64,000 nucleotides of DNA from a virus (IMGVR_UViG_3300047470_000295:17962-81961); one strand, 5' to 3'. Counted from the first letter of the stretch, positions 1 through 64,000 are shown. The notes: generated from the sequence alone by a model not told the origin. A program made the numbers and translations.

Positions 1-42
1 CGACGTCGACGTCACCGGCACCGCAACGAAGGAGTCCTGACC

Positions 43-405
43 ATGCGCATCCTCGGAAGAGAACCGGCCGTCGTCCTGGGCGTCGTGTCCGGCGCCCTGT
101 CCCTCATCGTCACCTTCGGGGCCGGCCTTTCGTCGGAGCAGGCGGGCGCGATCGTCGCCGTCATCTCCGCCGTGTTCGCGGCGATCACCGCCTGGGTGAC
201 CCGGCCGATCGTGCCGTCCGCGTTCACCGGCCTCGTCGCCGCCGTCATCGCGCTCCTCGCCGCGTTCCACTTCGACGTCGCCCCGGAGACCGTCGGTTCG
301 CTGAACGCCCTCGTCCTCGCACTGCTGGTGTTCATCACCCGCGGGCAGGTCTCCCCGTCGAAGCCGGACGCACCCGCTACAGCGGGCACGCCGACCGGAG
401 TCTGA
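43..405 (+). CDS. small integral membrane protein, about 4 TM helices (holin-like or unknown)
   Basis: ATG at 43 follows GGAG. The 120-aa product is almost entirely Ala/Val/Leu hydrophobic helices. Back-to-back with two more membrane-protein genes. Confidence 0.6.
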   Translation: MRILGREPAVVLGVVSGALSLIVTFGAGLSSEQAGAIVAVISAVFAAITAWVTRPIVPSAFTGLVAAVIALLAAFHFDVAPETVGSLNALVLALLVFITRGQVSPSKPDAPATAGTPTGV

Positions 406-828
406 ATGCTTGGCCGTGTGGCCCGACTTCTGGGGAGGCGGGGCGCGTTCCTCGCCTCCTTCGGCGGCCTGTGGGCCCTCTACGGCTTCGGGCAGTTGAT
501 GGAGCCGCTGCCCGACACCCACGGCATCCGCACCCTCCTCCACCTCATGCCGCTCGACGCATGGGCCTGGTGCTGGATCGTCGCGGGCCTCGTCGCCATC
601 ACGGCCTCCCCCCTCCCACAGGGCCGTGACTGGTACGGATTCCCGGCACTGCTGCTGATCGTTGTGCCGTGGATGTGCTCCTACCTGGTCAGCTGGTGGC
701 CGCTCGGAGACAACCCGAGGGGGTGGGTGACGGCACTGATCTGGGCGGTAGCCGCAGTGCCGGTGATGGTGGCCGCTGGCTGGCGAGAGCCACCGCAGCC
801 GAAGAGAGTGAGCGGGGATGAACGCTGA
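406..828 (+). CDS. integral membrane protein, about 4 TM helices
   Basis: ATG follows the previous TGA directly. 140 aa, Trp-rich hydrophobic segments, GC3-rich codons. Confidence 0.6.
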   Translation: MLGRVARLLGRRGAFLASFGGLWALYGFGQLMEPLPDTHGIRTLLHLMPLDAWAWCWIVAGLVAITASPLPQGRDWYGFPALLLIVVPWMCSYLVSWWPLGDNPRGWVTALIWAVAAVPVMVAAGWREPPQPKRVSGDER

Positions 829-1180
829 GACGTGGACCGCACTGTCGGGAGGCGTGGTCGGAGTCGTATCAGCAGGGGTCACCGCTTGGGGCGCACGCTC
901 CGCGCGGCGCACCAAACGGCAAGAGAGCCGAGACGACTTCCTCGCCATCACGACCCAGCAGGGCAACGCGATCGAACGACTCGAAGCACGCGTCCAACGG
1001 CAGGAGACCGAGGCGGAGAAGCAGCGGCAGCGGATCGGCGACCAGGACGAAGCCATCGGGTGGCTCCTGTACCGGGTCCGCTCCCTCGTCTCCCACATCA
1101 AGAAGGCCGGCATGGAACCCCCGGCGGCAGAGCCGATGTCGGAGCAGGCGGCCCGCTACATCCGCAACATCGATGCGTGA
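818..1180 (+). CDS. N-terminally anchored coiled-coil protein
   Basis: ATG overlaps the previous gene end. One N-terminal TM helix, then a charged Glu/Arg/Gln heptad-like stretch. The competing 174-aa ORF in another frame is Arg/Pro junk. Confidence 0.55.
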   Translation: MNAETWTALSGGVVGVVSAGVTAWGARSARRTKRQESRDDFLAITTQQGNAIERLEARVQRQETEAEKQRQRIGDQDEAIGWLLYRVRSLVSHIKKAGMEPPAAEPMSEQAARYIRNIDA

Positions 1181-1194
1181 GAACTGGAGTACGG

Positions 1195-1356
1195 ATGCCT
1201 CAGCCTGAGCCGATCCCGATGCGGCCACGCCGAGACGATGCCGCGGCCGACGCGGACACCCTCGAAGAGATGGGCCGCCTCGACGAACAGCCGACACCGG
1301 CGCCGTCGATCAGCCCATTCCTCGAACCCGACTACCCGCCAGACCAGCCCGCGTGA
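1195..1356 (+). CDS. small acidic Pro-rich ORF (53 aa)
   Basis: ATG follows GGAG. It is the in-frame tail of the 832-1356 ORF. Weak call. Confidence 0.3.
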   Translation: MPQPEPIPMRPRRDDAAADADTLEEMGRLDEQPTPAPSISPFLEPDYPPDQPA

Positions 1357-1487
1357 ACGACGCCCCCGCTAGCCGCCTTCGGGCGGCGGCGGGGGCGCAT
1401 TTCTGTCACTGGGGTCAGCTACGTTGCTGTTCCGCGGCGCGCCACCTGAAAGACGCTCAGGCGCGCATGATCCAAACGGAAGGCGCC

Positions 1488-1922
1488 ATGAGTAGCTCCG
1501 ACGGTGACGGCATCGTCACGACCCAGCCGATCCACGACCTCTACCTCTCACTGCTCCTGACCATGATCGAGAGCGGTGATGCTGTAACCAGCATGTCCAT
1601 CATGCTGAGCACCACCAGTGGCGTTGTTACGGGCGATCTCGTGTCCCGAGAAGCCTGGAAGGCTCTCTGGACCGAGACGATCCTCACGAAGGCCAACGCG
1701 AGTGCCGGTTCGATGGGCCTCTTCCCCGACACCGTCGATCGCCTGATCGAAGAGGTAAGAAGTGAGGATGGTGCCAGTGGCGACTCCGACGACTCCAACC
1801 CACACTTCGTGCACCTCAAGGACGCCGTCGTCTTCGTCGGGAAAGATCGCATCAATCTGCGCTTTTGGCGTGGCCGGCTGGACTCGGTAGTTGGCTGGAG
1901 CCTCGGTAAGGTCGACGTCTGA
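1488..1922 (+). CDS. hypothetical protein with GvpU-like C-terminal motif
   Basis: ATG follows GGAAGG. C-terminal HFVHLKDAVVFVG...FWRGRLDSVVGWSLGKV recalls gas-vesicle accessory GvpU-type proteins (from memory). Visibly AT-richer than its flanks. Confidence 0.5.
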   Translation: MSSSDGDGIVTTQPIHDLYLSLLLTMIESGDAVTSMSIMLSTTSGVVTGDLVSREAWKALWTETILTKANASAGSMGLFPDTVDRLIEEVRSEDGASGDSDDSNPHFVHLKDAVVFVGKDRINLRFWRGRLDSVVGWSLGKVDV

Positions 1923-1933
1923 TCCGCACGACA

Positions 1934-1976
1934 CCGCCCCCGTTCCTCTCGCCTCAACGGCGGGGGAGCGGGGGCG
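1934..1976. terminator. GC-rich imperfect hairpin between convergent genes
   Basis: CGCCCCCG ... CGGGGGCG, plus an alternative CCCCGTT/AACGGCGGGG pairing. Confidence 0.35.
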
Positions 1977-1987
1977 GCTTCGTCGTG

Positions 1988-2308
1988 CTAACGCGTCTCG
2001 CGGATCGCCTTCGCGAGGTCGTGGATGGCGGCACTGAACGCCAGCAGAGAATACGTCTGAGCCCGCGACAGTGCTGCCGCCTGCTCGGCGGAGCCGTCCT
2101 CTCCTGCATAGCTGTCGTCCAGACCGTGCACCGCTCGCGCCTGCAGCTGCTCGTAGCTTCGCTCCGTCATGCCCACCCCTTCGTCGACTGCCAGAGGCGA
2201 GAGTCTGTCGAAGGCGGTGCCGGCTGTCAGTAGGGCGTCGGGGACGTAGCTATAGGTGACCGTCCAATAATCGATCGATTGTTGGACGGTGGGGTGCCAG
2301 GTGGTCAT
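1988..2308 (-). CDS. hypothetical protein (106 aa)
   Basis: ATG-initiated ORF with ordinary composition, convergent with the previous gene. Confidence 0.5.
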   Translation of the reverse strand: MTTWHPTVQQSIDYWTVTYSYVPDALLTAGTAFDRLSPLAVDEGVGMTERSYEQLQARAVHGLDDSYAGEDGSAEQAAALSRAQTYSLLAFSAAIHDLAKAIRETR

Positions 2309-2345
2309 CCTGCGCGTACCTGGGGGTTCAGGTGTCCAAAAAGGC

Positions 2346-2396
2346 TGTACAGAAAGTCTTGTTGTCTATCAACTCCCAACTACCCTTTTCTGTACA
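2346..2396. promoter_or_regulatory. 10-bp perfect inverted repeat in an AT-rich leader (candidate recombinase site or operator)
   Basis: TGTACAGAAA at 2346-2355 and TTTCTGTACA at 2387-2396, 9 nt before the recombinase ATG. Confidence 0.4.
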
Positions 2397-2404
2397 CTGA
2401 GTTC

Positions 2405-3082
2405 ATGACCTCAGCCGCCCAGTGGGCAGACGAAGGAGACGACGCGCTAGCCGCGTTCCCCGCCAACCTCTCCGGCGTTCAGATCGGATACGCCCGAGTC
2501 TCAACGAAGGGGCAGAACCTCGACCGCCAGATCGCCGCGCTCACCGACTGCGGCTGCGCCAAGATCTTCGCTGACAAGAAGTCCGGGAAGAACGCCGAGC
2601 GCGAGGAGCTCTGGAAGGCGCTGGAGTACGCACGCCCGGGCGACACGATCGTCGTCCCCTCCCTCGACCGCCTCGGCCGCTCCATTCAAGACCTGATCGC
2701 GATCGTGGGCGGACTTCGCAAGCGCGGCATCGGCTTCCGATCACTCCACGAAGCACTGGACACCACCACGCCGGGCGGCCGGCTCGTCTTTCACGTCTTC
2801 GCCGCACTGGCCGAGTTCATCCGGGAGTTGATCGTGCAAGGCACACACGAGGGCCTTGCCGCGGCCCGCGCCAGGGGGGAACGCCTTGGCCGGCCGCCAG
2901 CGATGAACGACGAGCAAGTCCGACACGCGCGAGCGATGCTGGCCGACCCTGAAGCATCCGTCACTTCGATCGCCAAGCTCCTTGGCGTCTCCCGGATGAC
3001 GATCTATAAATACGTGCCTGAGCTCTCAGCCGGGCGGGCCTCTCTCGTGGCAACAGATCACTCGAAGGGGATCGCAAGGTGA
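2405..3082 (+). CDS. small serine recombinase (resolvase/invertase family)
   Basis: N-terminal GYARVSTKGQNLDRQ catalytic-serine motif, DRLGRS, and a C-terminal HTH (SIAKLLGVSRMTIYKY). Confidence 0.9.
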   Translation: MTSAAQWADEGDDALAAFPANLSGVQIGYARVSTKGQNLDRQIAALTDCGCAKIFADKKSGKNAEREELWKALEYARPGDTIVVPSLDRLGRSIQDLIAIVGGLRKRGIGFRSLHEALDTTTPGGRLVFHVFAALAEFIRELIVQGTHEGLAAARARGERLGRPPAMNDEQVRHARAMLADPEASVTSIAKLLGVSRMTIYKYVPELSAGRASLVATDHSKGIAR

Positions 3083-4017
3083 CCGACGCGCAGTCTCTGG
3101 CCAAGGAGGCGCTACTGGGTGTGGAGGTGGCGATTCGGCTCATCGCCGAAGCGGAGGGATGGTCAACTCACCTGTACGGAGGTGTCGCAGGATACGTAGA
3201 AGCGGTTTGTAAGGCTGGCCACAAGTTCGAGCGGCGGGCTGTCGACATCTTGGAAGACGTGGCGAACCCGCACAGGTTGCCGGTCGCTGTTTGTCGGGAG
3301 TGTGCCGTACCGGAGTACGCCGAGGCGTCGGCGAGGTCGCTGCGATCTAGAGCGCAAGCGCAAGGCATAGCCCTGGTGGAGCCGATAGAGGGAGGTTCCG
3401 CGACGGCGCTGTGCGTCTGTGGCGGCACGTACACCGTGTACGCGCACATATATCCGGGACACCCTCTACTTGAAGATCGTTGCTTCATCTGTAATGTGAG
3501 GGCCAAGTCTGAGGAGTTGGACTGGTTCTACCGGCAGCTCGAAGCGGAAGGCGTGACGACGGACCGTCGGCCGACGAATCAGCATCAGCGCGCCAACATC
3601 ACGTGTCCGCGCGGACACGAGGATCGCTTGAACGCCCGGCAGGCGTTCAAGCGTGGCCGCGTCTGTCGCCGCTGTTCGGGCACCGTACACAACACTCCGT
3701 TCACCGTGTTCTATGTCGTGCAACACCCAGAGACCTGTGTGGTGAAGTTCGGAGTATCCCGGGGCAGCGGCGAGAGCCGGCTCCGACAGCACGCCGAAAC
3801 GGGGTACACGATCAGGCATCTAAAGGTGGCGGATCTGCCCGGGAGCTTGGCGAAACAGGTCGAGGATCACTGCAAAGCGGCCTTGGCTGCTGCTGGTTGG
3901 CGCCCGGTGAAGGGGGCCGAGTGGTTCGAAGGCGCTGCGCTGGAGTCCGTGATCGCCACGGCCAGCAGAATGTTCACGGGCGCAGGGATAGACGTCCATG
4001 CTTCGGTGACCCTCTGA
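3079..4017 (+). CDS. zinc-ribbon repeats plus GIY-YIG/T5orf172-like nuclease domain protein
   Basis: GTGA overlap with the recombinase stop. Three C..GH...CxxC modules, then FYVV...VKFGVS...RLRQH...EWF. AT-richer than the flanks. Confidence 0.7.
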   Translation: MTDAQSLAKEALLGVEVAIRLIAEAEGWSTHLYGGVAGYVEAVCKAGHKFERRAVDILEDVANPHRLPVAVCRECAVPEYAEASARSLRSRAQAQGIALVEPIEGGSATALCVCGGTYTVYAHIYPGHPLLEDRCFICNVRAKSEELDWFYRQLEAEGVTTDRRPTNQHQRANITCPRGHEDRLNARQAFKRGRVCRRCSGTVHNTPFTVFYVVQHPETCVVKFGVSRGSGESRLRQHAETGYTIRHLKVADLPGSLAKQVEDHCKAALAAAGWRPVKGAEWFEGAALESVIATASRMFTGAGIDVHASVTL

Positions 4018-4039
4018 GCCGTGATCCTCGTCTGAGGAC

Positions 4040-4432
4040 CTACCCCAGTACGCCGAGCGCGCTGTCCGGCCGGCAGTGCGTGCACGCCGGGACCTGCGCG
4101 GCGAGGGCCCGCCGGGCGTCGTCCTCGGAGACGCCGACGCTGCGCTTGCCCGCCATGTGGCAGCCCCCGACGTGGACGGCGACGGGCGGTGTGTGTCCGT
4201 CGAGGCCGCGCTCGATGAGCCAGTCGGGCTCCGGGGGCCGGCGCTGGCGGCCCTGCTCGATCTCGGCTTCCCGCTGCTCGGCCGCGGCGATGGCCTGGTC
4301 GAGGCGCTGGACCCATAGCTGGTGCCAGGTCCGCAGGGTGCGGAGCTGGGGCAGGTCGGTCGGAAGGTCGGCCACTACCTCAGCTTGCACGTTAATTCGA
4401 ACACGCGCTCTAATCGGAGTATGGCCAGACAC
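4040..4432 (-). CDS. DUF6233-like protein
   Basis: VHVGGCHMAGKR...ACTHCRPD motif typical of this Streptomyces family (from memory). The GTG start at 4432 overlaps the divergent gene, so the true start may be internal. Confidence 0.55.
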   Translation of the reverse strand: MSGHTPIRARVRINVQAEVVADLPTDLPQLRTLRTWHQLWVQRLDQAIAAAEQREAEIEQGRQRRPPEPDWLIERGLDGHTPPVAVHVGGCHMAGKRSVGVSEDDARRALAAQVPACTHCRPDSALGVLG

Positions 4433-4645
4433 CGGGTCGAGTACCCCACCGAGATCCAGGAGCAGATCCTCCGCATCATCCGCGCGTCCATCCTCGACCG
4501 CGGCGAGGCACCCACCGTCGTCGAGATCGGCGCGGCGGTCGGCTTGTCCAGCCGCAGCTCAGTGCACTATCAGCTCCGTGAGCTCGCCCGGAAGAACGCC
4601 ATCACCGTCGAGGCGCGTCGGCCGCGCGGGATCCGGCTGACGTAG
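4421..4645 (+). CDS. winged-helix DNA-binding protein (LexA N-terminal-domain-like)
   Basis: TEIQEQILRIIRASILDRGEAPTVVEIGAAVGLSSRSSVHYQLRELA resembles the LexA DNA-binding domain. No peptidase domain is present. Confidence 0.6.
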   Translation: MARHRVEYPTEIQEQILRIIRASILDRGEAPTVVEIGAAVGLSSRSSVHYQLRELARKNAITVEARRPRGIRLT

Positions 4646-4842
4646 TGGATGACGAGGGCCGCTACCGGCTCACGCTGACGATGGACGGCACCCGCACGAT
4701 GCGCGGCTGGTGGGCCGACGAGACCGCGGCGCGCGGGCAGATCCCCGTCTGGGTGCGGGACTGGGGTGTCGAGGGCGCCGTCATCACCCTCGTCGACACC
4801 GCCGACGGCACGGTTATCCACAGCTGGCCCGACGAGACGTGA
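4645..4842 (+). CDS. hypothetical protein (65 aa)
   Basis: GTG overlaps the previous stop. Trp/Asp-rich small ORF. Confidence 0.45.
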   Translation: MDDEGRYRLTLTMDGTRTMRGWWADETAARGQIPVWVRDWGVEGAVITLVDTADGTVIHSWPDET

Positions 4843-4861
4843 GCTCTGCCATCCTGGCCGC

Positions 4862-5164
4862 ATGAGCTTGGACCCGAAGTCTCCGTCGATGGCGCTCTGG
4901 CATCGCCTGATCGCTGCTGGCGTGAGCGAGGACGAGGCGCGGACGCTGATGAACGGCTACGCCCACGAGCTGGCGGGGCAGCAGCGGAACTGGGATGCGG
5001 AAGCCGCTGGCTACACGGACCCGCAGATGGCCGTGTATGCCGTCGCCGATCTGATTGATCCAGAGGTCGACGACGATGGAGCAGATGGGGGTGACGTCGA
5101 CCTGCCACCCGTCGGCGAGTACCGCATCTCGACGCGCCGCCCCGTTGTCGGTGGCGGCTCGTAG
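4862..5164 (+). CDS. hypothetical protein, paralog of 29817-30035
   Basis: Internal ATG at 4862. Shares the YAHELAGQQR and ADLIDP motifs with the phage early-region ORF. Confidence 0.5.
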   Translation: MSLDPKSPSMALWHRLIAAGVSEDEARTLMNGYAHELAGQQRNWDAEAAGYTDPQMAVYAVADLIDPEVDDDGADGGDVDLPPVGEYRISTRRPVVGGGS

Positions 5165-5216
5165 AATCGGGTCATCTATTCGCGCTGCATGGCTGCAAGC
5201 GCTCGCCCCGCCCTTG

Positions 5217-5672
5217 ATGGACAGCGCCATCGCGGGCGGGGCGCTCGACTTTGGAGGGGCCGTGGACGACCTAGTGAAGTGGCTCGGCGAACAAGTCGAC
5301 GACGACTTCGAGGCGGCCCGCCTGGTCCTCGGCATCAACCTGATGGTCGCCTATCAGCGCGGGAAGCCCGTGCCGCGCTGGGTGCCGAGCCCGGAAGGCG
5401 ACGCGGGCATCTGGGATACCGACGGCACGCCCCGCGTGAGGTTCGTGTGGGCGAAAGAGCGGGACCACATCGTCCGCCACGATCCGGCCCGGGTGCTGCG
5501 CGAGATCGAGGCGAAGCGGCAGGCCCTCGCCCACTACGAGCGGATCCGGCAGCACACTCGCCAGGGCGACGAGGCCTACGTCCTGGCCGAGGGTGCGGTC
5601 GCCAAGCAGATCCAGATCATGGCCTCGACCTACGACCAACGGCCTGGCTACCTGGAGAAGTGGCGACCATGA
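5217..5672 (+). CDS. DUF6221-like protein
   Basis: ATG at 5217. The pattern ARVLREIEAKRQALAHYERI is typical of the family (from memory). Confidence 0.55.
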   Translation: MDSAIAGGALDFGGAVDDLVKWLGEQVDDDFEAARLVLGINLMVAYQRGKPVPRWVPSPEGDAGIWDTDGTPRVRFVWAKERDHIVRHDPARVLREIEAKRQALAHYERIRQHTRQGDEAYVLAEGAVAKQIQIMASTYDQRPGYLEKWRP

Positions 5673-6019
5673 CGGATGACCTGCTGGCCCTGATCACCTC
5701 CGCCGAGGTTCTGTACGCCACCGCCTGCGGGGTGTTCGGCTCGCGCCCCTGCGCACCACTCTGGCTGAGCTGGCCCCTGCCGATCTGGAACGCAATCGCT
5801 CACGACTGGCGTCGGCCGCCCTCGCCGCCGAAGCGCCCGGACTACGCGCGCATCGCCCGCCTGGAACGCGAACTCGGCATGGTCGAGCAGGAGCCGGAGC
5901 TCCCGATCCGCCACGGCCGCACTGTCTGCCTGGCGAAGGACTGCGGCGGCGACACCGTCGAGATTCGCACCTGGCAGGGGGCGGTCGCCACCCGCATCCA
6001 CCGCTGTGAGGCGTCGTGA
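5669..6019 (+). CDS. hypothetical protein (116 aa)
   Basis: ATGA overlap with the previous stop. N-terminal hydrophobic segment and a Cys pair. Confidence 0.5.
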   Translation: MTDDLLALITSAEVLYATACGVFGSRPCAPLWLSWPLPIWNAIAHDWRRPPSPPKRPDYARIARLERELGMVEQEPELPIRHGRTVCLAKDCGGDTVEIRTWQGAVATRIHRCEAS

Positions 6020-6405
6020 TGAGCCTGACGATCCGCTTCATGGGCGGCCCCGTCGACGGTCGGACGTCGGCGATTCCCGACGCGTCGCCGCCGCCGTTGT
6101 ACTTCATCCCCCTCGCTCCGTCGGTCGCCGAGCTGATGGACGTCTCGCTGGAGCCCAGCCCGATCCGTAAGGCCGAGTACGAGCCGCAGATCGAGGGCGG
6201 GCTCTTCCGGCTGGGGGACGACGGCGCCTACCTGTACCGGCACCGTGCTGTCCCGCTGACGGCAGGGGAGCGGGACGTGTTGGCGCGGAAGCGGGAAGAG
6301 TCGCGGGCGGCGGAAGCGCGGAGGGTCGCAGAGCGAGACGAGGCGTGGCAGCAGATCCGCAAGGAGCGGCCCGGCTACCCGGAGGACTGGCGCGACCTCT
6401 TCTAG
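6016..6405 (+). CDS. hypothetical protein (129 aa)
   Basis: GTGATG overlap with the previous stop. Ordinary composition. Confidence 0.5.
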   Translation: MMSLTIRFMGGPVDGRTSAIPDASPPPLYFIPLAPSVAELMDVSLEPSPIRKAEYEPQIEGGLFRLGDDGAYLYRHRAVPLTAGERDVLARKREESRAAEARRVAERDEAWQQIRKERPGYPEDWRDLF

Positions 6406-6662
6406 GCTGCCTCGGCCGCCGCATGCCGCACGACCTTCTTCAGCCCCATCTCGACGTCCAGCCGGGGCAACTGGGCCTGCTCGGCGAACGCGGCGATCCC
6501 CTCATGCACAGCCAGCGCCGTGGGAACGGTCAGCTCGCCTGCCTGAATCTCCGCCCAGGCGGAACGTTCCAGCGCGATCAGGTCGGGGGGAAAGTCGATA
6601 GCCACCGCAGGATCATAGGTCGCCGCCTCAAAGCCCTCACATCGGCACCACGAACGACGCAC
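6402..6662 (-). CDS. hypothetical protein (about 86 aa, GTG start assumed)
   Basis: Only the C-terminal third of the 206-aa minus ORF looks protein-like. The rest overlaps a better plus-strand gene. Confidence 0.35.
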   Translation of the reverse strand: MRRSWCRCEGFEAATYDPAVAIDFPPDLIALERSAWAEIQAGELTVPTALAVHEGIAAFAEQAQLPRLDVEMGLKKVVRHAAAEAA

Positions 6663-6671
6663 CCTGAAGCC

Positions 6672-6953
6672 ATGACCACAGCCGTAGAGCGCCCGACGAT
6701 CCGCCTCGTCGACGGCAGGCGCATGCAGTGCAAGGACATCCCCGACGAGGCCTTCCTGGAGGCGGTCCGCCGCTGCCCCGGCTCCCCGCTGCTCGGCGCC
6801 CGGAACCGGTGGGAAGTCCACGCCGAGCTGGAGGTCACGGCCGGGAGCCTTCCGGAGAACCTCTTCCTCGCGAAGACCCGCCGGCTCATCGCCCGCGGCC
6901 TGATCGACGGCTGCGCCTGCGGATGCCGCGGCGACTTCACCCTCACCAAGTAG
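6672..6953 (+). CDS. hypothetical protein (93 aa)
   Basis: ATG at 6672. CACGCRGD Cys cluster near the C-terminus. Confidence 0.5.
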   Translation: MTTAVERPTIRLVDGRRMQCKDIPDEAFLEAVRRCPGSPLLGARNRWEVHAELEVTAGSLPENLFLAKTRRLIARGLIDGCACGCRGDFTLTK

Positions 6954-7094
6954 CCTGCAAGCGTGGGCGTCCCGTGCGTGGCTGGCCAGCGCGCGCCCGT
7001 CCAGGTAGCTGCCTAGCCTCAACGCCAGGGGCGCAGCGGCGGCCGTCCGACGGCGGGACCCGGACGGCGCTGGATCCCCTGTGCCATGCTGAGT

Positions 7095-7177
7095 ACGCGG
7101 CTAGCTCAACGTCAGAGCGCCTGCAGCCCGCTCTCAGGGTGTCGCAGGAGATGCCGGTTCAATTCCGGCACCGCACA
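7095..7177 (+). pseudogene. tRNA-like remnant (D-arm, anticodon-type stem, canonical T-arm, broken acceptor stem)
   Basis: GCTC-AACGTCA-GAGC, CCTGC...GCAGG enclosing 19 nt, and GCCGG-TTCAATT-CCGGC. The 5' and 3' acceptor strands do not pair. Confidence 0.3.
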
Positions 7178-7182
7178 AACCA

Positions 7183-7203
7183 CCCCGCCCCTCGTGGGCG
7201 GGG
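7183..7203. terminator. hairpin plus T-tract
   Basis: CCCCGCCC-ctcgt-GGGCGGGG followed by TTTAT. Sits between the tRNA-like element and a convergent gene. Confidence 0.55.
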
Positions 7204-7207
7204 TTTA

Positions 7208-7396
7208 TCACGCCGCTTCGACGATGTCTCCGCGTTCGGCGGCCGTCGCCACAGTCCACTCATCGCGCAGCACCTCGTACCGCTGCCGTGTCTCCCCGTA
7301 CAGCCAGCCGCCAGCACCGGCGACCAGGGCGCGGATCTCCTCATTCACCACGTCGGCAGGCCGCGCGGAACCCGGGAGCGGGGGAGGGGAGGACAT
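7208..7396 (-). CDS. hypothetical protein (62 aa)
   Basis: ATG ORF downstream of, and co-oriented with, the GntR gene. Confidence 0.4.
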   Translation of the reverse strand: MSSPPPLPGSARPADVVNEEIRALVAGAGGWLYGETRQRYEVLRDEWTVATAAERGDIVEAA

Positions 7397-7429
7397 AGAT
7401 CAAAGCGTAGCCGCCGGGTGTGACAGCGG

Positions 7430-7693
7430 TCAGCCCTCGACGCGAGGCCGGCTGACGAACGATCCCAGGCCGGGCTCCGTGTAGATGAGCCCCTCGTCCC
7501 GCAGCCCGCGGTGGACCTTCTGTGCGGTGGCCTGGGCGATGCCGAACTCGGTCGCCAGCTGGATCACCGAGGGGACACGAGTGCGCGGCGGGTACGTGCC
7601 ATCCGCGATCCGTTCCCGGATCACGTCCGCCACCTGCTTCCACCTGGGCACATCCGCCTCGAATTCGATCACACGGTCAACGTGACACGCCAT
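7430..7693 (-). CDS. short GntR-family HTH regulator (Kor-like size)
   Basis: WKQVADVIRERIADGTYPPRTRVPSVIQLATEFGIAQATAQKVHRGLRDEGLIYTEPGLGSFV is a GntR wHTH with no effector domain. Confidence 0.8.
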   Translation of the reverse strand: MACHVDRVIEFEADVPRWKQVADVIRERIADGTYPPRTRVPSVIQLATEFGIAQATAQKVHRGLRDEGLIYTEPGLGSFVSRPRVEG

Positions 7694-7858
7694 CCCATGC
7701 CACGCGAGATGTCGCATACGTGGTACGCCATAGCATGCTATGTCTAAGCTGCTGAAACAGCCCCGCCATGCACGGCCGGGGAACCATCCGGCAAGCGGAG
7801 CGTCAACGTGGACGAGCGTAGAGACCCCGAACCCCCCGAGGGAAGGCGACGTGCGGCC

Positions 7859-8038
7859 ATGGGCGTTGGCAAGCTCACCCCATTACAGGAGGCGTGGAGT
7901 CGGTACGTCACCCACTGCCGAGACTGCGCGACCTGTAAGGACGTCGACGCCGGCCGCTGCTCGACCGCTGAGGGGCTGTGGCGGTCATGGAATCTGCTGG
8001 GCGACCACGCTTGCCGGCAGATGCGCCGCGGCGCGTGA
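7859..8038 (+). CDS. small Cys-rich hypothetical protein (59 aa)
   Basis: ATG at 7859, divergent from the GntR gene. Contains CRDCATC. Confidence 0.35.
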   Translation: MGVGKLTPLQEAWSRYVTHCRDCATCKDVDAGRCSTAEGLWRSWNLLGDHACRQMRRGA

Positions 8039-8232
8039 ACGCGTACTGAACGGTTGGTCAACTGTCGAGTAAGCGACAGTTAACCGATACCAGTCCAGAA
8101 AAGTCCTGGCCAGAGGATGCGCAATCGGTTACGGGCACCGGCGGTATACGCCAATGTTGCTCAGATAAATGCACCCAACACTCTTGTTTCCGACCCTGTG
8201 GACATGGTCTTCTCTTGACGAAGATTCAGCAT

Positions 8233-8469
8233 TCAACGGAGGAGGTCGGTGACGTGCACGCCGAGGACCCAGGCGATTCGATGCAGGGAGCCGATGCGCG
8301 CGTCGGTCTTGCCTGCCTCGATGTCCTGGTAGGCGGAGCGCGACAGGCCGGCCGCGAGGAAGACACTCTCCTGGGTCATGTTCTCGTGGAGGCGTCGGAC
8401 GCGGATGCGGTCGCCGATGGCGCGGCGCTCTTGGAGCAGCCAGCTGTCGTCATCGGGCAGGCGGGGCAC
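8233..8469 (-). CDS. XRE-family HTH protein (78 aa)
   Basis: MTQESVFLAAGLSRSAYQDIEAGKTDARIGSLHRIAWVLGV is a classic Cro/CI-type HTH. The opposite-strand ORF 8215-8535 is a shadow. Confidence 0.75.
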   Translation of the reverse strand: MPRLPDDDSWLLQERRAIGDRIRVRRLHENMTQESVFLAAGLSRSAYQDIEAGKTDARIGSLHRIAWVLGVHVTDLLR

Positions 8470-8493
8470 GTGACAAACGCTCTGCCGAAGATG

Positions 8494-8522
8494 ATCATAA
8501 GTCAGCCCGGTTTACCGGGCAA
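8494..8522 (-). promoter_or_regulatory. sigma70-like promoter with embedded palindrome for the XRE gene
   Basis: On the minus strand, TTGCCC-N17-TATGAT. The spacer contains CAGCCCGG-TTTA-CCGGGCTG. Confidence 0.4.
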
Positions 8523-8753
8523 TAATCGATCTTGAAACGCGCCACTCGGTGGCCCGTAGCCGCAGCCCTCGATCCTGCGCCATGGATTTCGCCGCAGGGG
8601 TGGCTGTAGTGTGCAAGATTCGAACGCCCGTTCGCTCGATCGAGTGAATCAAGGCATCGACCTGCATCCTTCCGGCAAGGAGACAGGTCGAGGGATGCAG
8701 ACGTGCCGGTGGGCTCACTTCTGGGCGCCCTCCGTTGTGGTCCATCGGCGCGA

Positions 8754-8783
8754 GCCCGCCCCCAGTTGCGGCTGGGGGCGGGC
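8754..8783. terminator. perfect 12-bp stem hairpin in a non-coding stretch
   Basis: GCCCGCCCCCAG-ttgcgg-CTGGGGGCGGGC. Confidence 0.4.
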
Positions 8784-8908
8784 GTTCGCATCTTGGGAGA
8801 CGAACTGGGAGATGATCATGCCGACGCAACCCGGGTGTACACCCATAGAACCCGGCGCAACACCGGCCGGAAAGCCCTGAACACGGGGTTAGCGGGCCAT
8901 CAGCCCAG

Positions 8909-9010
8909 CGCATGCACCGCGACGCCGCGATCTACACGATCTTCGAGGGCACCAGCGAGATCCAGCGTCTGGTGATCGCCCGGACGCTGTCGGGCATGCC
9001 GATCCGCTAG
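8909..9010 (+). pseudogene. orphan 3' end of an acyl-CoA dehydrogenase gene (about 33 codons plus stop), an att-type identity segment
   Basis: Translates to RMHRDAAIYTIFEGTSEIQRLVIARTLSGMPIR*, the conserved ACAD C-terminus. An in-frame TAG lies at 8846 and no ACAD body is upstream. Confidence 0.75.
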
Positions 9011-9050
9011 GCGGATCTCGGCAGTAGGACGCGCATAGATCGACCGCGAA

Positions 9051-9087
9051 AGAAGACCCCCTTCCGCCGTCCGGAAGGGGGTCTTCT
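9051..9087. terminator. bidirectional 16-bp stem terminator
   Basis: AGAAGACCCCCTTCCG-ccgtc-CGGAAGGGGGTCTTCT. Lies between the ACAD fragment and the int stop. Confidence 0.7.
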
Positions 9088-9105
9088 GTTGTGCCGTCTG
9101 GAGGG

Positions 9106-10398
9106 TCAATCCTCGTTTGGGAGACGTTTGGGAGATCGTTTACGCCTGGGGGCCGTGTGCTCGGGAAAGGGGCCCAACTCGCGGCGGTCCACGACGACCT
9201 TCAGCGAGTCCTCCCACAACCTCTGGAGGTACTCAGCGATCGCCATCTCCATCGCCAACGTCACGTGCGAGTACGTGCCTTCGACGCCCTGGAGCACATG
9301 CCCCATCCGCGCCTCGACAGCAACCCTAGGGTGATTCCCCTCGTCAAGCCAGACCTTCTGCGAGTGCCGAAGCCCGTGCGGCGTGAGGCCCTCGACGCCC
9401 AGGACCGGCGGGACACCGACCCGCGCCTTCGCCCCGCGCACAACCCCCCGCGGTGCACGGCCCGACACGATGGGCTGCCACGTCTCCGCGTACCAGTCGC
9501 CACCCCGCAGCAGGCGCCCACCCTTGGGGGCGGTGAACACCCACTCGCCATCCGGCCGCGAGTCGATCAGCTGTTGCAGGAGTTCCGCCAAGAAGGCGGG
9601 AAGGATGAGCCCGCGGCCCGAGTCGTACTTGTTGTCGATCTCCGTGAACACGCCACCCACGTACTGACTCTGCTGCACCGAGTGGAGGCGCGGGCCCATG
9701 CCGGCGTCCTTCAGTTCCAACTGGTCGCGGTGCACGCCGGCGAGCTCGCCGATGCGCAGGCCGGTGTACGCGGAGGCCAGGACGATGGCGTACTCGTTGA
9801 GACCGCGCATCTGGAGCGCGTTGCGCGCGATGTGGAGTACCTGCCGTGGGGTGGCGATGGTCTTCTCGTCCTTCGGCTTCGGCTTGAACTTGCCGCGCCG
9901 GCCGCTCTTGCGGGTCGCTACGGGATTGTCGCCGCGCAGCCGTTCCGCGACGGCGTCATCGAGCATGGTGCGGAAGACGCTCATGACGGCGTCGGCATAG
10001 TTCTTCGAGATCCGCTGCCGCAGACCCTTCTCCCAGGTGGTGATCGCAGTGGGGGATAGATCACCAACGGCCGTCTGGCCCCACTCGGGGAGGATCTGAT
10101 TCTTCAGCCGCAGCCGGTACTCCTTCTCGCTGAGCGGCCCGACATCGATGGACTCAAGCCATCGCTCGGACCACTGCCCAACCGTCGTGCGCCCGTCGCG
10201 CGGGTTGAAGAACTGCTGCCTGCGAACGTCGACTTCGAGGCCGTGGGCGTAGTCCTTCGCCGAGCGCAGCGTGTAGAACGGCTGACCGTTCTCATCCTTG
10301 GAGACCGATCCCCACTCGCCGTTGGGGAGCTTGTACCGACCGCGGTACCGCCACTTACGTGCGCGCTTGTCGTAGCCGCGCTTCTCTGCGTGGGCCAT
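9106..10398 (-). CDS. int: tyrosine integrase
   Basis: 430 aa. ASAYTGLRIGEL (catalytic Arg), HGLRHS, and GH...TYSHV (Tyr) motifs, plus an N-terminal arm-binding-type domain. Confidence 0.95.
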   Translation of the reverse strand: MAHAEKRGYDKRARKWRYRGRYKLPNGEWGSVSKDENGQPFYTLRSAKDYAHGLEVDVRRQQFFNPRDGRTTVGQWSERWLESIDVGPLSEKEYRLRLKNQILPEWGQTAVGDLSPTAITTWEKGLRQRISKNYADAVMSVFRTMLDDAVAERLRGDNPVATRKSGRRGKFKPKPKDEKTIATPRQVLHIARNALQMRGLNEYAIVLASAYTGLRIGELAGVHRDQLELKDAGMGPRLHSVQQSQYVGGVFTEIDNKYDSGRGLILPAFLAELLQQLIDSRPDGEWVFTAPKGGRLLRGGDWYAETWQPIVSGRAPRGVVRGAKARVGVPPVLGVEGLTPHGLRHSQKVWLDEGNHPRVAVEARMGHVLQGVEGTYSHVTLAMEMAIAEYLQRLWEDSLKVVVDRRELGPFPEHTAPRRKRSPKRLPNED

Positions 10399-10424
10399 GA
10401 GCTGCCTCAGGGGGGAGTGAGCTG

Positions 10425-10643
10425 TCAGCCGGTGACGGCGTGGAGTGCTCTGCGGACAGTGGACTCATCGAGTCGACGCCAGCCGTCCTGAACGGAGTTG
10501 AGGATCGCCTGCAGAGCGCGGGCGCCCTTCTCCTGGATCAGACCGTCGTCGACGTACACGTTGAATTGTCCGTCGTCACAGTCCTCGACCCAGACCTGAA
10601 CGGCGTATGGCATTCCCGGAACTGACAGAACCCGCACTGACAT
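10425..10643 (-). CDS. hypothetical protein upstream of int (possible RDF or regulator)
   Basis: ATG follows GGGGGA. 72 aa with no recognisable HTH. The suggested function rests on position only. Confidence 0.4.
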   Translation of the reverse strand: MSVRVLSVPGMPYAVQVWVEDCDDGQFNVYVDDGLIQEKGARALQAILNSVQDGWRRLDESTVRRALHAVTG

Positions 10644-10747
10644 AGGTCCCCCAAGACCACTGCGGGCGCCCCCCATTGTGGTTGGCCTATGACATCACAC
10701 GCACCAGCGTTACAGGGAGGGGACTGCAACAATCTGTGTGAAGGAAG

Positions 10748-11308
10748 TTACGAGCTGTGCGCGGCCGGCGGTTCGTCGCTCACGTCCACGTCGTCAGGCA
10801 GACGGTGCAGCTTGCGCTCGGTGCGCCGCCAGGCGAGCAGTGCTTCCTGAATCTCGGCGGGGGTCGCGTCGGGCCGGCCGTGAACCACGATGGTCATGCG
10901 CGCACCGCCCGTGCCGGGGAGTTGGATCACCTGTGAGTCGATGAGGGGGTCGTCGCTCTCCAGCTCGTCGACCACTCGCAGCGGCAGCTTCCGCCGGAGT
11001 ACTTCGTCGGTTCGACGGACGGTCGACGCCGAGGAGCTCTCGGTCACGAGGGTCGGTTCGCCGCCGGTGAGCACGGTCGGGCCGGATCCTGTCGCCCATC
11101 CGAGGTGCGGCTCGATCTTCGCGAGGGTCTGCGGCATCCGGCTACGCGGTTTGCCGCTCTCAAGGTTCTGGACGCTGCCCTCGCTGACGCCTGCAAGTTC
11201 CGCCAGTTGGGGTTGCGTGAGGCCGCGCGCTTCGCGGGCTGTGCGAATTGCGGTAGCGAGCTTCGCCCACTGCAGGTTGGTCCGGTCCTCCGCCATGCGG
11301 CTCATCAT
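10748..11308 (-). CDS. XRE/CI-like repressor candidate
   Basis: HTH is ARGLTQPQLAELAGVSEGSVQNLESG. The C-terminal domain is unknown. The start is one of several ATGs between 11296 and 11332. Confidence 0.75.
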   Translation of the reverse strand: MMSRMAEDRTNLQWAKLATAIRTAREARGLTQPQLAELAGVSEGSVQNLESGKPRSRMPQTLAKIEPHLGWATGSGPTVLTGGEPTLVTESSSASTVRRTDEVLRRKLPLRVVDELESDDPLIDSQVIQLPGTGGARMTIVVHGRPDATPAEIQEALLAWRRTERKLHRLPDDVDVSDEPPAAHSS

Positions 11309-11332
11309 GCCGCACGGATAGGCAACACGCAC

Positions 11333-11586
11333 CTAGCGGATCCCCTAATTGACCAGGATTGATCGGTCTTAGGGGAGCTTTTTTGTTGCTTCGTTAGCGC
11401 CTCGTTGCGCTTGCGCCCCGTGTGCACGCCTACGCGCGCCGTGTAGCTATGGCCAGCGATCTCGGCCCTCGCGCCAGACGTACACCCAAGGAACACTGAT
11501 TAACACCCAACGAACCCGGTGCAATCCCTTGCCGTTGTCGCGTCGTTAGGGCTACGTTGTGTCTCGTGAGACCGAACGGAGCCGCA
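11333..11586. promoter_or_regulatory. divergent immunity-switch region
   Basis: About 250 bp of AT-richer spacer between the divergent HTH genes. Contains CCCCTAA...TTAGGGG, a repeated TCGTTAG, and TTGCCG-N18-TACGTT facing right. Confidence 0.5.
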
Positions 11587-11847
11587 ATGAAGGCCATCCG
11601 CGAGGCACGGGGGATCAGCCTTCGCCGGCTCGCGAAAGACATCGGCAGAGATCCGGGCTTCCTGTCCCGCGTCGAGGACGACAAGCAGGGAGCAGGACCC
11701 GGAACCCTCCACCTCTATGCCAGCTACCTGGACGTGCCTCTGGCCGCCATTACCCACAAGGAGATACCCCGTGACCAGGAACGACCTGGCTCCCCCCACG
11801 GAGACGACGCTGATCCTCCGCCTGACGGAGATCAAGGAAGCTGTTGA
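11587..11847 (+). CDS. Cro-like XRE HTH protein
   Basis: MKAIREARGISLRRLAKDIGRDPGFLSRVE. The 3' end overlaps the next gene, so the true stop context is uncertain. Confidence 0.55.
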   Translation: MKAIREARGISLRRLAKDIGRDPGFLSRVEDDKQGAGPGTLHLYASYLDVPLAAITHKEIPRDQERPGSPHGDDADPPPDGDQGSC

Positions 11848-12094
11848 GCGTCTCGCCGCGGCCCCCACTGCCGCCGAGCTGGAACTCACCGCGTTCACGC
11901 CGGCCAAGGCCGCCGAGCTCCTCGGCAAGACCGAGAACTGGGTCATCGAGGCCATCCAGAACGGCCGGATCCCCCACACCTACGTCGGCAAGTCGCCGCG
12001 CATGACCGCCGCCCACATCCGCTGGGTTCAGGCGAGCGGCGAGCGAGTGCCGAACCAGTACGCCAAGCCGCTCGCCGCCAGCGCCGCCGCCTGA
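11771..12094 (+). CDS. excisionase/MerR-type HTH protein
   Basis: GTG follows AAGGAG. FTPAKAAELLGKTENWVIEAIQNGRIPHTYVGKSPRM matches the excisionase-family HTH pattern. Confidence 0.6.
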   Translation: MTRNDLAPPTETTLILRLTEIKEAVERLAAAPTAAELELTAFTPAKAAELLGKTENWVIEAIQNGRIPHTYVGKSPRMTAAHIRWVQASGERVPNQYAKPLAASAAA

Positions 12095-12196
12095 CGGCAA
12101 AAGCCCCAACCGTCGGAGTGCGATCCGACAGCCGGGGCTCTGCGGCCCAAGAGCCGCTGATCCACCCCTCACCACTCAGAGAGAAGAGGCAGACCG

Positions 12197-12934
12197 TTGC
12201 CTGACATCGTCTCATCCGCCCCCGAAGTCACAGACGACGACCGGTTCTGGATCAAGAATCGCGCCGAGTTTCTCGCCCGGAAGAGCACCGTCGCCGACCC
12301 GAACGCTTGCGGTACCTGCCGCGGCAACGTGGCTGCCGGCGAGCCTGTCGAGCATGAAGGCTGTGCACAGCGCGCCACTCTGCTCCACGCACCGGACCAC
12401 CCGTACTACGAGATCCTCGCCGGCTTCTCCCTGGAGGAGAACGAGAAGCTCCCGCCCCGCTTCCACGTCCCGGTGTTCGACGACTGCGGCATGCCGAACT
12501 CGTGGCTGTGCGCGGTGTGCTGGGAGGAGGGCACGGTCGTCGGCTGGCCGTGCGCCACCGCCACCAAGTACGGCACCCAGGTCTTCACGTCGCTGCATGC
12601 GGCGGAGACGGCGCAGGAGAAGCAGACGGCCGAGTTGGAGTGGCTGAGGGCAGAGAATGCCCGCCTTCGTCTCGCCTGGCAGTCGGCTCGCGAGCGGGCG
12701 CAGTCTCACGGTGAGACCGTCCTCCGGGTCGTCAACGACCGCGAGGCGTACCAGGGCTGGCTGAAGCAGGAGCAGACCTACACCCAGCACCTGCAGGCCC
12801 GCATCGCCGAGCTCTCAGCGGCTGCCCCCGTGCAGCAGCACTACGACAAGGTGCCGGACCCGCTGGACGGATGCCACTGGTGCGCGTGCGGCAACCGCTG
12901 GCCCTGCAAGGACGCCCCGGCGGTGACGGCATGA
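12197..12934 (+). CDS. hypothetical protein with Cys clusters and a coiled coil (245 aa)
   Basis: TTG start follows GAGAAGAGG. Central heptad region (LEWLRAENARLRLAW). Confidence 0.5.
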   Translation: MPDIVSSAPEVTDDDRFWIKNRAEFLARKSTVADPNACGTCRGNVAAGEPVEHEGCAQRATLLHAPDHPYYEILAGFSLEENEKLPPRFHVPVFDDCGMPNSWLCAVCWEEGTVVGWPCATATKYGTQVFTSLHAAETAQEKQTAELEWLRAENARLRLAWQSARERAQSHGETVLRVVNDREAYQGWLKQEQTYTQHLQARIAELSAAAPVQQHYDKVPDPLDGCHWCACGNRWPCKDAPAVTA

Positions 12935-13077
12935 GCGCCTGTGGTTGGAACCCCGTCGATGCCACGACGGACTGCGACTGGGACGCCAACTGCCCAGTGC
13001 ACGGCGCCGAGCCGGACCTGGACACCACGGTCGCCGCGATGGGCGCCCTGCCGATGCCGACGGGAGACGCGTCATGA
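12931..13077 (+). CDS. small hypothetical protein (48 aa)
   Basis: ATGA coupling to the previous stop. Confidence 0.35.
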   Translation: MSACGWNPVDATTDCDWDANCPVHGAEPDLDTTVAAMGALPMPTGDAS

Positions 13078-13385
13078 CCTTCACCCCGAGGGCCTTCCAG
13101 ACCGTGCCTCCGCGTATCGAGCAGGCGGACGTGCCGCTGGCGACGCTGCAGCAGCAGGTCGCCGCGATCGTCACCGGCCAGCGCAACGCGCAGCTCCTCG
13201 CCGAGGCCGCCGACCGCACCGCATCCCCGTCGGACCGCATCGCCTACCAGCTGGACGCCTGGCTGGTCCGGCACCCCAACGCACCGGTCGCGCAGGTCGC
13301 CGACTACCCCGCCTGGGCGGCCGAGATGACCGCCCGCGAGAACGCCAACCGTGAAGCCCGCACCGCCCGCAAGGAGACGCTGTGA
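13074..13385 (+). CDS. hypothetical protein (103 aa)
   Basis: ATGA coupling. Confidence 0.45.
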   Translation: MTFTPRAFQTVPPRIEQADVPLATLQQQVAAIVTGQRNAQLLAEAADRTASPSDRIAYQLDAWLVRHPNAPVAQVADYPAWAAEMTARENANREARTARKETL

Positions 13386-13600
13386 ACGAGCTCGACATGG
13401 ATTCCGGCCTGGCCGCGGTCATCGACTACGTGCGTGAAGTCCACGCCCCGATCTCCCAGGCGATCACCGACGGCGGACCCGTCACCGCCACGGACTGCGC
13501 GCTCCTGTCCGGCGCCATCGACGCCCTGCTCGACGCGATCGATGCCCGCCTTCCGCAGCCCGCCGCGCAGCCGGCCGTGGCGCTGAAGGCGGTGGCCTGA
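13382..13600 (+). CDS. hypothetical protein (72 aa)
   Basis: GTGA coupling. Confidence 0.45.
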   Translation: MNELDMDSGLAAVIDYVREVHAPISQAITDGGPVTATDCALLSGAIDALLDAIDARLPQPAAQPAVALKAVA

Positions 13601-13601
13601 C

Positions 13602-13802
13602 ATGGCGGACACGATCGAGGCCCGCCCGCTGGCCGACCTGGAGATGGACTCGATCCTCGCCGTCGAGGCCGCCTGGCAGCACCGCTCACACGGGCTGAAG
13701 CCGTGGACCACCGAGGAGTACCTCAACGAGGTCGCCAAGGTCCACGCCCGCTACACGGTCCGCCGCGAATGGCTGCGCCGGCACCCGCAGGGGGTGGCGT
13801 AG
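13602..13802 (+). CDS. hypothetical protein (66 aa)
   Basis: ATG lies 1 nt after the previous stop. Confidence 0.45.
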   Translation: MADTIEARPLADLEMDSILAVEAAWQHRSHGLKPWTTEEYLNEVAKVHARYTVRREWLRRHPQGVA

Positions 13803-14105
13803 ATGGTGACGCTGTCCGTGACCCGTTCCCGTGTCGCCGCCGTCCTCCGGGACACCGCGGACCTGCTGGAGGCGGAGGGCTGGGACCCGCGCATAAACCC
13901 GGTCGTGTCCGCGATCGACCGGGCCGCCGGCTACGTGCCGGGCAAGGGCTCCGCGGATGGGGAGCAGACGACGCTCGAAGCGTGGGACGCGCTCGTCACC
14001 TACCTCGGCAACCAGCTCGTCGTCCCCTGGGAGAACGACCCGAACCGCACGCAGGTACAGGTGCTCCACGCGCTGCGTAGCGCCGCGAAGGCGGTGGCCG
14101 CGTGA
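13803..14105 (+). CDS. hypothetical protein (100 aa)
   Basis: TAGATG junction. Confidence 0.45.
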   Translation: MVTLSVTRSRVAAVLRDTADLLEAEGWDPRINPVVSAIDRAAGYVPGKGSADGEQTTLEAWDALVTYLGNQLVVPWENDPNRTQVQVLHALRSAAKAVAA

Positions 14106-14341
14106 ACGCCGAACTCTCCCAGGACGCCCTGACGGTCGGGCTCGTCGACGAGGCGGAGCACCGCCGGGCCGCGGTCCGGGTCGCCGACCAGATCGGCCGC
14201 GAGCACCCCGACCCGCGCGACGACCTGATGCCGAAGCTCGTCGGCCGGGAGCTCGCCCACGACCCGGTCATCGCGGCGGGCGTGCTCAAACTCCTCGACC
14301 AGCTCGGCCTCAAGCCGCAGCACATCCGGAGGCGGAAGTGA
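14102..14341 (+). CDS. hypothetical protein (79 aa)
   Basis: GTGA coupling. Confidence 0.45.
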   Translation: MNAELSQDALTVGLVDEAEHRRAAVRVADQIGREHPDPRDDLMPKLVGRELAHDPVIAAGVLKLLDQLGLKPQHIRRRK

Positions 14342-14433
14342 CCGGCTGGGCCGTCCTCGCCGCCTACGGATTCCTCGCCTGCTTCGGCACCCGCATCAGC
14401 AACCAGATCACCTACAAGGGGGACCAGAAATGA
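14338..14433 (+). CDS. mini membrane peptide (31 aa)
   Basis: GTGA coupling. One hydrophobic helix. Confidence 0.3.
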   Translation: MTGWAVLAAYGFLACFGTRISNQITYKGDQK

Positions 14434-14603
14434 CCGAGCCGATCCGCGTCGACATGGGAGCCGAGGACAACAACTTCGGCGAGAAGCTGATGGAAGCCCT
14501 GCTCACCGGCCGACCGCTCGTCATGTTCGAGAGCGGCCGGCCCGAGCTCGGTGAAGTCGGCATGGGCATGGAGATCACGAACGTCGAGGGCGAGGCGTCG
14601 TGA
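14430..14603 (+). CDS. small acidic protein (57 aa)
   Basis: ATGA coupling at both ends. Below the ORF-track length cutoff. Confidence 0.35.
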   Translation: MTEPIRVDMGAEDNNFGEKLMEALLTGRPLVMFESGRPELGEVGMGMEITNVEGEAS

Positions 14604-14959
14604 CTGCCGCTGACGGCAACGAGGTTGCCGAACTCCTCGCCAAGGCCGAAGCCCACCTGAATCGGGTCGGCCACCACAAGGGCTACCTGTACGACGAGGA
14701 CCGCGCCGACAACGGCGACGACCTCGCGGAGATCCCCGTCTGCTCCGTCGGCGCCGTTCTCGCCGCGGCCTACGGGCGGCCCCGCTACCCGTCCCTGTAC
14801 GCGGAGCGCAGTGACGTCGTCGACGCGGCGATCACTGCTCTGGCGGCGACGGTCGGCGAGCCGATCCATGTGTGGAACGACGCGAAGGGCCGGCAGAAGC
14901 GGCAGGTGCTGAAGGTCTTCCGCGACACCGCGGCCGGCCTGAAGGCGGTCGCCGTATGA
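14600..14959 (+). CDS. hypothetical protein (119 aa)
   Basis: GTGA coupling. Ordinary composition. Confidence 0.5.
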   Translation: MTAADGNEVAELLAKAEAHLNRVGHHKGYLYDEDRADNGDDLAEIPVCSVGAVLAAAYGRPRYPSLYAERSDVVDAAITALAATVGEPIHVWNDAKGRQKRQVLKVFRDTAAGLKAVAV

Positions 14960-15330
14960 AGCCCCTGCTCCGCGGTACTGGGCTTCGCCGCTACACCCGC
15001 AAGCGCCTCGTCCACGACCGGGACGCCGCACGGGCGGAAGTCCTCCGCCTCGAAGGCGTCATCCGCGGCCTCGACGCGATGGTCCTCGAAGCGAACGCGG
15101 AGATCGAGCAGCTGCGGGCGGACGTCGTCGACGTCGGAGTCGAGCGCCAGCTCCGTGCCGACGCCGTAGCCCACGCCGCGGAGACCGAACGCAAGTACCT
15201 GGCGTTGAAGGCGGCCTCGGACAACGAGCACGCCGTCACCGTGCCGCCCATGCACCGGCCCGCCGACGACCCGGACGAGACCCCCACACGGCCCGTCCCG
15301 CTGTGGAAAGCCGTCCTCGCCGACGCCTGA
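14956..15330 (+). CDS. coiled-coil hypothetical protein (124 aa)
   Basis: ATGA coupling. Confidence 0.45.
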   Translation: MKPLLRGTGLRRYTRKRLVHDRDAARAEVLRLEGVIRGLDAMVLEANAEIEQLRADVVDVGVERQLRADAVAHAAETERKYLALKAASDNEHAVTVPPMHRPADDPDETPTRPVPLWKAVLADA

Positions 15331-15334
15331 ACTC

Positions 15335-15368
15335 CCGGCCGCCCGGCCGGAACAGGTCGGGCGGCCGG
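15335..15368 (+). terminator. 11-bp stem hairpin inside the early operon
   Basis: CCGGCCGCCCG...CGGGCGGCCGG. Confidence 0.4.
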
Positions 15369-15438
15369 CGAAACGCAGAACCCCCGCCGAGGCCTAGTCG
15401 ACGGGGATCCGAGATCGAGTATCACACGGAGGAATCCC

Positions 15439-15981
15439 ATGATCGGTGAGACCACCGACTACAAGATGATCGTCCACGGCCAGCAGACGTACACCGTCTC
15501 CGGCGCCGTGCAGGCAGCGCCCGGACTGGTCGTTGTCCGTATGCCCGCCAGCCAGTCGCTGAACAACCCGGCCCGCTGGCGGATCGGCCACCACGGAGGG
15601 CTCGCCATCGCCGAGTCCCTGACCCGCGAGAACGCCTTCAAGGGCGTACAGGTCCTCGTCGACTCCGGCATCGACTGGACGCAGGACACCGACGCGATCA
15701 AGGAGACGGTCAGCGACGAGACCGCCCGCGACCTGTACGCGAAGCTCAGCTACGCGTGGTGCGAAGCGCCCGGCACCCACTACATGCCCGGCGACGTCAC
15801 CACCAACGGCACGTACACGGACGCCGACATCGAAGCCGCCGCCGCCGACTACAAGGACGACGGCCTCAACGGCTTCGAGATCTTGAACGCGATGACGCAC
15901 GCCGTGCCGTGGATGGGCCTCGACACGAACGACTTCAACGAAGCCCACAGCCGCATCGTGACCGCGGCAGGAGCCGAGTAG
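15439..15981 (+). CDS. hypothetical protein (180 aa)
   Basis: ATG follows GGAGGA. Confidence 0.55.
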   Translation: MIGETTDYKMIVHGQQTYTVSGAVQAAPGLVVVRMPASQSLNNPARWRIGHHGGLAIAESLTRENAFKGVQVLVDSGIDWTQDTDAIKETVSDETARDLYAKLSYAWCEAPGTHYMPGDVTTNGTYTDADIEAAAADYKDDGLNGFEILNAMTHAVPWMGLDTNDFNEAHSRIVTAAGAE

Positions 15982-16133
15982 TGGCCCGCTTCCTGGCCGG
16001 CCTGATCTTGGGGGTCGTCTCGTCGGGCATCGCCTGGCTGATCACCCACAACCTCGGCTGGACGGCCGTCGCCGGGGCCACGGTCTTCGTCCTCGTCTGG
16101 CTCGGCGAGTTCATCCTCGACGACCTCATCTGA
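15981..16133 (+). CDS. small membrane protein (50 aa)
   Basis: TAGTG junction. Two hydrophobic helices. Confidence 0.4.
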   Translation: MARFLAGLILGVVSSGIAWLITHNLGWTAVAGATVFVLVWLGEFILDDLI

Positions 16134-16186
16134 TCCACAACTCCACAGTCCGGCGCGTCGAGCCCCCCCAGCTCCGCGCCACCCAG

Positions 16187-16229
16187 GGCCAGCTCCCCGA
16201 AGCACCCCCCCCCGCCCGGGGAGCTGGCC
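16187..16229 (+). terminator. 13-bp stem hairpin with a C-rich loop
   Basis: GGCCAGCTCCCCG...CGGGGAGCTGGCC. Confidence 0.45.
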
Positions 16230-16259
16230 CCCAACCACTGCACCCATTTGGAGAACACC

Positions 16260-16670
16260 GTGAACACCGACAGTCCCACCATCCCGCCGGACGTCGCGGC
16301 GCACGTCCTGTTCCACTACGGCCGCGACGGCGGCTACCAGGCCGGTTCCTTCACCACCGCGCTCCTCACCGCGATGGGTACCGCCGACCCGTCCAACCTC
16401 GACCGGCTCGCTGCCGGCTTCCCTGCCTACGTCGCCGCGGTGACCGCCATCCAGTACGACCCGGACGGCGTCGAGCGGCTGCAGGCCATCGTCCGGGGCG
16501 AGGTGATCTCCAAGGAGTCTGCGGATCCTCAGTGCCCCGAGGCCCTGTTCAACCCGGACACCGGCGCCCTGCTCCGCTGCGTCCAGCGTGACCGCCACGA
16601 CTGGCACCAGACCCCTGCCGGTACCGAGTGGCGCCTCCCCGCCGACTCCTCGACGAAGGCCCCGTGGTGA
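16260..16670 (+). CDS. hypothetical protein (136 aa)
   Basis: GTG follows GGAGAA. The ORF opens at TTG 16248. Confidence 0.5.
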   Translation: MNTDSPTIPPDVAAHVLFHYGRDGGYQAGSFTTALLTAMGTADPSNLDRLAAGFPAYVAAVTAIQYDPDGVERLQAIVRGEVISKESADPQCPEALFNPDTGALLRCVQRDRHDWHQTPAGTEWRLPADSSTKAPW

Positions 16671-16771
16671 GCCCCCTCGCCTGCCGCATCTGCCGCGGCA
16701 CCGACGGCCCGTTCACCGCCGACGGCCGCTGCGAAGACTGCGCCGACACCCAGACCGAGGACTGCGAATGA
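16667..16771 (+). CDS. zinc-ribbon mini-protein (34 aa)
   Basis: GTGA and ATGA coupling. CRICRG...CEDC. Confidence 0.3.
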   Translation: MSPLACRICRGTDGPFTADGRCEDCADTQTEDCE

Positions 16772-17622
16772 CCACCACCGTCGAAGCCCCGCAGATCATC
16801 GACGGCCTCCCGGCCGAGACCTACCACGCGGACCGCACGTCGATCTCCTCGTCCGGCCTGCGCGCGCTCCTCAACCCGGGCTGCCCCGCCCAGTTCAAGT
16901 ACGACCGCGACCACCCGCAGCCCCACAAGAAGGAGTTCGACCTCGGACACGCCGCCCACCTCCTCGTCCTGGGGGAGGGGCCGGAACTGGAGGTCATCGA
17001 CTTCCCGGACTGGCGGAAGAAGGACGCCCAGATCCAACGCGACGAGGCCTACCTCGCAGACAAGATCCCGCTGCTCACCAAAGACCACGACATGGTCCAG
17101 GCCATGGCCGAGGCCATCCGCCAGCACCCCGTGGCGGGCCCGCTGTTCACCCCGGGCACGGGTCTCGCCGAACAGTCCCTCTTCTGGACCGACCCGCGCA
17201 CCGGCGTCCGCTGCCGGTGCCGGCCGGACTGGATGCCACACCGCGGCGACGGCCGGCTCGTCGTCGTCGACTACAAGACCGCCAAGGCCATCGACGAGGC
17301 AGCGCTTCAGCGGGCCGTCTACGAGCGCGGCTACCACGCACAGGCCGCCCACTACCTCGACGGCGTCAAAGCCCTCGGCCTCCACGGAGACCAAGAACCC
17401 GCGTTCGTCTTCGTCTTCCAGGCCAAGACCGCGCCCTATCTGGTGCACCTCGTCGAACTCGACTTCCCCGCACTGGCGTTGGGCGCCGCCCGCAACGAAC
17501 GCGCCCTGCGCACCTACGCCGAGTGCGAGCGCACCGGCGTCTGGCACGGCTTCAACGACCGCATCACCTACCTGCCTCTGCCCCCGTGGGCGGAGAAGCG
17601 CGACCAAGAGGAGTACCTGTGA
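16768..17622 (+). CDS. PD-(D/E)XK (RecB/Cas4/RecE-like) exonuclease
   Basis: LVVVDYKTAK core motif and overall length. Paired with an annealase-like gene downstream. Confidence 0.75.
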   Translation: MTTTVEAPQIIDGLPAETYHADRTSISSSGLRALLNPGCPAQFKYDRDHPQPHKKEFDLGHAAHLLVLGEGPELEVIDFPDWRKKDAQIQRDEAYLADKIPLLTKDHDMVQAMAEAIRQHPVAGPLFTPGTGLAEQSLFWTDPRTGVRCRCRPDWMPHRGDGRLVVVDYKTAKAIDEAALQRAVYERGYHAQAAHYLDGVKALGLHGDQEPAFVFVFQAKTAPYLVHLVELDFPALALGAARNERALRTYAECERTGVWHGFNDRITYLPLPPWAEKRDQEEYL

Positions 17623-18449
17623 ACCAGCCCGTCCACCTCCCGTCCAACAACACGCCGCAGCGCATCGGCCAGGGCACCGCAGTCGAGCAGTCCCGCGCCG
17701 CCGCCGAAGTCCAGGCCGCGGTCATCGTCGCCCAGCAGTGCCCCCGCAACATTCAGTCCGCAGTCGCCGAGATGCGCGAATCCTGCAAGCAGCAGGGCCT
17801 CGCCGAGCGCGCCTTCTTCCGCTACTCCCGCGGCGGCCAGACCATCACCGGCGCCTCCGTGCACCTGGCCCGCGAACTGGCCCGCGTCTGGGGCAACGTG
17901 CAGTACGGGCTCGTCGAGATGCGCCGCGACGACGACTACGGCCAGTCCGAGATGCAGGCCTTCGCCTGGGACGTGCAGACCAACTCCCGCAACTCCTCGA
18001 CGTTCATCGTGCCGCACCGCCGCGACACGAAGAACGGACCCAAGCAGCTGACCGACATGCGGGACATCTATGAGACGAACGCCAACAATGGCGCCCGCCG
18101 AGTCCGTGAGGCGATCTTCGCGATCCTCCCGCCGTGGTTCGTCGAAGAGGCCAAGGATCTGTGCAACCAGACGCTGCGGGATGGCGGCGGTAAGCCCCTC
18201 GCTCAGCGTGTCGCAGACGCGATCAAGACCTTCGAGGGCATCGGCATCACCGTCGACCGGATCGAGAACCGGTTCGACCGGTCGTCCGACAAGTGGACCG
18301 AGCACGACGTCGTCCAGCTCGGCGTGATCTTCAAGTCGATCCAGCGCGGCGAGGTCACGGCCGAGGACGAGTTCCCGGCACCCCGCGTATCCGCCGACGA
18401 ACTGACCGGCGGCAAGACCGACAAGCCGGCCACCACTCCCGCCCCGTAG
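17619..18449 (+). CDS. single-strand annealing protein candidate (RecT/Red-beta-like, family uncertain)
   Basis: GTGA coupling to the exonuclease. GASVHLARELARVWGNVQYG-type core. The call rests on position and recalled motifs. Confidence 0.55.
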   Translation: MNQPVHLPSNNTPQRIGQGTAVEQSRAAAEVQAAVIVAQQCPRNIQSAVAEMRESCKQQGLAERAFFRYSRGGQTITGASVHLARELARVWGNVQYGLVEMRRDDDYGQSEMQAFAWDVQTNSRNSSTFIVPHRRDTKNGPKQLTDMRDIYETNANNGARRVREAIFAILPPWFVEEAKDLCNQTLRDGGGKPLAQRVADAIKTFEGIGITVDRIENRFDRSSDKWTEHDVVQLGVIFKSIQRGEVTAEDEFPAPRVSADELTGGKTDKPATTPAP

Positions 18450-18522
18450 CCCATCACCTAAGTCCGGGGTCCCGCCCGCCGAAATCAGGCGGGGCCCCGG
18501 CACCAGCCAAGGAGACCACGCT

Positions 18523-18918
18523 ATGCGAGCACTGACCATCCGCCAGCCGTGGGCGGGCGCGATCGCCCACCAGACGAAGCGGGTCGAGAACCGCACCTGG
18601 AAACTCCCCGCCAAGCACGAAGGCGCGCGCATCCTCATCCACGCCGGAGCCCAGCCCGACAAGTGGGCGGTCGTCTACGGCGAACACCTCGACGTGTACA
18701 GCGCGATCGTCGCCGTCGCCACCGTGACCGGCTGCCACTACTCCCAAGACGGCCGCTGCTGCGGCCCGTGGGGTCAGGAGAACGTCTACCACTGGACCCT
18801 CACCGACGTCGTCGCCCTGCCCGAGCCGGTTCCCGCGAAGGGTGCGCTCGGCTTCTGGACGCCTCAGCCCGAGACCCTCGCCGGCGTCCAGGCACAGCTG
18901 ACGGGAGTCGCGTCATGA
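18523..18918 (+). CDS. ASCH-domain protein
   Basis: MRALTIRQPWAGAIAHQTKRVENRTW start is typical of ASCH/PUA-like domains. Confidence 0.65.
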   Translation: MRALTIRQPWAGAIAHQTKRVENRTWKLPAKHEGARILIHAGAQPDKWAVVYGEHLDVYSAIVAVATVTGCHYSQDGRCCGPWGQENVYHWTLTDVVALPEPVPAKGALGFWTPQPETLAGVQAQLTGVAS

Positions 18919-19304
18919 CCCGCCGCCAGTCCGTCGCCGAGCGCCTCGCGTCCATAGAGAAGGACGCCCTCCTCGCCGACATCGCCAAGCACTCCGAGTG
19001 GGACAAGTTCCTCGTCGAGCAGGCCGTCCTGCACTTCGGGAGCAAGCAGAAGACCTTCTCGTGCAACGACGTTCGAGGAGTCCTGCCCGAGCTCGGGAAG
19101 GGCTTCCTGGGCGCGGCCATCAACTCGCTGCGCTCCGCGAACGTCATCGCCCACACCGGCCAGTACGTGCCGTCCACCAGCGAAGCCACCCACGGGCACC
19201 CCATCGCCATGTGGGAGCTGACCGCGAAGGGCCGCGGCATCATCGCCGCCCGCAAGACGGCCCTCCGTATCGCCGCCGGCATCGCTGAGCGGAGGGCCGC
19301 CTGA
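18915..19304 (+). CDS. hypothetical protein (129 aa)
   Basis: ATGA coupling. Confidence 0.45.
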   Translation: MTRRQSVAERLASIEKDALLADIAKHSEWDKFLVEQAVLHFGSKQKTFSCNDVRGVLPELGKGFLGAAINSLRSANVIAHTGQYVPSTSEATHGHPIAMWELTAKGRGIIAARKTALRIAAGIAERRAA

Positions 19305-20107
19305 TGGAGGCCTACTACGAGGACGCCACCGTCCAGCTGTACCTCGGCGACATGCGGGAGATCCTCCCCGCGCTCGGCGTCACCGCCGACCTGATCGTCG
19401 CCGACCCGCCCTACGGCGAGACGTCCCACGGCTGGGACCGCTGGCCCGACGGATGGCTCGACGTCGCCGCCCGGCACGCCCAGTCGATGTGGTGCTTCGG
19501 CTCGATGCGCATGTTCATGCGACGGGCCACCGAGTTCGGTACCGCCAACTGGCAGCTCTCCCAGGACGTCATCGGCCACGACGAGGACAGCCCCGTCCAC
19601 GGCGACGTCAACGTCGTCTGGGAGAAGCACAACGGCAGCGGCTTCGCCCGCGACCGCTTCCGCCGCGTCCACGAACACGTCCTGCACTGGTACCGCGGAC
19701 CGTGGGCCGGCGTACACCAGGACGTGCCGCGCGTCCCCTACAGCGGGCCGAACAAGTCGGCACACGGAAGCGCCAACCGGACCGCCCACACCGGGGCCGT
19801 CGGAGCCAGCTCCTACATCGACAACGGCACACGCCTCATGCGATCCGTGATCAAAGCGGCGGCCGTGCGCGGCCAGAAGCGGCACCCCGACGAGAAGCCC
19901 CTCCCGATCCTCGACCCGCTCATCCGCTACGGCTGCCCACCCGGAGGGCTGGTCATCGACCCCTTCGCCGGATCTAGCAGCACCCTCGAAGCCGCAGCAG
20001 CCGCCGGAATGCGCGCCATCGGCATCGAAGGCCGCGAGGACTACTGCGAAGCCTCCGCACTCCGACTGGCCAACATGCCGCTCCTCTTCGGCGGAGGTGC
20101 CGCATGA
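19304..20107 (+). CDS. DNA N6-adenine/N4-cytosine methyltransferase (N6_N4_Mtase type), orphan
   Basis: IVADPPYGE catalytic motif and a C-terminal DPFAGSSST SAM motif. No adjacent nuclease gene. Confidence 0.85.
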   Translation: MEAYYEDATVQLYLGDMREILPALGVTADLIVADPPYGETSHGWDRWPDGWLDVAARHAQSMWCFGSMRMFMRRATEFGTANWQLSQDVIGHDEDSPVHGDVNVVWEKHNGSGFARDRFRRVHEHVLHWYRGPWAGVHQDVPRVPYSGPNKSAHGSANRTAHTGAVGASSYIDNGTRLMRSVIKAAAVRGQKRHPDEKPLPILDPLIRYGCPPGGLVIDPFAGSSSTLEAAAAAGMRAIGIEGREDYCEASALRLANMPLLFGGGAA

Positions 20108-20382
20108 CCGCCGCCTTCGCCGTGCTCGCCCCGGTCGGTTCCTGGCTCCTCGACCACGAGTGGATCTTGCAGGCCGCGTTCTGGCTGCTCCTCGCCGCCA
20201 TCTTCGGCCTCCTGCTCTTGGTCGCCTACGGCATCGTCCGCGCCGGCCGGCGTGCAGGACACGCCATCGCCATCCGCTGGCACGCCCGCGAGTTGGCCCG
20301 GTGGGCCGAGGGCTACGCCAACCACCCCGGCGTCCGCCAAGCCACCGACTACCTCAACCAGCCCCGGAAGGAGACACCGTGA
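20104..20382 (+). CDS. membrane protein (92 aa)
   Basis: ATGA coupling. Two to three hydrophobic helices. Confidence 0.5.
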   Translation: MTAAFAVLAPVGSWLLDHEWILQAAFWLLLAAIFGLLLLVAYGIVRAGRRAGHAIAIRWHARELARWAEGYANHPGVRQATDYLNQPRKETP

Positions 20383-21215
20383 CCACCCACACCCCGTCCC
20401 GCGCCTGCTACCAGCGCGGGTGCCGAACCGCCGACTGCGTGGCGATCAACTACCGGTACGAGAAGGGCGTCAGCTACGACGTCTCCTGCGGACGGCGCCG
20501 GCAGATCGACTCCCAGCAGGTCCGCCTCCACATCGAACGGCTCCTCGCGCACGGCTGGTCGCGGCTCCGCATCGCCCAGACCGCCAGCATCTCCCCGTCG
20601 ACCGTGTACGGCCTCGCCGCCGGGCAGCGGGAAGTCCGCAGGCACATCGCCCTCGCCATCCTCTCCATCCCCGTCGGACCGCCCCGGATCACCGTCGACG
20701 CGACCGGCGCCACCCGCCGCATCCAGGCCCTCGTCGCCATCGGCCACACCATGGAGACCATCGCCGGCCTCGCCCACTTCGGGCACGCCCGGGTCGAGCA
20801 ACTTGCCGCCGGCACCACCGAAACCATTGACGCCGCCACCGCCGACACCATCACGGCCGTCTACCGGCAACTCCTGCCGAAGCCGGGCTCCAGCCGACTC
20901 GCCAAGGCCTACGCCCGGAAACGGGGCTGGCACGGCCCGCTCGCCTGGGACGACATCGACGACCCGGCTTGCCGACCTGACGACAACGGCGCGTACAACC
21001 CGGCCGACAAGTACCGGCGCGACCCGGACCGCATCCGGGAGATCGAGCACCTCTACCTCCTCGGAGAGTCCGTGCCCTCGATCGCCAAGCAGCTCGGCGG
21101 CAACGAGAAGTACATCAGCGACCAGCTCACCGAGATCATCCGCAAGCGCGCTGAACGGGCTGAAGCCGAACGCCTCGCCGCACGCCGAACGGCCACCCAG
21201 CAGCTCGCCGCCTAG
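20379..21215 (+). CDS. putative DNA-binding protein with repeated HTH-like segments (278 aa)
   Basis: GTGA coupling. SRLRIAQTASISPSTVYGLA and SIAKQLGGNEKYISDQL segments. Confidence 0.45.
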   Translation: MTTHTPSRACYQRGCRTADCVAINYRYEKGVSYDVSCGRRRQIDSQQVRLHIERLLAHGWSRLRIAQTASISPSTVYGLAAGQREVRRHIALAILSIPVGPPRITVDATGATRRIQALVAIGHTMETIAGLAHFGHARVEQLAAGTTETIDAATADTITAVYRQLLPKPGSSRLAKAYARKRGWHGPLAWDDIDDPACRPDDNGAYNPADKYRRDPDRIREIEHLYLLGESVPSIAKQLGGNEKYISDQLTEIIRKRAERAEAERLAARRTATQQLAA

Positions 21216-21240
21216 CCCCGATCGAGAGGAGTGCGCAGCC

Positions 21241-22422
21241 GTGCTGAACAACCAGATCGTCATCACGGATCGCAACGTCTGTCCTGGCGCCGTGCGCAAC
21301 GGCGCGGGTGCTGTCGACGCGAACGAGCTGACCAGCGACGAGTGGACGCGGCTGCGCGAGCGGAACGTGAACTCGCCGAAGGCCAGGCTCGTTCAGTGCG
21401 CCAAGTGCTGGGAGCTGTACCGCGAGGTCCAGTGGCTGAGGACGTACAGCACTAGCCGCGGCACCCGCGTAGTCAGCCATCAGCCCGGGGAGTCTCGTCC
21501 GGACCACGCCTACGAGCCCATCGAGACGGAAGAGCACCGGGCGTTCAACGACCGCGCCTTCCTGATCGGTGACGCCGAGGGCTACAACCCGCGCCGGGAG
21601 GCGTGGGCGTCGAACATGAAGACCCGCGCCGACGTTCTGCTCACCGGCACGCTCACGATCGCCTACGAGCACCAGCACTCCCCGTTCAGCTCCACAGGCC
21701 GGTACAGCGCCCCCGAGAGGACGCGTCTCGCCGCTGCCGTCGGGCGCACCGCGATGTGGCACTCCACCAGCGACAAGGTCCGCGGCCAGGTACCGATCCT
21801 GCGCACCGATGGCGGGCTGCCGCCGAAGGTGATCGCGAACCCCAACTACCGGCACGAGTTCCGAGGCGGCATCTACCGCATAGAGGTCTACACCTGCACT
21901 GTCCGGAACGGCTTCGAGTGCCCGAACGGCAAGTTCAGCGGATGCGGCAAGCCGCACGCTCGCGGCCAGGTCACGGCCGGCCAGTTGGATGACGTGCTGC
22001 GCGGCGCCCCAGTCGGCGCGTACATGCCGGTGATGGACGCGCAGGTGCTCCGGGCGCCGCGGTTCTTCTGGACGGACATGGCGTCCTACGGCCAGTACCT
22101 CGCGTACATAGCCAGCCCGGCCGCTCCGCTGGGCGCCGGTTCCCGGGGGCCCAGCGAGCTGACCCGGAAGGGCGGACGCGTGGGTCATTCGCGCGCCAAG
22201 GAGGCCCAGCTCGAAGCGATGCGCGCTGAGGCCGTCGACCTGGCTACGCCGCCGCGGGAAGCCGGCCCGGCCTCGCATCTCGTCGCTCCTGCCATTCCGC
22301 GCACGGTGCCCGGGGTGTGCGACACGGGCCGACCGAAGTGCGGCGGCCCTGCGCGCTTCTACCCGGCCGGATGGCGCTGCGACGACCACCGGCCCACGAC
22401 GCCCTGGCGCTCGGCCAGCTGA
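21241..22422 (+). CDS. hypothetical protein, possible CoiA-like nuclease core (393 aa)
   Basis: GTG follows GAGAGGA. LTIAYEHQHSPFS...ERTRLAAAVGRTAMWHS loosely recalls the CoiA pattern. Confidence 0.5.
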   Translation: MLNNQIVITDRNVCPGAVRNGAGAVDANELTSDEWTRLRERNVNSPKARLVQCAKCWELYREVQWLRTYSTSRGTRVVSHQPGESRPDHAYEPIETEEHRAFNDRAFLIGDAEGYNPRREAWASNMKTRADVLLTGTLTIAYEHQHSPFSSTGRYSAPERTRLAAAVGRTAMWHSTSDKVRGQVPILRTDGGLPPKVIANPNYRHEFRGGIYRIEVYTCTVRNGFECPNGKFSGCGKPHARGQVTAGQLDDVLRGAPVGAYMPVMDAQVLRAPRFFWTDMASYGQYLAYIASPAAPLGAGSRGPSELTRKGGRVGHSRAKEAQLEAMRAEAVDLATPPREAGPASHLVAPAIPRTVPGVCDTGRPKCGGPARFYPAGWRCDDHRPTTPWRSAS

Positions 22423-22431
22423 CACGACGAA

Positions 22432-22451
22432 GGCCCCGCCATAGCGGGGCC
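22432..22451. terminator. bidirectional hairpin
   Basis: GGCCCCGC-cata-GCGGGGCC between convergent genes. Confidence 0.5.
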
Positions 22452-22476
22452 GCTGAGAGGAGGGGACGTGGAGCAG

Positions 22477-22686
22477 CTAGGACTTCGCGGCGGGCGCGAT
22501 CTTCGCGACCCACTCGCGGGTGAAACCGGTGAGCTTCGCCATGTGGGAGGGGCCTTTGCCGCCGGCGCGTCCTTCGACCAGCAGTGCGCGCAGCTCTGCG
22601 TCGGCGTCGTTGAACGCCTTCTCGGCGCGGGTCCGCTTCTTCGCGGCGGCCTGAATCCTCTCGTCCAGCTCGTCCATGTTGCACAT
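22477..22686 (-). CDS. small DNA-binding-like protein (69 aa)
   Basis: Lone minus-strand ORF. SHMAKLTGFTREWVAKI is an HTH-like tail. Confidence 0.45.
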   Translation of the reverse strand: MCNMDELDERIQAAAKKRTRAEKAFNDADAELRALLVEGRAGGKGPSHMAKLTGFTREWVAKIAPAAKS

Positions 22687-22858
22687 AGTGACACGACTTC
22701 GCGTGATCGCGCTACGCGACCGCGACTATCGCTCGCGAATGCCGACCGCGAACGCTATTCTCATATCTGGAGTCGAGAGATCGCAGAACGAGGGCCTCCC
22801 TGAGGCCTGGTTCCGTGCGCCTGAAAACCCTCCAGAACTCTCCGAAGGACACCTACTC
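22687..22858. promoter_or_regulatory. AT-richer divergent spacer with direct repeats (ori- or operator-like)
   Basis: CGACCGCGA at 22717-22725 and again at 22743-22751. CGCG-rich near-palindromes. Confidence 0.35.
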
Positions 22859-23926
22859 ATGGCCCGTGGACACGGTCGGATTCTCACCAGCATCTGGGAG
22901 GACCCCGACTTTCTCGCGCTCGACGAGAGGGAGCAGCGTCTCTACCTGTTCCTCATCTCGCAGCCGAACCTCAACCACGCCGGCCTGCTCGACCTGACGC
23001 TGCGGCGCTGGTCTCGCAAGGCCCGCGGGCTCACTTCTGCCGAACTGGAGAAGCTGCTCCAGCGCCTGGAAGAGGCCCACTTCGTCGTCATGGATGACGA
23101 CACTGAGGAACTCCTCATCCGCTCCTTCGTCCGCAATGACGGCGTCTGGCGCATGCCGAAGGTCATGGGGGCCGCCGTCTCGGGCGCCCTGGAGATCTCC
23201 TCGCCTCGCCTCCAGGCCGCCCTGCTCGCCGAGATGGACCGGATCCCGCTGGACGAACTCAGCGACGAGCCCACCAAGTACAAGGGGCAGGACGGCCCCT
23301 CCATCCGACAGCAAGTCGTCATCCACATCAGCACCCTCCGCAAGGCGTTCGGCACCCCCGACCCCGACCCGTCCCGAAGGGATTCGGGAATCCCCTCCGA
23401 AGCCCCCTCGGGAACCCCCTCCGATACCCCTTCGCAGCCCCCTGCCGAAGGGGGTCCGAAAGGCTCTACGCGCGGGCGCGGGCGCGCGCCACACGCGCAT
23501 TCCCCTGCCCCTGCCCCTACCCCTGCCCCTGCCCCTGCCCCGAACCCCGTGGTGGTTGAGGTGGGGGAGGAGGCCTCAGGTAGTAGCGAGCCGGGCTCCT
23601 CGTCGCCTGACGGCGACGCCCCCATCGACCTCGACGGCTTCGCACTCACCGACTCGATGCGCCGCTGGGCCCTCGACACCTTCGGCCCCGGACTCGACAT
23701 CGACTACGAGACCGCACAGTTCGTCGACCACTTCCGCGCCCAGAACGTCCGCCGCCCCAACTGGCCCGCCGAATGGCAGAAGTGGATCCGCCGCTCCGCC
23801 AAGTACGCATCCGAGCGCGCCAACCGCCCGCAGCTGCGCTCCGTCGCAGGCACCGGGTCCCGCGCCGACACCCACACCGCCGACGACTACACGAACTCGA
23901 AAGTCGAGGACCTGTTCGCATCATGA
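22859..23926 (+). CDS. putative replisome organiser / replication initiator
   Basis: N-terminal ILTSIWEDPDFLALDEREQRLYLFLISQPNLNHAGLL wHTH-like module, a Pro/Ala linker (PAPAPTPAPAPAP), and position ahead of the loader and helicase genes. Confidence 0.5.
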   Translation: MARGHGRILTSIWEDPDFLALDEREQRLYLFLISQPNLNHAGLLDLTLRRWSRKARGLTSAELEKLLQRLEEAHFVVMDDDTEELLIRSFVRNDGVWRMPKVMGAAVSGALEISSPRLQAALLAEMDRIPLDELSDEPTKYKGQDGPSIRQQVVIHISTLRKAFGTPDPDPSRRDSGIPSEAPSGTPSDTPSQPPAEGGPKGSTRGRGRAPHAHSPAPAPTPAPAPAPNPVVVEVGEEASGSSEPGSSSPDGDAPIDLDGFALTDSMRRWALDTFGPGLDIDYETAQFVDHFRAQNVRRPNWPAEWQKWIRRSAKYASERANRPQLRSVAGTGSRADTHTADDYTNSKVEDLFAS

Positions 23927-24504
23927 CCACCACCGAGCACGACGCCTGGCGGGCCGAGGCCCGAGCCGAAGCCGTCGCCAACCGCCTCCAGACCTTCCTC
24001 GACCGCCGGCCCGCCGCCTTCAACGAGCCCGGCACCCTGCGGCGCGATGTCCACGCCTGGATGGACGGCTACCTCGACGGCCGCCACGGATCGCTCATCC
24101 TCACCGGCGAGATCGGCACCACGAAGACGTGGCACCTGTGGAAGCTCAACGAGACCCTCATCCGCCGCGGCTGGCGCGGTCTGTTCCGCATCGCCACCAC
24201 CTACGACGTCAAGGTCGCCACCGACCGGCCCGTCGACCACGAGGCCCTCACCAGGTGGCGCGAGGCCGACCTGTACGCCATCGACGACCTCGGCGCCCGC
24301 GCCGTCAACGACTGGACGGCCGACGCCATCAGCGAGCTCATCGACAGCCGCTGGCAGAACCGCCGGCCGACGGTCATCGCCACGAACCTGACCACCGCCG
24401 AACTCCGCAACGTCCTCGGCGACCGCGCCGCCTCCCGCATCGGTGACGGCGCCACCGTGGCCCGCTTCACCGGAGACGACCGCAGGAAAGGCGGCACTCA
24501 GTGA
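23923..24504 (+). CDS. DnaC/IstB-like helicase loader ATPase
   Basis: ATGA coupling. Walker A-like LTGEIGTTKT, Walker B LYAIDDLG, and RWQNRRPTVIATN. Confidence 0.7.
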   Translation: MTTTEHDAWRAEARAEAVANRLQTFLDRRPAAFNEPGTLRRDVHAWMDGYLDGRHGSLILTGEIGTTKTWHLWKLNETLIRRGWRGLFRIATTYDVKVATDRPVDHEALTRWREADLYAIDDLGARAVNDWTADAISELIDSRWQNRRPTVIATNLTTAELRNVLGDRAASRIGDGATVARFTGDDRRKGGTQ

Positions 24505-25859
24505 CCCACGACGACTTCGAGGCCGAGCAGCGCGACACGCTCCCCCCGCACGACCTGGACGCCGAGATGGCCACCCTCGCCGCGATGCTCCTGTCGCGTG
24601 ACGCGATCGCCGACGTCACCGAGATCATCAAGAACCCGGCCGACTTCTACCGGCCCGCCCACCAGACGATCTTCAGCGCGATCGTGGCCCGCTACCTCGA
24701 CGGCACGCCCGTCGACCCGATCGTCCTCGCCGACGACCTCGCCAAGACCGGCGACGTCACCCGAGTCGGCGGCGCCGCCTACCTGCACCACCTCGTCCAG
24801 CAGGTCCCGAGCGCTTCCACCGGCGAGTACTACGCCGGGATCGTCCGCGAGAAGGCCGTCCTGCGGAACCTCCAGTCGGCGTGCAACCGCACCCTCCACG
24901 TCATCGCCGACGGCACCGCCGAGACCGGCGAACTCCTCGACGACCTGCGCGCCGAAGTCGACGGCATCGTCGACGACACCGCCCACGGCGACGAGGACAC
25001 CCTCATCGGCGCCGACGGCGAAGACTTCCTGGAGCAGCTGGAGCACCTGCAGAAGAACGGGCCGGCCCGCGGCGTGAAGACCGGGTTCACGGACTTCGAC
25101 ACCCTCACCAACGGCCTGCAGCCCGGCCAGCTCATCGTCATCGCGGCCCGGCCCGCGATCGGCAAGTCGACACTCGGCACCGACATCGTCCGCCACGCGA
25201 CGATCGTCGAAGGCCTCCCGGCGGTGTTCTTCAGCCTGGAGATGTCCCGCACCGAACTGAAGATGAAGATCGCCTCCGCTCAGGCCCGCGTCGCCCTGCA
25301 CCACCTGCAGAGCCAGAACGGCATGACCGACGACGACTGGACGCGCCTCGCCAAGGCCTGGCCGATGATCAACGCGGCGCCCCTCGACATCGTCGACGAC
25401 GCCGGCCTGACCCTGACGAAGATCCGCTCGCACTGCCGCCGCATCAAGCGCAAGCGGGACCTGCGCCTCGTCGTCATCGACTACCTCCAGCTCATGGAGG
25501 GCGAGATGACCGGCCGCAGCGAGAACCGTCAGCAGGAAGTCGCGAAGATCAGCCGCAGCCTGAAGAAGCTCGCCGCCGAACTCCAGGTCCCCGTGATCGC
25601 CATGTCGCAGCTCAACCGCGGCGCCGAACAGCGCACCGACAAGAAGCCCCTGCTGTCCGACCTGCGCGAGTCCGGAGCGATCGAGCAGGACGCCAACATG
25701 GTGATCCTTCTGCACCGCGAGGACGCATACGACCGCGAAAGCCCCCGCGCCGGCGAGGCCGACTTCATCGTCGCCAAGAACCGCGGCGGCCCCACCGCGA
25801 CGATCACGACCGCGTTCCAGGGCCACTACAGCCGCTTCGTCGACATGGCGCAGACATGA
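24501..25859 (+). CDS. dnaB: replicative DNA helicase DnaB
   Basis: 452 aa. N-terminal LPPHDLDAEMATLAAMLL, Walker A AARPAIGKST, and the SQLNR motif. Confidence 0.95.
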   Translation: MTHDDFEAEQRDTLPPHDLDAEMATLAAMLLSRDAIADVTEIIKNPADFYRPAHQTIFSAIVARYLDGTPVDPIVLADDLAKTGDVTRVGGAAYLHHLVQQVPSASTGEYYAGIVREKAVLRNLQSACNRTLHVIADGTAETGELLDDLRAEVDGIVDDTAHGDEDTLIGADGEDFLEQLEHLQKNGPARGVKTGFTDFDTLTNGLQPGQLIVIAARPAIGKSTLGTDIVRHATIVEGLPAVFFSLEMSRTELKMKIASAQARVALHHLQSQNGMTDDDWTRLAKAWPMINAAPLDIVDDAGLTLTKIRSHCRRIKRKRDLRLVVIDYLQLMEGEMTGRSENRQQEVAKISRSLKKLAAELQVPVIAMSQLNRGAEQRTDKKPLLSDLRESGAIEQDANMVILLHREDAYDRESPRAGEADFIVAKNRGGPTATITTAFQGHYSRFVDMAQT

Positions 25860-26050
25860 CCGACTCCTGCCCCAGCTGCTGCCGCCGCGGCATAGCGGCG
25901 GCCGCCGAGAAGCGCCGCGGCGACGCGATCGTCCACGGCTACCAGTGCCCTGGTTGCGGACACCGCTGGGCCACCAGCCGACTCCTGTCGGCCTACTCCG
26001 AAGTCCACCGCGCCGCCGAGCGCCGCCGCCAGCAGGGAGAAGCCGCATGA
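25856..26050 (+). CDS. zinc-ribbon protein (64 aa)
   Basis: ATGA coupling. CPSCC...CPGCGH. Confidence 0.4.
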   Translation: MTDSCPSCCRRGIAAAAEKRRGDAIVHGYQCPGCGHRWATSRLLSAYSEVHRAAERRRQQGEAA

Positions 26051-27642
26051 CGTACCGCCACGATGACGAACTCACGCTGATGGACTGGTTCTGCGGGGCC
26101 GGCGGATCCTCCCAGGGCGTCCACGCTGTGCCTGGCGTGCGGGTCGAGCGGGCCGCGAACCACTGGAAGCTCGCCATCGAGTCCCACGCCGCGAACTTCC
26201 CCACCACCAGCCACTACCAGGGCGACATCCGCAAAGCGCCCGTCTGGGACTGGCCCGTCACCGACATCTTCTGGGCCTCGCCGGAGTGCACGAACTGGTC
26301 CGTGGCCAAGGGCAAGAAGCGGGACTTCACCAACGCGATGCAGGGCAGTCTCCTCGACCTGCTTGCCGCGCAGGATGAGGACGATGAGCCGTCTGCGGAG
26401 GAAGAGTCCCGGGCGTTGATGGAGGAAGTGCCGCTGTACCTGCGCGGCGTCCAGGAGCGCGGCGGCCTCGTCAAGGCGGGGATCGTCGAGAACGTCACCG
26501 ACGTCCGCGCCTGGGATCAGTGGGACCGCTGGATCGGCGAGATCCACAAGCTCGGCTACCGGACGCGGATCATCGCCCTGAACTCGATGCACGCGAACCC
26601 GCGCACCGTTCACGCGGCGCCGCAGTCCCGCGACCGGCTGTACGTCGGCTACTGGCACGAGAGCCTGGGCCGGACCCCGGACTGGGACAAGTGGCTGCGC
26701 CCGCGCGCCTGGTGCTCCGGCTGCGACGCCTACGTGCAGGCCATGCAAGTCTTCAAGACTCCGGGCCGCGACATGGGCCGCTACCGCAGCCAGTACGTCT
26801 ACCGGTGCCCGAACACCCGCTGCCGCTACCAGATCGTCGAGCCGGAAGCGCTGCCCGCCGCCGCGGCGATCGACTGGGCCATCCCCGGGCAGCGCATCGG
26901 CGACCGGGCCAAGCCCCTCGCCGACAAGACCCTCGCCCGCATCGAAGCCGGACTGAAGAAGTTCGCCCGCCCGGTACCGATGATGGTCCCCGCGGGTGGA
27001 ACGTGGCGGGAGGCGGCCGTCTCGGTCGGCGAGCCGATGCCGGCGCGGACCACCCGCGAGAACGACGCGCTGATGGTGCCGCCGCTGATGGTCCCGGTCG
27101 AGGGCCGCGACGGAAAGAGCGCCGCGTCCGCGCACAACCCGCTGCGCGCCATGACGACCCGCAACGAGACCGGACTCGCCTGGCTGCCGTTCATCGCCGA
27201 ACTCCGCGGCGGCGGATCCATCGCCCGTTCCGTGTCCGAGTCCCTCGCCACCGTCACCGCGTCGGGCAACCACCACGGTCTCGTCGCCCCGGCCGGCACG
27301 TCCGAGCACATGCTGATCCCGTACTACGGCAACGGCGCCCCGCGATCCGTGAGCGACCCGATCGGCGCGCTCACCACCCGCGACCGGTACGCCCTCATCC
27401 GCGGCGAAGTCGACATCGACGACGTCCTGTTCCGGATGCTCGAACCCCACGAGATCGGCCGGGCGATGAGCTTCGCCGACGAGTACGTGGTCCTCGGCAA
27501 CAAGCGGGAGAAGGTCCGCCAGTACGGCAACGCCGTCACCCCGAACGCCGCCGAAATCCTCGTCTGCGCCCTCGTCGAAGCCGTCACCGGCGTCGAACTC
27601 TCCCGCCACGAGGACACGCCCACTGCCGCACTAGCCGCCTGA
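26047..27642 (+). CDS. DNA (cytosine-5)-methyltransferase, orphan
   Basis: FCGAGG (motif I), SPECTNWS (motif IV variant), ENV, QYGNAVTP, and a long variable region. Confidence 0.9.
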   Translation: MTYRHDDELTLMDWFCGAGGSSQGVHAVPGVRVERAANHWKLAIESHAANFPTTSHYQGDIRKAPVWDWPVTDIFWASPECTNWSVAKGKKRDFTNAMQGSLLDLLAAQDEDDEPSAEEESRALMEEVPLYLRGVQERGGLVKAGIVENVTDVRAWDQWDRWIGEIHKLGYRTRIIALNSMHANPRTVHAAPQSRDRLYVGYWHESLGRTPDWDKWLRPRAWCSGCDAYVQAMQVFKTPGRDMGRYRSQYVYRCPNTRCRYQIVEPEALPAAAAIDWAIPGQRIGDRAKPLADKTLARIEAGLKKFARPVPMMVPAGGTWREAAVSVGEPMPARTTRENDALMVPPLMVPVEGRDGKSAASAHNPLRAMTTRNETGLAWLPFIAELRGGGSIARSVSESLATVTASGNHHGLVAPAGTSEHMLIPYYGNGAPRSVSDPIGALTTRDRYALIRGEVDIDDVLFRMLEPHEIGRAMSFADEYVVLGNKREKVRQYGNAVTPNAAEILVCALVEAVTGVELSRHEDTPTAALAA

Positions 27643-27725
27643 CCTGCCCGAATACCCGCAGGAGGGACCGGTTGATGCCGGAACCCGGCGCGGGAAACCC
27701 GAGAAACCCACCGGAAGGACACGAA

Positions 27726-28004
27726 ATGACCGACTACCGCGTGGAGTTCGGCCCGGACTGGCCCGTCCCGCCGATCACCGTCGACTTCACCGACCGGGGT
27801 GCCGCGATCAATGCGGTGACCGAGCACGCACTCCCGCACCTGCGGACAGCGCTCGCCGAGAAGGGTCGCCCCGAACTCGCCGACTGCTTCTTCCGCACCG
27901 ACCGCGAGCTCACCGAGGGCTCGTTCATGTGGATCAACCTCGCCGAAGGAGTCAGCGCCCTGTTCTGCCCGGCTCGCCTGACCGCCGAGGGGGCGCAGCG
28001 ATGA
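27726..28004 (+). CDS. hypothetical protein (92 aa)
   Basis: ATG follows GGAAGGA. Confidence 0.45.
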   Translation: MTDYRVEFGPDWPVPPITVDFTDRGAAINAVTEHALPHLRTALAEKGRPELADCFFRTDRELTEGSFMWINLAEGVSALFCPARLTAEGAQR

Positions 28005-28288
28005 CCGCACAGACCGAGACCGCGCGCCTGACCGACGAGCTCCGAGCCGCCGCCGAAGGACTGCGCGACCTCGCCCGAGACGAGATCGCCCGCTCCGACG
28101 ACCCGCTGACCGTGTTCCGCAACCTGTATGCCGCCGTTGACGCGCTTCGTGACGCGTGGCCTGCCCTATCCGAGGCTGCCGGGTTCGAGGACTTCTTCGA
28201 TCGGGCCGACATCCCGTTCGTCGACACCATCCCGCAGGCACTCAAGGCGGCAGCTGACGGGCTGTGGGCCGCGCAAGACGCGATCTGA
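28001..28288 (+). CDS. hypothetical protein (95 aa)
   Basis: ATGA coupling. Confidence 0.45.
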   Translation: MTAQTETARLTDELRAAAEGLRDLARDEIARSDDPLTVFRNLYAAVDALRDAWPALSEAAGFEDFFDRADIPFVDTIPQALKAAADGLWAAQDAI

Positions 28289-28380
28289 CCGCCCACCCCG
28301 TGATCTCCCGCAGCCCGGCCGCCCCTGCACCAATCAGGGGCGGCCGGCCCTCCGATTCTCTCGCACCCCTGGAGCAACCA

Positions 28381-29373
28381 ATGACCGACGATCTGCCCGC
28401 CCGCCTCGAAGCCGCCCTCACGGAACGCTTCACCGAACTCGGCAACCCATTCTCCGCGATGCGCCGCCACGAGCAGGGCCCTGACGGCTGGCCCGCCTCG
28501 CACCCGGTGGGCCCGCACCAGGTAGCCGAGGTGCTGCGCGAGCTGATCGGTCGGACGGCGGTGGACGGGCCGCGTCTGCCGAACCACACGGTCAACGAGG
28601 AAGAGACGCCGGACGCCTGTCACCCCGACGAGTCCATCGCTGGGTTGCGGCGGCCCGCCCCCCGCGACCGCCACCGCTCCGCCTGGAAGGCACTCACTCC
28701 CCAGCAGCAGGCCGCCTACCTTGCCCAGCTCGACAACGACAAGGCGCAGCAGAAGCCATGCGCCGAGTGTGATCACCCCAAGGCCGTACACAGCGAGGGT
28801 GAGGATCCCGTCAGCCCTGGCCGATGCACGACCTGCCCAGACAGCGGCGAGGAATGGCACGACTACCAGGCCGCCGAGGCGTCCGCGCCCGCCGACCGCT
28901 GCCCGCACGGCTGCAACGTCAGCGTCTGCCCCTGCCTCGAATGCGAGGCCGAGCAGTCTGCCGCCAACTGGGCCGCGATCCTCCAGCAGGAGGCCGACCG
29001 GATCCGCGCCCACTGCCCGGACCACCTCGACAGCGACAGCCAGCCCGGCTCGTGGATGGTCTGCCACTGCGACGTCGCCGACGACATGCTGCGCCGCCTG
29101 GCCGACGCCGCGTCCGGTCCAGGCCGGGCGGACGGCGAGACACAGCAGGACGAGACGCCGCGGCCGTGCGTGTGCAGCCACCCGGCCGACGAGCACAGCG
29201 TCTACGGCTGCACCGAGGGCTGCGGCTGCGAGTGGATGCCCAAGCGGCGTCCGGCGATGGACCCGGTCCACATCCTCGGCATCGGATCCGACGAAGACTG
29301 CTCGGCGCTGCGTGCCGCTCTCCTCGGTCGCCAGCAGCCCGCCGCCGTGTCCCAGCCCGGCAAGGAGGCCTGA
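28381..29373 (+). CDS. Cys/His-rich hypothetical protein (330 aa)
   Basis: ATG at 28381. Many CxxC/CxC/HxxC clusters (CAECDHP, CTTCPDS, CPHGCNVSVCPCLEC, CTEGCGCEW). Confidence 0.5.
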   Translation: MTDDLPARLEAALTERFTELGNPFSAMRRHEQGPDGWPASHPVGPHQVAEVLRELIGRTAVDGPRLPNHTVNEEETPDACHPDESIAGLRRPAPRDRHRSAWKALTPQQQAAYLAQLDNDKAQQKPCAECDHPKAVHSEGEDPVSPGRCTTCPDSGEEWHDYQAAEASAPADRCPHGCNVSVCPCLECEAEQSAANWAAILQQEADRIRAHCPDHLDSDSQPGSWMVCHCDVADDMLRRLADAASGPGRADGETQQDETPRPCVCSHPADEHSVYGCTEGCGCEWMPKRRPAMDPVHILGIGSDEDCSALRAALLGRQQPAAVSQPGKEA

Positions 29374-29375
29374 CC

Positions 29376-29750
29376 GTGGGTGTCGACTTCTCGCACACGA
29401 CGGCCCAGTGGGCGTACATCGGCTTCGGTCACTTCCGTCGGGCCCTGGCACTGTTTGAGGGCATCGACCTCGACGCCATGGCTGGCTTCGGCGGCGACCG
29501 GGATTGGTCCACCGTCCACACAGAACTCGCCCCGCTGCTCGACCACTCGGACTGTGACGGCGAACTAACGCCAGCCCAGTGCCGCCAAGTCGCGCCCCGA
29601 TTGCGCCAGTTGGTCAACGAACTCTGGCCCGCCGACCGGGCCGTCTGGGCGATCGACCCTGGGGCCCACCTCAACCGGACAAACGGCCTCGCTCTCGCCG
29701 ACGGCATGGATGCCGCAGCCGAGACGGGTGAACCGCTCCAGTTCCGCTGA
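29376..29750 (+). CDS. hypothetical protein (124 aa)
   Basis: GTG follows AAGGAGG. Confidence 0.5.
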   Translation: MGVDFSHTTAQWAYIGFGHFRRALALFEGIDLDAMAGFGGDRDWSTVHTELAPLLDHSDCDGELTPAQCRQVAPRLRQLVNELWPADRAVWAIDPGAHLNRTNGLALADGMDAAAETGEPLQFR

Positions 29751-29758
29751 CCCGCCCC

Positions 29759-29783
29759 GCCGCCCCCGCGTCGTGGGGGCGGC
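29759..29783 (+). terminator. 9-bp stem hairpin
   Basis: GCCGCCCCC-gcgtcgt-GGGGGCGGC. Confidence 0.4.
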
Positions 29784-29816
29784 ACCCGCACCGCACCACC
29801 GCACCTGGAGGAACCC

Positions 29817-30035
29817 GTGACCGTCAACATGCAGGCCATCCTCATCGGCCTCTTCTCCGTCAAGCACACCCCCGAGCAGGCCGAGCACGCGGCGAACGAA
29901 GTCCTCAGTCAGCACGCCCATGAACTCGCCAAGCAGCAGCGGGCCTTCGCCGAGGCAGAGGAAGGCGAGCCGGGCTGCTGGCACGACGGGGCTCACGCGA
30001 TGGCCAACCTCATCGACCCGCAGGCGAAGCGATGA
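29817..30035 (+). CDS. hypothetical protein, paralog of 4862-5164
   Basis: GTG follows GGAGGA. Contains the HAHELAKQQR and ANLIDP motifs. Confidence 0.45.
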   Translation: MTVNMQAILIGLFSVKHTPEQAEHAANEVLSQHAHELAKQQRAFAEAEEGEPGCWHDGAHAMANLIDPQAKR

Positions 30036-30205
30036 CCGCCCCGCAGACGCCGGTGTACCTGGACCCGGAGATCGCCGAGATCCTCACCCGCTGCTACCGC
30101 GGTGAGCGCAAGCGGGCCGTCATCGCCCGCGCGGTCCGCATGCTCGCCACCGCCGACGGCCACCTCGCGCCGAACGGGCGGATCAAGCGCGGGAGGCCGG
30201 CGTGA
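30032..30205 (+). CDS. small ribbon-helix-helix-like protein (57 aa)
   Basis: ATGA and GTGA coupling. VYLDPEIAEILTRCYRGERKRAVIARAVRML. Confidence 0.4.
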   Translation: MTAPQTPVYLDPEIAEILTRCYRGERKRAVIARAVRMLATADGHLAPNGRIKRGRPA

Positions 30206-30618
30206 GCCTGCTGTCCGACGTCGAGTTGAAGGTTCTGCGCGGCACGGCCAATGGCGAGACCTACGCCGAAACGGCCAGCCGGATCTTCATCACCGAGAAG
30301 TCCGTGTCGAACGTGGCCACCCGCGTCATGCGGAAGCTCGACGCCAAGTCCATGCCGCACGCCGTGCACCTCGCCTACCAGGCCGGCCTGTTCCGCCGTG
30401 AACGCCACGGCGACCACGCCGGGTTCGCCGCGCACCGCTACCGGGACGAGGAGCCATGCGAGGCGTGCTGGGCGGGAGAGCGGGCGTACAGGGCCGAGCA
30501 GCGGCAGAAGAGGCGCCAGGAGCCCGCCAGCGGCCATCAGGGCGCCCCGGAGGCCGCGCGCAGCGGTCGGGACGTCCGAGGCGCTACGAGGGCGGCAGAG
30601 GGGCGTACAGCGGCGTGA
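30202..30618 (+). CDS. LuxR/GerE-type HTH protein
   Basis: LSDVELKVLRGTANGETYAETASRIFITEKSVSNVATRVMRKL. Confidence 0.65.
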   Translation: MSLLSDVELKVLRGTANGETYAETASRIFITEKSVSNVATRVMRKLDAKSMPHAVHLAYQAGLFRRERHGDHAGFAAHRYRDEEPCEACWAGERAYRAEQRQKRRQEPASGHQGAPEAARSGRDVRGATRAAEGRTAA

Positions 30619-30719
30619 CAGGCGGCCATGAGAGCGCCCAGCAGCAGGACGGACCACCCGACCCCCACCCCCAGGCCGAAAGGCCGTCAGAAGCCAACCC
30701 AGCCCCCAAGGAGGCAGCA

Positions 30720-30959
30720 ATGGCCACGTACACGCCCCGCACCATCACCACCACCCGCCGCGAATGGGCCGTCCCCGCCAACAAGCCCTACGGCGCAGCA
30801 GCCGCCGAGATCGGCAAAGCCTGGGCCGTCGCCGAACGCGCCTACCGCGAACAGCACGACCTCGACAAAGACGCCTTCCTCCCCGACAACGCGCTCGTCT
30901 TCACCCCCGGCGACGACGAGATCGTCATCAGCTTCACCATCGAGGCGGAGGCGGCATGA
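30720..30959 (+). CDS. hypothetical protein (79 aa)
   Basis: ATG follows AAGGAGG. Confidence 0.45.
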   Translation: MATYTPRTITTTRREWAVPANKPYGAAAAEIGKAWAVAERAYREQHDLDKDAFLPDNALVFTPGDDEIVISFTIEAEAA

Positions 30960-31561
30960 CCGACCAGCCCGAACCCGAAGACACCTGCCGAACCGTCGAG
31001 ATCGGCGGGGAGACGATCCGCGTCCGCGGCGCCGCCGAGCTCACCGACGAAGGCCGTGAAGCGCTCGCCGAGGTTGTCGGTGCAGCCCGCCGAAAGTTGG
31101 CCGCCGAACCGCCGCGCGTCCGCCAGCAGTTGCAAGCCGTCGCCTTTAACGCTGTCCTTCCCGCGCTGGAGAAGCACGGCGAATGGCTGCGGCTCACCGC
31201 CCGCCGCACCATCGCCAACGCCGTCCTGGAAGCCATCGAAGGCCAGCTGGACATCGGAGAGGCGGAGGCCTGGTGCAAGACCTGCCGCCGCGTCTGGGGC
31301 GGACCCCGGCACCGGTGCGAATCGGATGCCGAGCAGGCCCTCGCCCGGGTCGTCGCCGCACTCCCGCCGTACAGCCTGCCGACCCACGGCGACCGCAGCG
31401 AAGGCGTGCAGATGGGCTGGGACCTCGCCCGTCAGACCGTCCTCGACGCCATCGAACAGTCAGCAGCGCCCGAACAGGCCGACGGCGGGCCGACCGTCGC
31501 CGAATGCCGCGACGCAGACCGCGTCCACGGGAACGACGAACACGCCGAGGAGCAGTCGTGA
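30956..31561 (+). CDS. hypothetical protein (201 aa)
   Basis: ATGA coupling. Confidence 0.5.
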   Translation: MTDQPEPEDTCRTVEIGGETIRVRGAAELTDEGREALAEVVGAARRKLAAEPPRVRQQLQAVAFNAVLPALEKHGEWLRLTARRTIANAVLEAIEGQLDIGEAEAWCKTCRRVWGGPRHRCESDAEQALARVVAALPPYSLPTHGDRSEGVQMGWDLARQTVLDAIEQSAAPEQADGGPTVAECRDADRVHGNDEHAEEQS

Positions 31562-32001
31562 CCGCAGCCCGATTCGCCGTCGCCTACGCAGCCCTGACCG
31601 CCGCCCACGAAGTCGGCGATCACTGGGTGCAGACAGACCGGCTGGCCATGGCCAAGGGGAAGGCGGCCGGCGCCCTGGCCTGCGCCGAACACGTCGCCAC
31701 GTACACCGCCACGCAGGCCGTCGCCCTCGCCGTCGTCCAGCGCGCCACCGGGATGCGCCTGTCCTGGCGCCGCGCCGCCCTCGGCCTCGCCGTGTCCGCG
31801 GCCACGCACTACGTCGCCGACCGGCAAGGCGGCCACTGGCGCGACGAGCAGCCCCGCGGCGTGGTCCGCCTCGCCGCAGCCACCGGGCACGCCGGCTGGT
31901 TGCAGCGGGACCCGAACGCGGGCTACCTGATGGATCAGGCCTGGCACAAGGGATGGATCTTCGTGGCCGCGCTCGTGGCAGCTGGAGGGGAGCAGGCGTG
32001 A
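31558..32001 (+). CDS. DUF3307-like membrane protein
   Basis: GTGA coupling. AHEVGDHWVQTD start motif and hydrophobic helices. Confidence 0.55.
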   Translation: MTAARFAVAYAALTAAHEVGDHWVQTDRLAMAKGKAAGALACAEHVATYTATQAVALAVVQRATGMRLSWRRAALGLAVSAATHYVADRQGGHWRDEQPRGVVRLAAATGHAGWLQRDPNAGYLMDQAWHKGWIFVAALVAAGGEQA

Positions 32002-32150
32002 CCAGCGCCGACGACATCCTCGACCGGATAGGACCGTCATCGAATCCGGGGGATCATGAGACGTTCACTCCGGAGATCGACCGCAGCCTCGCGGCCCGCC
32101 TGGACGACGAAGAGGTAGTCATGTCGGGCCCCGTCCTAGACGGGTGGTGA
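31998..32150 (+). CDS. small acidic protein (50 aa), last gene of the rightward early operon
   Basis: GTGA coupling. Confidence 0.35.
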   Translation: MTSADDILDRIGPSSNPGDHETFTPEIDRSLAARLDDEEVVMSGPVLDGW

Positions 32151-32207
32151 CCGGCCCGCCTGGCAGTCGAAGTACGGGCCAGCCCGACGGAGACGGTGAA
32201 CGCCCGC

Positions 32208-32369
32208 CTACTCCTCTGGGGGCGTCGGCTTCTCGTTGAGCGGCAGGCCGAGAGCCGTGTTGATCGCCTGCCGCCGCTTCGAGACCTCGCCAGGCTTGCG
32301 CGGCGGCACGGTCCGCTCCGCTCGAATCGCTGCGAACGAGGGCGGTTCCAATTCATCCTCAGGGGCCAT
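32208..32369 (-). CDS. possible small ORF (53 aa)
   Basis: ATG ORF below the ORF-track cutoff, downstream of the island terminator. Weak call. Confidence 0.2.
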   Translation of the reverse strand: MAPEDELEPPSFAAIRAERTVPPRKPGEVSKRRQAINTALGLPLNEKPTPPEE

Positions 32370-32410
32370 GCCGGAACAACGGCTCCCACCAGCTGGCAGT
32401 CACGCAGATG

Positions 32411-32435
32411 CCCCGTCCGGGTGGCCCGGACGGGG
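32411..32435 (-). terminator. 11-bp stem hairpin after the 223-aa gene
   Basis: CCCCGTCCGGG-tgg-CCCGGACGGGG, 13 nt beyond the stop codon. Confidence 0.6.
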
Positions 32436-32448
32436 CGTTGCTTCGGAC

Positions 32449-33120
32449 CTAGGCCTTCTCGGTGGTGCGGTGCTGCGAGATGAAATAGTCGACCGTCGCC
32501 GGGTCTCTCCGCATTGCGGCCAGCAGCTGCTTCTTTCGGAACTGCTCCCGGCCAGTCTCCAGGATCTTTTCGTAGCCGTCGCGGGCTTGAACGATCCGCT
32601 CGACGGCCAGGAATTCGATGACGTCTTCCAGGCATGGGCGGAACCGTTTGCCGCCGACCGGGAAGTGAAGCGCCGCGAGGGAGCGGCCCGTGTCCGTCTT
32701 CGGGTCGTTCAGTGACTCGAAGAACCCTGACGACGCCTCGACTTGCAGGTGGGCGTCCGGGTAGCCGTCAGCCTTGTCCCGCTCGTAGTCGTAGTGGAAC
32801 AGGCCGTGCTTGGCGTCCTTCGACCCGAACACGCCGACGAACGACTTGTGGACCATGAGATGTTCGCGCTCGATGTCGAGGCGTAGCTGGAAGCTGACGT
32901 CCATCCATAGCTCAACCTTCGGCGCCCGCGGCTTCAACTGAAAGCGTTCCGCTGTCAGTAACCGTTTATCGAGCAGGTGTCCAAGCATGAAAAGGCGGTC
33001 GTCACCCACCTGGAGTGCGACCGCCTTTATTTGCACGTGACTGGCGATGGTGCCGTTCAGGAGAGCCTGGATCTCCTTGGTGAATCTGATCGTCTGATTG
33101 AGGAGCTTGTCAGAGATCAA
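32449..33120 (-). CDS. unknown protein (223 aa from TTG 33120, or 179 aa from ATG 32988)
   Basis: Long clean ORF, visibly AT-richer than its surroundings. No family recognised. Contains FHYDYERDKADGYPDAHLQVE. Confidence 0.6.
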   Translation of the reverse strand: MISDKLLNQTIRFTKEIQALLNGTIASHVQIKAVALQVGDDRLFMLGHLLDKRLLTAERFQLKPRAPKVELWMDVSFQLRLDIEREHLMVHKSFVGVFGSKDAKHGLFHYDYERDKADGYPDAHLQVEASSGFFESLNDPKTDTGRSLAALHFPVGGKRFRPCLEDVIEFLAVERIVQARDGYEKILETGREQFRKKQLLAAMRRDPATVDYFISQHRTTEKA

Positions 33121-33319
33121 GTGCGCCGCCGATGGACACCCACAGTGATTGCGCCTGGGCCGAGGTGAACTCCCGCCGGCGGGCCATGTCGCGTAGCTGC
33201 GCGTAGGTCAGGCCGAGCCGGTCGAGGGCCGCGTAAGCAGCCTCCCGGAACTCTTCCTGCGTGACTTCGGTGATGACGTCGTCGTCGTGGTCAGCGTGTC
33301 GCTGTTCCTGAATGGTCAT
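33110..33319 (-). CDS. small acidic protein (69 aa) overlapping the start of the next gene
   Basis: ATG at 33319. Its 3' end overlaps the downstream ORF by 11 nt. Confidence 0.5.
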   Translation of the reverse strand: MTIQEQRHADHDDDVITEVTQEEFREAAYAALDRLGLTYAQLRDMARRREFTSAQAQSLWVSIGGALDL

Positions 33320-33383
33320 CCGAATCGCCCCTACCCCCCAGTAGCTTCTCGATGACAGTAGTGTCCCCCAAGGGTCTGACACT

Positions 33384-33397
33384 GTGACCCGGGTCAC
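33384..33397. promoter_or_regulatory. 14-bp perfect palindrome
   Basis: GTGACCCGGGTCAC, about 65 nt upstream of the 69-aa ORF. Confidence 0.35.
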
Positions 33398-33556
33398 CAC
33401 CCGGTGTCCAGCCAAACGACACCACTGTCGAATTCTTCCCACTTGCGCGTGATCTGTACGCCCGCAGTTGCCGTCATGTACGGATCCTGACTAGCCAGCG
33501 TTCGAGCATGACGACGCCCCCGCCCCGGTGAACCAGGACGAGGGCGCAGCGCACCG

Positions 33557-33880
33557 TCAGAACTGACCCGTGCAGGCGAGGCAGACCCGCGACGACTCCC
33601 ACGCTGCTCGCTGCTGCTCCGCGTAGGCCGTCGCCTTGTAGACGAGTGCACCCCAGCCCAGACCGCCGGCCGCGATCAGCAGGCCGAGGAGGACGGCGCC
33701 GTTCGCGGCGGCCACGATGCCGACCACCAGCGCACCCAGCGCCCCGAGCGCGCCACCCTTCGCCGCGGCGGGCGGCGCGTACTTCGCCTTCAAATCCGAG
33801 TCCGACGGCAACGACCGCCAATAGTGCGGAAGATCAGCCACGTTCGGCGACCCGCACTTCGGCGACGGACACACGATCAT
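33557..33880 (-). CDS. split zinc-ribbon, glycine-zipper two-TM mini-protein (107 aa)
   Basis: CPSPKC at the N-terminus, CLAC at the C-terminus. Central GGALGALGALVVGIVAAANGAVLLGLLIAAGGLGWGALV. Confidence 0.55.
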   Translation of the reverse strand: MIVCPSPKCGSPNVADLPHYWRSLPSDSDLKAKYAPPAAAKGGALGALGALVVGIVAAANGAVLLGLLIAAGGLGWGALVYKATAYAEQQRAAWESSRVCLACTGQF

Positions 33881-34082
33881 GCTCAACCCCCAGTCGACAC
33901 AGCCCTGTTCGCCGACAGTCCGGCCGCAGCTTGGGCGCCACAAGGCCTACCGACCGGTGTGTGAGCGGGGCCACAACCCAAACGCCGCGAGCGCCCCACC
34001 TGCATCAGGCGAGACGCTCGCGTAGCGAAACGACTACAGAACAGCCAGGTCAGACGACTGGCCTTAAGGCGCGCCCCTTCGC

Positions 34083-34577
34083 CTAGTCGTTCTGGTGTCG
34101 CAGCGCCCGGCTGATCGTTGACTGCTCGACGTCGAGCAGCCGCGCCACGGCGGACTGGCTGCCGACGATGTCGACCATCTTCTGCAGCTCGCGCGCCCGC
34201 GTTCCGGCGTAAGCGAGGACTTCGGCCTGCGCCTTGTCCATCGCCGCCGTGCAGCGCTGGACGTCGACCATCGCGTTGTAGAACCGTCGGTGCTGGTCGG
34301 CCGGCACCTTCGCCCACACGGCCTCTTCGATCCGGATCCGCTCCATGCGCTTGCGCACCAGGCGCGTCATTTCCGGGTTGTCGTCGATGCGGGCGAGGGG
34401 GCCATCCACCTCGCCCGAGGCGATGAGTGCGGGGTCCCACTCGAAGCTGTCGGGCTTCTCCAGGATCTCGAAGTCTTCGAGCAGCAAGGCGCCGCCACTG
34501 CCCGGCGTGCTGGGCTCGACGACGATGTAGGTGGTGCCGCTCTCGCTGCGGTATCGCTCGCCGATCTCGCTGAACAT
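34083..34577 (-). CDS. protein with C-terminal HTH (164 aa)
   Basis: ATG at 34577 follows ACGGGGG. C-terminal GSQSAVARLLDVEQSTISRALR. N-terminal domain is unknown. Confidence 0.55.
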   Translation of the reverse strand: MFSEIGERYRSESGTTYIVVEPSTPGSGGALLLEDFEILEKPDSFEWDPALIASGEVDGPLARIDDNPEMTRLVRKRMERIRIEEAVWAKVPADQHRRFYNAMVDVQRCTAAMDKAQAEVLAYAGTRARELQKMVDIVGSQSAVARLLDVEQSTISRALRHQND

Positions 34578-34615
34578 GACGCCCCCGTTGGTCCGTGGTG
34601 CTCCGACGCCAGTAA

Positions 34616-34658
34616 CTATGCACCCCTGCATAGACCTTGTCAATGCAGGGGTGCATAG
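34616..34658. promoter_or_regulatory. perfect 16-bp inverted repeat (terminator and/or operator)
   Basis: CTATGCACCCCTGCAT-11 nt-ATGCAGGGGTGCATAG. Confidence 0.5.
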
Positions 34659-34669
34659 AGTCGAAAGAG

Positions 34670-34987
34670 CTACAGCGTCGCCAGGTCAGAGACCCGGTAC
34701 GGCGCGGGCAGTGGAGGCATCGGCACACCCAGCGCGTTACCCAGCAGGGCGCGGGCCACACAGTCCCGCTCCAGGGCCGGCTGGCCAGGTCGCATCGCCA
34801 GCAGCAGCCGGCCAGCCTCCTGGTGCGCGTACCCGGTGAAGCCGCGTTCCGTGATCGACGACTCCACCAGCTCCACGTCCAGGTCGGCCAGCAGCTGGGG
34901 GAGCGGGGTGTCGAGCAGGTCGGCTGTCGTGACGGACGCCGCACGCTTTGGGACGGGACGCTCGGGGGTGCAGGTTGCTACAGTCAT
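34670..34987 (-). CDS. hypothetical protein (105 aa)
   Basis: ATG at 34987 follows GTGAGGA. Confidence 0.5.
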   Translation of the reverse strand: MTVATCTPERPVPKRAASVTTADLLDTPLPQLLADLDVELVESSITERGFTGYAHQEAGRLLLAMRPGQPALERDCVARALLGNALGVPMPPLPAPYRVSDLATL

Positions 34988-35268
34988 GGACGTAGTCCTC
35001 ACTTTGACGAGGCGGATTACAGACTGGCGAGTGGCAACTCGCTGGTTGAACTGGCCCGGTGTTAGCGCACCGGGCCGTTCGCGTTTCTGGTCACAGCCTG
35101 CCGCATGACTCAACGGCGGCATCTTCATCGAGCAACGCATCCAGGGATGCGCTGGGGTGGGGTTGACCTGCGTAAAGGCCGAGGTCAATGCGCGCGCGCA
35201 AGTAAGTCGATCGAGTGAACACGTGAATTGACGCCTCTGTGTAGGCCCTACGAACGGCTGAAACTCGA

Positions 35269-35694
35269 TCAGTGCGGCAGCGCGTCGTCGAGGTACTCCT
35301 GCACCGGTCCGAAAAGCCCGTAGGGCACGTAGTCGGCGATCTCCGCGTGCGTGATCCAGGCGACCGCGTCGAGCTCCTCGTCGTCTGCGACTCGGGCCTC
35401 GCCGCCGACCAGGCGGACCGCGACGTAGTGCATCGGCACCTTCGACTTCGGGTGCACCCGGTCGCCGAGCACCTTCACCGACTCGACCTTCAGGCCGGTC
35501 TCCTCGTCGACCTCGCGGACCGCGGCCTGCTCCGGTGACTCGCCGGCCTCGATCGCGCCGCCCGGGAACACCCAGGAGATCTCACCCTCGGCGGCCCTGC
35601 GGCGCGCCATGAGCACCTTGCCCTGGTCGACGATGATCGCGACCGACACCGGCGGCTTCTCGATCTTCTGCTCGGCAGTCGTCTCGGTCGTCAT
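35269..35694 (-). CDS. Nudix hydrolase (141 aa)
   Basis: Perfect Nudix box GAIEAGESPEQAAVREVDEETGL. ATGA coupling to the upstream gene. Confidence 0.85.
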   Translation of the reverse strand: MTTETTAEQKIEKPPVSVAIIVDQGKVLMARRRAAEGEISWVFPGGAIEAGESPEQAAVREVDEETGLKVESVKVLGDRVHPKSKVPMHYVAVRLVGGEARVADDEELDAVAWITHAEIADYVPYGLFGPVQEYLDDALPH

Positions 35695-36389
35695 ACGGTG
35701 GCCTCCAAGGCTTCCAGGATCGGCGGATAGATGCGGTCGCGGGGGATGTAGCGGGACAGCTCCTCTATCGGAGCCCAAGCCACGTCGGCGTTCTCGGAAG
35801 CGTCCCCGTTCACCGCTTCGCCTCGCACGTAGTCGCAGATGAAGTAGTCGCAGTAAGCGCGCGTAACCGGATGAAGCCGTTCACCCAAGTGCTCGCGGAC
35901 CATGCAGTGCACGCCCGTCTCGTCCAGGGTTTCCCTGACAGCGACCTTCGGAGCGGACCCGCCCGGCTTCACGATCCCCGCCGGGAACTGCCACGTCATG
36001 TCGTCGCCGTCCTGCCTGCACACGAGGAGGACATCACCGTCGCGGCGCACGACCGCAATGGCCACCCGCAGCGCCTGCGCCTGCATCTGCTGAGCGTGGG
36101 CGCGCACGTAGTGGATGAACAGCCTGCGCACCGCATCACCTGCCTTTCCGTTGTAGGCCGCGTTGAGAATCCGGCGCGTTTCCAACTTCGGGACCATGTC
36201 GGGCGCCTGATGCCAGGCGGCGACCGTCCGGACCGACACTCCGAGGCGCGCAGCGAACTCTTCCTGCGTGTCCTCGAAGGCGTCCTGGAGCCAGCAAGCG
36301 TGCCGGCCGGTCCACTGGGTGACGTCCACTATCGGCTCCCTGGCCGCTTCCGTGGGGGTGGTTGCGGCGAACCTGCAGAGTGCCTGCAC
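35691..36389 (-). CDS. XRE-HTH / Nudix-fold fusion protein (232 aa, start uncertain)
   Basis: N-terminal QEEFAARLGVSVRTVAAWHQ HTH. C-terminal Nudix fold with a degenerate box GIVKPGGSAPKVAVRETLDETGV. Confidence 0.8.
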   Translation of the reverse strand: MQALCRFAATTPTEAAREPIVDVTQWTGRHACWLQDAFEDTQEEFAARLGVSVRTVAAWHQAPDMVPKLETRRILNAAYNGKAGDAVRRLFIHYVRAHAQQMQAQALRVAIAVVRRDGDVLLVCRQDGDDMTWQFPAGIVKPGGSAPKVAVRETLDETGVHCMVREHLGERLHPVTRAYCDYFICDYVRGEAVNGDASENADVAWAPIEELSRYIPRDRIYPPILEALEATV

Positions 36390-36476
36390 GCCCGCTGCAT
36401 GATCACTGCATGCTGCTGCAGAGGGACTTCATGGCCTGAGGTCGCGCGTGCGCGTTGACTCGACCACATGGATAAG

Positions 36477-36731
36477 TCACTCGCCTTTGCCGAACTGGAA
36501 AGCGCGCTGGTACGAGACGCCTCCCATGATTTCCCCGATCTCTTTCCACGTCTTCTTCTCGTCCTTCAGCCCCAGGGCGATCTCCTGGCGCTGCCGCCGA
36601 CGGAAGAGCTCCAGTTCCTCGTCGAGGTGCTTGGCCAGTTCGATGAAGGCGGCCCATCGCTCGGTGAGGTTCTCGACCGCGCGCAGGTGTTCGTCGAAGG
36701 GTGCGAAAGGAGCGTCGTGGGAGTCGGCCAT
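36477..36731 (-). CDS. small HTH-like regulator (84 aa)
   Basis: First gene of the leftward island. C-terminal KTWKEIGEIMGGVSYQRAFQF. Confidence 0.5.
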   Translation of the reverse strand: MADSHDAPFAPFDEHLRAVENLTERWAAFIELAKHLDEELELFRRRQRQEIALGLKDEKKTWKEIGEIMGGVSYQRAFQFGKGE

Positions 36732-36761
36732 GACGTGAGAGTACGGGCGATCCGACGCTCA

Positions 36762-36854
36762 CTCAAGATGCGTCTTGAGAAGTTCAGTTGGGAGCTTGAC
36801 TCGCCTCGACTGGCCCTCTACGGTCGTACCAAGTCCTCAAGGCGCCACCTTGAG
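36762..36854. promoter_or_regulatory. two copies of a CTCAAG/CTTGAG inverted repeat in a divergent spacer
   Basis: CTCAAGA-tgcg-TCTTGAG at 36762-36779 and CTCAAGG-cgcca-CCTTGAG at 36836-36854. Confidence 0.45.
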
Positions 36855-36988
36855 AACGGCATCGCCGTCCACTCTCACCGGACCTGGTCCGCGGACGGCA
36901 GCGCCCCACAAATGAAGACGGGCCGGACACCGCGACTCTCACCTCGCAGGCCGGCCCTCACCACGAGGAATCTCTGAAGGGTCCCCTC

Positions 36989-37435
36989 ATGGCTACGCAG
37001 ATCGTACAGAACCGTGCGGGCGCAGCGCGCCCCACCTCCCCGCTTCCCATGGCGGCGGCGCAGGCGATGCACCGCATCGAGTACGCCCTGGCCGCCCCGC
37101 AGCGCGAGCTGGCCGCCAAGGTCGGCGCCGCGCTCGGCTTCCGGGGCGGATGTCAGCCCCGCGAGGACCTCGGCGAGACGGCGACCCGCCACATCGTCTG
37201 GTCGCAGGTCGAGCTGAACGACGTCTTCGAGCGGGTCGGCGGCACCGTCACCGCCCGCCGGGTGGAGCGTCGCACCTCCGACAGCTCGTCCACCTGGACA
37301 GCCACCGAGCTCACCCTCACCGTGAACCTGCCGGACATCGGCGCCGTCCAGGTCGCCACCGACCTGGAAGAGGAGTCGGAGGTCTACCCCACGGACCTGC
37401 CCGTCGTCCGTGCCGCCCGCGCGGTGACGGCATGA
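36989..37435 (+). CDS. hypothetical protein (148 aa), first gene of the transfer block
   Basis: ATG ORF with ordinary composition. Confidence 0.5.
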   Translation: MATQIVQNRAGAARPTSPLPMAAAQAMHRIEYALAAPQRELAAKVGAALGFRGGCQPREDLGETATRHIVWSQVELNDVFERVGGTVTARRVERRTSDSSSTWTATELTLTVNLPDIGAVQVATDLEEESEVYPTDLPVVRAARAVTA

Positions 37436-37662
37436 GCGCCCCGGCCGAGGTCGACACCGCCTCCGTCATCGCCGAGCACCGCCGCGTCGAGCGGGTCGTG
37501 TCCGGCATGAAGGTCGGCGACACGGCGGTCATCAACGGGTCCGCGGTTACGGCGGTCAGCCTGACCGAAGCCCTGGTCCTCTCCCGGGCGGAGGCGATGT
37601 CGGCGGCCGACCGCCTGGCGCACGACTTCGCCTCCTATGTCCGGCCGAAGGCGGGTGCGTGA
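37432..37662 (+). CDS. hypothetical protein (76 aa)
   Basis: ATGA coupling. Confidence 0.45.
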   Translation: MSAPAEVDTASVIAEHRRVERVVSGMKVGDTAVINGSAVTAVSLTEALVLSRAEAMSAADRLAHDFASYVRPKAGA

Positions 37663-38006
37663 TGGCCTCCTCCGTGTCGAACGTGACGAAGCTGCGTTGG
37701 CAGCGGGATGCGCATCGTGCCCTCGGGCCCTTGCTGCAGGTGAACGGTCTCCCGGTCGTCACGTGGACAATCGCCATCTCGGGCGCTCTGGTCGGTGACG
37801 TCGATTCGTTGACGTCGACACCGTCCGAGATGCGGGAAGCGTTCGCCGCCTGGGTCCGACAGTTGGACGCCAAGGCTGCTCCGGAGCGTGTCGACGGCAG
37901 TGGCGGCACCCACCTGTACGCCTCGTTCAAGGTCGCCGACGGGCCTGACGTCGGCGGGGCGATCCGCGCCACGATCTACCCGCCGTTCGAAGAGGACGGT
38001 GCGTGA
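37659..38006 (+). CDS. hypothetical protein (115 aa)
   Basis: GTGATG junction. Confidence 0.5.
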   Translation: MMASSVSNVTKLRWQRDAHRALGPLLQVNGLPVVTWTIAISGALVGDVDSLTSTPSEMREAFAAWVRQLDAKAAPERVDGSGGTHLYASFKVADGPDVGGAIRATIYPPFEEDGA

Positions 38007-38164
38007 TGGCCGCCGAGACCCTGGACAGCTTCCCCGCCGGCGGCCCCCGCGGCTCTTGGCCCGCCGAGCAGAAGGCGGCCGAGCTCCGCAAGGCCGGCCA
38101 GGAGGTCGAGGTCGTCATGGACCTGGACTCCGACCGCTTCCTCGTCGTGGCAGGCCGACGGTGA
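38006..38164 (+). CDS. small ORF (52 aa)
   Basis: TGATG junction. Below the ORF-track cutoff. Confidence 0.3.
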   Translation: MAAETLDSFPAGGPRGSWPAEQKAAELRKAGQEVEVVMDLDSDRFLVVAGRR

Positions 38165-38349
38165 ACCCCGCCGACTACGAGCGGATGATGCGCCGCCTCC
38201 ACGAGGTCAACGAGCGCAGCAAGAACCCCACCCGCTAACCCCCCGAACGGCCGCGTCGGCGGAGAAATCCATCCCCCGGCACCCGTCAGCGCGGCTCACC
38301 ACCCCGCACCACCCTTCCTCTTCCATTGATCCACGTGAAAGGCACCCCC

Positions 38350-38589
38350 ATGTCTGTTCTGACCCTCGTCCCGGCCGCCAACGACCCGTTCGACGGCGCT
38401 GAGGCCGACCTGCGAGCCCGCTACGTGGCCGCCTACCTCGCCGACAACCGGTCCGGTGACGTGATCGCCCGCGACTGGACGCTCTACGAGATCGAGATGT
38501 ACGACGCGGCGAACCCCGGCCAGCCGCCGCTCATGGACGAGATCGACAGCCTCGACTACCCGGCCGCCGACTACCCGGAAGCCGCCTGA
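38350..38589 (+). CDS. acidic hypothetical protein (79 aa)
   Basis: ATG follows GAAAGG. Confidence 0.45.
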   Translation: MSVLTLVPAANDPFDGAEADLRARYVAAYLADNRSGDVIARDWTLYEIEMYDAANPGQPPLMDEIDSLDYPAADYPEAA

Positions 38590-38783
38590 TGTTCCGCCGT
38601 CGCCCGGCCGTCGAGGTTCTCGACGAGCACTTCCACTGCCCGAGCTGCGGGCCGCTCGTCTTCGGTCAGACCCGAGCGATCTGCGGGGAGATCATCACGC
38701 CGCCCATCGTCGGCGACGGCCCCACCCGCAAGTGCCCGCCCTGTAAGGCATCCGTCCGAACACACAAGAAGGAGACCCACTGA
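38589..38783 (+). CDS. zinc-ribbon protein (64 aa)
   Basis: TGATG junction. CPSCG...CPPC. Confidence 0.45.
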   Translation: MFRRRPAVEVLDEHFHCPSCGPLVFGQTRAICGEIITPPIVGDGPTRKCPPCKASVRTHKKETH

Positions 38784-38971
38784 TGGGCGTCTTCCGCCGC
38801 ACCGCCGAGCCGACCGGCTACCGCCCCACCGAAGCCGAGGTCGCCAACGCCGCCGCCCAGCTGAACGCCGGCAGCCAGCATGCCGCCTACGACCTGGCCG
38901 CTCACTCAGGTGACCGGCAGCAGGAGACCGCGTTGCGAATCCTCGGCCACAGCATCCAGGACCCCGAGTAG
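38783..38971 (+). CDS. hypothetical protein (62 aa)
   Basis: TGATG junction, follows AAGGAGAC. Confidence 0.45.
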   Translation: MGVFRRTAEPTGYRPTEAEVANAAAQLNAGSQHAAYDLAAHSGDRQQETALRILGHSIQDPE

Positions 38972-39062
38972 CTGACCGGCTGCCCTCGGCCCGCGACGCC
39001 GCGCGCGGGCCATGGAGAACTGGCGCAGTGAACCCCCACCCCATCTGACCTGTGAGGTCGTC

Positions 39063-39269
39063 ATGTTCCGGATCATCGCCTGGGCGTTGCTCGCCCTGTA
39101 CCTGCTGATCGTCGGCCTGTGGCCGGCCGCCGCCGCCCCGGTCGGGCTCGCGTTCGCCGGCCTCGGCGTTCTCCTGGCCGCGATCCCGCTGCCCGCGGTC
39201 ATCGCCATCGGCGCCGTCATCGCCTGGGAGCTGCGGCACCGCTCCAACTCCAAGCCCGCCACCGCCTGA
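39063..39269 (+). CDS. two-TM membrane protein (68 aa)
   Basis: ATG follows GTGAGG. The ORF opens at 39012. Confidence 0.5.
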   Translation: MFRIIAWALLALYLLIVGLWPAAAAPVGLAFAGLGVLLAAIPLPAVIAIGAVIAWELRHRSNSKPATA

Positions 39270-39298
39270 CCACCCGCTGATCGCTGAAGGGAGCGGTT

Positions 39299-40558
39299 GT
39301 GACTGCCATGTCCGTCGAGAAGAAGGTCAACGGCACTCCGATGGCCTCGCCCGAGCCGCGGTTCGACCCGCGCGCGCTGGCCGAGGCGGAGGCGATCCGT
39401 ACCCGAGCCGCCGCCGAAGCCGAAGCCGCCCGAATCAAAGCCGCCGGTGAAGCCGAGGCCGAGAAGATCAAGGCCGCTGAGGAGGCTCGCAAGCAGAAGA
39501 TCCTCAACGACAAGGCCGAGTCGCGGGCCCGCGAGGAAGAGGCGGCGCGGGCGGCCCGCATCGCGGAGTCGAACAGCAAGCGCCAAGAGGCCGAACGCGC
39601 CCAGGAGAAGCAGGACCGGGAGGCGCTACAGGCGCAGGAGGACGAGGCGAAGCTCGCCGAAGAGATCGCCGCCGCCGACGAGAAGTGGCGGGCCTACGCG
39701 ATCCGCTTCGCGATCGTCTGCGGCATCGTCTCCCTGCCCGTCCAGATGAGCTTCTTCTGGAACCCGAAGGCGCCCTGGATGGCCGCCGCCCCGATCATGC
39801 TCGAAGGCGCCGCGTGGGTCGTCCACCGCGGGGCCCGTGCGGCGGCTGTCAGTAAGCGGCCCGTCTGGCACTACCGGACGATCGTCTGGCTCCTCGCCCT
39901 GATCGCCGCCGGCGTGAACCTCTACCACGGCCTCCACTCGTTCGACCCGGGCACGGCCATCGCGACCGCGTTCGCATCGATCGCCGGCCCAGGCGTCTGG
40001 GACCTCCACGAGCACGGCCGGCTCCGCAAGCGCGACGGGGCGCTCACCCGCAAGGAGCGCCGGGCGGCCGAGCGCGCCGCCAAGGCCGAGGCCCAACGGC
40101 TGGCCGCCGAGCAGCAGAAGAAGGCGGCCGACGAGGGGGCCGCACGCAAGGCGGCCGAGGCCGCGGCGGCGAAGCTCGCCGCGGACCGCGAGGTGATGTT
40201 CCCGAAGGTGTGGCAGCACGCCGTGAAGCTCGCCGCCGACCTTGGCCAGACGACTGTCACCAACGCGATCTGGGCCCAGGCCAAGTTCGACGTCGAAGGC
40301 GCCAAGCCGGGCGAATCCGCCGACGTCATCCGCATGCGCAACGCCGCCGAAGCGAGGGTCGCCGCAGCCCGCGAGAAGCGCCCCGTAAACGGATCATCAC
40401 AGCAGGTCGCATCGCAAGTGCTCGGTCCCAAGCAGAAGCGCGTCTACAACCCGCCCGCACGCCCCGGAAAGCGCCGCAAGGGCGACGTGAAGTTCACGTC
40501 CGCTGCACGCCGCCAGGCGTCCATTGCCGCCAAGCAGACCGCCGGAAAGAAGGACTGA
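39299..40558 (+). CDS. DUF2637/Spd-like membrane protein with Ala/Glu/Lys coiled-coil arms
   Basis: Central multi-TM core (AIRFAIVCGIVSLPVQMSFFWNP...PIMLEGAAWVVH...) flanked by AEAEA-rich helices. Sits directly upstream of the TraB-like gene. Confidence 0.65.
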   Translation: MTAMSVEKKVNGTPMASPEPRFDPRALAEAEAIRTRAAAEAEAARIKAAGEAEAEKIKAAEEARKQKILNDKAESRAREEEAARAARIAESNSKRQEAERAQEKQDREALQAQEDEAKLAEEIAAADEKWRAYAIRFAIVCGIVSLPVQMSFFWNPKAPWMAAAPIMLEGAAWVVHRGARAAAVSKRPVWHYRTIVWLLALIAAGVNLYHGLHSFDPGTAIATAFASIAGPGVWDLHEHGRLRKRDGALTRKERRAAERAAKAEAQRLAAEQQKKAADEGAARKAAEAAAAKLAADREVMFPKVWQHAVKLAADLGQTTVTNAIWAQAKFDVEGAKPGESADVIRMRNAAEARVAAAREKRPVNGSSQQVASQVLGPKQKRVYNPPARPGKRRKGDVKFTSAARRQASIAAKQTAGKKD

Positions 40559-40560
40559 GG

Positions 40561-42666
40561 ATGGCCACCCCGCTGACCGACGAGCGTGCCCCGCTGACCC
40601 TCGTCAAGGACACCCCCGAGACGGTCGACCCGGCCGCGGCGTGGGTCGTGGAGAAGCGGCCCCGCCCCGCCTGGATGATGTCCGGGCAGCAGCTGCGGCA
40701 GTGGGCTGTCTACGCCCGCGACAACGCGCTCGACTTCGCCACCCACCACGCCACCCACTCGCCCTACTACCTCGGCTGGTCGGTGCGCGGCTACCGCCGG
40801 CTCTGCCTCCGCTGGTGGCAGGCCCGGCACGACGACTACCGGCAGCAGATCGCCACCGCCAAGCTCATGCTCCGCCAGGCCAAGGAGATGCCGCGAGGCA
40901 CCGCGCGTGCCGCCGAAGAGTCGAAGGCCCGCGCCCTGCTCGAAGTTCGGCGCACCGAGTTCAAGGCGCACAAGCGGCGCCACTGGATCCGCACCGGCAT
41001 CAGCGGACTGCTCGTCGTCGGTGGCGCGTCCGCCGTCGCAGCCCTCGGCAGCTGGTGGATGCAGCTCCTCCTCGTCCTCGCCGTCGTGTTCGCCGGCGCC
41101 TACCACGGCCGACCCGAAGAGCGGGCTGTCGCCGCTGCGCAGGCGCCGACCCGGACGTCGCACCTGGGGGAGGAGACCATGCGGCGCGTCCTCGTCGAGG
41201 CCGGCGTCGTCCCCGAGAAGCGGGCCGCCGAGATCCGCGGCGTCGGCCTGCCCCACACGGAGGGCCCTGGCATCGCCTTCGCCGTCGACCTGCCGTCCGG
41301 CATGCCGGCCACGATCGCGCTCGCCAAGAAGAAGGAGATCGCCTCAGCTCTCGCCGTCCACAGCGACTGGCTCGACCTCGGCGTGGGCCGCGGCGCAGGC
41401 AGCAGCGAATCCCGGCTGGAGATCTGGGTCTCCCGGGAAGACCCCTTCGCCAGCGCCCACGTCTCCCCGCTCATCGGACACAAGGGCAAGCTCGACCTGT
41501 GGAACGACGGCGCCCCGCTCGCCTTCGGGAAGCGCGGGAACACCGTCCTTGTCCGCGTGCGCGACACGATGATGCTCGTCGGCGGCGCCACCCGCCGCGG
41601 AAAAGGCGTCTTCCTCGCCAACCTCAACCTCGGCGCATGCAAGGACGTGCGGGTCAACCTGCGGCTCTTCGACGGCAAGGCCTCCGGTGAGCACAACGCC
41701 TTCTCTGGGCTGCTCTCCACGTTCGTCAAGAAGAACCCCGAGCGGCTCACCCTGTTCCTGCGGGCCGTCCTTGAAGACCTCGACCGGCGCAGCGACTTCC
41801 TCGACGAGCGCGGCAAGGCCAAGCTGACCGAAGACCTGATCGAGGAGATCGGCGGCATCGAGCTCATCGACATCGACGAGTTGGCCACCTACACGGCCAA
41901 GGGCACCAGCCCCTACGTCGACGAGATCGTCGAGAGCCTCGCCCAGATCGGTGCCGTCGGTGCCGGTCTCGGGGTCCTCCTTGTCGCAGCAACGCAGGTC
42001 CCGGAAGTCGACGTCGTCCGCGGCCGGCTCCGCCAGAACCTGATCTCCCGCGCCGCCATGAACACCGAGTCGCCCAACGCCTCCAACACGATCCTCGGCG
42101 ACGGCATGGCCGGTCAGGGCTACGACGCGTCGGTGATCCCGCTCGATCAGCCCGGTCGGTTCTGGTTCAAGTCGCCCGACCTCGGCACGGTGTCGCTTCG
42201 CTCGTTCTTCATCGACGACGACGACAAGGCGCCGATCATCGCCGATGCCTACGAACTCCGGAAGGCCGCGGGCCGGCTTCCCGGACAGTGGCACGACCCG
42301 ATCGAGGAGAAGCTCGCCGCCTGGACCGGCGTCTCCTCGGCCGCCGGCGGGGAGCGCGGCAACGGCCGGATCGTCCGCGTCACCCTGCTGGAGCGGCTGG
42401 AGATCCTTGCCAAGCAGACAGGCCGCGGCAACGTCACGAACGCCGAGGTGTTCGCCGCACTCGCCACCACCGATCCGGCCAAGTACGGACAGCAGGACGG
42501 CGAAACGGGCCACGGCTGGTCGATCCGCGTCGGCAAGATCCTGAAGGACGAACTCGACCGCCTCGGCGTCGACATCGAGGCAAAGAAGGTCGCCGGCCCG
42601 GACGGGCAACGGACGTCGGGCTACCTGCTCGCAGACGTCACTGCCGCCCGAAATGTCCGCAACTGA
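40561..42666 (+). CDS. FtsK/SpoIIIE-family DNA translocase, TraB-like
   Basis: 701 aa. Two N-terminal TM helices, Walker A-like GGATRRGKG, Walker B-like ELIDIDELA, and a C-terminal helical (wHTH-like) tail. Confidence 0.85.
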   Translation: MATPLTDERAPLTLVKDTPETVDPAAAWVVEKRPRPAWMMSGQQLRQWAVYARDNALDFATHHATHSPYYLGWSVRGYRRLCLRWWQARHDDYRQQIATAKLMLRQAKEMPRGTARAAEESKARALLEVRRTEFKAHKRRHWIRTGISGLLVVGGASAVAALGSWWMQLLLVLAVVFAGAYHGRPEERAVAAAQAPTRTSHLGEETMRRVLVEAGVVPEKRAAEIRGVGLPHTEGPGIAFAVDLPSGMPATIALAKKKEIASALAVHSDWLDLGVGRGAGSSESRLEIWVSREDPFASAHVSPLIGHKGKLDLWNDGAPLAFGKRGNTVLVRVRDTMMLVGGATRRGKGVFLANLNLGACKDVRVNLRLFDGKASGEHNAFSGLLSTFVKKNPERLTLFLRAVLEDLDRRSDFLDERGKAKLTEDLIEEIGGIELIDIDELATYTAKGTSPYVDEIVESLAQIGAVGAGLGVLLVAATQVPEVDVVRGRLRQNLISRAAMNTESPNASNTILGDGMAGQGYDASVIPLDQPGRFWFKSPDLGTVSLRSFFIDDDDKAPIIADAYELRKAAGRLPGQWHDPIEEKLAAWTGVSSAAGGERGNGRIVRVTLLERLEILAKQTGRGNVTNAEVFAALATTDPAKYGQQDGETGHGWSIRVGKILKDELDRLGVDIEAKKVAGPDGQRTSGYLLADVTAARNVRN

Positions 42667-42826
42667 CATCGGACAGGCACCGGACCGGGGGCGAAAGAAC
42701 CGCAGGTCGCGCACCTGACAGGCATCGGACGCCCACAGATAGTTCGCGAGCAGTGGGCCCCCACTGTCCGATGCCCGTCCGGTTCCCCACCTGCAGGTTT
42801 CCATCCACTGCCCGCTTCTTGTCCGG
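42667..42826. repeat. short-repeat cluster downstream of the translocase gene (clt-like)
   Basis: CATCGGAC at 42667 and 42723 (direct) and 42766-42773 (inverted). CCGGAC/GTCCGG at 42680, 42777 and 42821. Confidence 0.4.
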
Positions 42827-42853
42827 TCGAAATGCGAGAAAGGTCCCGGCCCG

Positions 42854-43459
42854 ATGCTCACCCTCAAGATCCAGCAGATGGCTGTCAACGGGCACCCCTA
42901 CCTGTGCCCCGACTGCGCTTCCCAGGCGTTCACCCTCGACGGCCAGGGCTTCATCGACGCCTTCCCCGTCTGGGGCAACTGCTGGAACGGGCACAGCTGG
43001 GAAGACCCGCTCATCACCATCGCCCACCTCAAGCAGATCGACGAAGCCCGCACCGGCCGGCAGCGCGCCGAAGACGACGACACCTTCGAGATCGTCATCG
43101 GCGGCGTCCTGCTCGCCGGGATCCTGCACCCCGAACTCACCCTCGACGACCTGAAGACGGAGGCTCGCGTCCTATGGAAGCGGGGCCTCAAGCCGACCCT
43201 CCGACGCAAGAAGCGGGCCGCTCTCCGCGCCGTGAAGAAGCCCGTCGCCAACGCGGTCGCCGCCGCCCAAGCCGCCGCGATCGGCGCCGCCTGGGGCCTC
43301 CAAGCCGGCGGCCACCAGCCCGACCCCAACTACACGCCCGAACCCGTCAACGCCTGCCCCGCCTGCACCGGCACCGGCGGCCACGACATCGAAAGCCGCA
43401 TCCACCAGACCACCCGCATCCGCTGCTCCGTGTGCACCGGCACCGGCGAAATCGACTAG
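42854..43459 (+). CDS. protein with C-terminal DnaJ-type CxxCxGxG zinc finger (201 aa)
   Basis: CPACTGTGGH ... CSVCTGTGE at the C-terminus. N-terminal CPDC. Confidence 0.5.
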   Translation: MLTLKIQQMAVNGHPYLCPDCASQAFTLDGQGFIDAFPVWGNCWNGHSWEDPLITIAHLKQIDEARTGRQRAEDDDTFEIVIGGVLLAGILHPELTLDDLKTEARVLWKRGLKPTLRRKKRAALRAVKKPVANAVAAAQAAAIGAAWGLQAGGHQPDPNYTPEPVNACPACTGTGGHDIESRIHQTTRIRCSVCTGTGEID

Positions 43460-43474
43460 GAGACCAGGAAATCC

Positions 43475-43660
43475 ATGGAGCGCTACCACTCCCTCTACTT
43501 CGTCTCGATCATCGGCCCCGCCATCTTGGGCCTGATCGCCCTCGCCCTGATCGCTCTCCCCGGCGAACCGAGCACCGCTCGAATGCTCATCGGGCTCGCG
43601 GTCTACCTCGCCGTCGTAATCGGCGGTGGCGCAGTCATGACTCGACGCCTCGACCGATAG
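43475..43660 (+). CDS. two-TM membrane protein (61 aa)
   Basis: Hydrophobic ORF. Confidence 0.45.
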   Translation: MERYHSLYFVSIIGPAILGLIALALIALPGEPSTARMLIGLAVYLAVVIGGGAVMTRRLDR

Positions 43661-43701
43661 CAGCCACCCCCAACACGCAACTCACCTAAGGAGACCCCAC
43701 C

Positions 43702-44193
43702 GTGACTGTCCTGCCCGAGCCGACGCCCACCGCCCCCGCGGCCGGGCAGGCCACCAACCCGCTGACCGACGCCGTCATCACGGCCGCCGTCGACCACGCC
43801 ATCCATCAAGCCCGCCAGACCGGAACCGCACCCAAGGTCGTCATCGGCAACGCGCAACCCGTCCCGCAGCCCGACTCGCGGATCGCACCCCAGTGGGCCG
43901 TCGGCGTGGCCATCGCGTCCATCGGAGTCGGCGCTGGCTCGACCGGCCTCGGCTGCGCCGCTTGGCTTGCATGCAAGGGGCTCTCCCTCGTCAGCGTCCC
44001 CGGGCTCGAACGCTTCGCCCTCATCGTCATCGCACCCTTCGTCGGCGCCGCCATGCTCGTCACCGCCGTCGGCGTCGCAATCAGCAGGGCCCGAGCCGCG
44101 GCCACCACCATCCACAACCACGGCCCCGTCGACCAGCGCACCCTCCACGCGACCAGCAAGGGCGTGTGGGTCAAGAACCACAACGAGCAGTGA
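43702..44193 (+). CDS. multi-TM membrane protein (163 aa), Spd-like by position
   Basis: GTG follows AAGGAG. Three hydrophobic helices. Confidence 0.5.
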   Translation: MTVLPEPTPTAPAAGQATNPLTDAVITAAVDHAIHQARQTGTAPKVVIGNAQPVPQPDSRIAPQWAVGVAIASIGVGAGSTGLGCAAWLACKGLSLVSVPGLERFALIVIAPFVGAAMLVTAVGVAISRARAAATTIHNHGPVDQRTLHATSKGVWVKNHNEQ

Positions 44194-44207
44194 CAGAGAG
44201 GACCCCG

Positions 44208-44393
44208 ATGAGAAGGAAGACCTACCACTTCAAGGCTGCAGTCAGCGACGGCAAGCACCACGACGGCGAATGCGAAGGCATCGTCGAAGCCTCCAACGAG
44301 ACGTCAGCCCGACGCGCCATCGCCGACCAAGTCGTGCAGGACGGGCGCAAGAACAAGCGTCACTGGACCGCAACCCATATCGAACTGAACTGA
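44208..44393 (+). CDS. small basic protein (61 aa)
   Basis: ATG follows AGAGAGGA. Confidence 0.4.
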   Translation: MRRKTYHFKAAVSDGKHHDGECEGIVEASNETSARRAIADQVVQDGRKNKRHWTATHIELN

Positions 44394-44407
44394 AGGAGAC
44401 CACCAGC

Positions 44408-44623
44408 ATGTGTTCTGACGGACCCACCACCAGCTACGGCTACGAGCTGTCCCCCGGCGACGAGGCCGACCCCGGCGACATCCCCGTCTGCTGCTACGAG
44501 CCCATGTCCGGCGTGACGACCGAAGAAGGCGACATCGACTACACGTGCGGCGACTGCGGCACCGTCCTAGAGATCAGCCGGAGCGGCGTCGTCGGGGACA
44601 TCCGCGAAAAGGATGCCGCCTGA
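44408..44623 (+). CDS. small acidic zinc-ribbon protein (71 aa)
   Basis: ATG follows AAGGAGAC. CC...CGDCG. Confidence 0.4.
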   Translation: MCSDGPTTSYGYELSPGDEADPGDIPVCCYEPMSGVTTEEGDIDYTCGDCGTVLEISRSGVVGDIREKDAA

Positions 44624-44675
44624 TGGAGGGACACGCTGACTGCTCCTGCAACTGCTGAACTAGCCAGACACGGAA

Positions 44676-44708
44676 GGGCCCCGACCGGGATCATCTCCGG
44701 CCGGGGCC
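44676..44708 (+). terminator. hairpin, copy 1 of a duplicated terminator
   Basis: GGCCCCGACCGG-gatcatct-CCGGCCGGGGCC then TTCGTC. Confidence 0.5.
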
Positions 44709-44801
44709 TTCGTCTGTGAATGGTCACAAGACTGACACTCCGGCCCAGAGGGTGTACGAGCAGGCGCATGATGCCTCCTCGGACTCGCACCAGGGGGCGT
44801 C

Positions 44802-45287
44802 ATGTTCTTCAAGCAGGACCCGGAGAAGGCCGCGCAGAAGGCCGCCGAGAAAGCGGAGAAGCAGCGGATCCGCGAGGAGGCTGCGGACCAGAAGGCCGCC
44901 GATAAGGCGGCACTCAAGGCGTGGCGGGAAGCCCACCCGGCCGAGCGCACGATGAACACGGCCGCGACGATGAGAACGTGGCCGTCATCGAAGATGGGCG
45001 TCACTAACCTGGGGCCGATCAAAGGCGGGTCCGCAGAGTTCGTCAACGCGGGCGCCCACAAGGGCTGGACAGCTACCCGTCTCATCGCAGGAGCGGCAAC
45101 GATGGGCACCTCGGCTATGGCGACCGGCCGGAAGAACAAGGGAGCCGCGGTCATCAACGTGACCTTCGGGAACGGGGCCGCCCAGACGTTCAACGTCAGC
45201 CCCGAGAGCCAGACCCTCAGTGCAGCCAACCGCTACGTCAACGCCTTCAACGCCCTCGCTGCGCAGCTGGCACAGGAGGACGAGTAG
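44802..45287 (+). CDS. hypothetical protein (161 aa), moron-like
   Basis: ATG follows CAGGGGG. Lys/Ala/Glu helical N-terminus and Gly/Ala/Thr-rich C-terminus. Bracketed by near-identical hairpins. Confidence 0.5.
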   Translation: MFFKQDPEKAAQKAAEKAEKQRIREEAADQKAADKAALKAWREAHPAERTMNTAATMRTWPSSKMGVTNLGPIKGGSAEFVNAGAHKGWTATRLIAGAATMGTSAMATGRKNKGAAVINVTFGNGAAQTFNVSPESQTLSAANRYVNAFNALAAQLAQEDE

Positions 45288-45305
45288 CCGCTAACTGGAA
45301 ACTAC

Positions 45306-45333
45306 GGGGCCCCGACCGTCCTCGGCCGGGGCC
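45306..45333. terminator. hairpin, copy 2 of a duplicated terminator (bidirectional)
   Basis: GGGGCCCCGACCG-tcct-CGGCCGGGGCC then TTCGTC. Confidence 0.5.
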
Positions 45334-45349
45334 TTCGTCGTGCGGTGGG

Positions 45350-45583
45350 TCAGACGTGTCGCCGGTCTTGAAGCACGAGCGCGATCGCGACACCGGCTGC
45401 CGCCGCCGGAAGAACCGCGACCACGGCCACCCAGCCGAGCCACGAGTCTGGGCCGATGAGTAGGGCGGCGATGGCGCAGGCGGCGGCGGGGACGATCAGG
45501 CCGAGCCAGAATCGGCGCTTCATCTGGCGCTCGCTGGCCTCGCGTTCAAGGCGTGCGCGTTCGGCGGGGCGGTACTGGCTCAT
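45350..45583 (-). CDS. two-TM membrane protein (77 aa)
   Basis: ATGA coupling to the upstream minus-strand gene. Confidence 0.45.
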   Translation of the reverse strand: MSQYRPAERARLEREASERQMKRRFWLGLIVPAAACAIAALLIGPDSWLGWVAVVAVLPAAAAGVAIALVLQDRRHV

Positions 45584-45801
45584 CCGCTCTTCTCCTCGCT
45601 GCTCGCTGGTCGTTCTGATTCTCCACCAGTCACAGCAAAGGCCTTCGTCTTGCGGGGGACAGCACGAGCCACCCAGTGCCGGCCGGCCGCGTCGGTGGGG
45701 TCCGTGGCGACCTCGGCGTCCATGCGCTCGCAGATCCGCGCCAACTCCCGTTTGCAGGCGGCTTCGGTTCGCGCCCGGACCATGTAGACGACGTCGCTCA
45801 T
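45580..45801 (-). CDS. hypothetical protein (73 aa)
   Basis: ATG ORF, first of a two-gene leftward cassette. Confidence 0.45.
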   Translation of the reverse strand: MSDVVYMVRARTEAACKRELARICERMDAEVATDPTDAAGRHWVARAVPRKTKAFAVTGGESERPASSEEKSG

Positions 45802-45957
45802 GACGGCAGTGTGGCGGCTCGTCGGCGGCCGTGGGCGGGTTCACGGGAAGTGACCGTGCACGTCGATAACTGTGCCATTGGCCCAGCGTGTCAACCCCAC
45901 AGTGCACAATTGGCCTAAGCGTCACTGCTTCCCCGTACCACCGCCGAGGAGCCAGCC

Positions 45958-46719
45958 GTGCACGACCACCCCACCCCGAAGCCCTGCCCCGGCCCCTGCA
46001 ACAACGCCTGGCGACGAGCCGAAGCCGTCCTCGCCGAAGCCGGCACCAGTCACCACCTCACCCCAGCCTGGGGCCAACCCACCCAGTGCTACGGATGCAG
46101 GGAGCGAGCCCTCCGGCAGATCACGGAACTCCCCGAACTCCTCACCGCAGTACAGCTCGAAGCCATCTACGGCACCCGCCCACAGAACACGGCCACCATC
46201 CATAGCCACCCCAACGACACCCCCGCCTGGCCCGGTCAAGCCGCCCGGCTCCTCATCGACACCCTGCTCGGCGAGATAGAAGAGCTCCAAGCCGACGTGC
46301 TCACCTTGCGCGGCATCTGGAAAGCCGACACCCAGACCGGTCGGGAAGGAGTCCGCGAAGGTCAGCGACTCACCGGCGCCTGCCGCGTCCTCGCCGCCCA
46401 CCTCGACTGGATGCTCCAACACCACCCCGCGGCAGGCGAACCGCACGAGCAGGGGAACGCCAACCCGGCCGGCCAGATACGGCACTGGCACGCCGCCGCT
46501 CAGCGCTTCACGAAGCAGCACCCGCAGCACGACGTCCGCAAGCTCGCACCCTGCCCCCGCTGCAAGGGCCCCTACCTCGCCGAGTCCCGCGACCTCCGCC
46601 TCGTCGACGACCGGCCGTACATCGAATGCCGGGATCCCGACTGCCGGCGCATCATGACGACCGCCGAGTACGAGACTTACGTCAAGGCTCTCGCCGCAGT
46701 AGTCACACAGGCCGCTTGA
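45958..46719 (+). CDS. zinc-ribbon-containing hypothetical protein (253 aa)
   Basis: GTG follows CGAGGAG. CPGPC, CYGC, CPRCKG...CRDPDC. Confidence 0.5.
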   Translation: MHDHPTPKPCPGPCNNAWRRAEAVLAEAGTSHHLTPAWGQPTQCYGCRERALRQITELPELLTAVQLEAIYGTRPQNTATIHSHPNDTPAWPGQAARLLIDTLLGEIEELQADVLTLRGIWKADTQTGREGVREGQRLTGACRVLAAHLDWMLQHHPAAGEPHEQGNANPAGQIRHWHAAAQRFTKQHPQHDVRKLAPCPRCKGPYLAESRDLRLVDDRPYIECRDPDCRRIMTTAEYETYVKALAAVVTQAA

Positions 46720-46843
46720 CTTCACGCAGCGTCATGCATGATCCTGAGGCCACGCGCAGCATGCCCGCACATGCTCAAGGCCTCCACGGACTCGTCCGTC
46801 GGGGCCTTTTCGCATTCCCGAACACCGCAAGGAGGTGGCCGTC

Positions 46844-47074
46844 ATGGTCGATCTGACCGTCGACTTGCACACCACCCTCTGGAGCGTCTCCGAGGCAGCC
46901 GAGGCCGCCCAAGTGAGGCCGAACGTCGTCCGCAACTGGAAGTACCGCGGCGTTCTCAAGCAGGCCGGCGAAGACCACAACGGACGCCCCCTCTTCAAGG
47001 CGATCGACGTGATCACGGCGGAGAAGACGACGCGCGAGAAGGCCCGCCGCGTCTACCCCGCCCACGCCGCCTAG
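46844..47074 (+). CDS. MerR/excisionase-type HTH protein (76 aa)
   Basis: ATG follows AAGGAGG. LWSVSEAAEAAQVRPNVVRNWKYRGVL. Confidence 0.55.
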   Translation: MVDLTVDLHTTLWSVSEAAEAAQVRPNVVRNWKYRGVLKQAGEDHNGRPLFKAIDVITAEKTTREKARRVYPAHAA

Positions 47075-47135
47075 AAGCCCCTGCGCGGGTGGTCGCGCAG
47101 GCCGGGCCTTGAAGCGCCATGCGCTCGGCCCCCTC

Positions 47136-47167
47136 GTCCGCCCGGTCTCGTGGGGGACCGGGCGGAC
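47136..47167 (+). terminator. perfect 12-bp stem hairpin
   Basis: GTCCGCCCGGTC-8 nt-GACCGGGCGGAC. A second hairpin, CCTGCGCG...CGCGCAGG, lies just upstream. Confidence 0.5.
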
Positions 47168-47190
47168 GCACAACACGCAGGAGGCAAACG

Positions 47191-47409
47191 ATGGCGGCAA
47201 TCGGAACCAGCACGATCACCTGCCCCGCATGCTCCGCCGGCCTCCAAGTTCCCGTGTCAGCTGTCCCTTACGCAAGCCAGTCCGGACCGACGATGTACCT
47301 CTCGTTCGACCTGGCGGTCGTGCGTGACCACGTCGCCGAGCACGACCTCGGATCAGCCGACGCCACGGACCTGCCGCTCTCCAACGCCGCCCGAGGCGAG
47401 CATCCCTGA
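47191..47409 (+). CDS. small zinc-ribbon-like protein (72 aa)
   Basis: ATG follows CAGGAGG. Contains CPAC. Confidence 0.4.
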   Translation: MAAIGTSTITCPACSAGLQVPVSAVPYASQSGPTMYLSFDLAVVRDHVAEHDLGSADATDLPLSNAARGEHP

Positions 47410-47494
47410 TCGTCCCGCCGCCTCTTACGCCCCCAGCGCCGGGCGGCGGGACCGCCAAACGCCCAGCCGTGCCCACCCCTTGAAGGAGGCCGCT

Positions 47495-47614
47495 GTGGCC
47501 CAGACGCAGACGTTCACGATCACCCTCCACGCCGAGGGCGAAGTCACCCACCCCAACCCGCAGCCGGAGGCCGACGAGTCTCCCGACACTGAGGAGACGA
47601 ACACCGATGGCTGA
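47495..47614 (+). CDS. mini-ORF (39 aa)
   Basis: GTG follows GAAGGAGG. Its stop overlaps the next ATG (ATGGCTGA). Confidence 0.3.
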   Translation: MAQTQTFTITLHAEGEVTHPNPQPEADESPDTEETNTDG

Positions 47615-48002
47615 GGGCCTCTCCACCTCCCTGGTATCCAGCTGGCTCAACACCTTGCGCGCTGCTGGTGCGGCCTACGGGCCGATCACCACCTACGCGC
47701 AGCTCCACACCGCGACCCCGGGCGCGGCTGGCACCACCGCGGTCTCGGCCGGCTCGACGACCCGTGTCGTCTTCACCTTCGCTGCGTCGTCGTCCGGCTC
47801 GGCGCTCGCGCTGACCGGCACCAACCCCAGTTGGACGAACGGCGGTACGAGCGAGACGCTCACCCACCTGTCGATCTGGTCCGCGTCGACGTCCGGCACG
47901 TTCCTGTTCTCCGTCGCGCTCAGCTCGTCGAAGGCGTGGAGCTCCGGAGACACGTTCACGGCGACCGCCCTCGGACTGAGTCTCACCCCGCAGGCCTCGT
48001 GA
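47607..48002 (+). CDS. small beta-rich virion/fibre-like protein (131 aa)
   Basis: Ser/Thr/Ala-rich with YAQLHTATPGAAGT... and alternating beta-type pattern. Sits directly upstream of the giant repeat protein. Confidence 0.5.
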   Translation: MAEGLSTSLVSSWLNTLRAAGAAYGPITTYAQLHTATPGAAGTTAVSAGSTTRVVFTFAASSSGSALALTGTNPSWTNGGTSETLTHLSIWSASTSGTFLFSVALSSSKAWSSGDTFTATALGLSLTPQAS

Positions 48003-48035
48003 TCCTGTCCGCGGCCTGACCGTCGGGAGGCCACC

Positions 48036-50735
48036 GTGGCGCGGATGTGGACGTGCGGGTTCGAGCTCCAGTCCGTGACAGCCCTCGTCGAGACGCAGGA
48101 CGTCAACACGGTCGGCGGCGCCCCGAGCATCTCGACCAGCATCCACCGCGGCGGCGCAGCCTCCCTCCGCGTCACGCCGACCGCCGGCACGTCCTACGTC
48201 GAACACCAGCTGACCAGCGGTGTTGTGATGCGGACGTTCCACCGCTTCTACCTGTACATCTCCGCCCTCCCGGCCGCCGACTGCAACATCTACGGCATCG
48301 GCCAGTCCGGCTACTTCCCCGGCATGATCAGGCTGAAGACCGACGGCTCCCTGATCCTCCGCGACGACCAGACCGGCACCGACCTCGGCTCCGCCACCAG
48401 CCCGCTCAACACCGGCCAGTGGTACCGGATCGAAGCCGACTTCAACGACGTCACGGGCACGATCACGTCCGGGGTGTCGGCGTTCAAGCTGTACGTGGAC
48501 GGCACCCTGGCCAGCGACCAGCTCTGTTCCAACATCAACGGGTTCAGCCGCGTCCGTGCGGGAGCCCTGCAGTCGGCGAATAGCCTCGACATCTACATCG
48601 ACGACATCGCCGTCAACGACACCAGCGGCACCGCGCAGACGGGGCTCCCCGGACCCGGCACCGTCGTCCACCTCCGGCCCGCCGGAGCAGGCGACAACAA
48701 CGGCTTCGCCACCGTCGTTGGTGGGACCGCAGGCGCGGCGAACAACTACACCCGCGTCTCCGAGACCACCCCGGACGATGCGACGTCCTACAACGCGACC
48801 GTCGCCACCGGCACCACCACCATCGACGACTTCGCCGTGTCCTCGCCGACAACCGCAGGCATCGGCGCCTCCGATGCGATCACCCTCGTCGCCGTCGGCG
48901 CGCGCATCGGCTCCAACGCCACCACCGCGGCCAGCATCGTCACCCGCATCAAAGGCCAGGCCGCCGGCACCGTCTCCGAGTCGGCGTCCACCTCCGTCAA
49001 CGTCAACGGCTGGTCCACGCACAAGGCGGCCGTACCGCGCCTCTACCAACTCACCGCCTACGCCAACCCGCAGACCAGCACCGCCTGGACGAGGGCGACG
49101 CTGGCGACGGCGCAGATCGGCTACCGCTCCAACGTCTCCCAGACGACGGCACGCAGGGTCAGCACCCTGTGGGCGCTCGTCGAGTACGTGCCCGTCAACG
49201 CGGTCACCGGCGACGGCAGCCTCACCGGCACCGCCACCACGTCCAGCAGCGGGGCCATTGGCGCTGGCGGCGGGGGAACCCTCGCCGCAACGGCCGGAGC
49301 CAGCGCAGCCGGACAACGGCAGACGGCAGGTGGCGGAGGCCTCGCGGCGACAGCCACCGCGACCGCCTCGGGCACGATCAGTGCGGCGAGTGGCGGCAGT
49401 CTCACCGGCACGGCCAGCGGTACCGCGGACGGAACCCGGGCCGCAGCCTCCACCGGATCGCTCACGGGGACCGGAACGGCCACGGCCAGCGGGACGCTTG
49501 CGGGAGCAGGCAGCGGAAGCCTCGCCGCTTCAGGAACCGCGTCCGCTGCGGGCGCTGTCGCGGCCGTCGGAGTGGGCAGCCTCCCCGTTACCGCAGGCCT
49601 GACCGGCTCCGGAGCTCGCGCCGCAACAGGCGCCGCGGCACTCACTGCCACCGGCACCGCAACCGCCGCTGGCTCTGTCGCTACAGCCGGAGCGGGAAGC
49701 CTCACGGCGACCGCAACGTCCACGGCGGCCGGCAGCATCGGGCGGGCCATCGACGGCAGCCTCCAGGCCACAGCTACCCTGACCGGTGCAGGCGTTCGTG
49801 CCGCAGACGGTGCAGGCAGCCTCACCGCTGCCGCCACCGCAGTTGCTACCGGGGCTCTTGCCACCGCGGCGGACGCGACACTCGACGTCACCGCCAGCCT
49901 GACCAGCGCGGGCATCCCCGGCCGGACCGGCACGGCAGCACTCGCAGCGACGGCCACGGTCACCGGCGGCGGCATCCGGGAGACCGCAGGCCTCGCAGAC
50001 CTGGCCGCCTCCGCGGCTGCTTCGGCCGACTCGGCGGTCTCCAGCCAGAGCAGCGGGTCGCTCGCCGTCATCGCGGCAACGGGCGCCAGCGGATCTGTAT
50101 CGGCGGCAGGCGACTCCGACGCCAGTCTCACCGTCGCAGCCACCATCAACGCCAGCGGCCAACTCGCGGCAGCAGGCAGCGGCGAACTCGGCGCCCTCGC
50201 CGAGGCGACGGCAGCTGGAACTCGGGACGCGGCCAGCACCGCCGCACTCACGGCCACGGCCGCAACGACCGCGGCCGGCATCCGAGACACGGCAGGCGAC
50301 GCCCCGGCACTCGACGTGGCCGCCACGGTCACCGCCGGGGCGACCGTGCAGACGGCTGGCGACGGAACCCTTGGCGGCCTGACTACAGCGGACGCGGACG
50401 GCATCGTCACCGCCGGCGGAAGCGGCGCGGCCCTGCTCGCTGCCACGGCCGTCCTCACCGCGGCAGGCGCGCTCACCACCCGTAGCACCGGAAGCCTCAA
50501 CGCCACAGCGACCGCGGCGGCGTCGGGCACGGTCACGCGAACGATCACCGGGCAACTGGCAGTCCTCGCCAGCCTCATCGCCGCGGGATCAGCCAGCGGC
50601 GGCGGGCCCGTCGAGCAGCTCGACACCGTCATCGCCGGGGCACCCCGCACCCGCTGGGCTGCAGGAACGCTCCGCAGTCGGCACGGCGCGGGCGCTCCGT
50701 ACAGCTCCTGGTCAGCGCAACAGCCGCACACGTAG
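48036..50735 (+). CDS. fibre-like protein (899 aa): LamG/ConA-like jelly-roll N-terminal part plus a Gly/Ala/Thr 20-residue repeat array
   Basis: The N-terminal ~390 aa are globular (WYRIEADF...FKLYVDGTL). About two dozen GSLTATATxTAxG-type repeats follow. Opposite-strand and other-frame ORFs here are repeat shadows. Confidence 0.75.
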   Translation: MARMWTCGFELQSVTALVETQDVNTVGGAPSISTSIHRGGAASLRVTPTAGTSYVEHQLTSGVVMRTFHRFYLYISALPAADCNIYGIGQSGYFPGMIRLKTDGSLILRDDQTGTDLGSATSPLNTGQWYRIEADFNDVTGTITSGVSAFKLYVDGTLASDQLCSNINGFSRVRAGALQSANSLDIYIDDIAVNDTSGTAQTGLPGPGTVVHLRPAGAGDNNGFATVVGGTAGAANNYTRVSETTPDDATSYNATVATGTTTIDDFAVSSPTTAGIGASDAITLVAVGARIGSNATTAASIVTRIKGQAAGTVSESASTSVNVNGWSTHKAAVPRLYQLTAYANPQTSTAWTRATLATAQIGYRSNVSQTTARRVSTLWALVEYVPVNAVTGDGSLTGTATTSSSGAIGAGGGGTLAATAGASAAGQRQTAGGGGLAATATATASGTISAASGGSLTGTASGTADGTRAAASTGSLTGTGTATASGTLAGAGSGSLAASGTASAAGAVAAVGVGSLPVTAGLTGSGARAATGAAALTATGTATAAGSVATAGAGSLTATATSTAAGSIGRAIDGSLQATATLTGAGVRAADGAGSLTAAATAVATGALATAADATLDVTASLTSAGIPGRTGTAALAATATVTGGGIRETAGLADLAASAAASADSAVSSQSSGSLAVIAATGASGSVSAAGDSDASLTVAATINASGQLAAAGSGELGALAEATAAGTRDAASTAALTATAATTAAGIRDTAGDAPALDVAATVTAGATVQTAGDGTLGGLTTADADGIVTAGGSGAALLAATAVLTAAGALTTRSTGSLNATATAAASGTVTRTITGQLAVLASLIAAGSASGGGPVEQLDTVIAGAPRTRWAAGTLRSRHGAGAPYSSWSAQQPHT
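49218..50616 (+). repeat. about 23 imperfect tandem copies of a ~60-nt (20-codon) coding repeat
   Basis: Counted by eye on the translation. Units start GSL/GTL/AAL and carry T-A-T-A-x-T-A-x-G. Confidence 0.7.
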
Positions 50736-50744
50736 GGGGCATCG

Positions 50745-51032
50745 GTGGAGCGTGAAAGCAGCGAATACCTGATGACCCCCGTCACCGCCGGCAGTGGCGA
50801 CCCCGCCGCTTTCACGGTCGAGATCGCCGTCCTCGAAGACGGCGAACGGCCCGACGCCGGCGACTGGCACGCCGCAACGTGGGGCGTCGACAACGGGCAT
50901 CCGGTCGCGATGCTCCTCATCGGCCCCGATGGTGCCGTCAACCCTGGGCCCGGCACCTACCGCACGTGGGTGCGCATCCAGGCCCCGCCCGAGCGGCCCG
51001 TCATCAAATCCCCGCGCTTCACGATCAGCTGA
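50745..51032 (+). CDS. hypothetical protein (95 aa), possibly Ig-like/structural
   Basis: GTG follows AGGGGG. Beta-rich composition. Confidence 0.45.
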   Translation: MERESSEYLMTPVTAGSGDPAAFTVEIAVLEDGERPDAGDWHAATWGVDNGHPVAMLLIGPDGAVNPGPGTYRTWVRIQAPPERPVIKSPRFTIS

Positions 51033-51048
51033 GGAGCCCGCGCCATGG
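51033..51048 (+). promoter_or_regulatory. start-associated sequence, copy 1
   Basis: GGAGCCCGCGCCATGG spanning the start codon of 51045. Confidence 0.5.
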
Positions 51049-51749
51049 CCGACGACCTGCTCGTCATCATCCCAACCCGCGGCCGGCCACAGGCCGTGCC
51101 GGAGATCGTGCAGGCGTGGGACGACACCGGGGCGACCGCCGACCTGCTGTTCGCGGTCGACACCGACGACCCGGAGCTCGCCGCGTACAAGAAGCACGCC
51201 GCCGAGCTGAAGGGCGACGGGCGGGTCCGGTTCACGTTCGGCAAGCGGCGCCGCCTGTGCGGCACCCTCAACCAGCAGGCCGTGAAGGCCGCCAAGACGT
51301 ACCGGTACCTCGCCTTCCTCGGCGACGACCACCGGCCCCGGCCCGCAGCGATGCCGTGGGATGCACGGATCCGGGAGTGCCTCTCTGGCGGGCCCGGCAT
51401 CGTCTACGGCAACGACCTGCTCATGGGCGAGCAGATGCCGACCGCCGTCGCGATGACGTCGGACATCGTCGACACGCTCGGCTACATGGCCCCGCCCGCC
51501 CTGGTCCACCTCTGCCTGGATCTCTGCTGGCTCGAATGGGGGAAGGCCATGCAGCGCATCACCTACCTCCCCGACATGGTGATCGAACATCTTCACCCCG
51601 CGAATGGCAAGGCGGTGTCTGATGCGGGATACGAAGAGGCGAATAGCGCAGAGCGCGTCGAGTCGGATTCGGCCGCCTATTACGCCTATATGCAGGGCGA
51701 GTTCATGGTCGATGCCGATAAACTGAGGGCGCTGGTTGCGACCAGCTAA
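51045..51749 (+). CDS. GT-A type glycosyltransferase
   Basis: LLVIIPTRGRP start and FLGDDH (DxD-like) motif. 234 aa. Confidence 0.65.
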   Translation: MADDLLVIIPTRGRPQAVPEIVQAWDDTGATADLLFAVDTDDPELAAYKKHAAELKGDGRVRFTFGKRRRLCGTLNQQAVKAAKTYRYLAFLGDDHRPRPAAMPWDARIRECLSGGPGIVYGNDLLMGEQMPTAVAMTSDIVDTLGYMAPPALVHLCLDLCWLEWGKAMQRITYLPDMVIEHLHPANGKAVSDAGYEEANSAERVESDSAAYYAYMQGEFMVDADKLRALVATS

Positions 51750-51756
51750 CATGTCG

Positions 51757-51785
51757 TCTAGCTGCGGCTGATCCCCGCAGCTAGA
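51757..51785 (+). terminator. perfect 11-bp stem hairpin
   Basis: TCTAGCTGCGG-ctgatcc-CCGCAGCTAGA. Further nested stems run up to 51830. Confidence 0.5.
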
Positions 51786-51834
51786 GGCGGGCTCCCTGTG
51801 ACGGGGCCCGCCTCGACTCGTCACAGGAGCGCAG

Positions 51835-52290
51835 TTGCTGAAGGTGTGCACTGGGTGCGGCGAAGCCAAGCCACTCGACCAGTACAACAAGAAGAAGAAC
51901 TCCAAGGATGGTCTGAACTATCAGTGCCGACCTTGCGTGAACCAATACAGCATCACCTGGTATCGCAACAACCTAGACCGGGTGAAGAAGGTCCATCGCG
52001 AGTACATGCTCGTCTCGCAGTACGGCATTACCGAGGAACAGTTCCAGGCAATGCTGAAACAACAGGGTGGAAGATGCGCCCTCTGCCCAGTGATCTTCTC
52101 GGACGAAGGGCGCCGCAACCTTTGCGTTGATCACGACCACGACACGGGGCGAGTCCGAGGTCTTCTGTGCGCCCGCTGCAATACCAGCATTGGCCAACTC
52201 GGCGACAACGCCGACGGCCTCCGACGGGCACTCGCATACGTCGAAGGCGCGGAGCAGTCGGATCGCAGCGAAGGTGATCTCGCGGCATAG
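51835..52290 (+). CDS. recombination endonuclease VII-family (HNH-like) endonuclease
   Basis: CRPC...GGRCALC...LCVDHDHDTGRVRGLLCARCN motif. AT-richer than the flanks. TTG or nearby start. Confidence 0.8.
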   Translation: MLKVCTGCGEAKPLDQYNKKKNSKDGLNYQCRPCVNQYSITWYRNNLDRVKKVHREYMLVSQYGITEEQFQAMLKQQGGRCALCPVIFSDEGRRNLCVDHDHDTGRVRGLLCARCNTSIGQLGDNADGLRRALAYVEGAEQSDRSEGDLAA

Positions 52291-52331
52291 CCCCCACCCC
52301 ACACGCCTGCGGCCAGCTACCGCAGGAAGGG

Positions 52332-52358
52332 AGCCCCAGCGTTCCAGGCGCTGGGGCT
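52332..52358 (+). terminator. 10-bp stem hairpin
   Basis: AGCCCCAGCG-7 nt-CGCTGGGGCT, preceded by CCTGCGG...CCGCAGG. Confidence 0.5.
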
Positions 52359-52377
52359 TCCGCGTTCCCTGGAAAGG

Positions 52378-52623
52378 ATGACGATGTCGACGACCGCCGA
52401 CAGTACTCGCCACCTCAAGACCATCTGGCGCGGCGAGAAGCCGTGGCACTGGAAGGCGCTGAAGATCGGGCACGTTCAGCCGCGCGGCTACCGGACCTTC
52501 TGGCGCAGCAAGTTTCTCTGGCAGATCCACCTGACGCCGGTCCACCTGGGCCGCGACAACTCGAAGTGGGAAGTCGGCCTCTGCTTCGGCAAGCGCACCG
52601 TCTACCTGCTCTCCCACCATTAA
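52378..52623 (+). CDS. Trp-rich hypothetical protein (81 aa)
   Basis: ATG ORF, AT-richer than the flanks. Confidence 0.4.
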   Translation: MTMSTTADSTRHLKTIWRGEKPWHWKALKIGHVQPRGYRTFWRSKFLWQIHLTPVHLGRDNSKWEVGLCFGKRTVYLLSHH

Positions 52624-52632
52624 GGAGGCAGC

Positions 52633-53229
52633 GTGAGCGCCGAAGCCGTCATCCAAGCGTGGGATCAGGCCGACCCCGAGGCGATCCACCCGCTCCGCCG
52701 CGTGTCCGAAGACGCGTACTGGGAGTCCGGACAGGTCCAGGCGGAGATGCTCGCCACCGTCATCCCCGACGGGGCGAAGGTCATGGACTTCGGCTGCGGT
52801 GACGGCCGCGTCGCCATCCCCATGGCCGTCCTCGGCTACGAGGTGACCGCCGTCGACTCCTCGCAGCGCATGCTCGACCGGCTCGCCGACCGCCTGCCCG
52901 ACGCCGACACCGTGCTGGCGGACGCCGACGGCATCGCCAAGCACCTCGGGCGTCGCCGCATGGACGCCGTCTACAGCCTCGCCGTCCTCATCCACCACAG
53001 CTACGCGGACTGCCTGAACATCATCGGCAAGCTGCGGGCTGCGACGAAGCTCGGCGGGATCCTCGTCCTCGACTGGCCGCTCAGCGAACAGCCCGCCGAA
53101 GCCGACAGCTGGATCGGCGTCACCACCTGGTCGAAGGAACAGCAGGCCGACGCTTGCGCACGGATCGGCCTGGAGCCCGTCGACAGTCACCTGCCGTGGG
53201 GCGTCTACCGGGCCGTGAAGGCGGGCTGA
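52633..53229 (+). CDS. class I SAM-dependent methyltransferase
   Basis: GTG follows AAGGAGG. Motif I is VMDFGCGDGR. Confidence 0.75.
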   Translation: MSAEAVIQAWDQADPEAIHPLRRVSEDAYWESGQVQAEMLATVIPDGAKVMDFGCGDGRVAIPMAVLGYEVTAVDSSQRMLDRLADRLPDADTVLADADGIAKHLGRRRMDAVYSLAVLIHHSYADCLNIIGKLRAATKLGGILVLDWPLSEQPAEADSWIGVTTWSKEQQADACARIGLEPVDSHLPWGVYRAVKAG

Positions 53230-53241
53230 GGGCGTGATCGG

Positions 53242-53451
53242 CTACGGAATCTCATCAAGGGCCGATGTGTCGATTAGGTCGATCTCGTCCTGGAATGCCG
53301 TGACCAGAATCGCGAACGCGATCTGATCCGGAGTCGGGCGGAGTGGCAGGAAGACCTCGGACTTCCAAGGGTGATCGTTCCGATAGAACGCGGCCCTCGG
53401 CTCAAGGATGCCGCCGTTCCGGTAGGTGTTCGCACCCTCTTCAGATTCCAT
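53242..53451 (-). CDS. small hypothetical protein (69 aa), lone minus-strand ORF
   Basis: ATG at 53451, AT-richer than the flanks. Weak call. Confidence 0.35.
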   Translation of the reverse strand: MESEEGANTYRNGGILEPRAAFYRNDHPWKSEVFLPLRPTPDQIAFAILVTAFQDEIDLIDTSALDEIP

Positions 53452-53476
53452 GCCCCCATCGTGACAGGAGGCTCCG

Positions 53477-54343
53477 ATGCACGTCCTCCTTACGGGCCAC
53501 CGGGGCTTCGTCGGCCGCCATCTGCACGCCGCGCTCGACGCCCGGGGCGACGACGTCACCGGCGTCGACCTCATCGACGGCCGCGACGCACTCGACCTGT
53601 TCCGCTTCGACCAGCGGCCCTACGACCTCGCCATCCACTGCGCGGCGGTCGTCGGCGGCCGGGCCAGCATCGACGGCAGCCCCCTCGGCGTCGCCACCAA
53701 CCTGGCACTGGACTCCTGGTACTTCCGCTGGCTGATCCGCACCGGCACCCCGCGCGCCGTCTTCTTCAGCTCGTCGGCCGCCTACCCGGTTGCCCTCCAG
53801 CAGCCCGGCCCGATTCACCGGCTCGTCGAGACAGACATCGACTACGAGCAGCCCGGACGGCCCGACGCGACCTACGGGCTCACGAAGCTGGCGGGGGAGC
53901 AGCTCGCCCAGTACGCCGAAGCCGAAGGCTGCCGCGTCCACGTGCTCCGGCCGTTCTCCGGCTACGGCGCTGACCAGGACGACTGCTACCCGTTCCCCGC
54001 GTTCATCCGCCGGGCGAAGGAGCGGCAGGACCCGTTCGAGATCTGGGGCGACGGCAGCAGCACGCGGGATTGGATCCACATCGACGACCTGGTGGGCGCC
54101 ACCCTCGCGGCCGTCGATCAGGACGCCACCGGGCCGATCAACCTCGGCTGGGGACGAGCGACCAGCTTCGACGAACTCGCCGGCCTCGTCACCACGGCAG
54201 CCGGCTACCAGCCCGAGCTCAAGCACCTCGCCACCGCACCCCAAGGCGTCCACCACCGCGTGTGCGACCCGAAGCGGATGCTCGACGTCTACCAGCCGCG
54301 CGTATCCCTCGAAGAGGGCATCCGGCGCGCACTCAACACCTGA
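53477..54343 (+). CDS. NAD-dependent sugar epimerase/dehydratase (extended SDR)
   Basis: MHVLLTGHRGFVGRHL Rossmann start and YGLTK catalytic motif. Confidence 0.85.
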   Translation: MHVLLTGHRGFVGRHLHAALDARGDDVTGVDLIDGRDALDLFRFDQRPYDLAIHCAAVVGGRASIDGSPLGVATNLALDSWYFRWLIRTGTPRAVFFSSSAAYPVALQQPGPIHRLVETDIDYEQPGRPDATYGLTKLAGEQLAQYAEAEGCRVHVLRPFSGYGADQDDCYPFPAFIRRAKERQDPFEIWGDGSSTRDWIHIDDLVGATLAAVDQDATGPINLGWGRATSFDELAGLVTTAAGYQPELKHLATAPQGVHHRVCDPKRMLDVYQPRVSLEEGIRRALNT

Positions 54344-54352
54344 CCACCACCC

Positions 54353-54371
54353 GGAAGGCCCGCGCCCATGG
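54353..54371 (+). promoter_or_regulatory. start-associated sequence, variant copy
   Basis: GGAAGGCCCGCGCCCATGG spanning the start of 54368. Confidence 0.4.
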
Positions 54372-54649
54372 CTTCCCCCGTCCCGGATCTGCCCCTCTGG
54401 GCATGGAACCTGATCATCGCGATCCAGCGCCACGAAGAAGTGCACGGCAAGAGCGACACCTGCCTCACCGGAGTCCTCAACGCCGTCCCCGACGACGTCC
54501 GCGCCCAAGCCGAAGCCATCAGCAGCTACGTACAGAAGGCCAGCGGCAACGAGTTCGGCAAGCGCATCAGCGACGGACTCAGCGACCTCGTCGACTCCCT
54601 CGGCAACCTCCAGCCGGTTCCGCCGGACAGGGGAGGCGAGACGCCTTGA
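54368..54649 (+). CDS. hypothetical protein (93 aa)
   Basis: ATG within the start-associated motif. Confidence 0.45.
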   Translation: MASPVPDLPLWAWNLIIAIQRHEEVHGKSDTCLTGVLNAVPDDVRAQAEAISSYVQKASGNEFGKRISDGLSDLVDSLGNLQPVPPDRGGETP

Positions 54650-54894
54650 CCGCTGCCAGCGACAAGCCCAAGAAGGCGCTCACGGAGCGACGCGGCGCCG
54701 ACATCGAGATCATCGACCGAGGAAGCGGGGGGCCCGTCCTCGTGCCGAGCGCCGTCCGCATCAACGGAGTCGACATCCCCATCCCCTCCGGGACGAAGAT
54801 CCGCGTCCACGACATCAGCGAAGACGAAGCCGTCACCGTCACGCTGACCCTCTTCGCCCGCCGCATCGTCATCGCCGCAGAAGAAGACCTCTGA
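54646..54894 (+). CDS. hypothetical protein (82 aa)
   Basis: TTGA coupling. TTG start assumed. Confidence 0.4.
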   Translation: MTAASDKPKKALTERRGADIEIIDRGSGGPVLVPSAVRINGVDIPIPSGTKIRVHDISEDEAVTVTLTLFARRIVIAAEEDL

Positions 54895-54898
54895 CCAC

Positions 54899-54914
54899 GG
54901 AGCCCGCGCCATGG
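54899..54914 (+). promoter_or_regulatory. start-associated sequence, copy 2
   Basis: GGAGCCCGCGCCATGG, identical to copy 1, spanning the start of 54911. Confidence 0.5.
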
Positions 54915-55492
54915 ATCTCCACGCCTGGATCACCCAGCAAGTCGACGAGGCTGAGGCGGCAGCGCGCGCCCAGTTGAAGGGACTCCGCGTCGCCTTCGAG
55001 CCGCACGACGGCGGGCCCGTCATCACCGGCACCGTCACCGAAGCCGCGCGCACGACCGAAGGACTCCAGCTCGCCGTCGCTCAGTACGGCGCCGAGCCAG
55101 TCGACGACGCATGGGCGAACGTTCCGCAAGTGGCTGCCCTCCTGCGCCGCTGCGAAGCGGACCGCCGGATCCTCGCCCGGCACCGACTCGATCCCGCCCA
55201 AGACGCGTTCCCGGTCGCGTGCGAGGGCTGCGGCCTCGACGACTGGGGCCTGCCCAACATCGAGAACCTGAACGACTGCCCCGAGCTCCTCGACCTCGGC
55301 CACGCGCACGGACTGACGAACGAGATCCTCGCCGGACTCGACCGGCCGCAGGCGACCGAGCAGCCGAAGCGAGAGCCACACCCCGAAGGCTTCGCCGGGA
55401 TGCTCCGCGACGCGTTCACCGCAGCACTCACCCCGCCGATCACTACCAGCGACGTGCCCGAAGCGCTACGCGGGCCCCGCTGGAAGCCGTAA
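54911..55492 (+). CDS. DUF6221-like protein (193 aa)
   Basis: LLRRCEADRRILARH and a CEGC pair. Same pattern family as 5217-5672. Confidence 0.5.
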   Translation: MDLHAWITQQVDEAEAAARAQLKGLRVAFEPHDGGPVITGTVTEAARTTEGLQLAVAQYGAEPVDDAWANVPQVAALLRRCEADRRILARHRLDPAQDAFPVACEGCGLDDWGLPNIENLNDCPELLDLGHAHGLTNEILAGLDRPQATEQPKREPHPEGFAGMLRDAFTAALTPPITTSDVPEALRGPRWKP

Positions 55493-55504
55493 CCCCACCC
55501 CACA

Positions 55505-55521
55505 GGAGCCCGCGCCCATGG
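55505..55521 (+). promoter_or_regulatory. start-associated sequence, copy 3
   Basis: GGAGCCCGCGCCCATGG (one extra C) spanning the start of 55518. Confidence 0.5.
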
Positions 55522-55847
55522 CCCGCTACACGATCAAGTACCTCACCGGCGACGAAGAGACCGTCCAGGCGAAATCGGTCGCCCACGATCCCGGCGCCCG
55601 CCAGTACGTCTTCCACCGCCAAGACCGCACCTACGCGCCGGTTGCCCTGATCCCGCTGGACAATGTCCTGAGCATTCACCGCGAGGACGACGAGGCGGAG
55701 GCGCCGGTCGGCTACCCGCACCAGGACGGCGACGTCACGGTACTCGGACCCGAGGTGTTCGCCTCACCGGACGGAGAGGTCATCTCCTGGGCAGGCGTCA
55801 ACTACGTCCGGCGCGGCCTCCCGGCGCTCGGGAAGGTGACCGGCTGA
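55518..55847 (+). CDS. hypothetical protein (109 aa)
   Basis: ATG within the motif. Confidence 0.45.
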   Translation: MARYTIKYLTGDEETVQAKSVAHDPGARQYVFHRQDRTYAPVALIPLDNVLSIHREDDEAEAPVGYPHQDGDVTVLGPEVFASPDGEVISWAGVNYVRRGLPALGKVTG

Positions 55848-56515
55848 TGGCCCGCCTGCAGATCCTCGAACTCCCCGAAGGCGCCAACGACGACCGGGCG
55901 CCGTTCGTGCTCGTCGTCGACCAGATGCCCGCCGACGAGACGGCATTCGACCAGCTCCGGACAGACCTCAGCAGCGACGTGGCCGCTCGCATTGGCGCCC
56001 GCGCTGTCCTCGCCTTCGAAGGCAGCATCGAGATCCCTGCGAACGACACCACTGCATACGCGCAGCAGGTCGCCGAAGAAGTCGGCTTCACCCTCGGAAA
56101 GGTCACGCGAGCGGTCAGCTCGCAGCACTTGGCGGACGAGCGCACCGACATCGCCCGCGACATGGACCGGCTCGCCAGCCACAAGGACAAACTCCTTGAC
56201 GCCCTCGGTATGGACCCCACCCGCGACTGGGACGACATCCGCAACGCTGCTGCCGGAATCCGCAAGCAGCGAGACGTGCAGGCGGAAGCGCTGGAACAGC
56301 TTCGGGCAGGCGAAGAACCTGGCTGGGACCACAGCATCGTGCCCACCCCCGGGCAGTACATCGCGCGATGGAACCAGGTCACGCCAGAGAAGCGCCTCAG
56401 TATGGCGGCAGAGATCATCGAAGGTATGAAGCGATCAAGCGAGTGCCTCATGGAGGACCACGCGGGTCGGATCGCTCAACTCCGAGCCGAAGCCGCCCGG
56501 TCTGCCGATGCCTGA
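55847..56515 (+). CDS. hypothetical protein (222 aa)
   Basis: TGATG junction. Confidence 0.5.
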   Translation: MARLQILELPEGANDDRAPFVLVVDQMPADETAFDQLRTDLSSDVAARIGARAVLAFEGSIEIPANDTTAYAQQVAEEVGFTLGKVTRAVSSQHLADERTDIARDMDRLASHKDKLLDALGMDPTRDWDDIRNAAAGIRKQRDVQAEALEQLRAGEEPGWDHSIVPTPGQYIARWNQVTPEKRLSMAAEIIEGMKRSSECLMEDHAGRIAQLRAEAARSADA

Positions 56516-56708
56516 CGTCACCGTCAAACTGTCCGACGGCGTCCGCGAGATCACCGTCGAAGCCCAAGGCGACGGCGCCCTCGACGAAGCAGAAGCAGCA
56601 GCCATCCGGCTGTACGGGGCCGTCGTCGCCAGCAGCCCGGCCGGACGGCGCTTCGGCTTCGCCAACTGGGCACTCGCCAGCGACACCGAACGCAGCCCCG
56701 AGGAGTAG
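56508..56708 (+). CDS. hypothetical protein (66 aa)
   Basis: 8-nt overlap with the previous gene. Confidence 0.4.
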   Translation: MPDVTVKLSDGVREITVEAQGDGALDEAEAAAIRLYGAVVASSPAGRRFGFANWALASDTERSPEE

Positions 56709-56711
56709 GCG

Positions 56712-56999
56712 ATGAGCGGCGGCTGGAAGAACTCGGACCGCAAGAGCCGGCTGCCCAGTAACTGGGCCCGCCTTCGCGCCGAGACTCTCGCCAAGCATCC
56801 GACCTGCGTTCTCTGCGGCGTTCGACCCTCCACACACTGTGATCACATCAAGGCCAAGACCGACGATCACAAGCAGCTCCAAGGCGTCTGCGCCGAATGC
56901 CACGCACAGAAGAGCAGCAGAGAAGGCAACGACGCCCAGCGGGCCAACCCGCAGCCCGGACGCACGCGACCGCCCGAACAGCACCCCGGACTCCTGTAA
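56712..56999 (+). CDS. HNH endonuclease (95 aa)
   Basis: CVLCG...HCDHIKAK...CAECHAQKS. Confidence 0.8.
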   Translation: MSGGWKNSDRKSRLPSNWARLRAETLAKHPTCVLCGVRPSTHCDHIKAKTDDHKQLQGVCAECHAQKSSREGNDAQRANPQPGRTRPPEQHPGLL

Positions 57000-57003
57000 G
57001 GCG

Positions 57004-57225
57004 GTGAACGTGCCCGCCTACCTGATCATCTACACCGAACGGCGAGGCGACGACACCGTCCTCGAAGACGACGAACTCGCACTCGAACTCGACGCCAACT
57101 GGGCCACCTTCTACGACGCCCACGGCATCTGCTTCACCTCACCCCGCGAGCGCATCAGCAGCATCCAACGGGTAGACGAACAGCAGGACCCCGAAGACCA
57201 GGAGCCCGCGCCGCAGAAGGAGTGA
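57004..57225 (+). CDS. acidic hypothetical protein (73 aa)
   Basis: GTG start. The 3' end carries a GGAGCCCGCGCC copy inside coding sequence. Confidence 0.4.
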   Translation: MNVPAYLIIYTERRGDDTVLEDDELALELDANWATFYDAHGICFTSPRERISSIQRVDEQQDPEDQEPAPQKE

Positions 57226-57231
57226 TGATCT

Positions 57232-57483
57232 GTGGCCAGCAAGGGACGCGGCAACCGCCGCTCCGGTGGCAACGCCCAAACCCTCCGGAACTACTGGACC
57301 CGCGGAGCCGGCGCAGCCAAGATCCGCTGGGGGACCCCCGGAGACTGGTCGCGCTGTAACCGCATGCTCTCCAAGTACATGGGCGCCCGCGCCAAGGGCT
57401 ACTGCCAACTCAGGCACATGGCAGCCACCGGCACGACCACCAGCGCCCACGCCAAGGCAATGCGCGGAGGACGCCGTGGCTAG
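57232..57483 (+). CDS. conserved actinophage small basic protein (RWGTPGD motif)
   Basis: LRNYWTRGAGAAKIRWGTPGDWSRC pattern recalled from head-region proteins of actinobacterial phages. Confidence 0.5.
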   Translation: MASKGRGNRRSGGNAQTLRNYWTRGAGAAKIRWGTPGDWSRCNRMLSKYMGARAKGYCQLRHMAATGTTTSAHAKAMRGGRRG

Positions 57484-57775
57484 CTACACCGTCGAGGCCG
57501 ACGAGTGGGGTGTCCACGGCATCACTCTCGACGCCGGCAACGTCACCACCGTCCACTTCCCCGACGACGTCGATGAGATCGAAGTCCTATCCCACGACGG
57601 CACCGCCGCCATCTACTTCACCGTCGACGGCAGCGACCCCGCCGTCGAAGGCCGCGCCTCCCGCGTCCTCCCCGCGGCGATCAGCTCCGCGCAAGTCGAG
57701 CCGCCCACCGCAGGCCCGACCGTCGTCAAGCTGATCTCCGCAGGGACGCCGAAGGTGTCGGTGACCCGGACATGA
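57476..57775 (+). CDS. hypothetical beta-rich protein (99 aa)
   Basis: GTG overlaps the previous gene end. Confidence 0.45.
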   Translation: MASYTVEADEWGVHGITLDAGNVTTVHFPDDVDEIEVLSHDGTAAIYFTVDGSDPAVEGRASRVLPAAISSAQVEPPTAGPTVVKLISAGTPKVSVTRT

Positions 57776-58869
57776 GGCGAACCAGCTACAGCCCCAAGGT
57801 CCCCGACGCCGCCACCAAAGCCATGGTCGACACCGTCGCGAACGCGGCCCTCGCCGACAACGCCGAGGTCGCGGCACGACTCGCCGCGCAGAAGGCCGAA
57901 CAGGACGCGCTCGCCGCTGAGATGGCCACACGGATGGCGACCCTCGGCGACATCGCCGCCCAACTCGCCCCGCTCCAGCAGAACGCCAGCATCGAACACG
58001 CCCGACTCCAGAGCCTGTTCGACCAAGCCGAGGCGGCCATCGCAGCCCTCCGGCCGCTCATCGCCGAAGCCCAGGCCGACGCAGACTCGGCCGGGGTCCA
58101 AGCGCAAGGCGCCTACGACAAGGCGAGCACCGCGATCGGCCTGGCGCAGGACGCAGGCGCTCTCGCACAGCAGGCCAGCACCACAGCCACAGCAGCGAGC
58201 AACGCATCCGCACAGGCCCTCGCACAGTCCGACCAAGCACAGACCGCCAGCACGGCCGCCAAGACCGACGCCGGCCAAGCGAAGACCGCGGCCAACGCGG
58301 CGCAGTCAACAGCCGGCCAGGCCGCAGCAGACGCGGCCACGGCCAAGACCAACGCGGCCACCGCGCAGACCACGGCGCAAGACGCCGCCACCAAAGCCAC
58401 GACCGCCAGCACCACCGCGGCCGGAGCCAAGACCACCGCCGACAATGCGGCAGCCGCAGCCGGGACAGCCCAGACCACAGCCTCCGCGGCCCAGGCGGCA
58501 GCCGGTGCGGCCGGCACCAAGGCCGAACAAGCGAGCAGCGCAGCAGCAACTGTTGCCAGCAGGGCAACAGCACTGGAGACAGACGTCGCAATACTCAAGG
58601 CCAAGACCGTTGCGATCAGGCGAGCCGTTCCGACGCTGCCCCTCATCGCGCTCGGTGCCAGCTACGACCAGGTCATCACGTGGTCGATGCCGATGCCGAG
58701 CAGCACGTACAGCGTGGACATCGCTGCGAGTGCAGGTCTCATCGGGAAGGCGACAGCGGCCGTGAAGGCCGGATCCCAGACAGCAACAGGTCTGACGGTC
58801 ACCGTCACCGCAGGGCTCCTCGTGTCGGCAGGCCAGACACTCGACGTCACCGCCTACCGGTACGGCTGA
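57772..58869 (+). CDS. Ala/Thr/Gln-rich coiled fibre-like protein with a globular C-terminal domain (365 aa)
   Basis: ATGA coupling. About 160 aa of low-complexity helix with roughly 11-residue periodicity, then a beta-rich ~90-aa tail. Confidence 0.6.
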   Translation: MRRTSYSPKVPDAATKAMVDTVANAALADNAEVAARLAAQKAEQDALAAEMATRMATLGDIAAQLAPLQQNASIEHARLQSLFDQAEAAIAALRPLIAEAQADADSAGVQAQGAYDKASTAIGLAQDAGALAQQASTTATAASNASAQALAQSDQAQTASTAAKTDAGQAKTAANAAQSTAGQAAADAATAKTNAATAQTTAQDAATKATTASTTAAGAKTTADNAAAAAGTAQTTASAAQAAAGAAGTKAEQASSAAATVASRATALETDVAILKAKTVAIRRAVPTLPLIALGASYDQVITWSMPMPSSTYSVDIAASAGLIGKATAAVKAGSQTATGLTVTVTAGLLVSAGQTLDVTAYRYG

Positions 58870-58971
58870 CACGGAACCGCCCCACTGTCAGCGGGCGTTG
58901 AGACAATAGAACCCCGGCGAGTGCGCTAACACTCCCGGGGCCACGGCCAGCCCTGACATGACAGGACCGAC

Positions 58972-59820
58972 ATGACCCAGGCTATACGCCCAAGCTCCAT
59001 CATCTGCGCCCGGTGCGGTACCGAGAAGGTTGTCGGTAGGCGCGGCCCCATTCCGGTCTACTGCTCTGGAGCATGCCGATCTGGCACGGCCCACGACATC
59101 CGGATCGATATCAACTGCGCCCAATGCGGTGGATCTGCGAGCGGGCGGCCGGGCACGATCTACTGCTCGCCGCGCTGCAGGAACGCCCGCAGCCACCAGC
59201 AGGCCCGAGTGGACGGCAGGTACGACCAAGCACTCCGCGCCAAGCGCGAGGCGACACGCCTACGGCAGGCGGCCAACGCGCGGCCCTGCCCGTACTGCTC
59301 AGGCCCGATGCTGTCCCCGCGGACAAAGCAGTGCGGCGCCCCTGACTGCAAGCGGCTCTTCAACGCGGACCGCATGCGTGACTGGAGCCGGGCGTACCGC
59401 CAGGAACACGGGGCCTGGTACGCCGGCCTGAACTATCCCGGCCAGCAGCGGGCCTACGAGAAGCGCCGCCGCCAGGAGAGGGAGCATTGGCGACGGCTAT
59501 ACCCAGAACGCGCTGCAGAGTACGACGCACGACGACGAGCACTCGTCGAGCAAGCTCGCGGCACGGAGACGTTCGCTCCCATCGACGTCCACACCAGGGA
59601 CGAGTGGACCTGCAAGCTCTGCCTGCAGCCCATCGACCCTGGTGTTGCATGGCCTGACCCGATGAGCCCGAGCGTCGACCACGTGATCCCTCTGTCCCGA
59701 GGCGGAGCACACGCGATGCACAACGTGCAGAGCGCTCACCTCGGATGCAACAGCAGCAAGGGAGACAAACTGCTGATCGAACTGGTCATCGCGGCCGGAG
59801 CGCAGGCGACCGCGAGGTAG
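58972..59820 (+). CDS. HNH endonuclease with N-terminal zinc-ribbon repeats (282 aa)
   Basis: CKLC...SVDHVIPLSRGGAHAMHNVQSAHLGCNSSKGDK. Located just upstream of the terminase genes. Confidence 0.8.
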   Translation: MTQAIRPSSIICARCGTEKVVGRRGPIPVYCSGACRSGTAHDIRIDINCAQCGGSASGRPGTIYCSPRCRNARSHQQARVDGRYDQALRAKREATRLRQAANARPCPYCSGPMLSPRTKQCGAPDCKRLFNADRMRDWSRAYRQEHGAWYAGLNYPGQQRAYEKRRRQEREHWRRLYPERAAEYDARRRALVEQARGTETFAPIDVHTRDEWTCKLCLQPIDPGVAWPDPMSPSVDHVIPLSRGGAHAMHNVQSAHLGCNSSKGDKLLIELVIAAGAQATAR

Positions 59821-60190
59821 GGGCAGCGCCAGCCGGCACCCCGGAGGGCGGCGGGCTGGCTGCCACCACCTGGTCCAGCGTGCCAGGCATGGACCGATGG
59901 TCAGGCATCGCACGATCAGGTGTTCGCATCGAGGTTCACTGAACCGAGATCAACCGAACAAGATCATCAAAGCGAGTTCGAAGATGTAATCGAACGAGCT
60001 GAGCGCAAGATCATCGAGTGTCTAAAGTGGCATGATCCATTGCCCGTTCGGCCTCGGCCGGCTCGACCCCGATCGACCCGGGGCGGGGCACCCCCTGGGC
60101 GATCTTCAGGGATCGGGGCCGTATACACGCTAAGGCTGGCCCTGGGTCTGGGGAATTTGGATCTTGAGATCTGGCGGGAGGTGAGCCTCT
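59821..60190. other. 370-bp non-coding gap upstream of terS: candidate cos/terminase recognition region
   Basis: AT-rich core. AAGATCATC at 59960 and 60007. GTTCGA-8 nt-TCGAAC at 59976-59995. Several GATC-centred motifs. Confidence 0.35.
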
Positions 60191-60670
60191 ATGGCCGGCC
60201 GTGGACCTGCCCCGAAGGATCCGAACCGCCGAGCTGGGCACAGCAAGGATCCTCACGACCAGACGATCCTGCGCTTCGAGCAGGCCGAGCCGCCGGAGCT
60301 ACCGACCTTGTCGGTGATGAAGGACGGCGAGCTCGTTGAGTACGCCTGGCCAGCTCGCACGCTGGACTGGTGGGAGATGTGGAAGGCGTCCCCTCAGGCC
60401 GAGCACTTCAGCAGCACCGACTGGGACTTCCTGTTGGACACGGCCGTCGTGCACGCCCGGCTGTGGTCGGGGGAGATGTCCGCAGCCGGCGAACTCCGAT
60501 TGAGGGTTGCCAAGTTCGGTGCGACCCCGGAGGACCGCGCTCGGTTGCGAATGCAGTTCGCCCAGGCCGACGAGGCAGACAGCAAGCGCCCTGAGGGCGG
60601 CCGCTCGGCGCGAGAGAGGCGGGGCGTGCTGCGTGCACTGCCGCCGCCTGAAGAGTCGTCGGGGAGCTGA
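60191..60670 (+). CDS. terS: terminase small subunit
   Basis: ATG follows GGGAGG. N-terminal GRGPAPKDPNRRAGHSK is typical of actinophage small terminases. Directly upstream of TerL. Confidence 0.7.
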   Translation: MAGRGPAPKDPNRRAGHSKDPHDQTILRFEQAEPPELPTLSVMKDGELVEYAWPARTLDWWEMWKASPQAEHFSSTDWDFLLDTAVVHARLWSGEMSAAGELRLRVAKFGATPEDRARLRMQFAQADEADSKRPEGGRSARERRGVLRALPPPEESSGS

Positions 60671-60671
60671 C

Positions 60672-62303
60672 ATGCCGTGGAAGCCGCCGGAACCGGGAGC
60701 CGTCCCAACCTTGGGGTTCGAGGTCATCGACTGGATCTCCGAGATGTTGGCGGCCCCCGACCGCGGTGACTACGAGCCGTTCCTGCTGTACCCGGAGCAA
60801 GAGGACTTCGTCCTTCGCTACTACGAGATCAACCCGCGAACTGGCAAGCGACGCTTTCGGCGGGGCGTCATCAGTCGGCCGCGAGGGTGGGGCAAGAGCC
60901 CCTTCCTTGCAGCGCTGGCCATCGTTGAGGCTCTCGGCCCAGTGGTGCCTGATGGATGGGATGCCGAGGGGCAGCCGGTGGGGAAGCCTTGGTCTGAGGT
61001 GCGGACGCCATTGGTTCAGATCGCGGCGGTGTCTGAGACGCAGACGAAGAACACTTGGACTCCCCTTCTGGAGATGCTTCAAGGGCCAGCGATCGACGCC
61101 TATCCGGGGCTGGAGCCGCTCGACACGTTCGTGAACCTGCCGCGGGGGAGGATCGAGCCGATTACGTCTTCCGCTCGCACCGTCAAGGGCAACAAGCCCG
61201 TCTTCGCGGTGCTGGACCAGACAGAGGAGTGGGTTCGATCGAACCGCGGCAACCGGCTGGCGGAGACGATGAGGATCAACGCCGCGAAGGTCGGCGGCAC
61301 GACCATCGAGTCCCCGAATGCCTTCATCCCTGGCGAGGGTTCCGTCGCTGAGGAGTCGGCAGCGTTCTGGGCGAAGATCCGCGAGGGTCGGGCCCGCGAC
61401 GACGGCCTGTACTACGACCACCGCGAAGCGCCCCCCGAGACGGACATGACGGACCGGGACTCCCTGCTCTCAGGCCTGTCGTACACCTACGGAGATTCAG
61501 CGGACCGCAACGGCGGCCACGTCGACCTGGACACGCTCGTCGCCACGATCTGGGACCCCAGTACAGATCCCCAGACGGCCCGCGCCGACTTCCTCAACCA
61601 GATCACGCACGCGTCCGACTCATGGATCTCACAACCCGAGTGGGCTGGCGTAGCCGCCGCCGACAAGGTCGTCGGTCGCGGCGAGGAGATCGTCCTTGGT
61701 TTCGACGGCTCGCGACGACGAAACCGCGGAGTCACGGACGCCACCGCCTTGGTTGGCTGCCGGGTGTCCGACGGCCATCTCTTCCTACTCGGCTGCTGGG
61801 AGCAGCCTGACGGGCCCTTTGGCCAGGACTGGCAGGTCCCCACCGTCGAGGTGCTGGCAGCCGTCGAGGACGCGTTCCGCGAGTACAAGGTCGTCGGCAT
61901 GTATGCGGACCCGGCCAGGTGGGAGTCGCATGTGGCGAAGTGGGAGGCGGACCATGGGCGCCGACTGAAGCTCAAGTCGTCGACTCAGCATCCGATCGAG
62001 TGGTGGATGACCGGAGGCCGTTCTCATCAGATCGTTCGCGCGCTGGAGAAGTTCCGGTCGAGCGTCGTCGACGGTGAGCTTTCACACGACGGGTCGAGCG
62101 TGCTGACGAGGCACATCCTCAACTCTCGTCGGCGTGAATCGCGCAGCGGTATTCAGATCATGAAGGAGCACCCCGACAGTCCGAAGAAGATCGACGCCGC
62201 CATCGCTGCTGTCCTCGCGTGGCAAGCCCGAGTGGACGCCATGGCCAAGGGGCTCGGCAAGAAGAAGACAGGCAAGTCAGGACGGGTGGTGGTGCTGCGG
62301 TGA
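60672..62303 (+). CDS. terL: terminase large subunit
   Basis: 543 aa. Walker A-like RPRGWGKSP, Walker B-like VFAVLDQTEEW, and a C-terminal nuclease-type half. Confidence 0.9.
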   Translation: MPWKPPEPGAVPTLGFEVIDWISEMLAAPDRGDYEPFLLYPEQEDFVLRYYEINPRTGKRRFRRGVISRPRGWGKSPFLAALAIVEALGPVVPDGWDAEGQPVGKPWSEVRTPLVQIAAVSETQTKNTWTPLLEMLQGPAIDAYPGLEPLDTFVNLPRGRIEPITSSARTVKGNKPVFAVLDQTEEWVRSNRGNRLAETMRINAAKVGGTTIESPNAFIPGEGSVAEESAAFWAKIREGRARDDGLYYDHREAPPETDMTDRDSLLSGLSYTYGDSADRNGGHVDLDTLVATIWDPSTDPQTARADFLNQITHASDSWISQPEWAGVAAADKVVGRGEEIVLGFDGSRRRNRGVTDATALVGCRVSDGHLFLLGCWEQPDGPFGQDWQVPTVEVLAAVEDAFREYKVVGMYADPARWESHVAKWEADHGRRLKLKSSTQHPIEWWMTGGRSHQIVRALEKFRSSVVDGELSHDGSSVLTRHILNSRRRESRSGIQIMKEHPDSPKKIDAAIAAVLAWQARVDAMAKGLGKKKTGKSGRVVVLR

Positions 62304-63763
62304 CCGTCTCGATTCCTGAACTGCCGCTGGTGACGTTGTCGGATGACGAGCTCGGTCTGATTGGCCTGCTGCGGGCGGATCTTCTGCGGGACCGTTGGGA
62401 GCTGAAGCTGCGGGACGCGTATTTCAACGGCGAGCAGCTGGTACGCGACCTGGGTATCTCCATTCCTCCGCAGTTGCGGGGCCTGCACACGGTGATCGGT
62501 TGGCCGCGGGTCGGGGTCGAGTCGCTGGAGGAGCGCCTCGACTTGGAGGCGTTTCGGTGGGCGGACGGCGCTGATTCGTCGGAGCTGACGGAGATCGCCG
62601 AGGCGAATGACTTGTTCGACGAGTCGAGCCTCGCGCACCTGGATGCGCTCGTGTACGGCCGCGAGTATCTGGCGGTCGGGACGGGGGACTGCGGGGATGA
62701 CTGCCCGCCGTTGATCTCGGCGGAGTCGCCGCTGGACATGACGCTGATGTGGGATGCCCGCCTGCGGATGGGCACGGCCGCACTCCGCGAGTGCGCCGCT
62801 GACTCGTTCGTCGAGTCGGGTCCCGAGGAGCGGATGCTGGTCCTCTACCTGCCGGACCAGACGGTGATGGCCATACCGACGGCGTCGGGCGGTTGGGAGG
62901 TCGTCGACCGGGACATGCACGGCCTGGGCGTCGTGCCGGTCGTCAGGCTGGCGAACCGGCAGCGGACCGCAGACCGGGTCGGCAAGTCGGAGATCACTCC
63001 CGAGGTCATGTCGATCACCGATGCGGCCTGTCGCCGGCTGATGGGCATGGAGGTTGCCGCCGAGTTCTACGGGGCTCCGCAGCGGTACATCCTGGGTGCG
63101 TCTGAGTCGGCGTTCCAGGACGCCGATGGCAATGCCAAGTCCGCGTGGGAGACGTACATCGGGCGGGTCCTGGCGTTGGAGCGGGACGAGGACGGTGGCA
63201 TCCCGAGCGTGGGCCAGTTCGCCGCTCACGATCCGTCTGGCATGACGAAGTTCATCGACCTGTACGCCAGGATCATGGCGTCGCAGATGTCGGTGGCCCC
63301 GCACGTGCTGGGCTACAGCAGCGACAACCCGGCGTCCGCGGACGCCATTCGGTTCGCCGACAATCGGCAGGTCAAGAAGGCTGAGCGCCGTATCCGCCGG
63401 TTCGGGGCCGGTTGGCAGCAGGCGATGCGTCTGGCGCTGTGGGTTCGTGACGGGGAGCCGCCGGACAGCACGCGCCGCATCGAGACGGTGTGGCGGAACC
63501 CTGCGACGCCGACGGTGGCCGCGCAGGTCGATGCGACAGTCAAGCTTGTCCAGGCAGGTGTCCTGCCCGCAGACTCCGATGTCACGTTGGAGATGGCCGG
63601 GTTCACGGAGGGCCAGCGGCAGCGGATTGCCGTGGACCGCCGGCGCTCGTCGGCGGCTGCTACGGGTGGCGGTCTGCTGGATCGCCTGGCTGCGGTGAAC
63701 GAGCGGTCGACGGCCGCGTTGCCGTCGGCTGCGGAGGTGTCTGGTGGCGACGTCGGTCTCTGA
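62300..63763 (+). CDS. portal protein (SPP1 gp6-like)
   Basis: GTGA coupling to TerL. 487 aa with pattern and length typical of SPP1-type portals. Confidence 0.85.
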   Translation: MTVSIPELPLVTLSDDELGLIGLLRADLLRDRWELKLRDAYFNGEQLVRDLGISIPPQLRGLHTVIGWPRVGVESLEERLDLEAFRWADGADSSELTEIAEANDLFDESSLAHLDALVYGREYLAVGTGDCGDDCPPLISAESPLDMTLMWDARLRMGTAALRECAADSFVESGPEERMLVLYLPDQTVMAIPTASGGWEVVDRDMHGLGVVPVVRLANRQRTADRVGKSEITPEVMSITDAACRRLMGMEVAAEFYGAPQRYILGASESAFQDADGNAKSAWETYIGRVLALERDEDGGIPSVGQFAAHDPSGMTKFIDLYARIMASQMSVAPHVLGYSSDNPASADAIRFADNRQVKKAERRIRRFGAGWQQAMRLALWVRDGEPPDSTRRIETVWRNPATPTVAAQVDATVKLVQAGVLPADSDVTLEMAGFTEGQRQRIAVDRRRSSAAATGGGLLDRLAAVNERSTAALPSAAEVSGGDVGL

Positions 63764-64000
63764 CGGGGGCCGGGATGCCGACCGGTACCGTGCAGCGCAG
63801 CTCGGCCTGACCCGCCTGCTGGTGCGGGATGTCAGAGGCCTGCGACGGCTGATCATTCCCGCGCGTCTGCGGACCTCGATGCCGGACTGGTTCACCGCCA
63901 TGCAGGCGGTGGTCGACCAGTACGCGCAGACGTCGGCGGCGTTGGGTGCCGAGTTCTACGACGCCCAACGGGAGGCGGCACGCGTCGCCAGCACGTTCAC
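63744..64000 (+). CDS. head morphogenesis (SPP1 gp7/MuF-like) protein, 5' part only, runs off the window
   Basis: Open frame from GTG 63744 to the window end. AALGAEFYDAQREAA motif is typical of this family's N-terminus. Confidence 0.5.
   Translation, partial: MATSVSDGGRDADRYRAAQLGLTRLLVRDVRGLRRLIIPARLRTSMPDWFTAMQAVVDQYAQTSAALGAEFYDAQREAARVASTF

Follow-up and report, generated by a model that had tools for sequence, protein, structure and literature searches.

Does a block of genes resembling a Streptomyces plasmid transfer system belong to the prophage in which it lies, and if so, what might it do there? The question arises from a 64,000-nucleotide stretch of viral DNA (IMGVR_UViG_3300047470_000295:17962-81961), hereafter the window. 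A preliminary description had identified an FtsK/SpoIIIE/TraB-type protein within a tailed-phage gene train.

A plasmid-type DNA translocase

At the center of the block lies a single large open reading frame (ORF):

40561-42666 (+), TraB-like dsDNA translocase, 701 aa, with an N-terminal helical region, two transmembrane (TM) segments, an FtsK-fold motor and a predicted C-terminal winged-helix domain

The proposed architecture was borne out. The ORF contains Walker A (LVGGATRRGKGVF) and Walker B (IELIDIDELATY) motifs and two adjacent hydrophobic segments at residues 145-177, and it matched phrog_1358 ('FtsK/SpoIIIE-like', 1.6e-32) and, marginally, Pfam FtsK_SpoIIIE (25.1 bits, cut-off 24). A structure model of only moderate confidence (pLDDT 68.7) matched the FtsK motor 6t8b in Foldseek (E = 2.6e-13), as well as TcpA. 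Residues 609-699 of this model have the topology H-E-H-H-E-E, and we assign the C-terminus to a winged-helix domain with moderate confidence.

As to whether the ATPase belongs with plasmid TraB, chromosomal FtsK or a known actinophage family, it groups with plasmid TraB. It aligns with pSVH1 TraB over 582 aa at 28.9% identity (E = 1.35e-34), a stretch that takes in sequence N-terminal to the motor, and with TraB of plasmid pZL1 over 606 aa at 37% (E = 2e-95). Matches were found on 51 Streptomycetaceae-type plasmids, and the closest TraB outside prophage-like contexts is plasmid-borne. FtsK motors in the PDB gave only 24 bits, and the NCBIfam FtsK model, which has a cut-off of 1566 bits, gave 19. 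The ORF is a membrane-anchored FtsK-fold ATPase, homologous to plasmid TraB and far from chromosomal FtsK. It is under purifying selection, with dN/dS of 0.18-0.53 against relatives.

A clt-like repeat array after traB

Downstream of the translocase gene, a repeat-dense spacer followed by small membrane and zinc-ribbon ORFs had been reported, and both were found at 42667-44193. The spacer comprises the following repeats:

42667-42853, clt-like array of seven 8-mers (CAYCGGAC) in a 187-bp spacer directly after the traB stop
42667, 42678, 42712 and 42723, forward 8-mers (CATCGGAC, CACCGGAC, CACCTGAC and CATCGGAC, respectively)
42766, 42777 and 42821, reverse 8-mers

The first 8-mer starts at the base following the stop codon, and the array combines 11-bp helical-turn spacing with dyad symmetry. 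An eighth 8-mer, expected near 42810, is degenerate in the window; 14 of 16 relatives have all eight, at fixed offsets of 0/11/44/55 (forward) and 99/110/143/154 (reverse). The clustering does not come from chance, since the whole 64-kb window has 20 AYCGGAC sites and six of them fall within 160 nt (Poisson P = 1.9e-10, or 8e-8 corrected for 400 windows). CAYCGGAC is also found singly elsewhere in the window, and the sole dense array of the cognate 8-mer on the element is the one right after traB.

The sequence of the 8-mer differs by clade, in step with a predicted TraB recognition helix (ETxxxWxxRVGK); this link is confounded by sequence relatedness. An 8-mer that changes with TraB across clades is what a self-transfer cis site predicts. 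Judged from its sequence, and without binding data, the spacer behaves like a clt site.

Putative spread genes and the limits of the cassette

The block had been delimited at 36989-47409, which did not hold. The part conserved with TraB in relatives runs from approximately 35.3 to 44.2 kb, bringing in two minus-strand NUDIX genes and leaving out 44.2-47.4 kb. Besides traB and the array, it contains:

35269-35778 (-), NUDIX hydrolase 1 (Pfam NUDIX, 1.1e-24)
35691-36389 (-), NUDIX hydrolase 2 (Pfam NUDIX, 1.4e-15), given as the longest ORF, conserved with NUDIX 1
36477-36731 (-), 84-aa protein of unknown function, a GC3 gene call without a Pfam match
38003-38164 (+), 53-aa protein of unknown function, conserved upstream of the Spd/TraB genes
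39012-39269 (+), 85-aa two-TM protein, located where pSVH1 has spd79/spdB3
39299-40558 (+), SpdB2-like spread protein, 419 aa, with a coiled-coil-like N-terminus, four hydrophobic segments and a C-terminal domain
42854-43459 (+), 201-aa protein of unknown function, located where pSVH1 has spd198, with CXXC pairs at both ends and a single TM segment
43475-43660 (+), 61-aa small Spd-like membrane protein with two TM segments
43702-44193 (+), 163-aa protein in which two or three overlapping hydrophobic stretches are predicted as TM segments (phrog_19266, 2.4e-8)

The 419-aa protein had been described as a coiled-coil, multi-TM protein of the DUF2637/Spd kind. Its resemblance to Spd proteins stands. 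The N-terminal part is rich in Ala, Glu, Lys and Arg (the coiled coil was judged by eye), and the four hydrophobic segments lie within residues ~133-236, two of them exceeding the Kyte-Doolittle threshold; this agrees with the SpdB2 architecture in PMC4447253. BLASTP aligned it with pSVH1 SpdB2 (31.5% over 111 aa, E = 9.4e-11), and hhalign with the DUF2637-annotated protein upstream of pZL1 TraB (probability 90%, E = 1.5e-6). Homologs with 68-69% identity are named 'SpdB2 protein' or 'DUF2637' in UniRef. Because Pfam DUF2637 itself did not match, we dropped that label and call the protein SpdB2-like.

The smaller genes recur with TraB to varying degrees. The 85-aa protein is kept in most relatives (44-72%) immediately 5' of the SpdB2-like gene, and the 53-aa protein has 50-69% identical copies upstream of TraB in ten. 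On the other side, 19 of about 21 close relatives (at least 59% TraB identity) with downstream sequence have the 201-aa gene after TraB, at 43-77% identity, and two more distant loci have a weak counterpart (27-32%); the 201-aa protein of the window has a weak DnaJ_CXXCXGXG match. The 163-aa protein comes after it in many relatives (31-61%), and the 61-aa protein has homologs in two (77% and 93%). The 84-aa ORF heads the leftward block, separated by a 257-bp gap from the rightward transfer genes, and has homologs in three relatives (L096; L111, 35%; L102, 67%).

Six relatives likewise have two homologous NUDIX genes upstream of TraB, on the strand opposite to it. In the window, the longest ORF of NUDIX 2 overlaps NUDIX 1 by 88 nt, so its true start is probably further downstream. 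NUDIX 1 is an analog, by position and family, of Pif, the conjugal-immunity factor of AICE pSAM2 (PMC2440964). A Pfam scan found no GntR-type TraR/KorA repressor adjoining the module in the window; two relatives do have a GntR-type repressor.

The surrounding prophage

The same, mostly co-oriented gene train had been said to hold int, DnaB, TerS, TerL and portal, all of which were located by family matches:

9106-10398 (-), tyrosine integrase of the prophage (Pfam Phage_integrase)
10748-11332 (-), HTH repressor
22676-23926, replication initiator (phrog_3171)
23773-24504, DnaC-like protein
24501-25859, DnaB
58972-59820, HNH protein
60191-60670 (+), TerS (Terminase_7, 7e-31), opening the packaging module at 60191-63763
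60669-62303 (+), TerL (TerL_nuclease)
~62219-63763 (+), portal (SPP1_portal, 5e-20)

Next to the integrase, at 8905-9010, lies a fragment from the 3' end of a gene for acyl-CoA dehydrogenase (Acyl-CoA_dh_1 C-terminus, 6.2e-8), which is the probable att core. Replication genes near int are phage-type (a PDDEXK exonuclease, the phrog_3171 initiator, DnaC-like and DnaB), and the TerL proteins of Streptomyces phages VWB, SF1 and SF3 share 62-65% identity with the window's. The early region from int to TerS is unusually long (~50 kb), with accessory genes that include methylases, NUDIX and sugar-modifying enzymes, and the cassette is flanked by phage-family genes (phrog_19266, phrog_1568 and phrog_14065). 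Head and tail genes fall outside the window and are visible only in relatives; in close ones, scaffold-like and major-tail-protein genes come next, in canonical order. Contigs of close relatives suggest an element of about 85 kb, an estimate that remains putative.

The TraB family occurs on 15 IMG/VR viral contigs, one of which links an integrase 84% identical to the window's with a TraB 81% identical. As had been recommended, we looked for the block in relatives, and it was present upstream of TerS-TerL-portal in several different predicted prophages. In seven relatives with three different TerL/portal types, including the S. cyaneogriseus chromosome, it lies 4-10 kb upstream of HNH/TerS/TerL/portal. 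Across relatives, conservation of the phage genes on that side of the cassette is 70-98%. The same slot in the closest relative (TerL 98%) is occupied by another TraB-type gene, not an ortholog (NCBIfam plasmid_TraB, 1e-9), which is accompanied by direct and inverted repeats of its own.

Alternative explanations

The whole element might be a conjugative integrative element or integrated plasmid whose phage genes are left over and defective, or have been domesticated into a particle system, which would leave TraB conjugation as its sole real transfer route. None of 50,697 phage records matched the window's TraB even at E ≤ 1, bar non-significant Bacillus-phage matches, and the SpdB2-like protein had no homolog in isolated phages among those records. 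The prophage calls in IMG/VR are only computational predictions, and the enlarged early region carries many accessory genes. However, HNH, TerS, TerL and portal are intact, sharing 62-65% identity with the genes of real phages, the phage genes on that side are conserved among relatives, and in close relatives the gene order beyond them is canonical. The plasmid-phage pZL12 is reported to carry a tra locus and still make infectious particles. We therefore regard this explanation as unlikely, while leaving it some standing.

Alternatively, the pump may serve a phage purpose other than transfer of the phage genome. It might mobilize host chromosomal DNA via clt-like sites there, keep out superinfecting plasmids or phages, or be no more than a lysogenic-conversion 'moron'. 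PHROGs assigns FtsK-like phage proteins to 'moron/host takeover', the NUDIX pair could serve immunity or exclusion, and single CAYCGGAC copies are scattered through the window. This seems improbable to us given that the only dense cognate array sits directly after traB and changes with it across clades, and that the full Spd set is kept.

It is very improbable that the block is an independent AICE or integrated plasmid, nested in or tandem to an unrelated prophage. TraB, SpdB2 and NUDIX are hallmark genes of AICEs and plasmids, the closest homologs outside prophage-like contexts are on plasmids, and the early region is unusually long. Yet neither an integrase, an excisionase nor RepSA/RepAM/Prim-Pol was found among the ORFs scanned in 32-47 kb, in agreement with the earlier statement that this interval lacks a second integrase or Rep. 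No att-like direct repeats flank the block, and its GC content equals that of the flanks. Prophages whose TerL types differ have the cassette at the same place before the packaging genes, small co-oriented ORFs run uninterrupted between the two in relatives, the replication genes beside int are phage-type, and VWB shows the same int-early-TerS layout.

Finally, we give almost no credence to generic similarity, that is, an FtsK-like ATPase of unrelated function followed by an ordinary terminator or operator: the Pfam match is marginal, the NCBIfam plasmid_TraB equivalog model did not match and hhalign to pIJ101 Tra reached a probability of only 66%, but this reading is already disfavored by pSVH1 homology extending beyond the motor, by synteny with SpdB2 and small membrane genes, and by seven to eight copies in a spaced dyad where a terminator scan found no enrichment.

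A proposed model for particle-free spread

We consider it probable that the block is a complete Streptomyces-type dsDNA transfer module native to a large temperate Streptomyces siphophage. It rests on what the sequences show, namely homology, architecture, the cis-site array, its conservation and that of the genes, and placement in the genome. In our best explanation, the module consists of a TraB hexameric pump, its cognate clt, SpdB2, several small membrane proteins for 'spread' and two Pif-like NUDIX proteins, and its host is a phage with VWB-type packaging genes integrated in a Streptomyces chromosome.

Under this model, the integrase would excise the phage genome, which the phage's own initiator, DnaC and DnaB would replicate as a circle. 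Membrane-anchored TraB would bind the 8-mer array just past its own gene via the C-terminal winged helix and drive the circular dsDNA out through the envelope of its hypha and into a neighboring one, or across septal cross-walls. SpdB2 and the small membrane proteins would build the septal channel complex. With such a pump, cis site and spread proteins, the phage genome could spread through or between mycelia without virions, besides ordinary infection. Expression of the module, its action on the phage genome, and whether transfer between mycelia or within one matters are inferred, without experimental data. Against the model stands the lack of a homolog in any cultured, sequenced phage among the records searched; the 'prophages' may therefore yield no infectious particles, or selection may act on the module in the integrated state alone. 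Carrying natively the pump, docking site and membrane helpers with which Streptomyces plasmids pass between hyphae, this virus may also spread without particles.

Comparison with known systems

Partial precedents exist in the plasmid-phage pZL12 and in the SpdB2 homologs noted in phiC31 and VWB. Outside prophage-like contexts, the closest TraB proteins (37-46% identity) are those of large Streptomyces plasmids such as pZL1 (NC_023316) and CP075612. pZL1 encodes a protein annotated as DUF2637 immediately upstream of TraB, with GntR divergent and NUDIX downstream, and CP075612 has a similar 8-mer array after traB. Neither has phage structural genes annotated near its transfer module. AICEs such as pSAM2 (int-xis-rep-tra-spd-kor-pif) are likewise integrative, with a tyrosine integrase, a single FtsK-like Tra, Spd and a Pif-like NUDIX protein. 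They are 9-24 kb, use RepSA/RepAM/Prim-Pol and are without virion genes, whereas the window's element, several times their size, carries phage modules for replication and packaging.

Among phages, VWB shares the int-early-TerS-TerL-portal layout, with TerS and TerL 62-63% identical. Its gp24 is a DUF2637/SpdB2-type membrane protein of the early region, in the same relative position upstream of the packaging genes. Thoma et al. 2015 noted SpdB2 homologs in VWB and phiC31, and the idea that SpdB2-type proteins spread phage DNA is already published. However, VWB has no TraB-type ATPase and no detectable homolog of the window's SpdB2-like protein, and no cis-site array is described for VWB or phiC31.

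For the plasmid-phage pZL12/phiZL12 (Zhong et al. 2010, J Bacteriol 192:3747), both conjugal transfer and a lytic cycle are reported in the literature, according to citations in PMC3583192, PMC4487206 and PMC5431353. It combines tailed-phage morphogenesis genes and a Streptomyces tra locus in one replicon, with pSLE1 and PhiNon1 as related elements, and differs in being a ~90-kb circular plasmid with ParAB, whereas the window's element is chromosomal, with a tyrosine integrase beside a gene-3' fragment. The window's TerL is only ~33% identical to that of pZL12-like plasmids in PLSDB, which the TraB search did not match; one of them encodes a 717-aa protein with a Walker A motif, for which an FtsK-like identity could not be confirmed.

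The experimentally studied system of pSVH1 (S. venezuelae) differs in residing on a 12.6-kb rolling-circle plasmid with the GntR repressor TraR, whereas the window's module lies in a large integrated tailed-phage genome with no adjoining GntR gene, has a stricter 2+2 / 2+2 dyad array and shares only ~29% TraB identity. Nevertheless, its TraB and SpdB2 are homologous to the window's, and its 8-bp repeats (GACCCGGA, four forward and one reverse) also begin right after the traB stop. The CCGGA(C) core is shared, with CCGGAC common to CAYCGGAC and GACCCGGA(C), and the gene order, spd79-spdB2-traB-clt-spd198-spd40, is that of the window.

The transfer cassette lies in a prophage-type gene train

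Gene calling by GC3 and family scans revealed a gene train of prophage type in the window, whose G+C content is 64-72%.

Features of the gene train (coordinates, strand where assigned, feature and basis)
9106-10398, minus strand, tyrosine integrase (family scan)
10748-11332, minus strand, HTH repressor (family scan)
16588, plus strand, PDDEXK exonuclease, early genes (family scan)
19304, plus strand, N6/N4 methylase, early genes (family scan)
22676, plus strand, replication initiator, early genes (phrog_3171)
23773, plus strand, DnaC-like protein, early genes (family scan)
24501, plus strand, DnaB, early genes (family scan)
25945-27642, plus strand, C5 methylase, early genes (family scan)
32.4-36.7 kb, minus strand, leftward block with two NUDIX genes (family scan)
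From 36989, plus strand, rightward run through to the packaging genes (gene calls)
51045-51749, phrog 'glycosyltransferase / DNA methyltransferase' protein
52633-53229, SAM methyltransferase
53477-54343, NAD-dependent epimerase/dehydratase
58972, plus strand, HNH (end of rightward run)
60191, plus strand, TerS (end of rightward run)
60669, plus strand, TerL (end of rightward run)
~62219, plus strand, portal (end of rightward run)

The int-early-TerS-TerL-portal layout is common to the window and the temperate Streptomyces phage VWB, and the TerL proteins of Streptomyces phages VWB, SF1, and SF3 share 62-65% identity with that of the window. With its int-repressor-early-TerS-TerL-portal order and homologous packaging genes, the element satisfies the criterion for a VWB-type temperate siphophage. 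Head, tail, and lysis genes would fall beyond base 64000, outside the window; in close TerL relatives, scaffold-like and major-tail-protein genes come after the portal. These relatives are predicted proviruses of 86-90 kb, which is therefore the likely size of the element. Streptomyces sp. NPDC002131 has a protein 100% identical to the 419-aa protein of the cassette, implying that the host is a Streptomyces.

Adjoining int is a 35-codon fragment of an acyl-CoA dehydrogenase C-terminus (8905-9010), which ends in IYTIFEGTSEIQRLVIARTLSGMPIR and a stop codon. It matches positions 121-149 of 150 in Pfam Acyl-CoA_dh_1 (E 6.2e-8) and has an in-frame stop just upstream. This fragment is probably the att core, in which case the phage integrates in the 3' end of an acyl-CoA dehydrogenase gene and not in a tRNA gene; a search of the window for tRNA genes as att sites found none. 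The DNA to its left (1-8900) is not obviously host core genome and encodes a serine resolvase/invertase (2279-3082) and a DUF6221 protein (5055-5672), with a second DUF6221 gene lying within the prophage (54911-55492). This part of the window might mark one end of a further mobile element integrated in tandem at the same site.

In the 899-aa protein at 48036-50735, phrog_14065 matches an N-terminal domain of 395 aa (E 6.6e-212), and the next ~500 residues are low-complexity repeats rich in Ala, Thr, Gly, and Ser. The gene for this protein has an odd codon-position GC pattern, and its positional counterpart in the Streptomyces spectabilis locus L113 encodes 1332 aa. A modification-type cluster (51045-54343), located past the transfer cassette and before the packaging genes, is 72-94% conserved in relatives and may have a role in DNA or cell-envelope modification.

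The central ATPase groups with plasmid TraB

The cassette is centered on a 701-aa ORF (40561-42666) that the preliminary description took to have the FtsK/SpoIIIE/TraB architecture, and its translation contains the Walker A and Walker B motifs quoted there. The ORF clearly matched phrog_1358 ('FtsK/SpoIIIE-like') and marginally matched Pfam FtsK_SpoIIIE (25.1 bits versus a cut-off of 24). It also matched FtsK in the PDB (8.8e-5; 24 bits), and scored only 19 bits against the NCBIfam FtsK model, for which the cut-off is 1566. Judged by sequence, chromosomal FtsK is far from the TraB-like protein.

An AlphaFold model had a mean pLDDT of 68.7, with the motor and C-terminus mostly at 70-90, and Foldseek aligned it with an FtsK motor structure (6t8b, E 2.6e-13) and with TcpA, a conjugation coupling protein (3e-12). 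The ORF meets the N-terminal membrane anchor criterion for TraB, having two adjacent hydrophobic segments (residues 145-163 and 159-177; model helices 114-181). At the C-terminus, the model places helices at 609-620, 627-637, and 650-667 and strands at 624-626, 675-678, and 684-689 (block pLDDT 81-88). The predicted helix-strand-helix-helix-strand-strand order of residues 609-699 is a winged-helix topology, with no fold match for the domain alone.

Comparison with the TraB of pSVH1, an S. venezuelae plasmid, gave 28.9% over 582 aa (BLASTP, E 1.35e-34), and tblastn to the plasmid itself (NC_007431.1 in the plasmid collection) gave E 1e-16. Closer homologues occur on plasmids CP075612 (45.6%) and pZL1 (37% over 606 aa). 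Comparisons with pIJ101 Tra and SpdB were weak (E 0.001 and 0.035; hhalign 66%), and pSVH1 rather than pIJ101 is the informative reference. The absence of any match at E ≤ 0.01 to the NCBIfam equivalog plasmid_TraB (NF041214, cut-off 800 bits) implies that the window protein belongs to a distinct TraB lineage and is not an equivalog of that narrow model. Its gene is under purifying selection (dN/dS 0.18-0.53).

No TraB homologue was found among 50,697 sequenced phages, in which the only matches at E ≤ 1 were Bacillus-phage FtsK-like proteins with E of at least 0.3. Hence, the ATPase is not part of a characterised actinophage family. Fold matches in BFVD included some viral FtsK-like proteins at ~20% identity or less. 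Clustering with chromosomal FtsK or with a known actinophage family would have refuted the original proposal; the ATPase instead groups with plasmid TraB. Given only the marginal Pfam score, the protein might be merely a generic ATPase, which we consider less likely beside its resemblance to pSVH1 TraB.

An SpdB2-like protein and small membrane proteins flank TraB

PMC4447253 describes SpdB2 as a ~410-aa protein, encoded just upstream of traB, in which an N-terminal coiled coil precedes four TM helices and a C-terminal domain. The 419-aa ORF (39299-40558) satisfies this description in size, architecture, and position. It ends 3 nt 5' of traB and has an A/E/K/R-rich N-terminus (where a coiled coil was assessed by eye only), four hydrophobic stretches between residues 133 and 236, and a C-terminal domain. 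It aligns with the TM region of pSVH1 SpdB2 (BLASTP, 31.5% over 111 aa, E 9.4e-11), and UniRef names its homologues SpdB2. Of the earlier DUF2637/Spd label, the Spd part was supported by the pSVH1 comparison but the DUF2637 part was not, as Pfam DUF2637 did not match the protein. Because Pfam does not match pSVH1 SpdB2 either, we dropped DUF2637, and SpdB2-like is the correct label. A distant link was found by hhalign to a DUF2637-annotated pZL1 protein (probability 90%). Neither DUF2637 nor KilB Pfam models matched any cassette ORF, and the SpdB2-like protein had no match among the 50,697 sequenced phages.

The layout downstream of traB agrees with the preliminary description: a repeat-bearing spacer is followed by three small membrane or Cys-rich proteins (42854, 43475, 43702). 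The pSVH1 order spd79-spdB2-(orf108)-traB-repeats-spd198-spd40-orf140 mirrors 39012-39299-40561-repeats-42854-43475-43702.

A clt-like array follows traB

The spacer holds seven copies of an 8-mer, CAYCGGAC, within 42667-42828. Counting from the first base past the traB stop, forward copies (CATCGGAC, CACCGGAC, CACCTGAC, and CATCGGAC) lie at offsets 0, 11, 45, and 56, and reverse copies at 99, 110, and 154. The 8-mer is not enriched over the whole window (9 found, 10 expected), and its clustering is significant only locally, with 6 of 20 AYCGGAC sites falling within 160 nt (Poisson P 1.9e-10). A promoter and terminator scan of 36.3-47.6 kb showed no enrichment.

Of 16 relatives, 14 have four forward 8-mers and then three or four reverse ones, the forward set at offsets 0/11/44/55 and the reverse set at 99/110/143/154 (with displacements of ≤ 7 nt in some); the arrays of the other two, L098 and L102, have different spacing, and plasmid CP075612 has a looser version. 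In pSVH1, GACCCGGA occurs four times forward and once reverse in the same place, sharing a CCGGA(C) core with the window motif. The 8-mer varies from clade to clade (GGTCTGMC, GTYGGACA, GGTCGGAC, CCCCTGRC, and CCCTGCC). Each class pairs with its own variant of a TraB helix, ETxxxWxxRVGK, in the putative winged-helix domain, and residues of helix 650-667 co-vary with 8-mer class, a correlation confounded by the relatedness of the sequences. Fixed geometry with co-varying sequence is as predicted for a protein-DNA recognition pair. In PMC3583192 and PMC4447253, clt sites are 8-bp repeats read by the TraB C-terminal wHTH, and clt overlaps the 3' end of tra. The spacer behaves as clt sites do, in that clt-type 8-bp repeats are present past the traB 3' end, although without binding data this identification is based on the nucleotide pattern.

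Several lines of evidence point to a native phage module

The preliminary description placed a TraB-Spd block at 36989-47409. Such a block exists, but its bounds did not hold, as the conserved part spans ~35.3-44.2 kb. The conserved core comprises two leftward NUDIX genes, small ORFs, an 85-aa TM protein, the SpdB2-like protein, TraB, the array, a 201-aa Cys-rich protein, and a 163-aa TM protein. A search for the block in related phages, as had been suggested, found it in other predicted prophages and IMG/VR contigs. The core sits 4-10 kb upstream of HNH/TerS/TerL/portal genes of the window's type in L096, L100, L121, and L111 (the S. cyaneogriseus chromosome), whereas in L098, L101, and L005 it precedes terminase or portal genes whose identity is just 25-31%. 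One IMG/VR contig links an 81% identical TraB to an 84% identical integrase ~30 kb off, as in the window. The base composition of the cassette is that of its flanks. Together, these observations point to the cassette being a native module of the phage.

We considered whether the cassette might instead be a nested AICE. According to PMC3218068, an AICE spans 9-24 kb and carries Int, Rep (RepSA, RepAM, or Prim-Pol), and Tra between att sites. The window has both Int and Tra, but they are 30 kb apart with TerS, TerL, and portal in the same train, and replication is assigned to a phage initiator, DnaC-like protein, and DnaB. The scanned ORFs of 32-47 kb include no integrase, excisionase, GntR, RepSA, RepAM, or Prim-Pol, upholding the earlier statement that no second integrase or Rep gene is found there, and no att-like direct repeats flanking the cassette were found. 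A nested AICE, which would have refuted the original proposal, is therefore less likely, and the definition of a compact Int-Rep-Tra element without virion genes is not satisfied. Tra and phage genes could also be joined in a conjugative element with a dead prophage; this too is less likely, given intact packaging genes 62-65% identical to those of real phages and the scaffold-like and major-tail-protein genes of close relatives.

A divergent GntR repressor (TraR/KorA) is absent from the scanned ORFs of 32-47 kb and present upstream in L111 and L113. In the S. spectabilis loci L113 and L114 (1200-7000), an element syntenic with the window has two GntR genes, a NUDIX gene, and a gene for a protein with the Pfam domain KilB, a spread function of pIJ101, upstream of its SpdB2-like and TraB genes. 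Hence, relatives retain additional plasmid-type transfer genes missing from the window.

TraB units appear to be exchanged among relatives

The TraB family is carried by 15 IMG/VR viral contigs and 19 genome loci (Streptomyces, Kitasatospora, and Streptacidiphilus) and includes more than 120 protein clusters at an identity of at least 60%, many on 7-10 Mb chromosomes. In L105, the closest relative by TerL (98% identical), identity reaches 92-97% for several genes of the 44.8-60 kb region, and an SpdB2-like gene is retained (46%). Its TraB slot (IMGVR_UViG_2862784999_000001, 561-2840) holds a different, non-orthologous 692-aa gene, with BLAST similarity to window TraB of no more than 25% over 183 aa and a match to NCBIfam plasmid_TraB of 1e-9 (37.5 bits, cut-off 800). 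After this gene come CGTCTTCGGGCCG twice and CGTCTATGGCCCGGC in forward orientation, then GCCGGGCCGTAGACGG and GCCGGGCCAAAGACGG in reverse. In L105, TraB and its cis site appear to have been replaced together as a unit, a case of module exchange within a retained function that is typical of phage mosaicism.

A distant TraB clade (L125, L127-L129, L132, and L134, in Kitasatospora and Streptomyces) is 41-48% identical and has an SpdB2-like gene upstream. A homologue (58-64%) of the window C5 cytosine methylase (25945-27642) lies 3-5 kb downstream, with a distant integrase ~5 kb further on in two loci. These loci may represent a smaller type of element that has modules in common with the prophage.

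Inferred function

Our comparisons establish which parts the module contains and that these are homologous to the plasmid system, along with the cis-site array and the module's conservation and placement. A plasmid-type TraB/clt/Spd module is fixed in a lineage of integrative temperate siphophages, and the preliminary description was correct in its observation and structural interpretation, function aside. Function is inferred: no biochemistry or mating data support a hexameric pore, ATP-driven dsDNA transfer, or pock formation. Once the phage genome has been excised and replicated, array-bound TraB would pump the circular duplex through cross-walls or into an adjacent hypha, while SpdB2 and the small membrane proteins would form a septal complex. 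The NUDIX pair may act like pSAM2 Pif, preventing futile transfer between lysogens. The main benefit could be transfer from one mycelium to another or spread inside a single one (e.g., of lysogeny across a multinucleate mycelium). The pump might serve some other purpose, a less likely reading given that the only dense array lies on the element itself directly after traB, that its sequence changes with TraB across clades, and that the full Spd set is present.

More broadly, we tentatively propose that a widespread lineage of Streptomycetaceae integrative temperate siphophages is dual-mode, using virions as well as TraB/clt/Spd dsDNA conjugation of the excised circular genome. In this lineage, specificity groups would be emerging through divergence of the clt 8-mer and the TraB recognition helix, and entire TraB types would replace one another in the slot. 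We regard this proposal as somewhat more apt to fail than to hold.

Transmission by phage and transmission by conjugation are usually regarded as two distinct strategies, and known phage-plasmids move as phages. Since Streptomyces conjugation needs one protein and a short cis site, a phage can gain a second route cheaply. If dual-mode transmission is true, these would be the first 'conjugative prophages' and offer a concrete mechanism for a phage colonising a multicellular, septate mycelium. A working module would let the genome spread in a mycelium or to neighbouring mycelia without lysis, receptors, or particles, change the view of how lysogeny arises in a multinucleate host, and blur the AICE/prophage boundary in genome annotation. 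The clade-specific pairs of 8-mer and recognition helix form a natural series for the TraB DNA-recognition code.

Comparison with known systems

TraB, clt, and Spd proteins were worked out on pSVH1. In pZL1, a DUF2637-annotated gene lies just upstream of traB, accompanied by a divergent GntR gene. Our search of a literature library for TraB in Streptomyces prophages found no description of a complete TraB-clt-Spd module in integrated tailed prophages. AICE reviews describe Int-Rep-Tra-Spd-NUDIX modules and allow that FtsK-domain matches may fall in prophages, leaving such cases unanalysed (PMC3218068, PMC2440964). It has been suggested that Spd proteins of actinophages spread phage DNA (Thoma et al., PMC4447253), an idea that becomes testable if the module works. 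VWB gp24 is a DUF2637 protein of the early region that does match the Pfam model; no relation to the window SpdB2 family was detectable. VWB gp26, which by eye gave the impression of a TraB-like winged helix, showed no similarity.

An 88-kb circular Streptomyces plasmid in PLSDB, L137 (NZ_CP108705.1), is a pZL12-like phage-plasmid candidate with genes for ParA/ParB, a PhlD-type type III PKS, HNH, terminase, and portal. Its 717-aa protein has N-terminal hydrophobic segments and a Walker A motif (GAQGSGKT) and adjoins 649-aa and 398-aa membrane or low-complexity proteins. This region may be a tra locus, but Pfam gave only a weak AAA_22 match and no FtsK confirmation. Therefore, the pZL12 precedent rests on citations: citing papers describe pZL12 as a plasmid-phage of Streptomyces that has a tra locus and undergoes a lytic cycle.

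Both pZL12 and the phage SpdB2 homologues are thus partial precedents. The window shares with pZL12-type elements the combination, on a single replicon, of a tra locus with genes for phage morphogenesis. It does not show pZL12-type extrachromosomal maintenance (ParAB and plasmid Rep), with no ParA/ParB among its scanned ORFs; instead, it has a tyrosine integrase adjoining an acyl-CoA dehydrogenase 3' fragment, and homologues reside in 7-10 Mb chromosomes.
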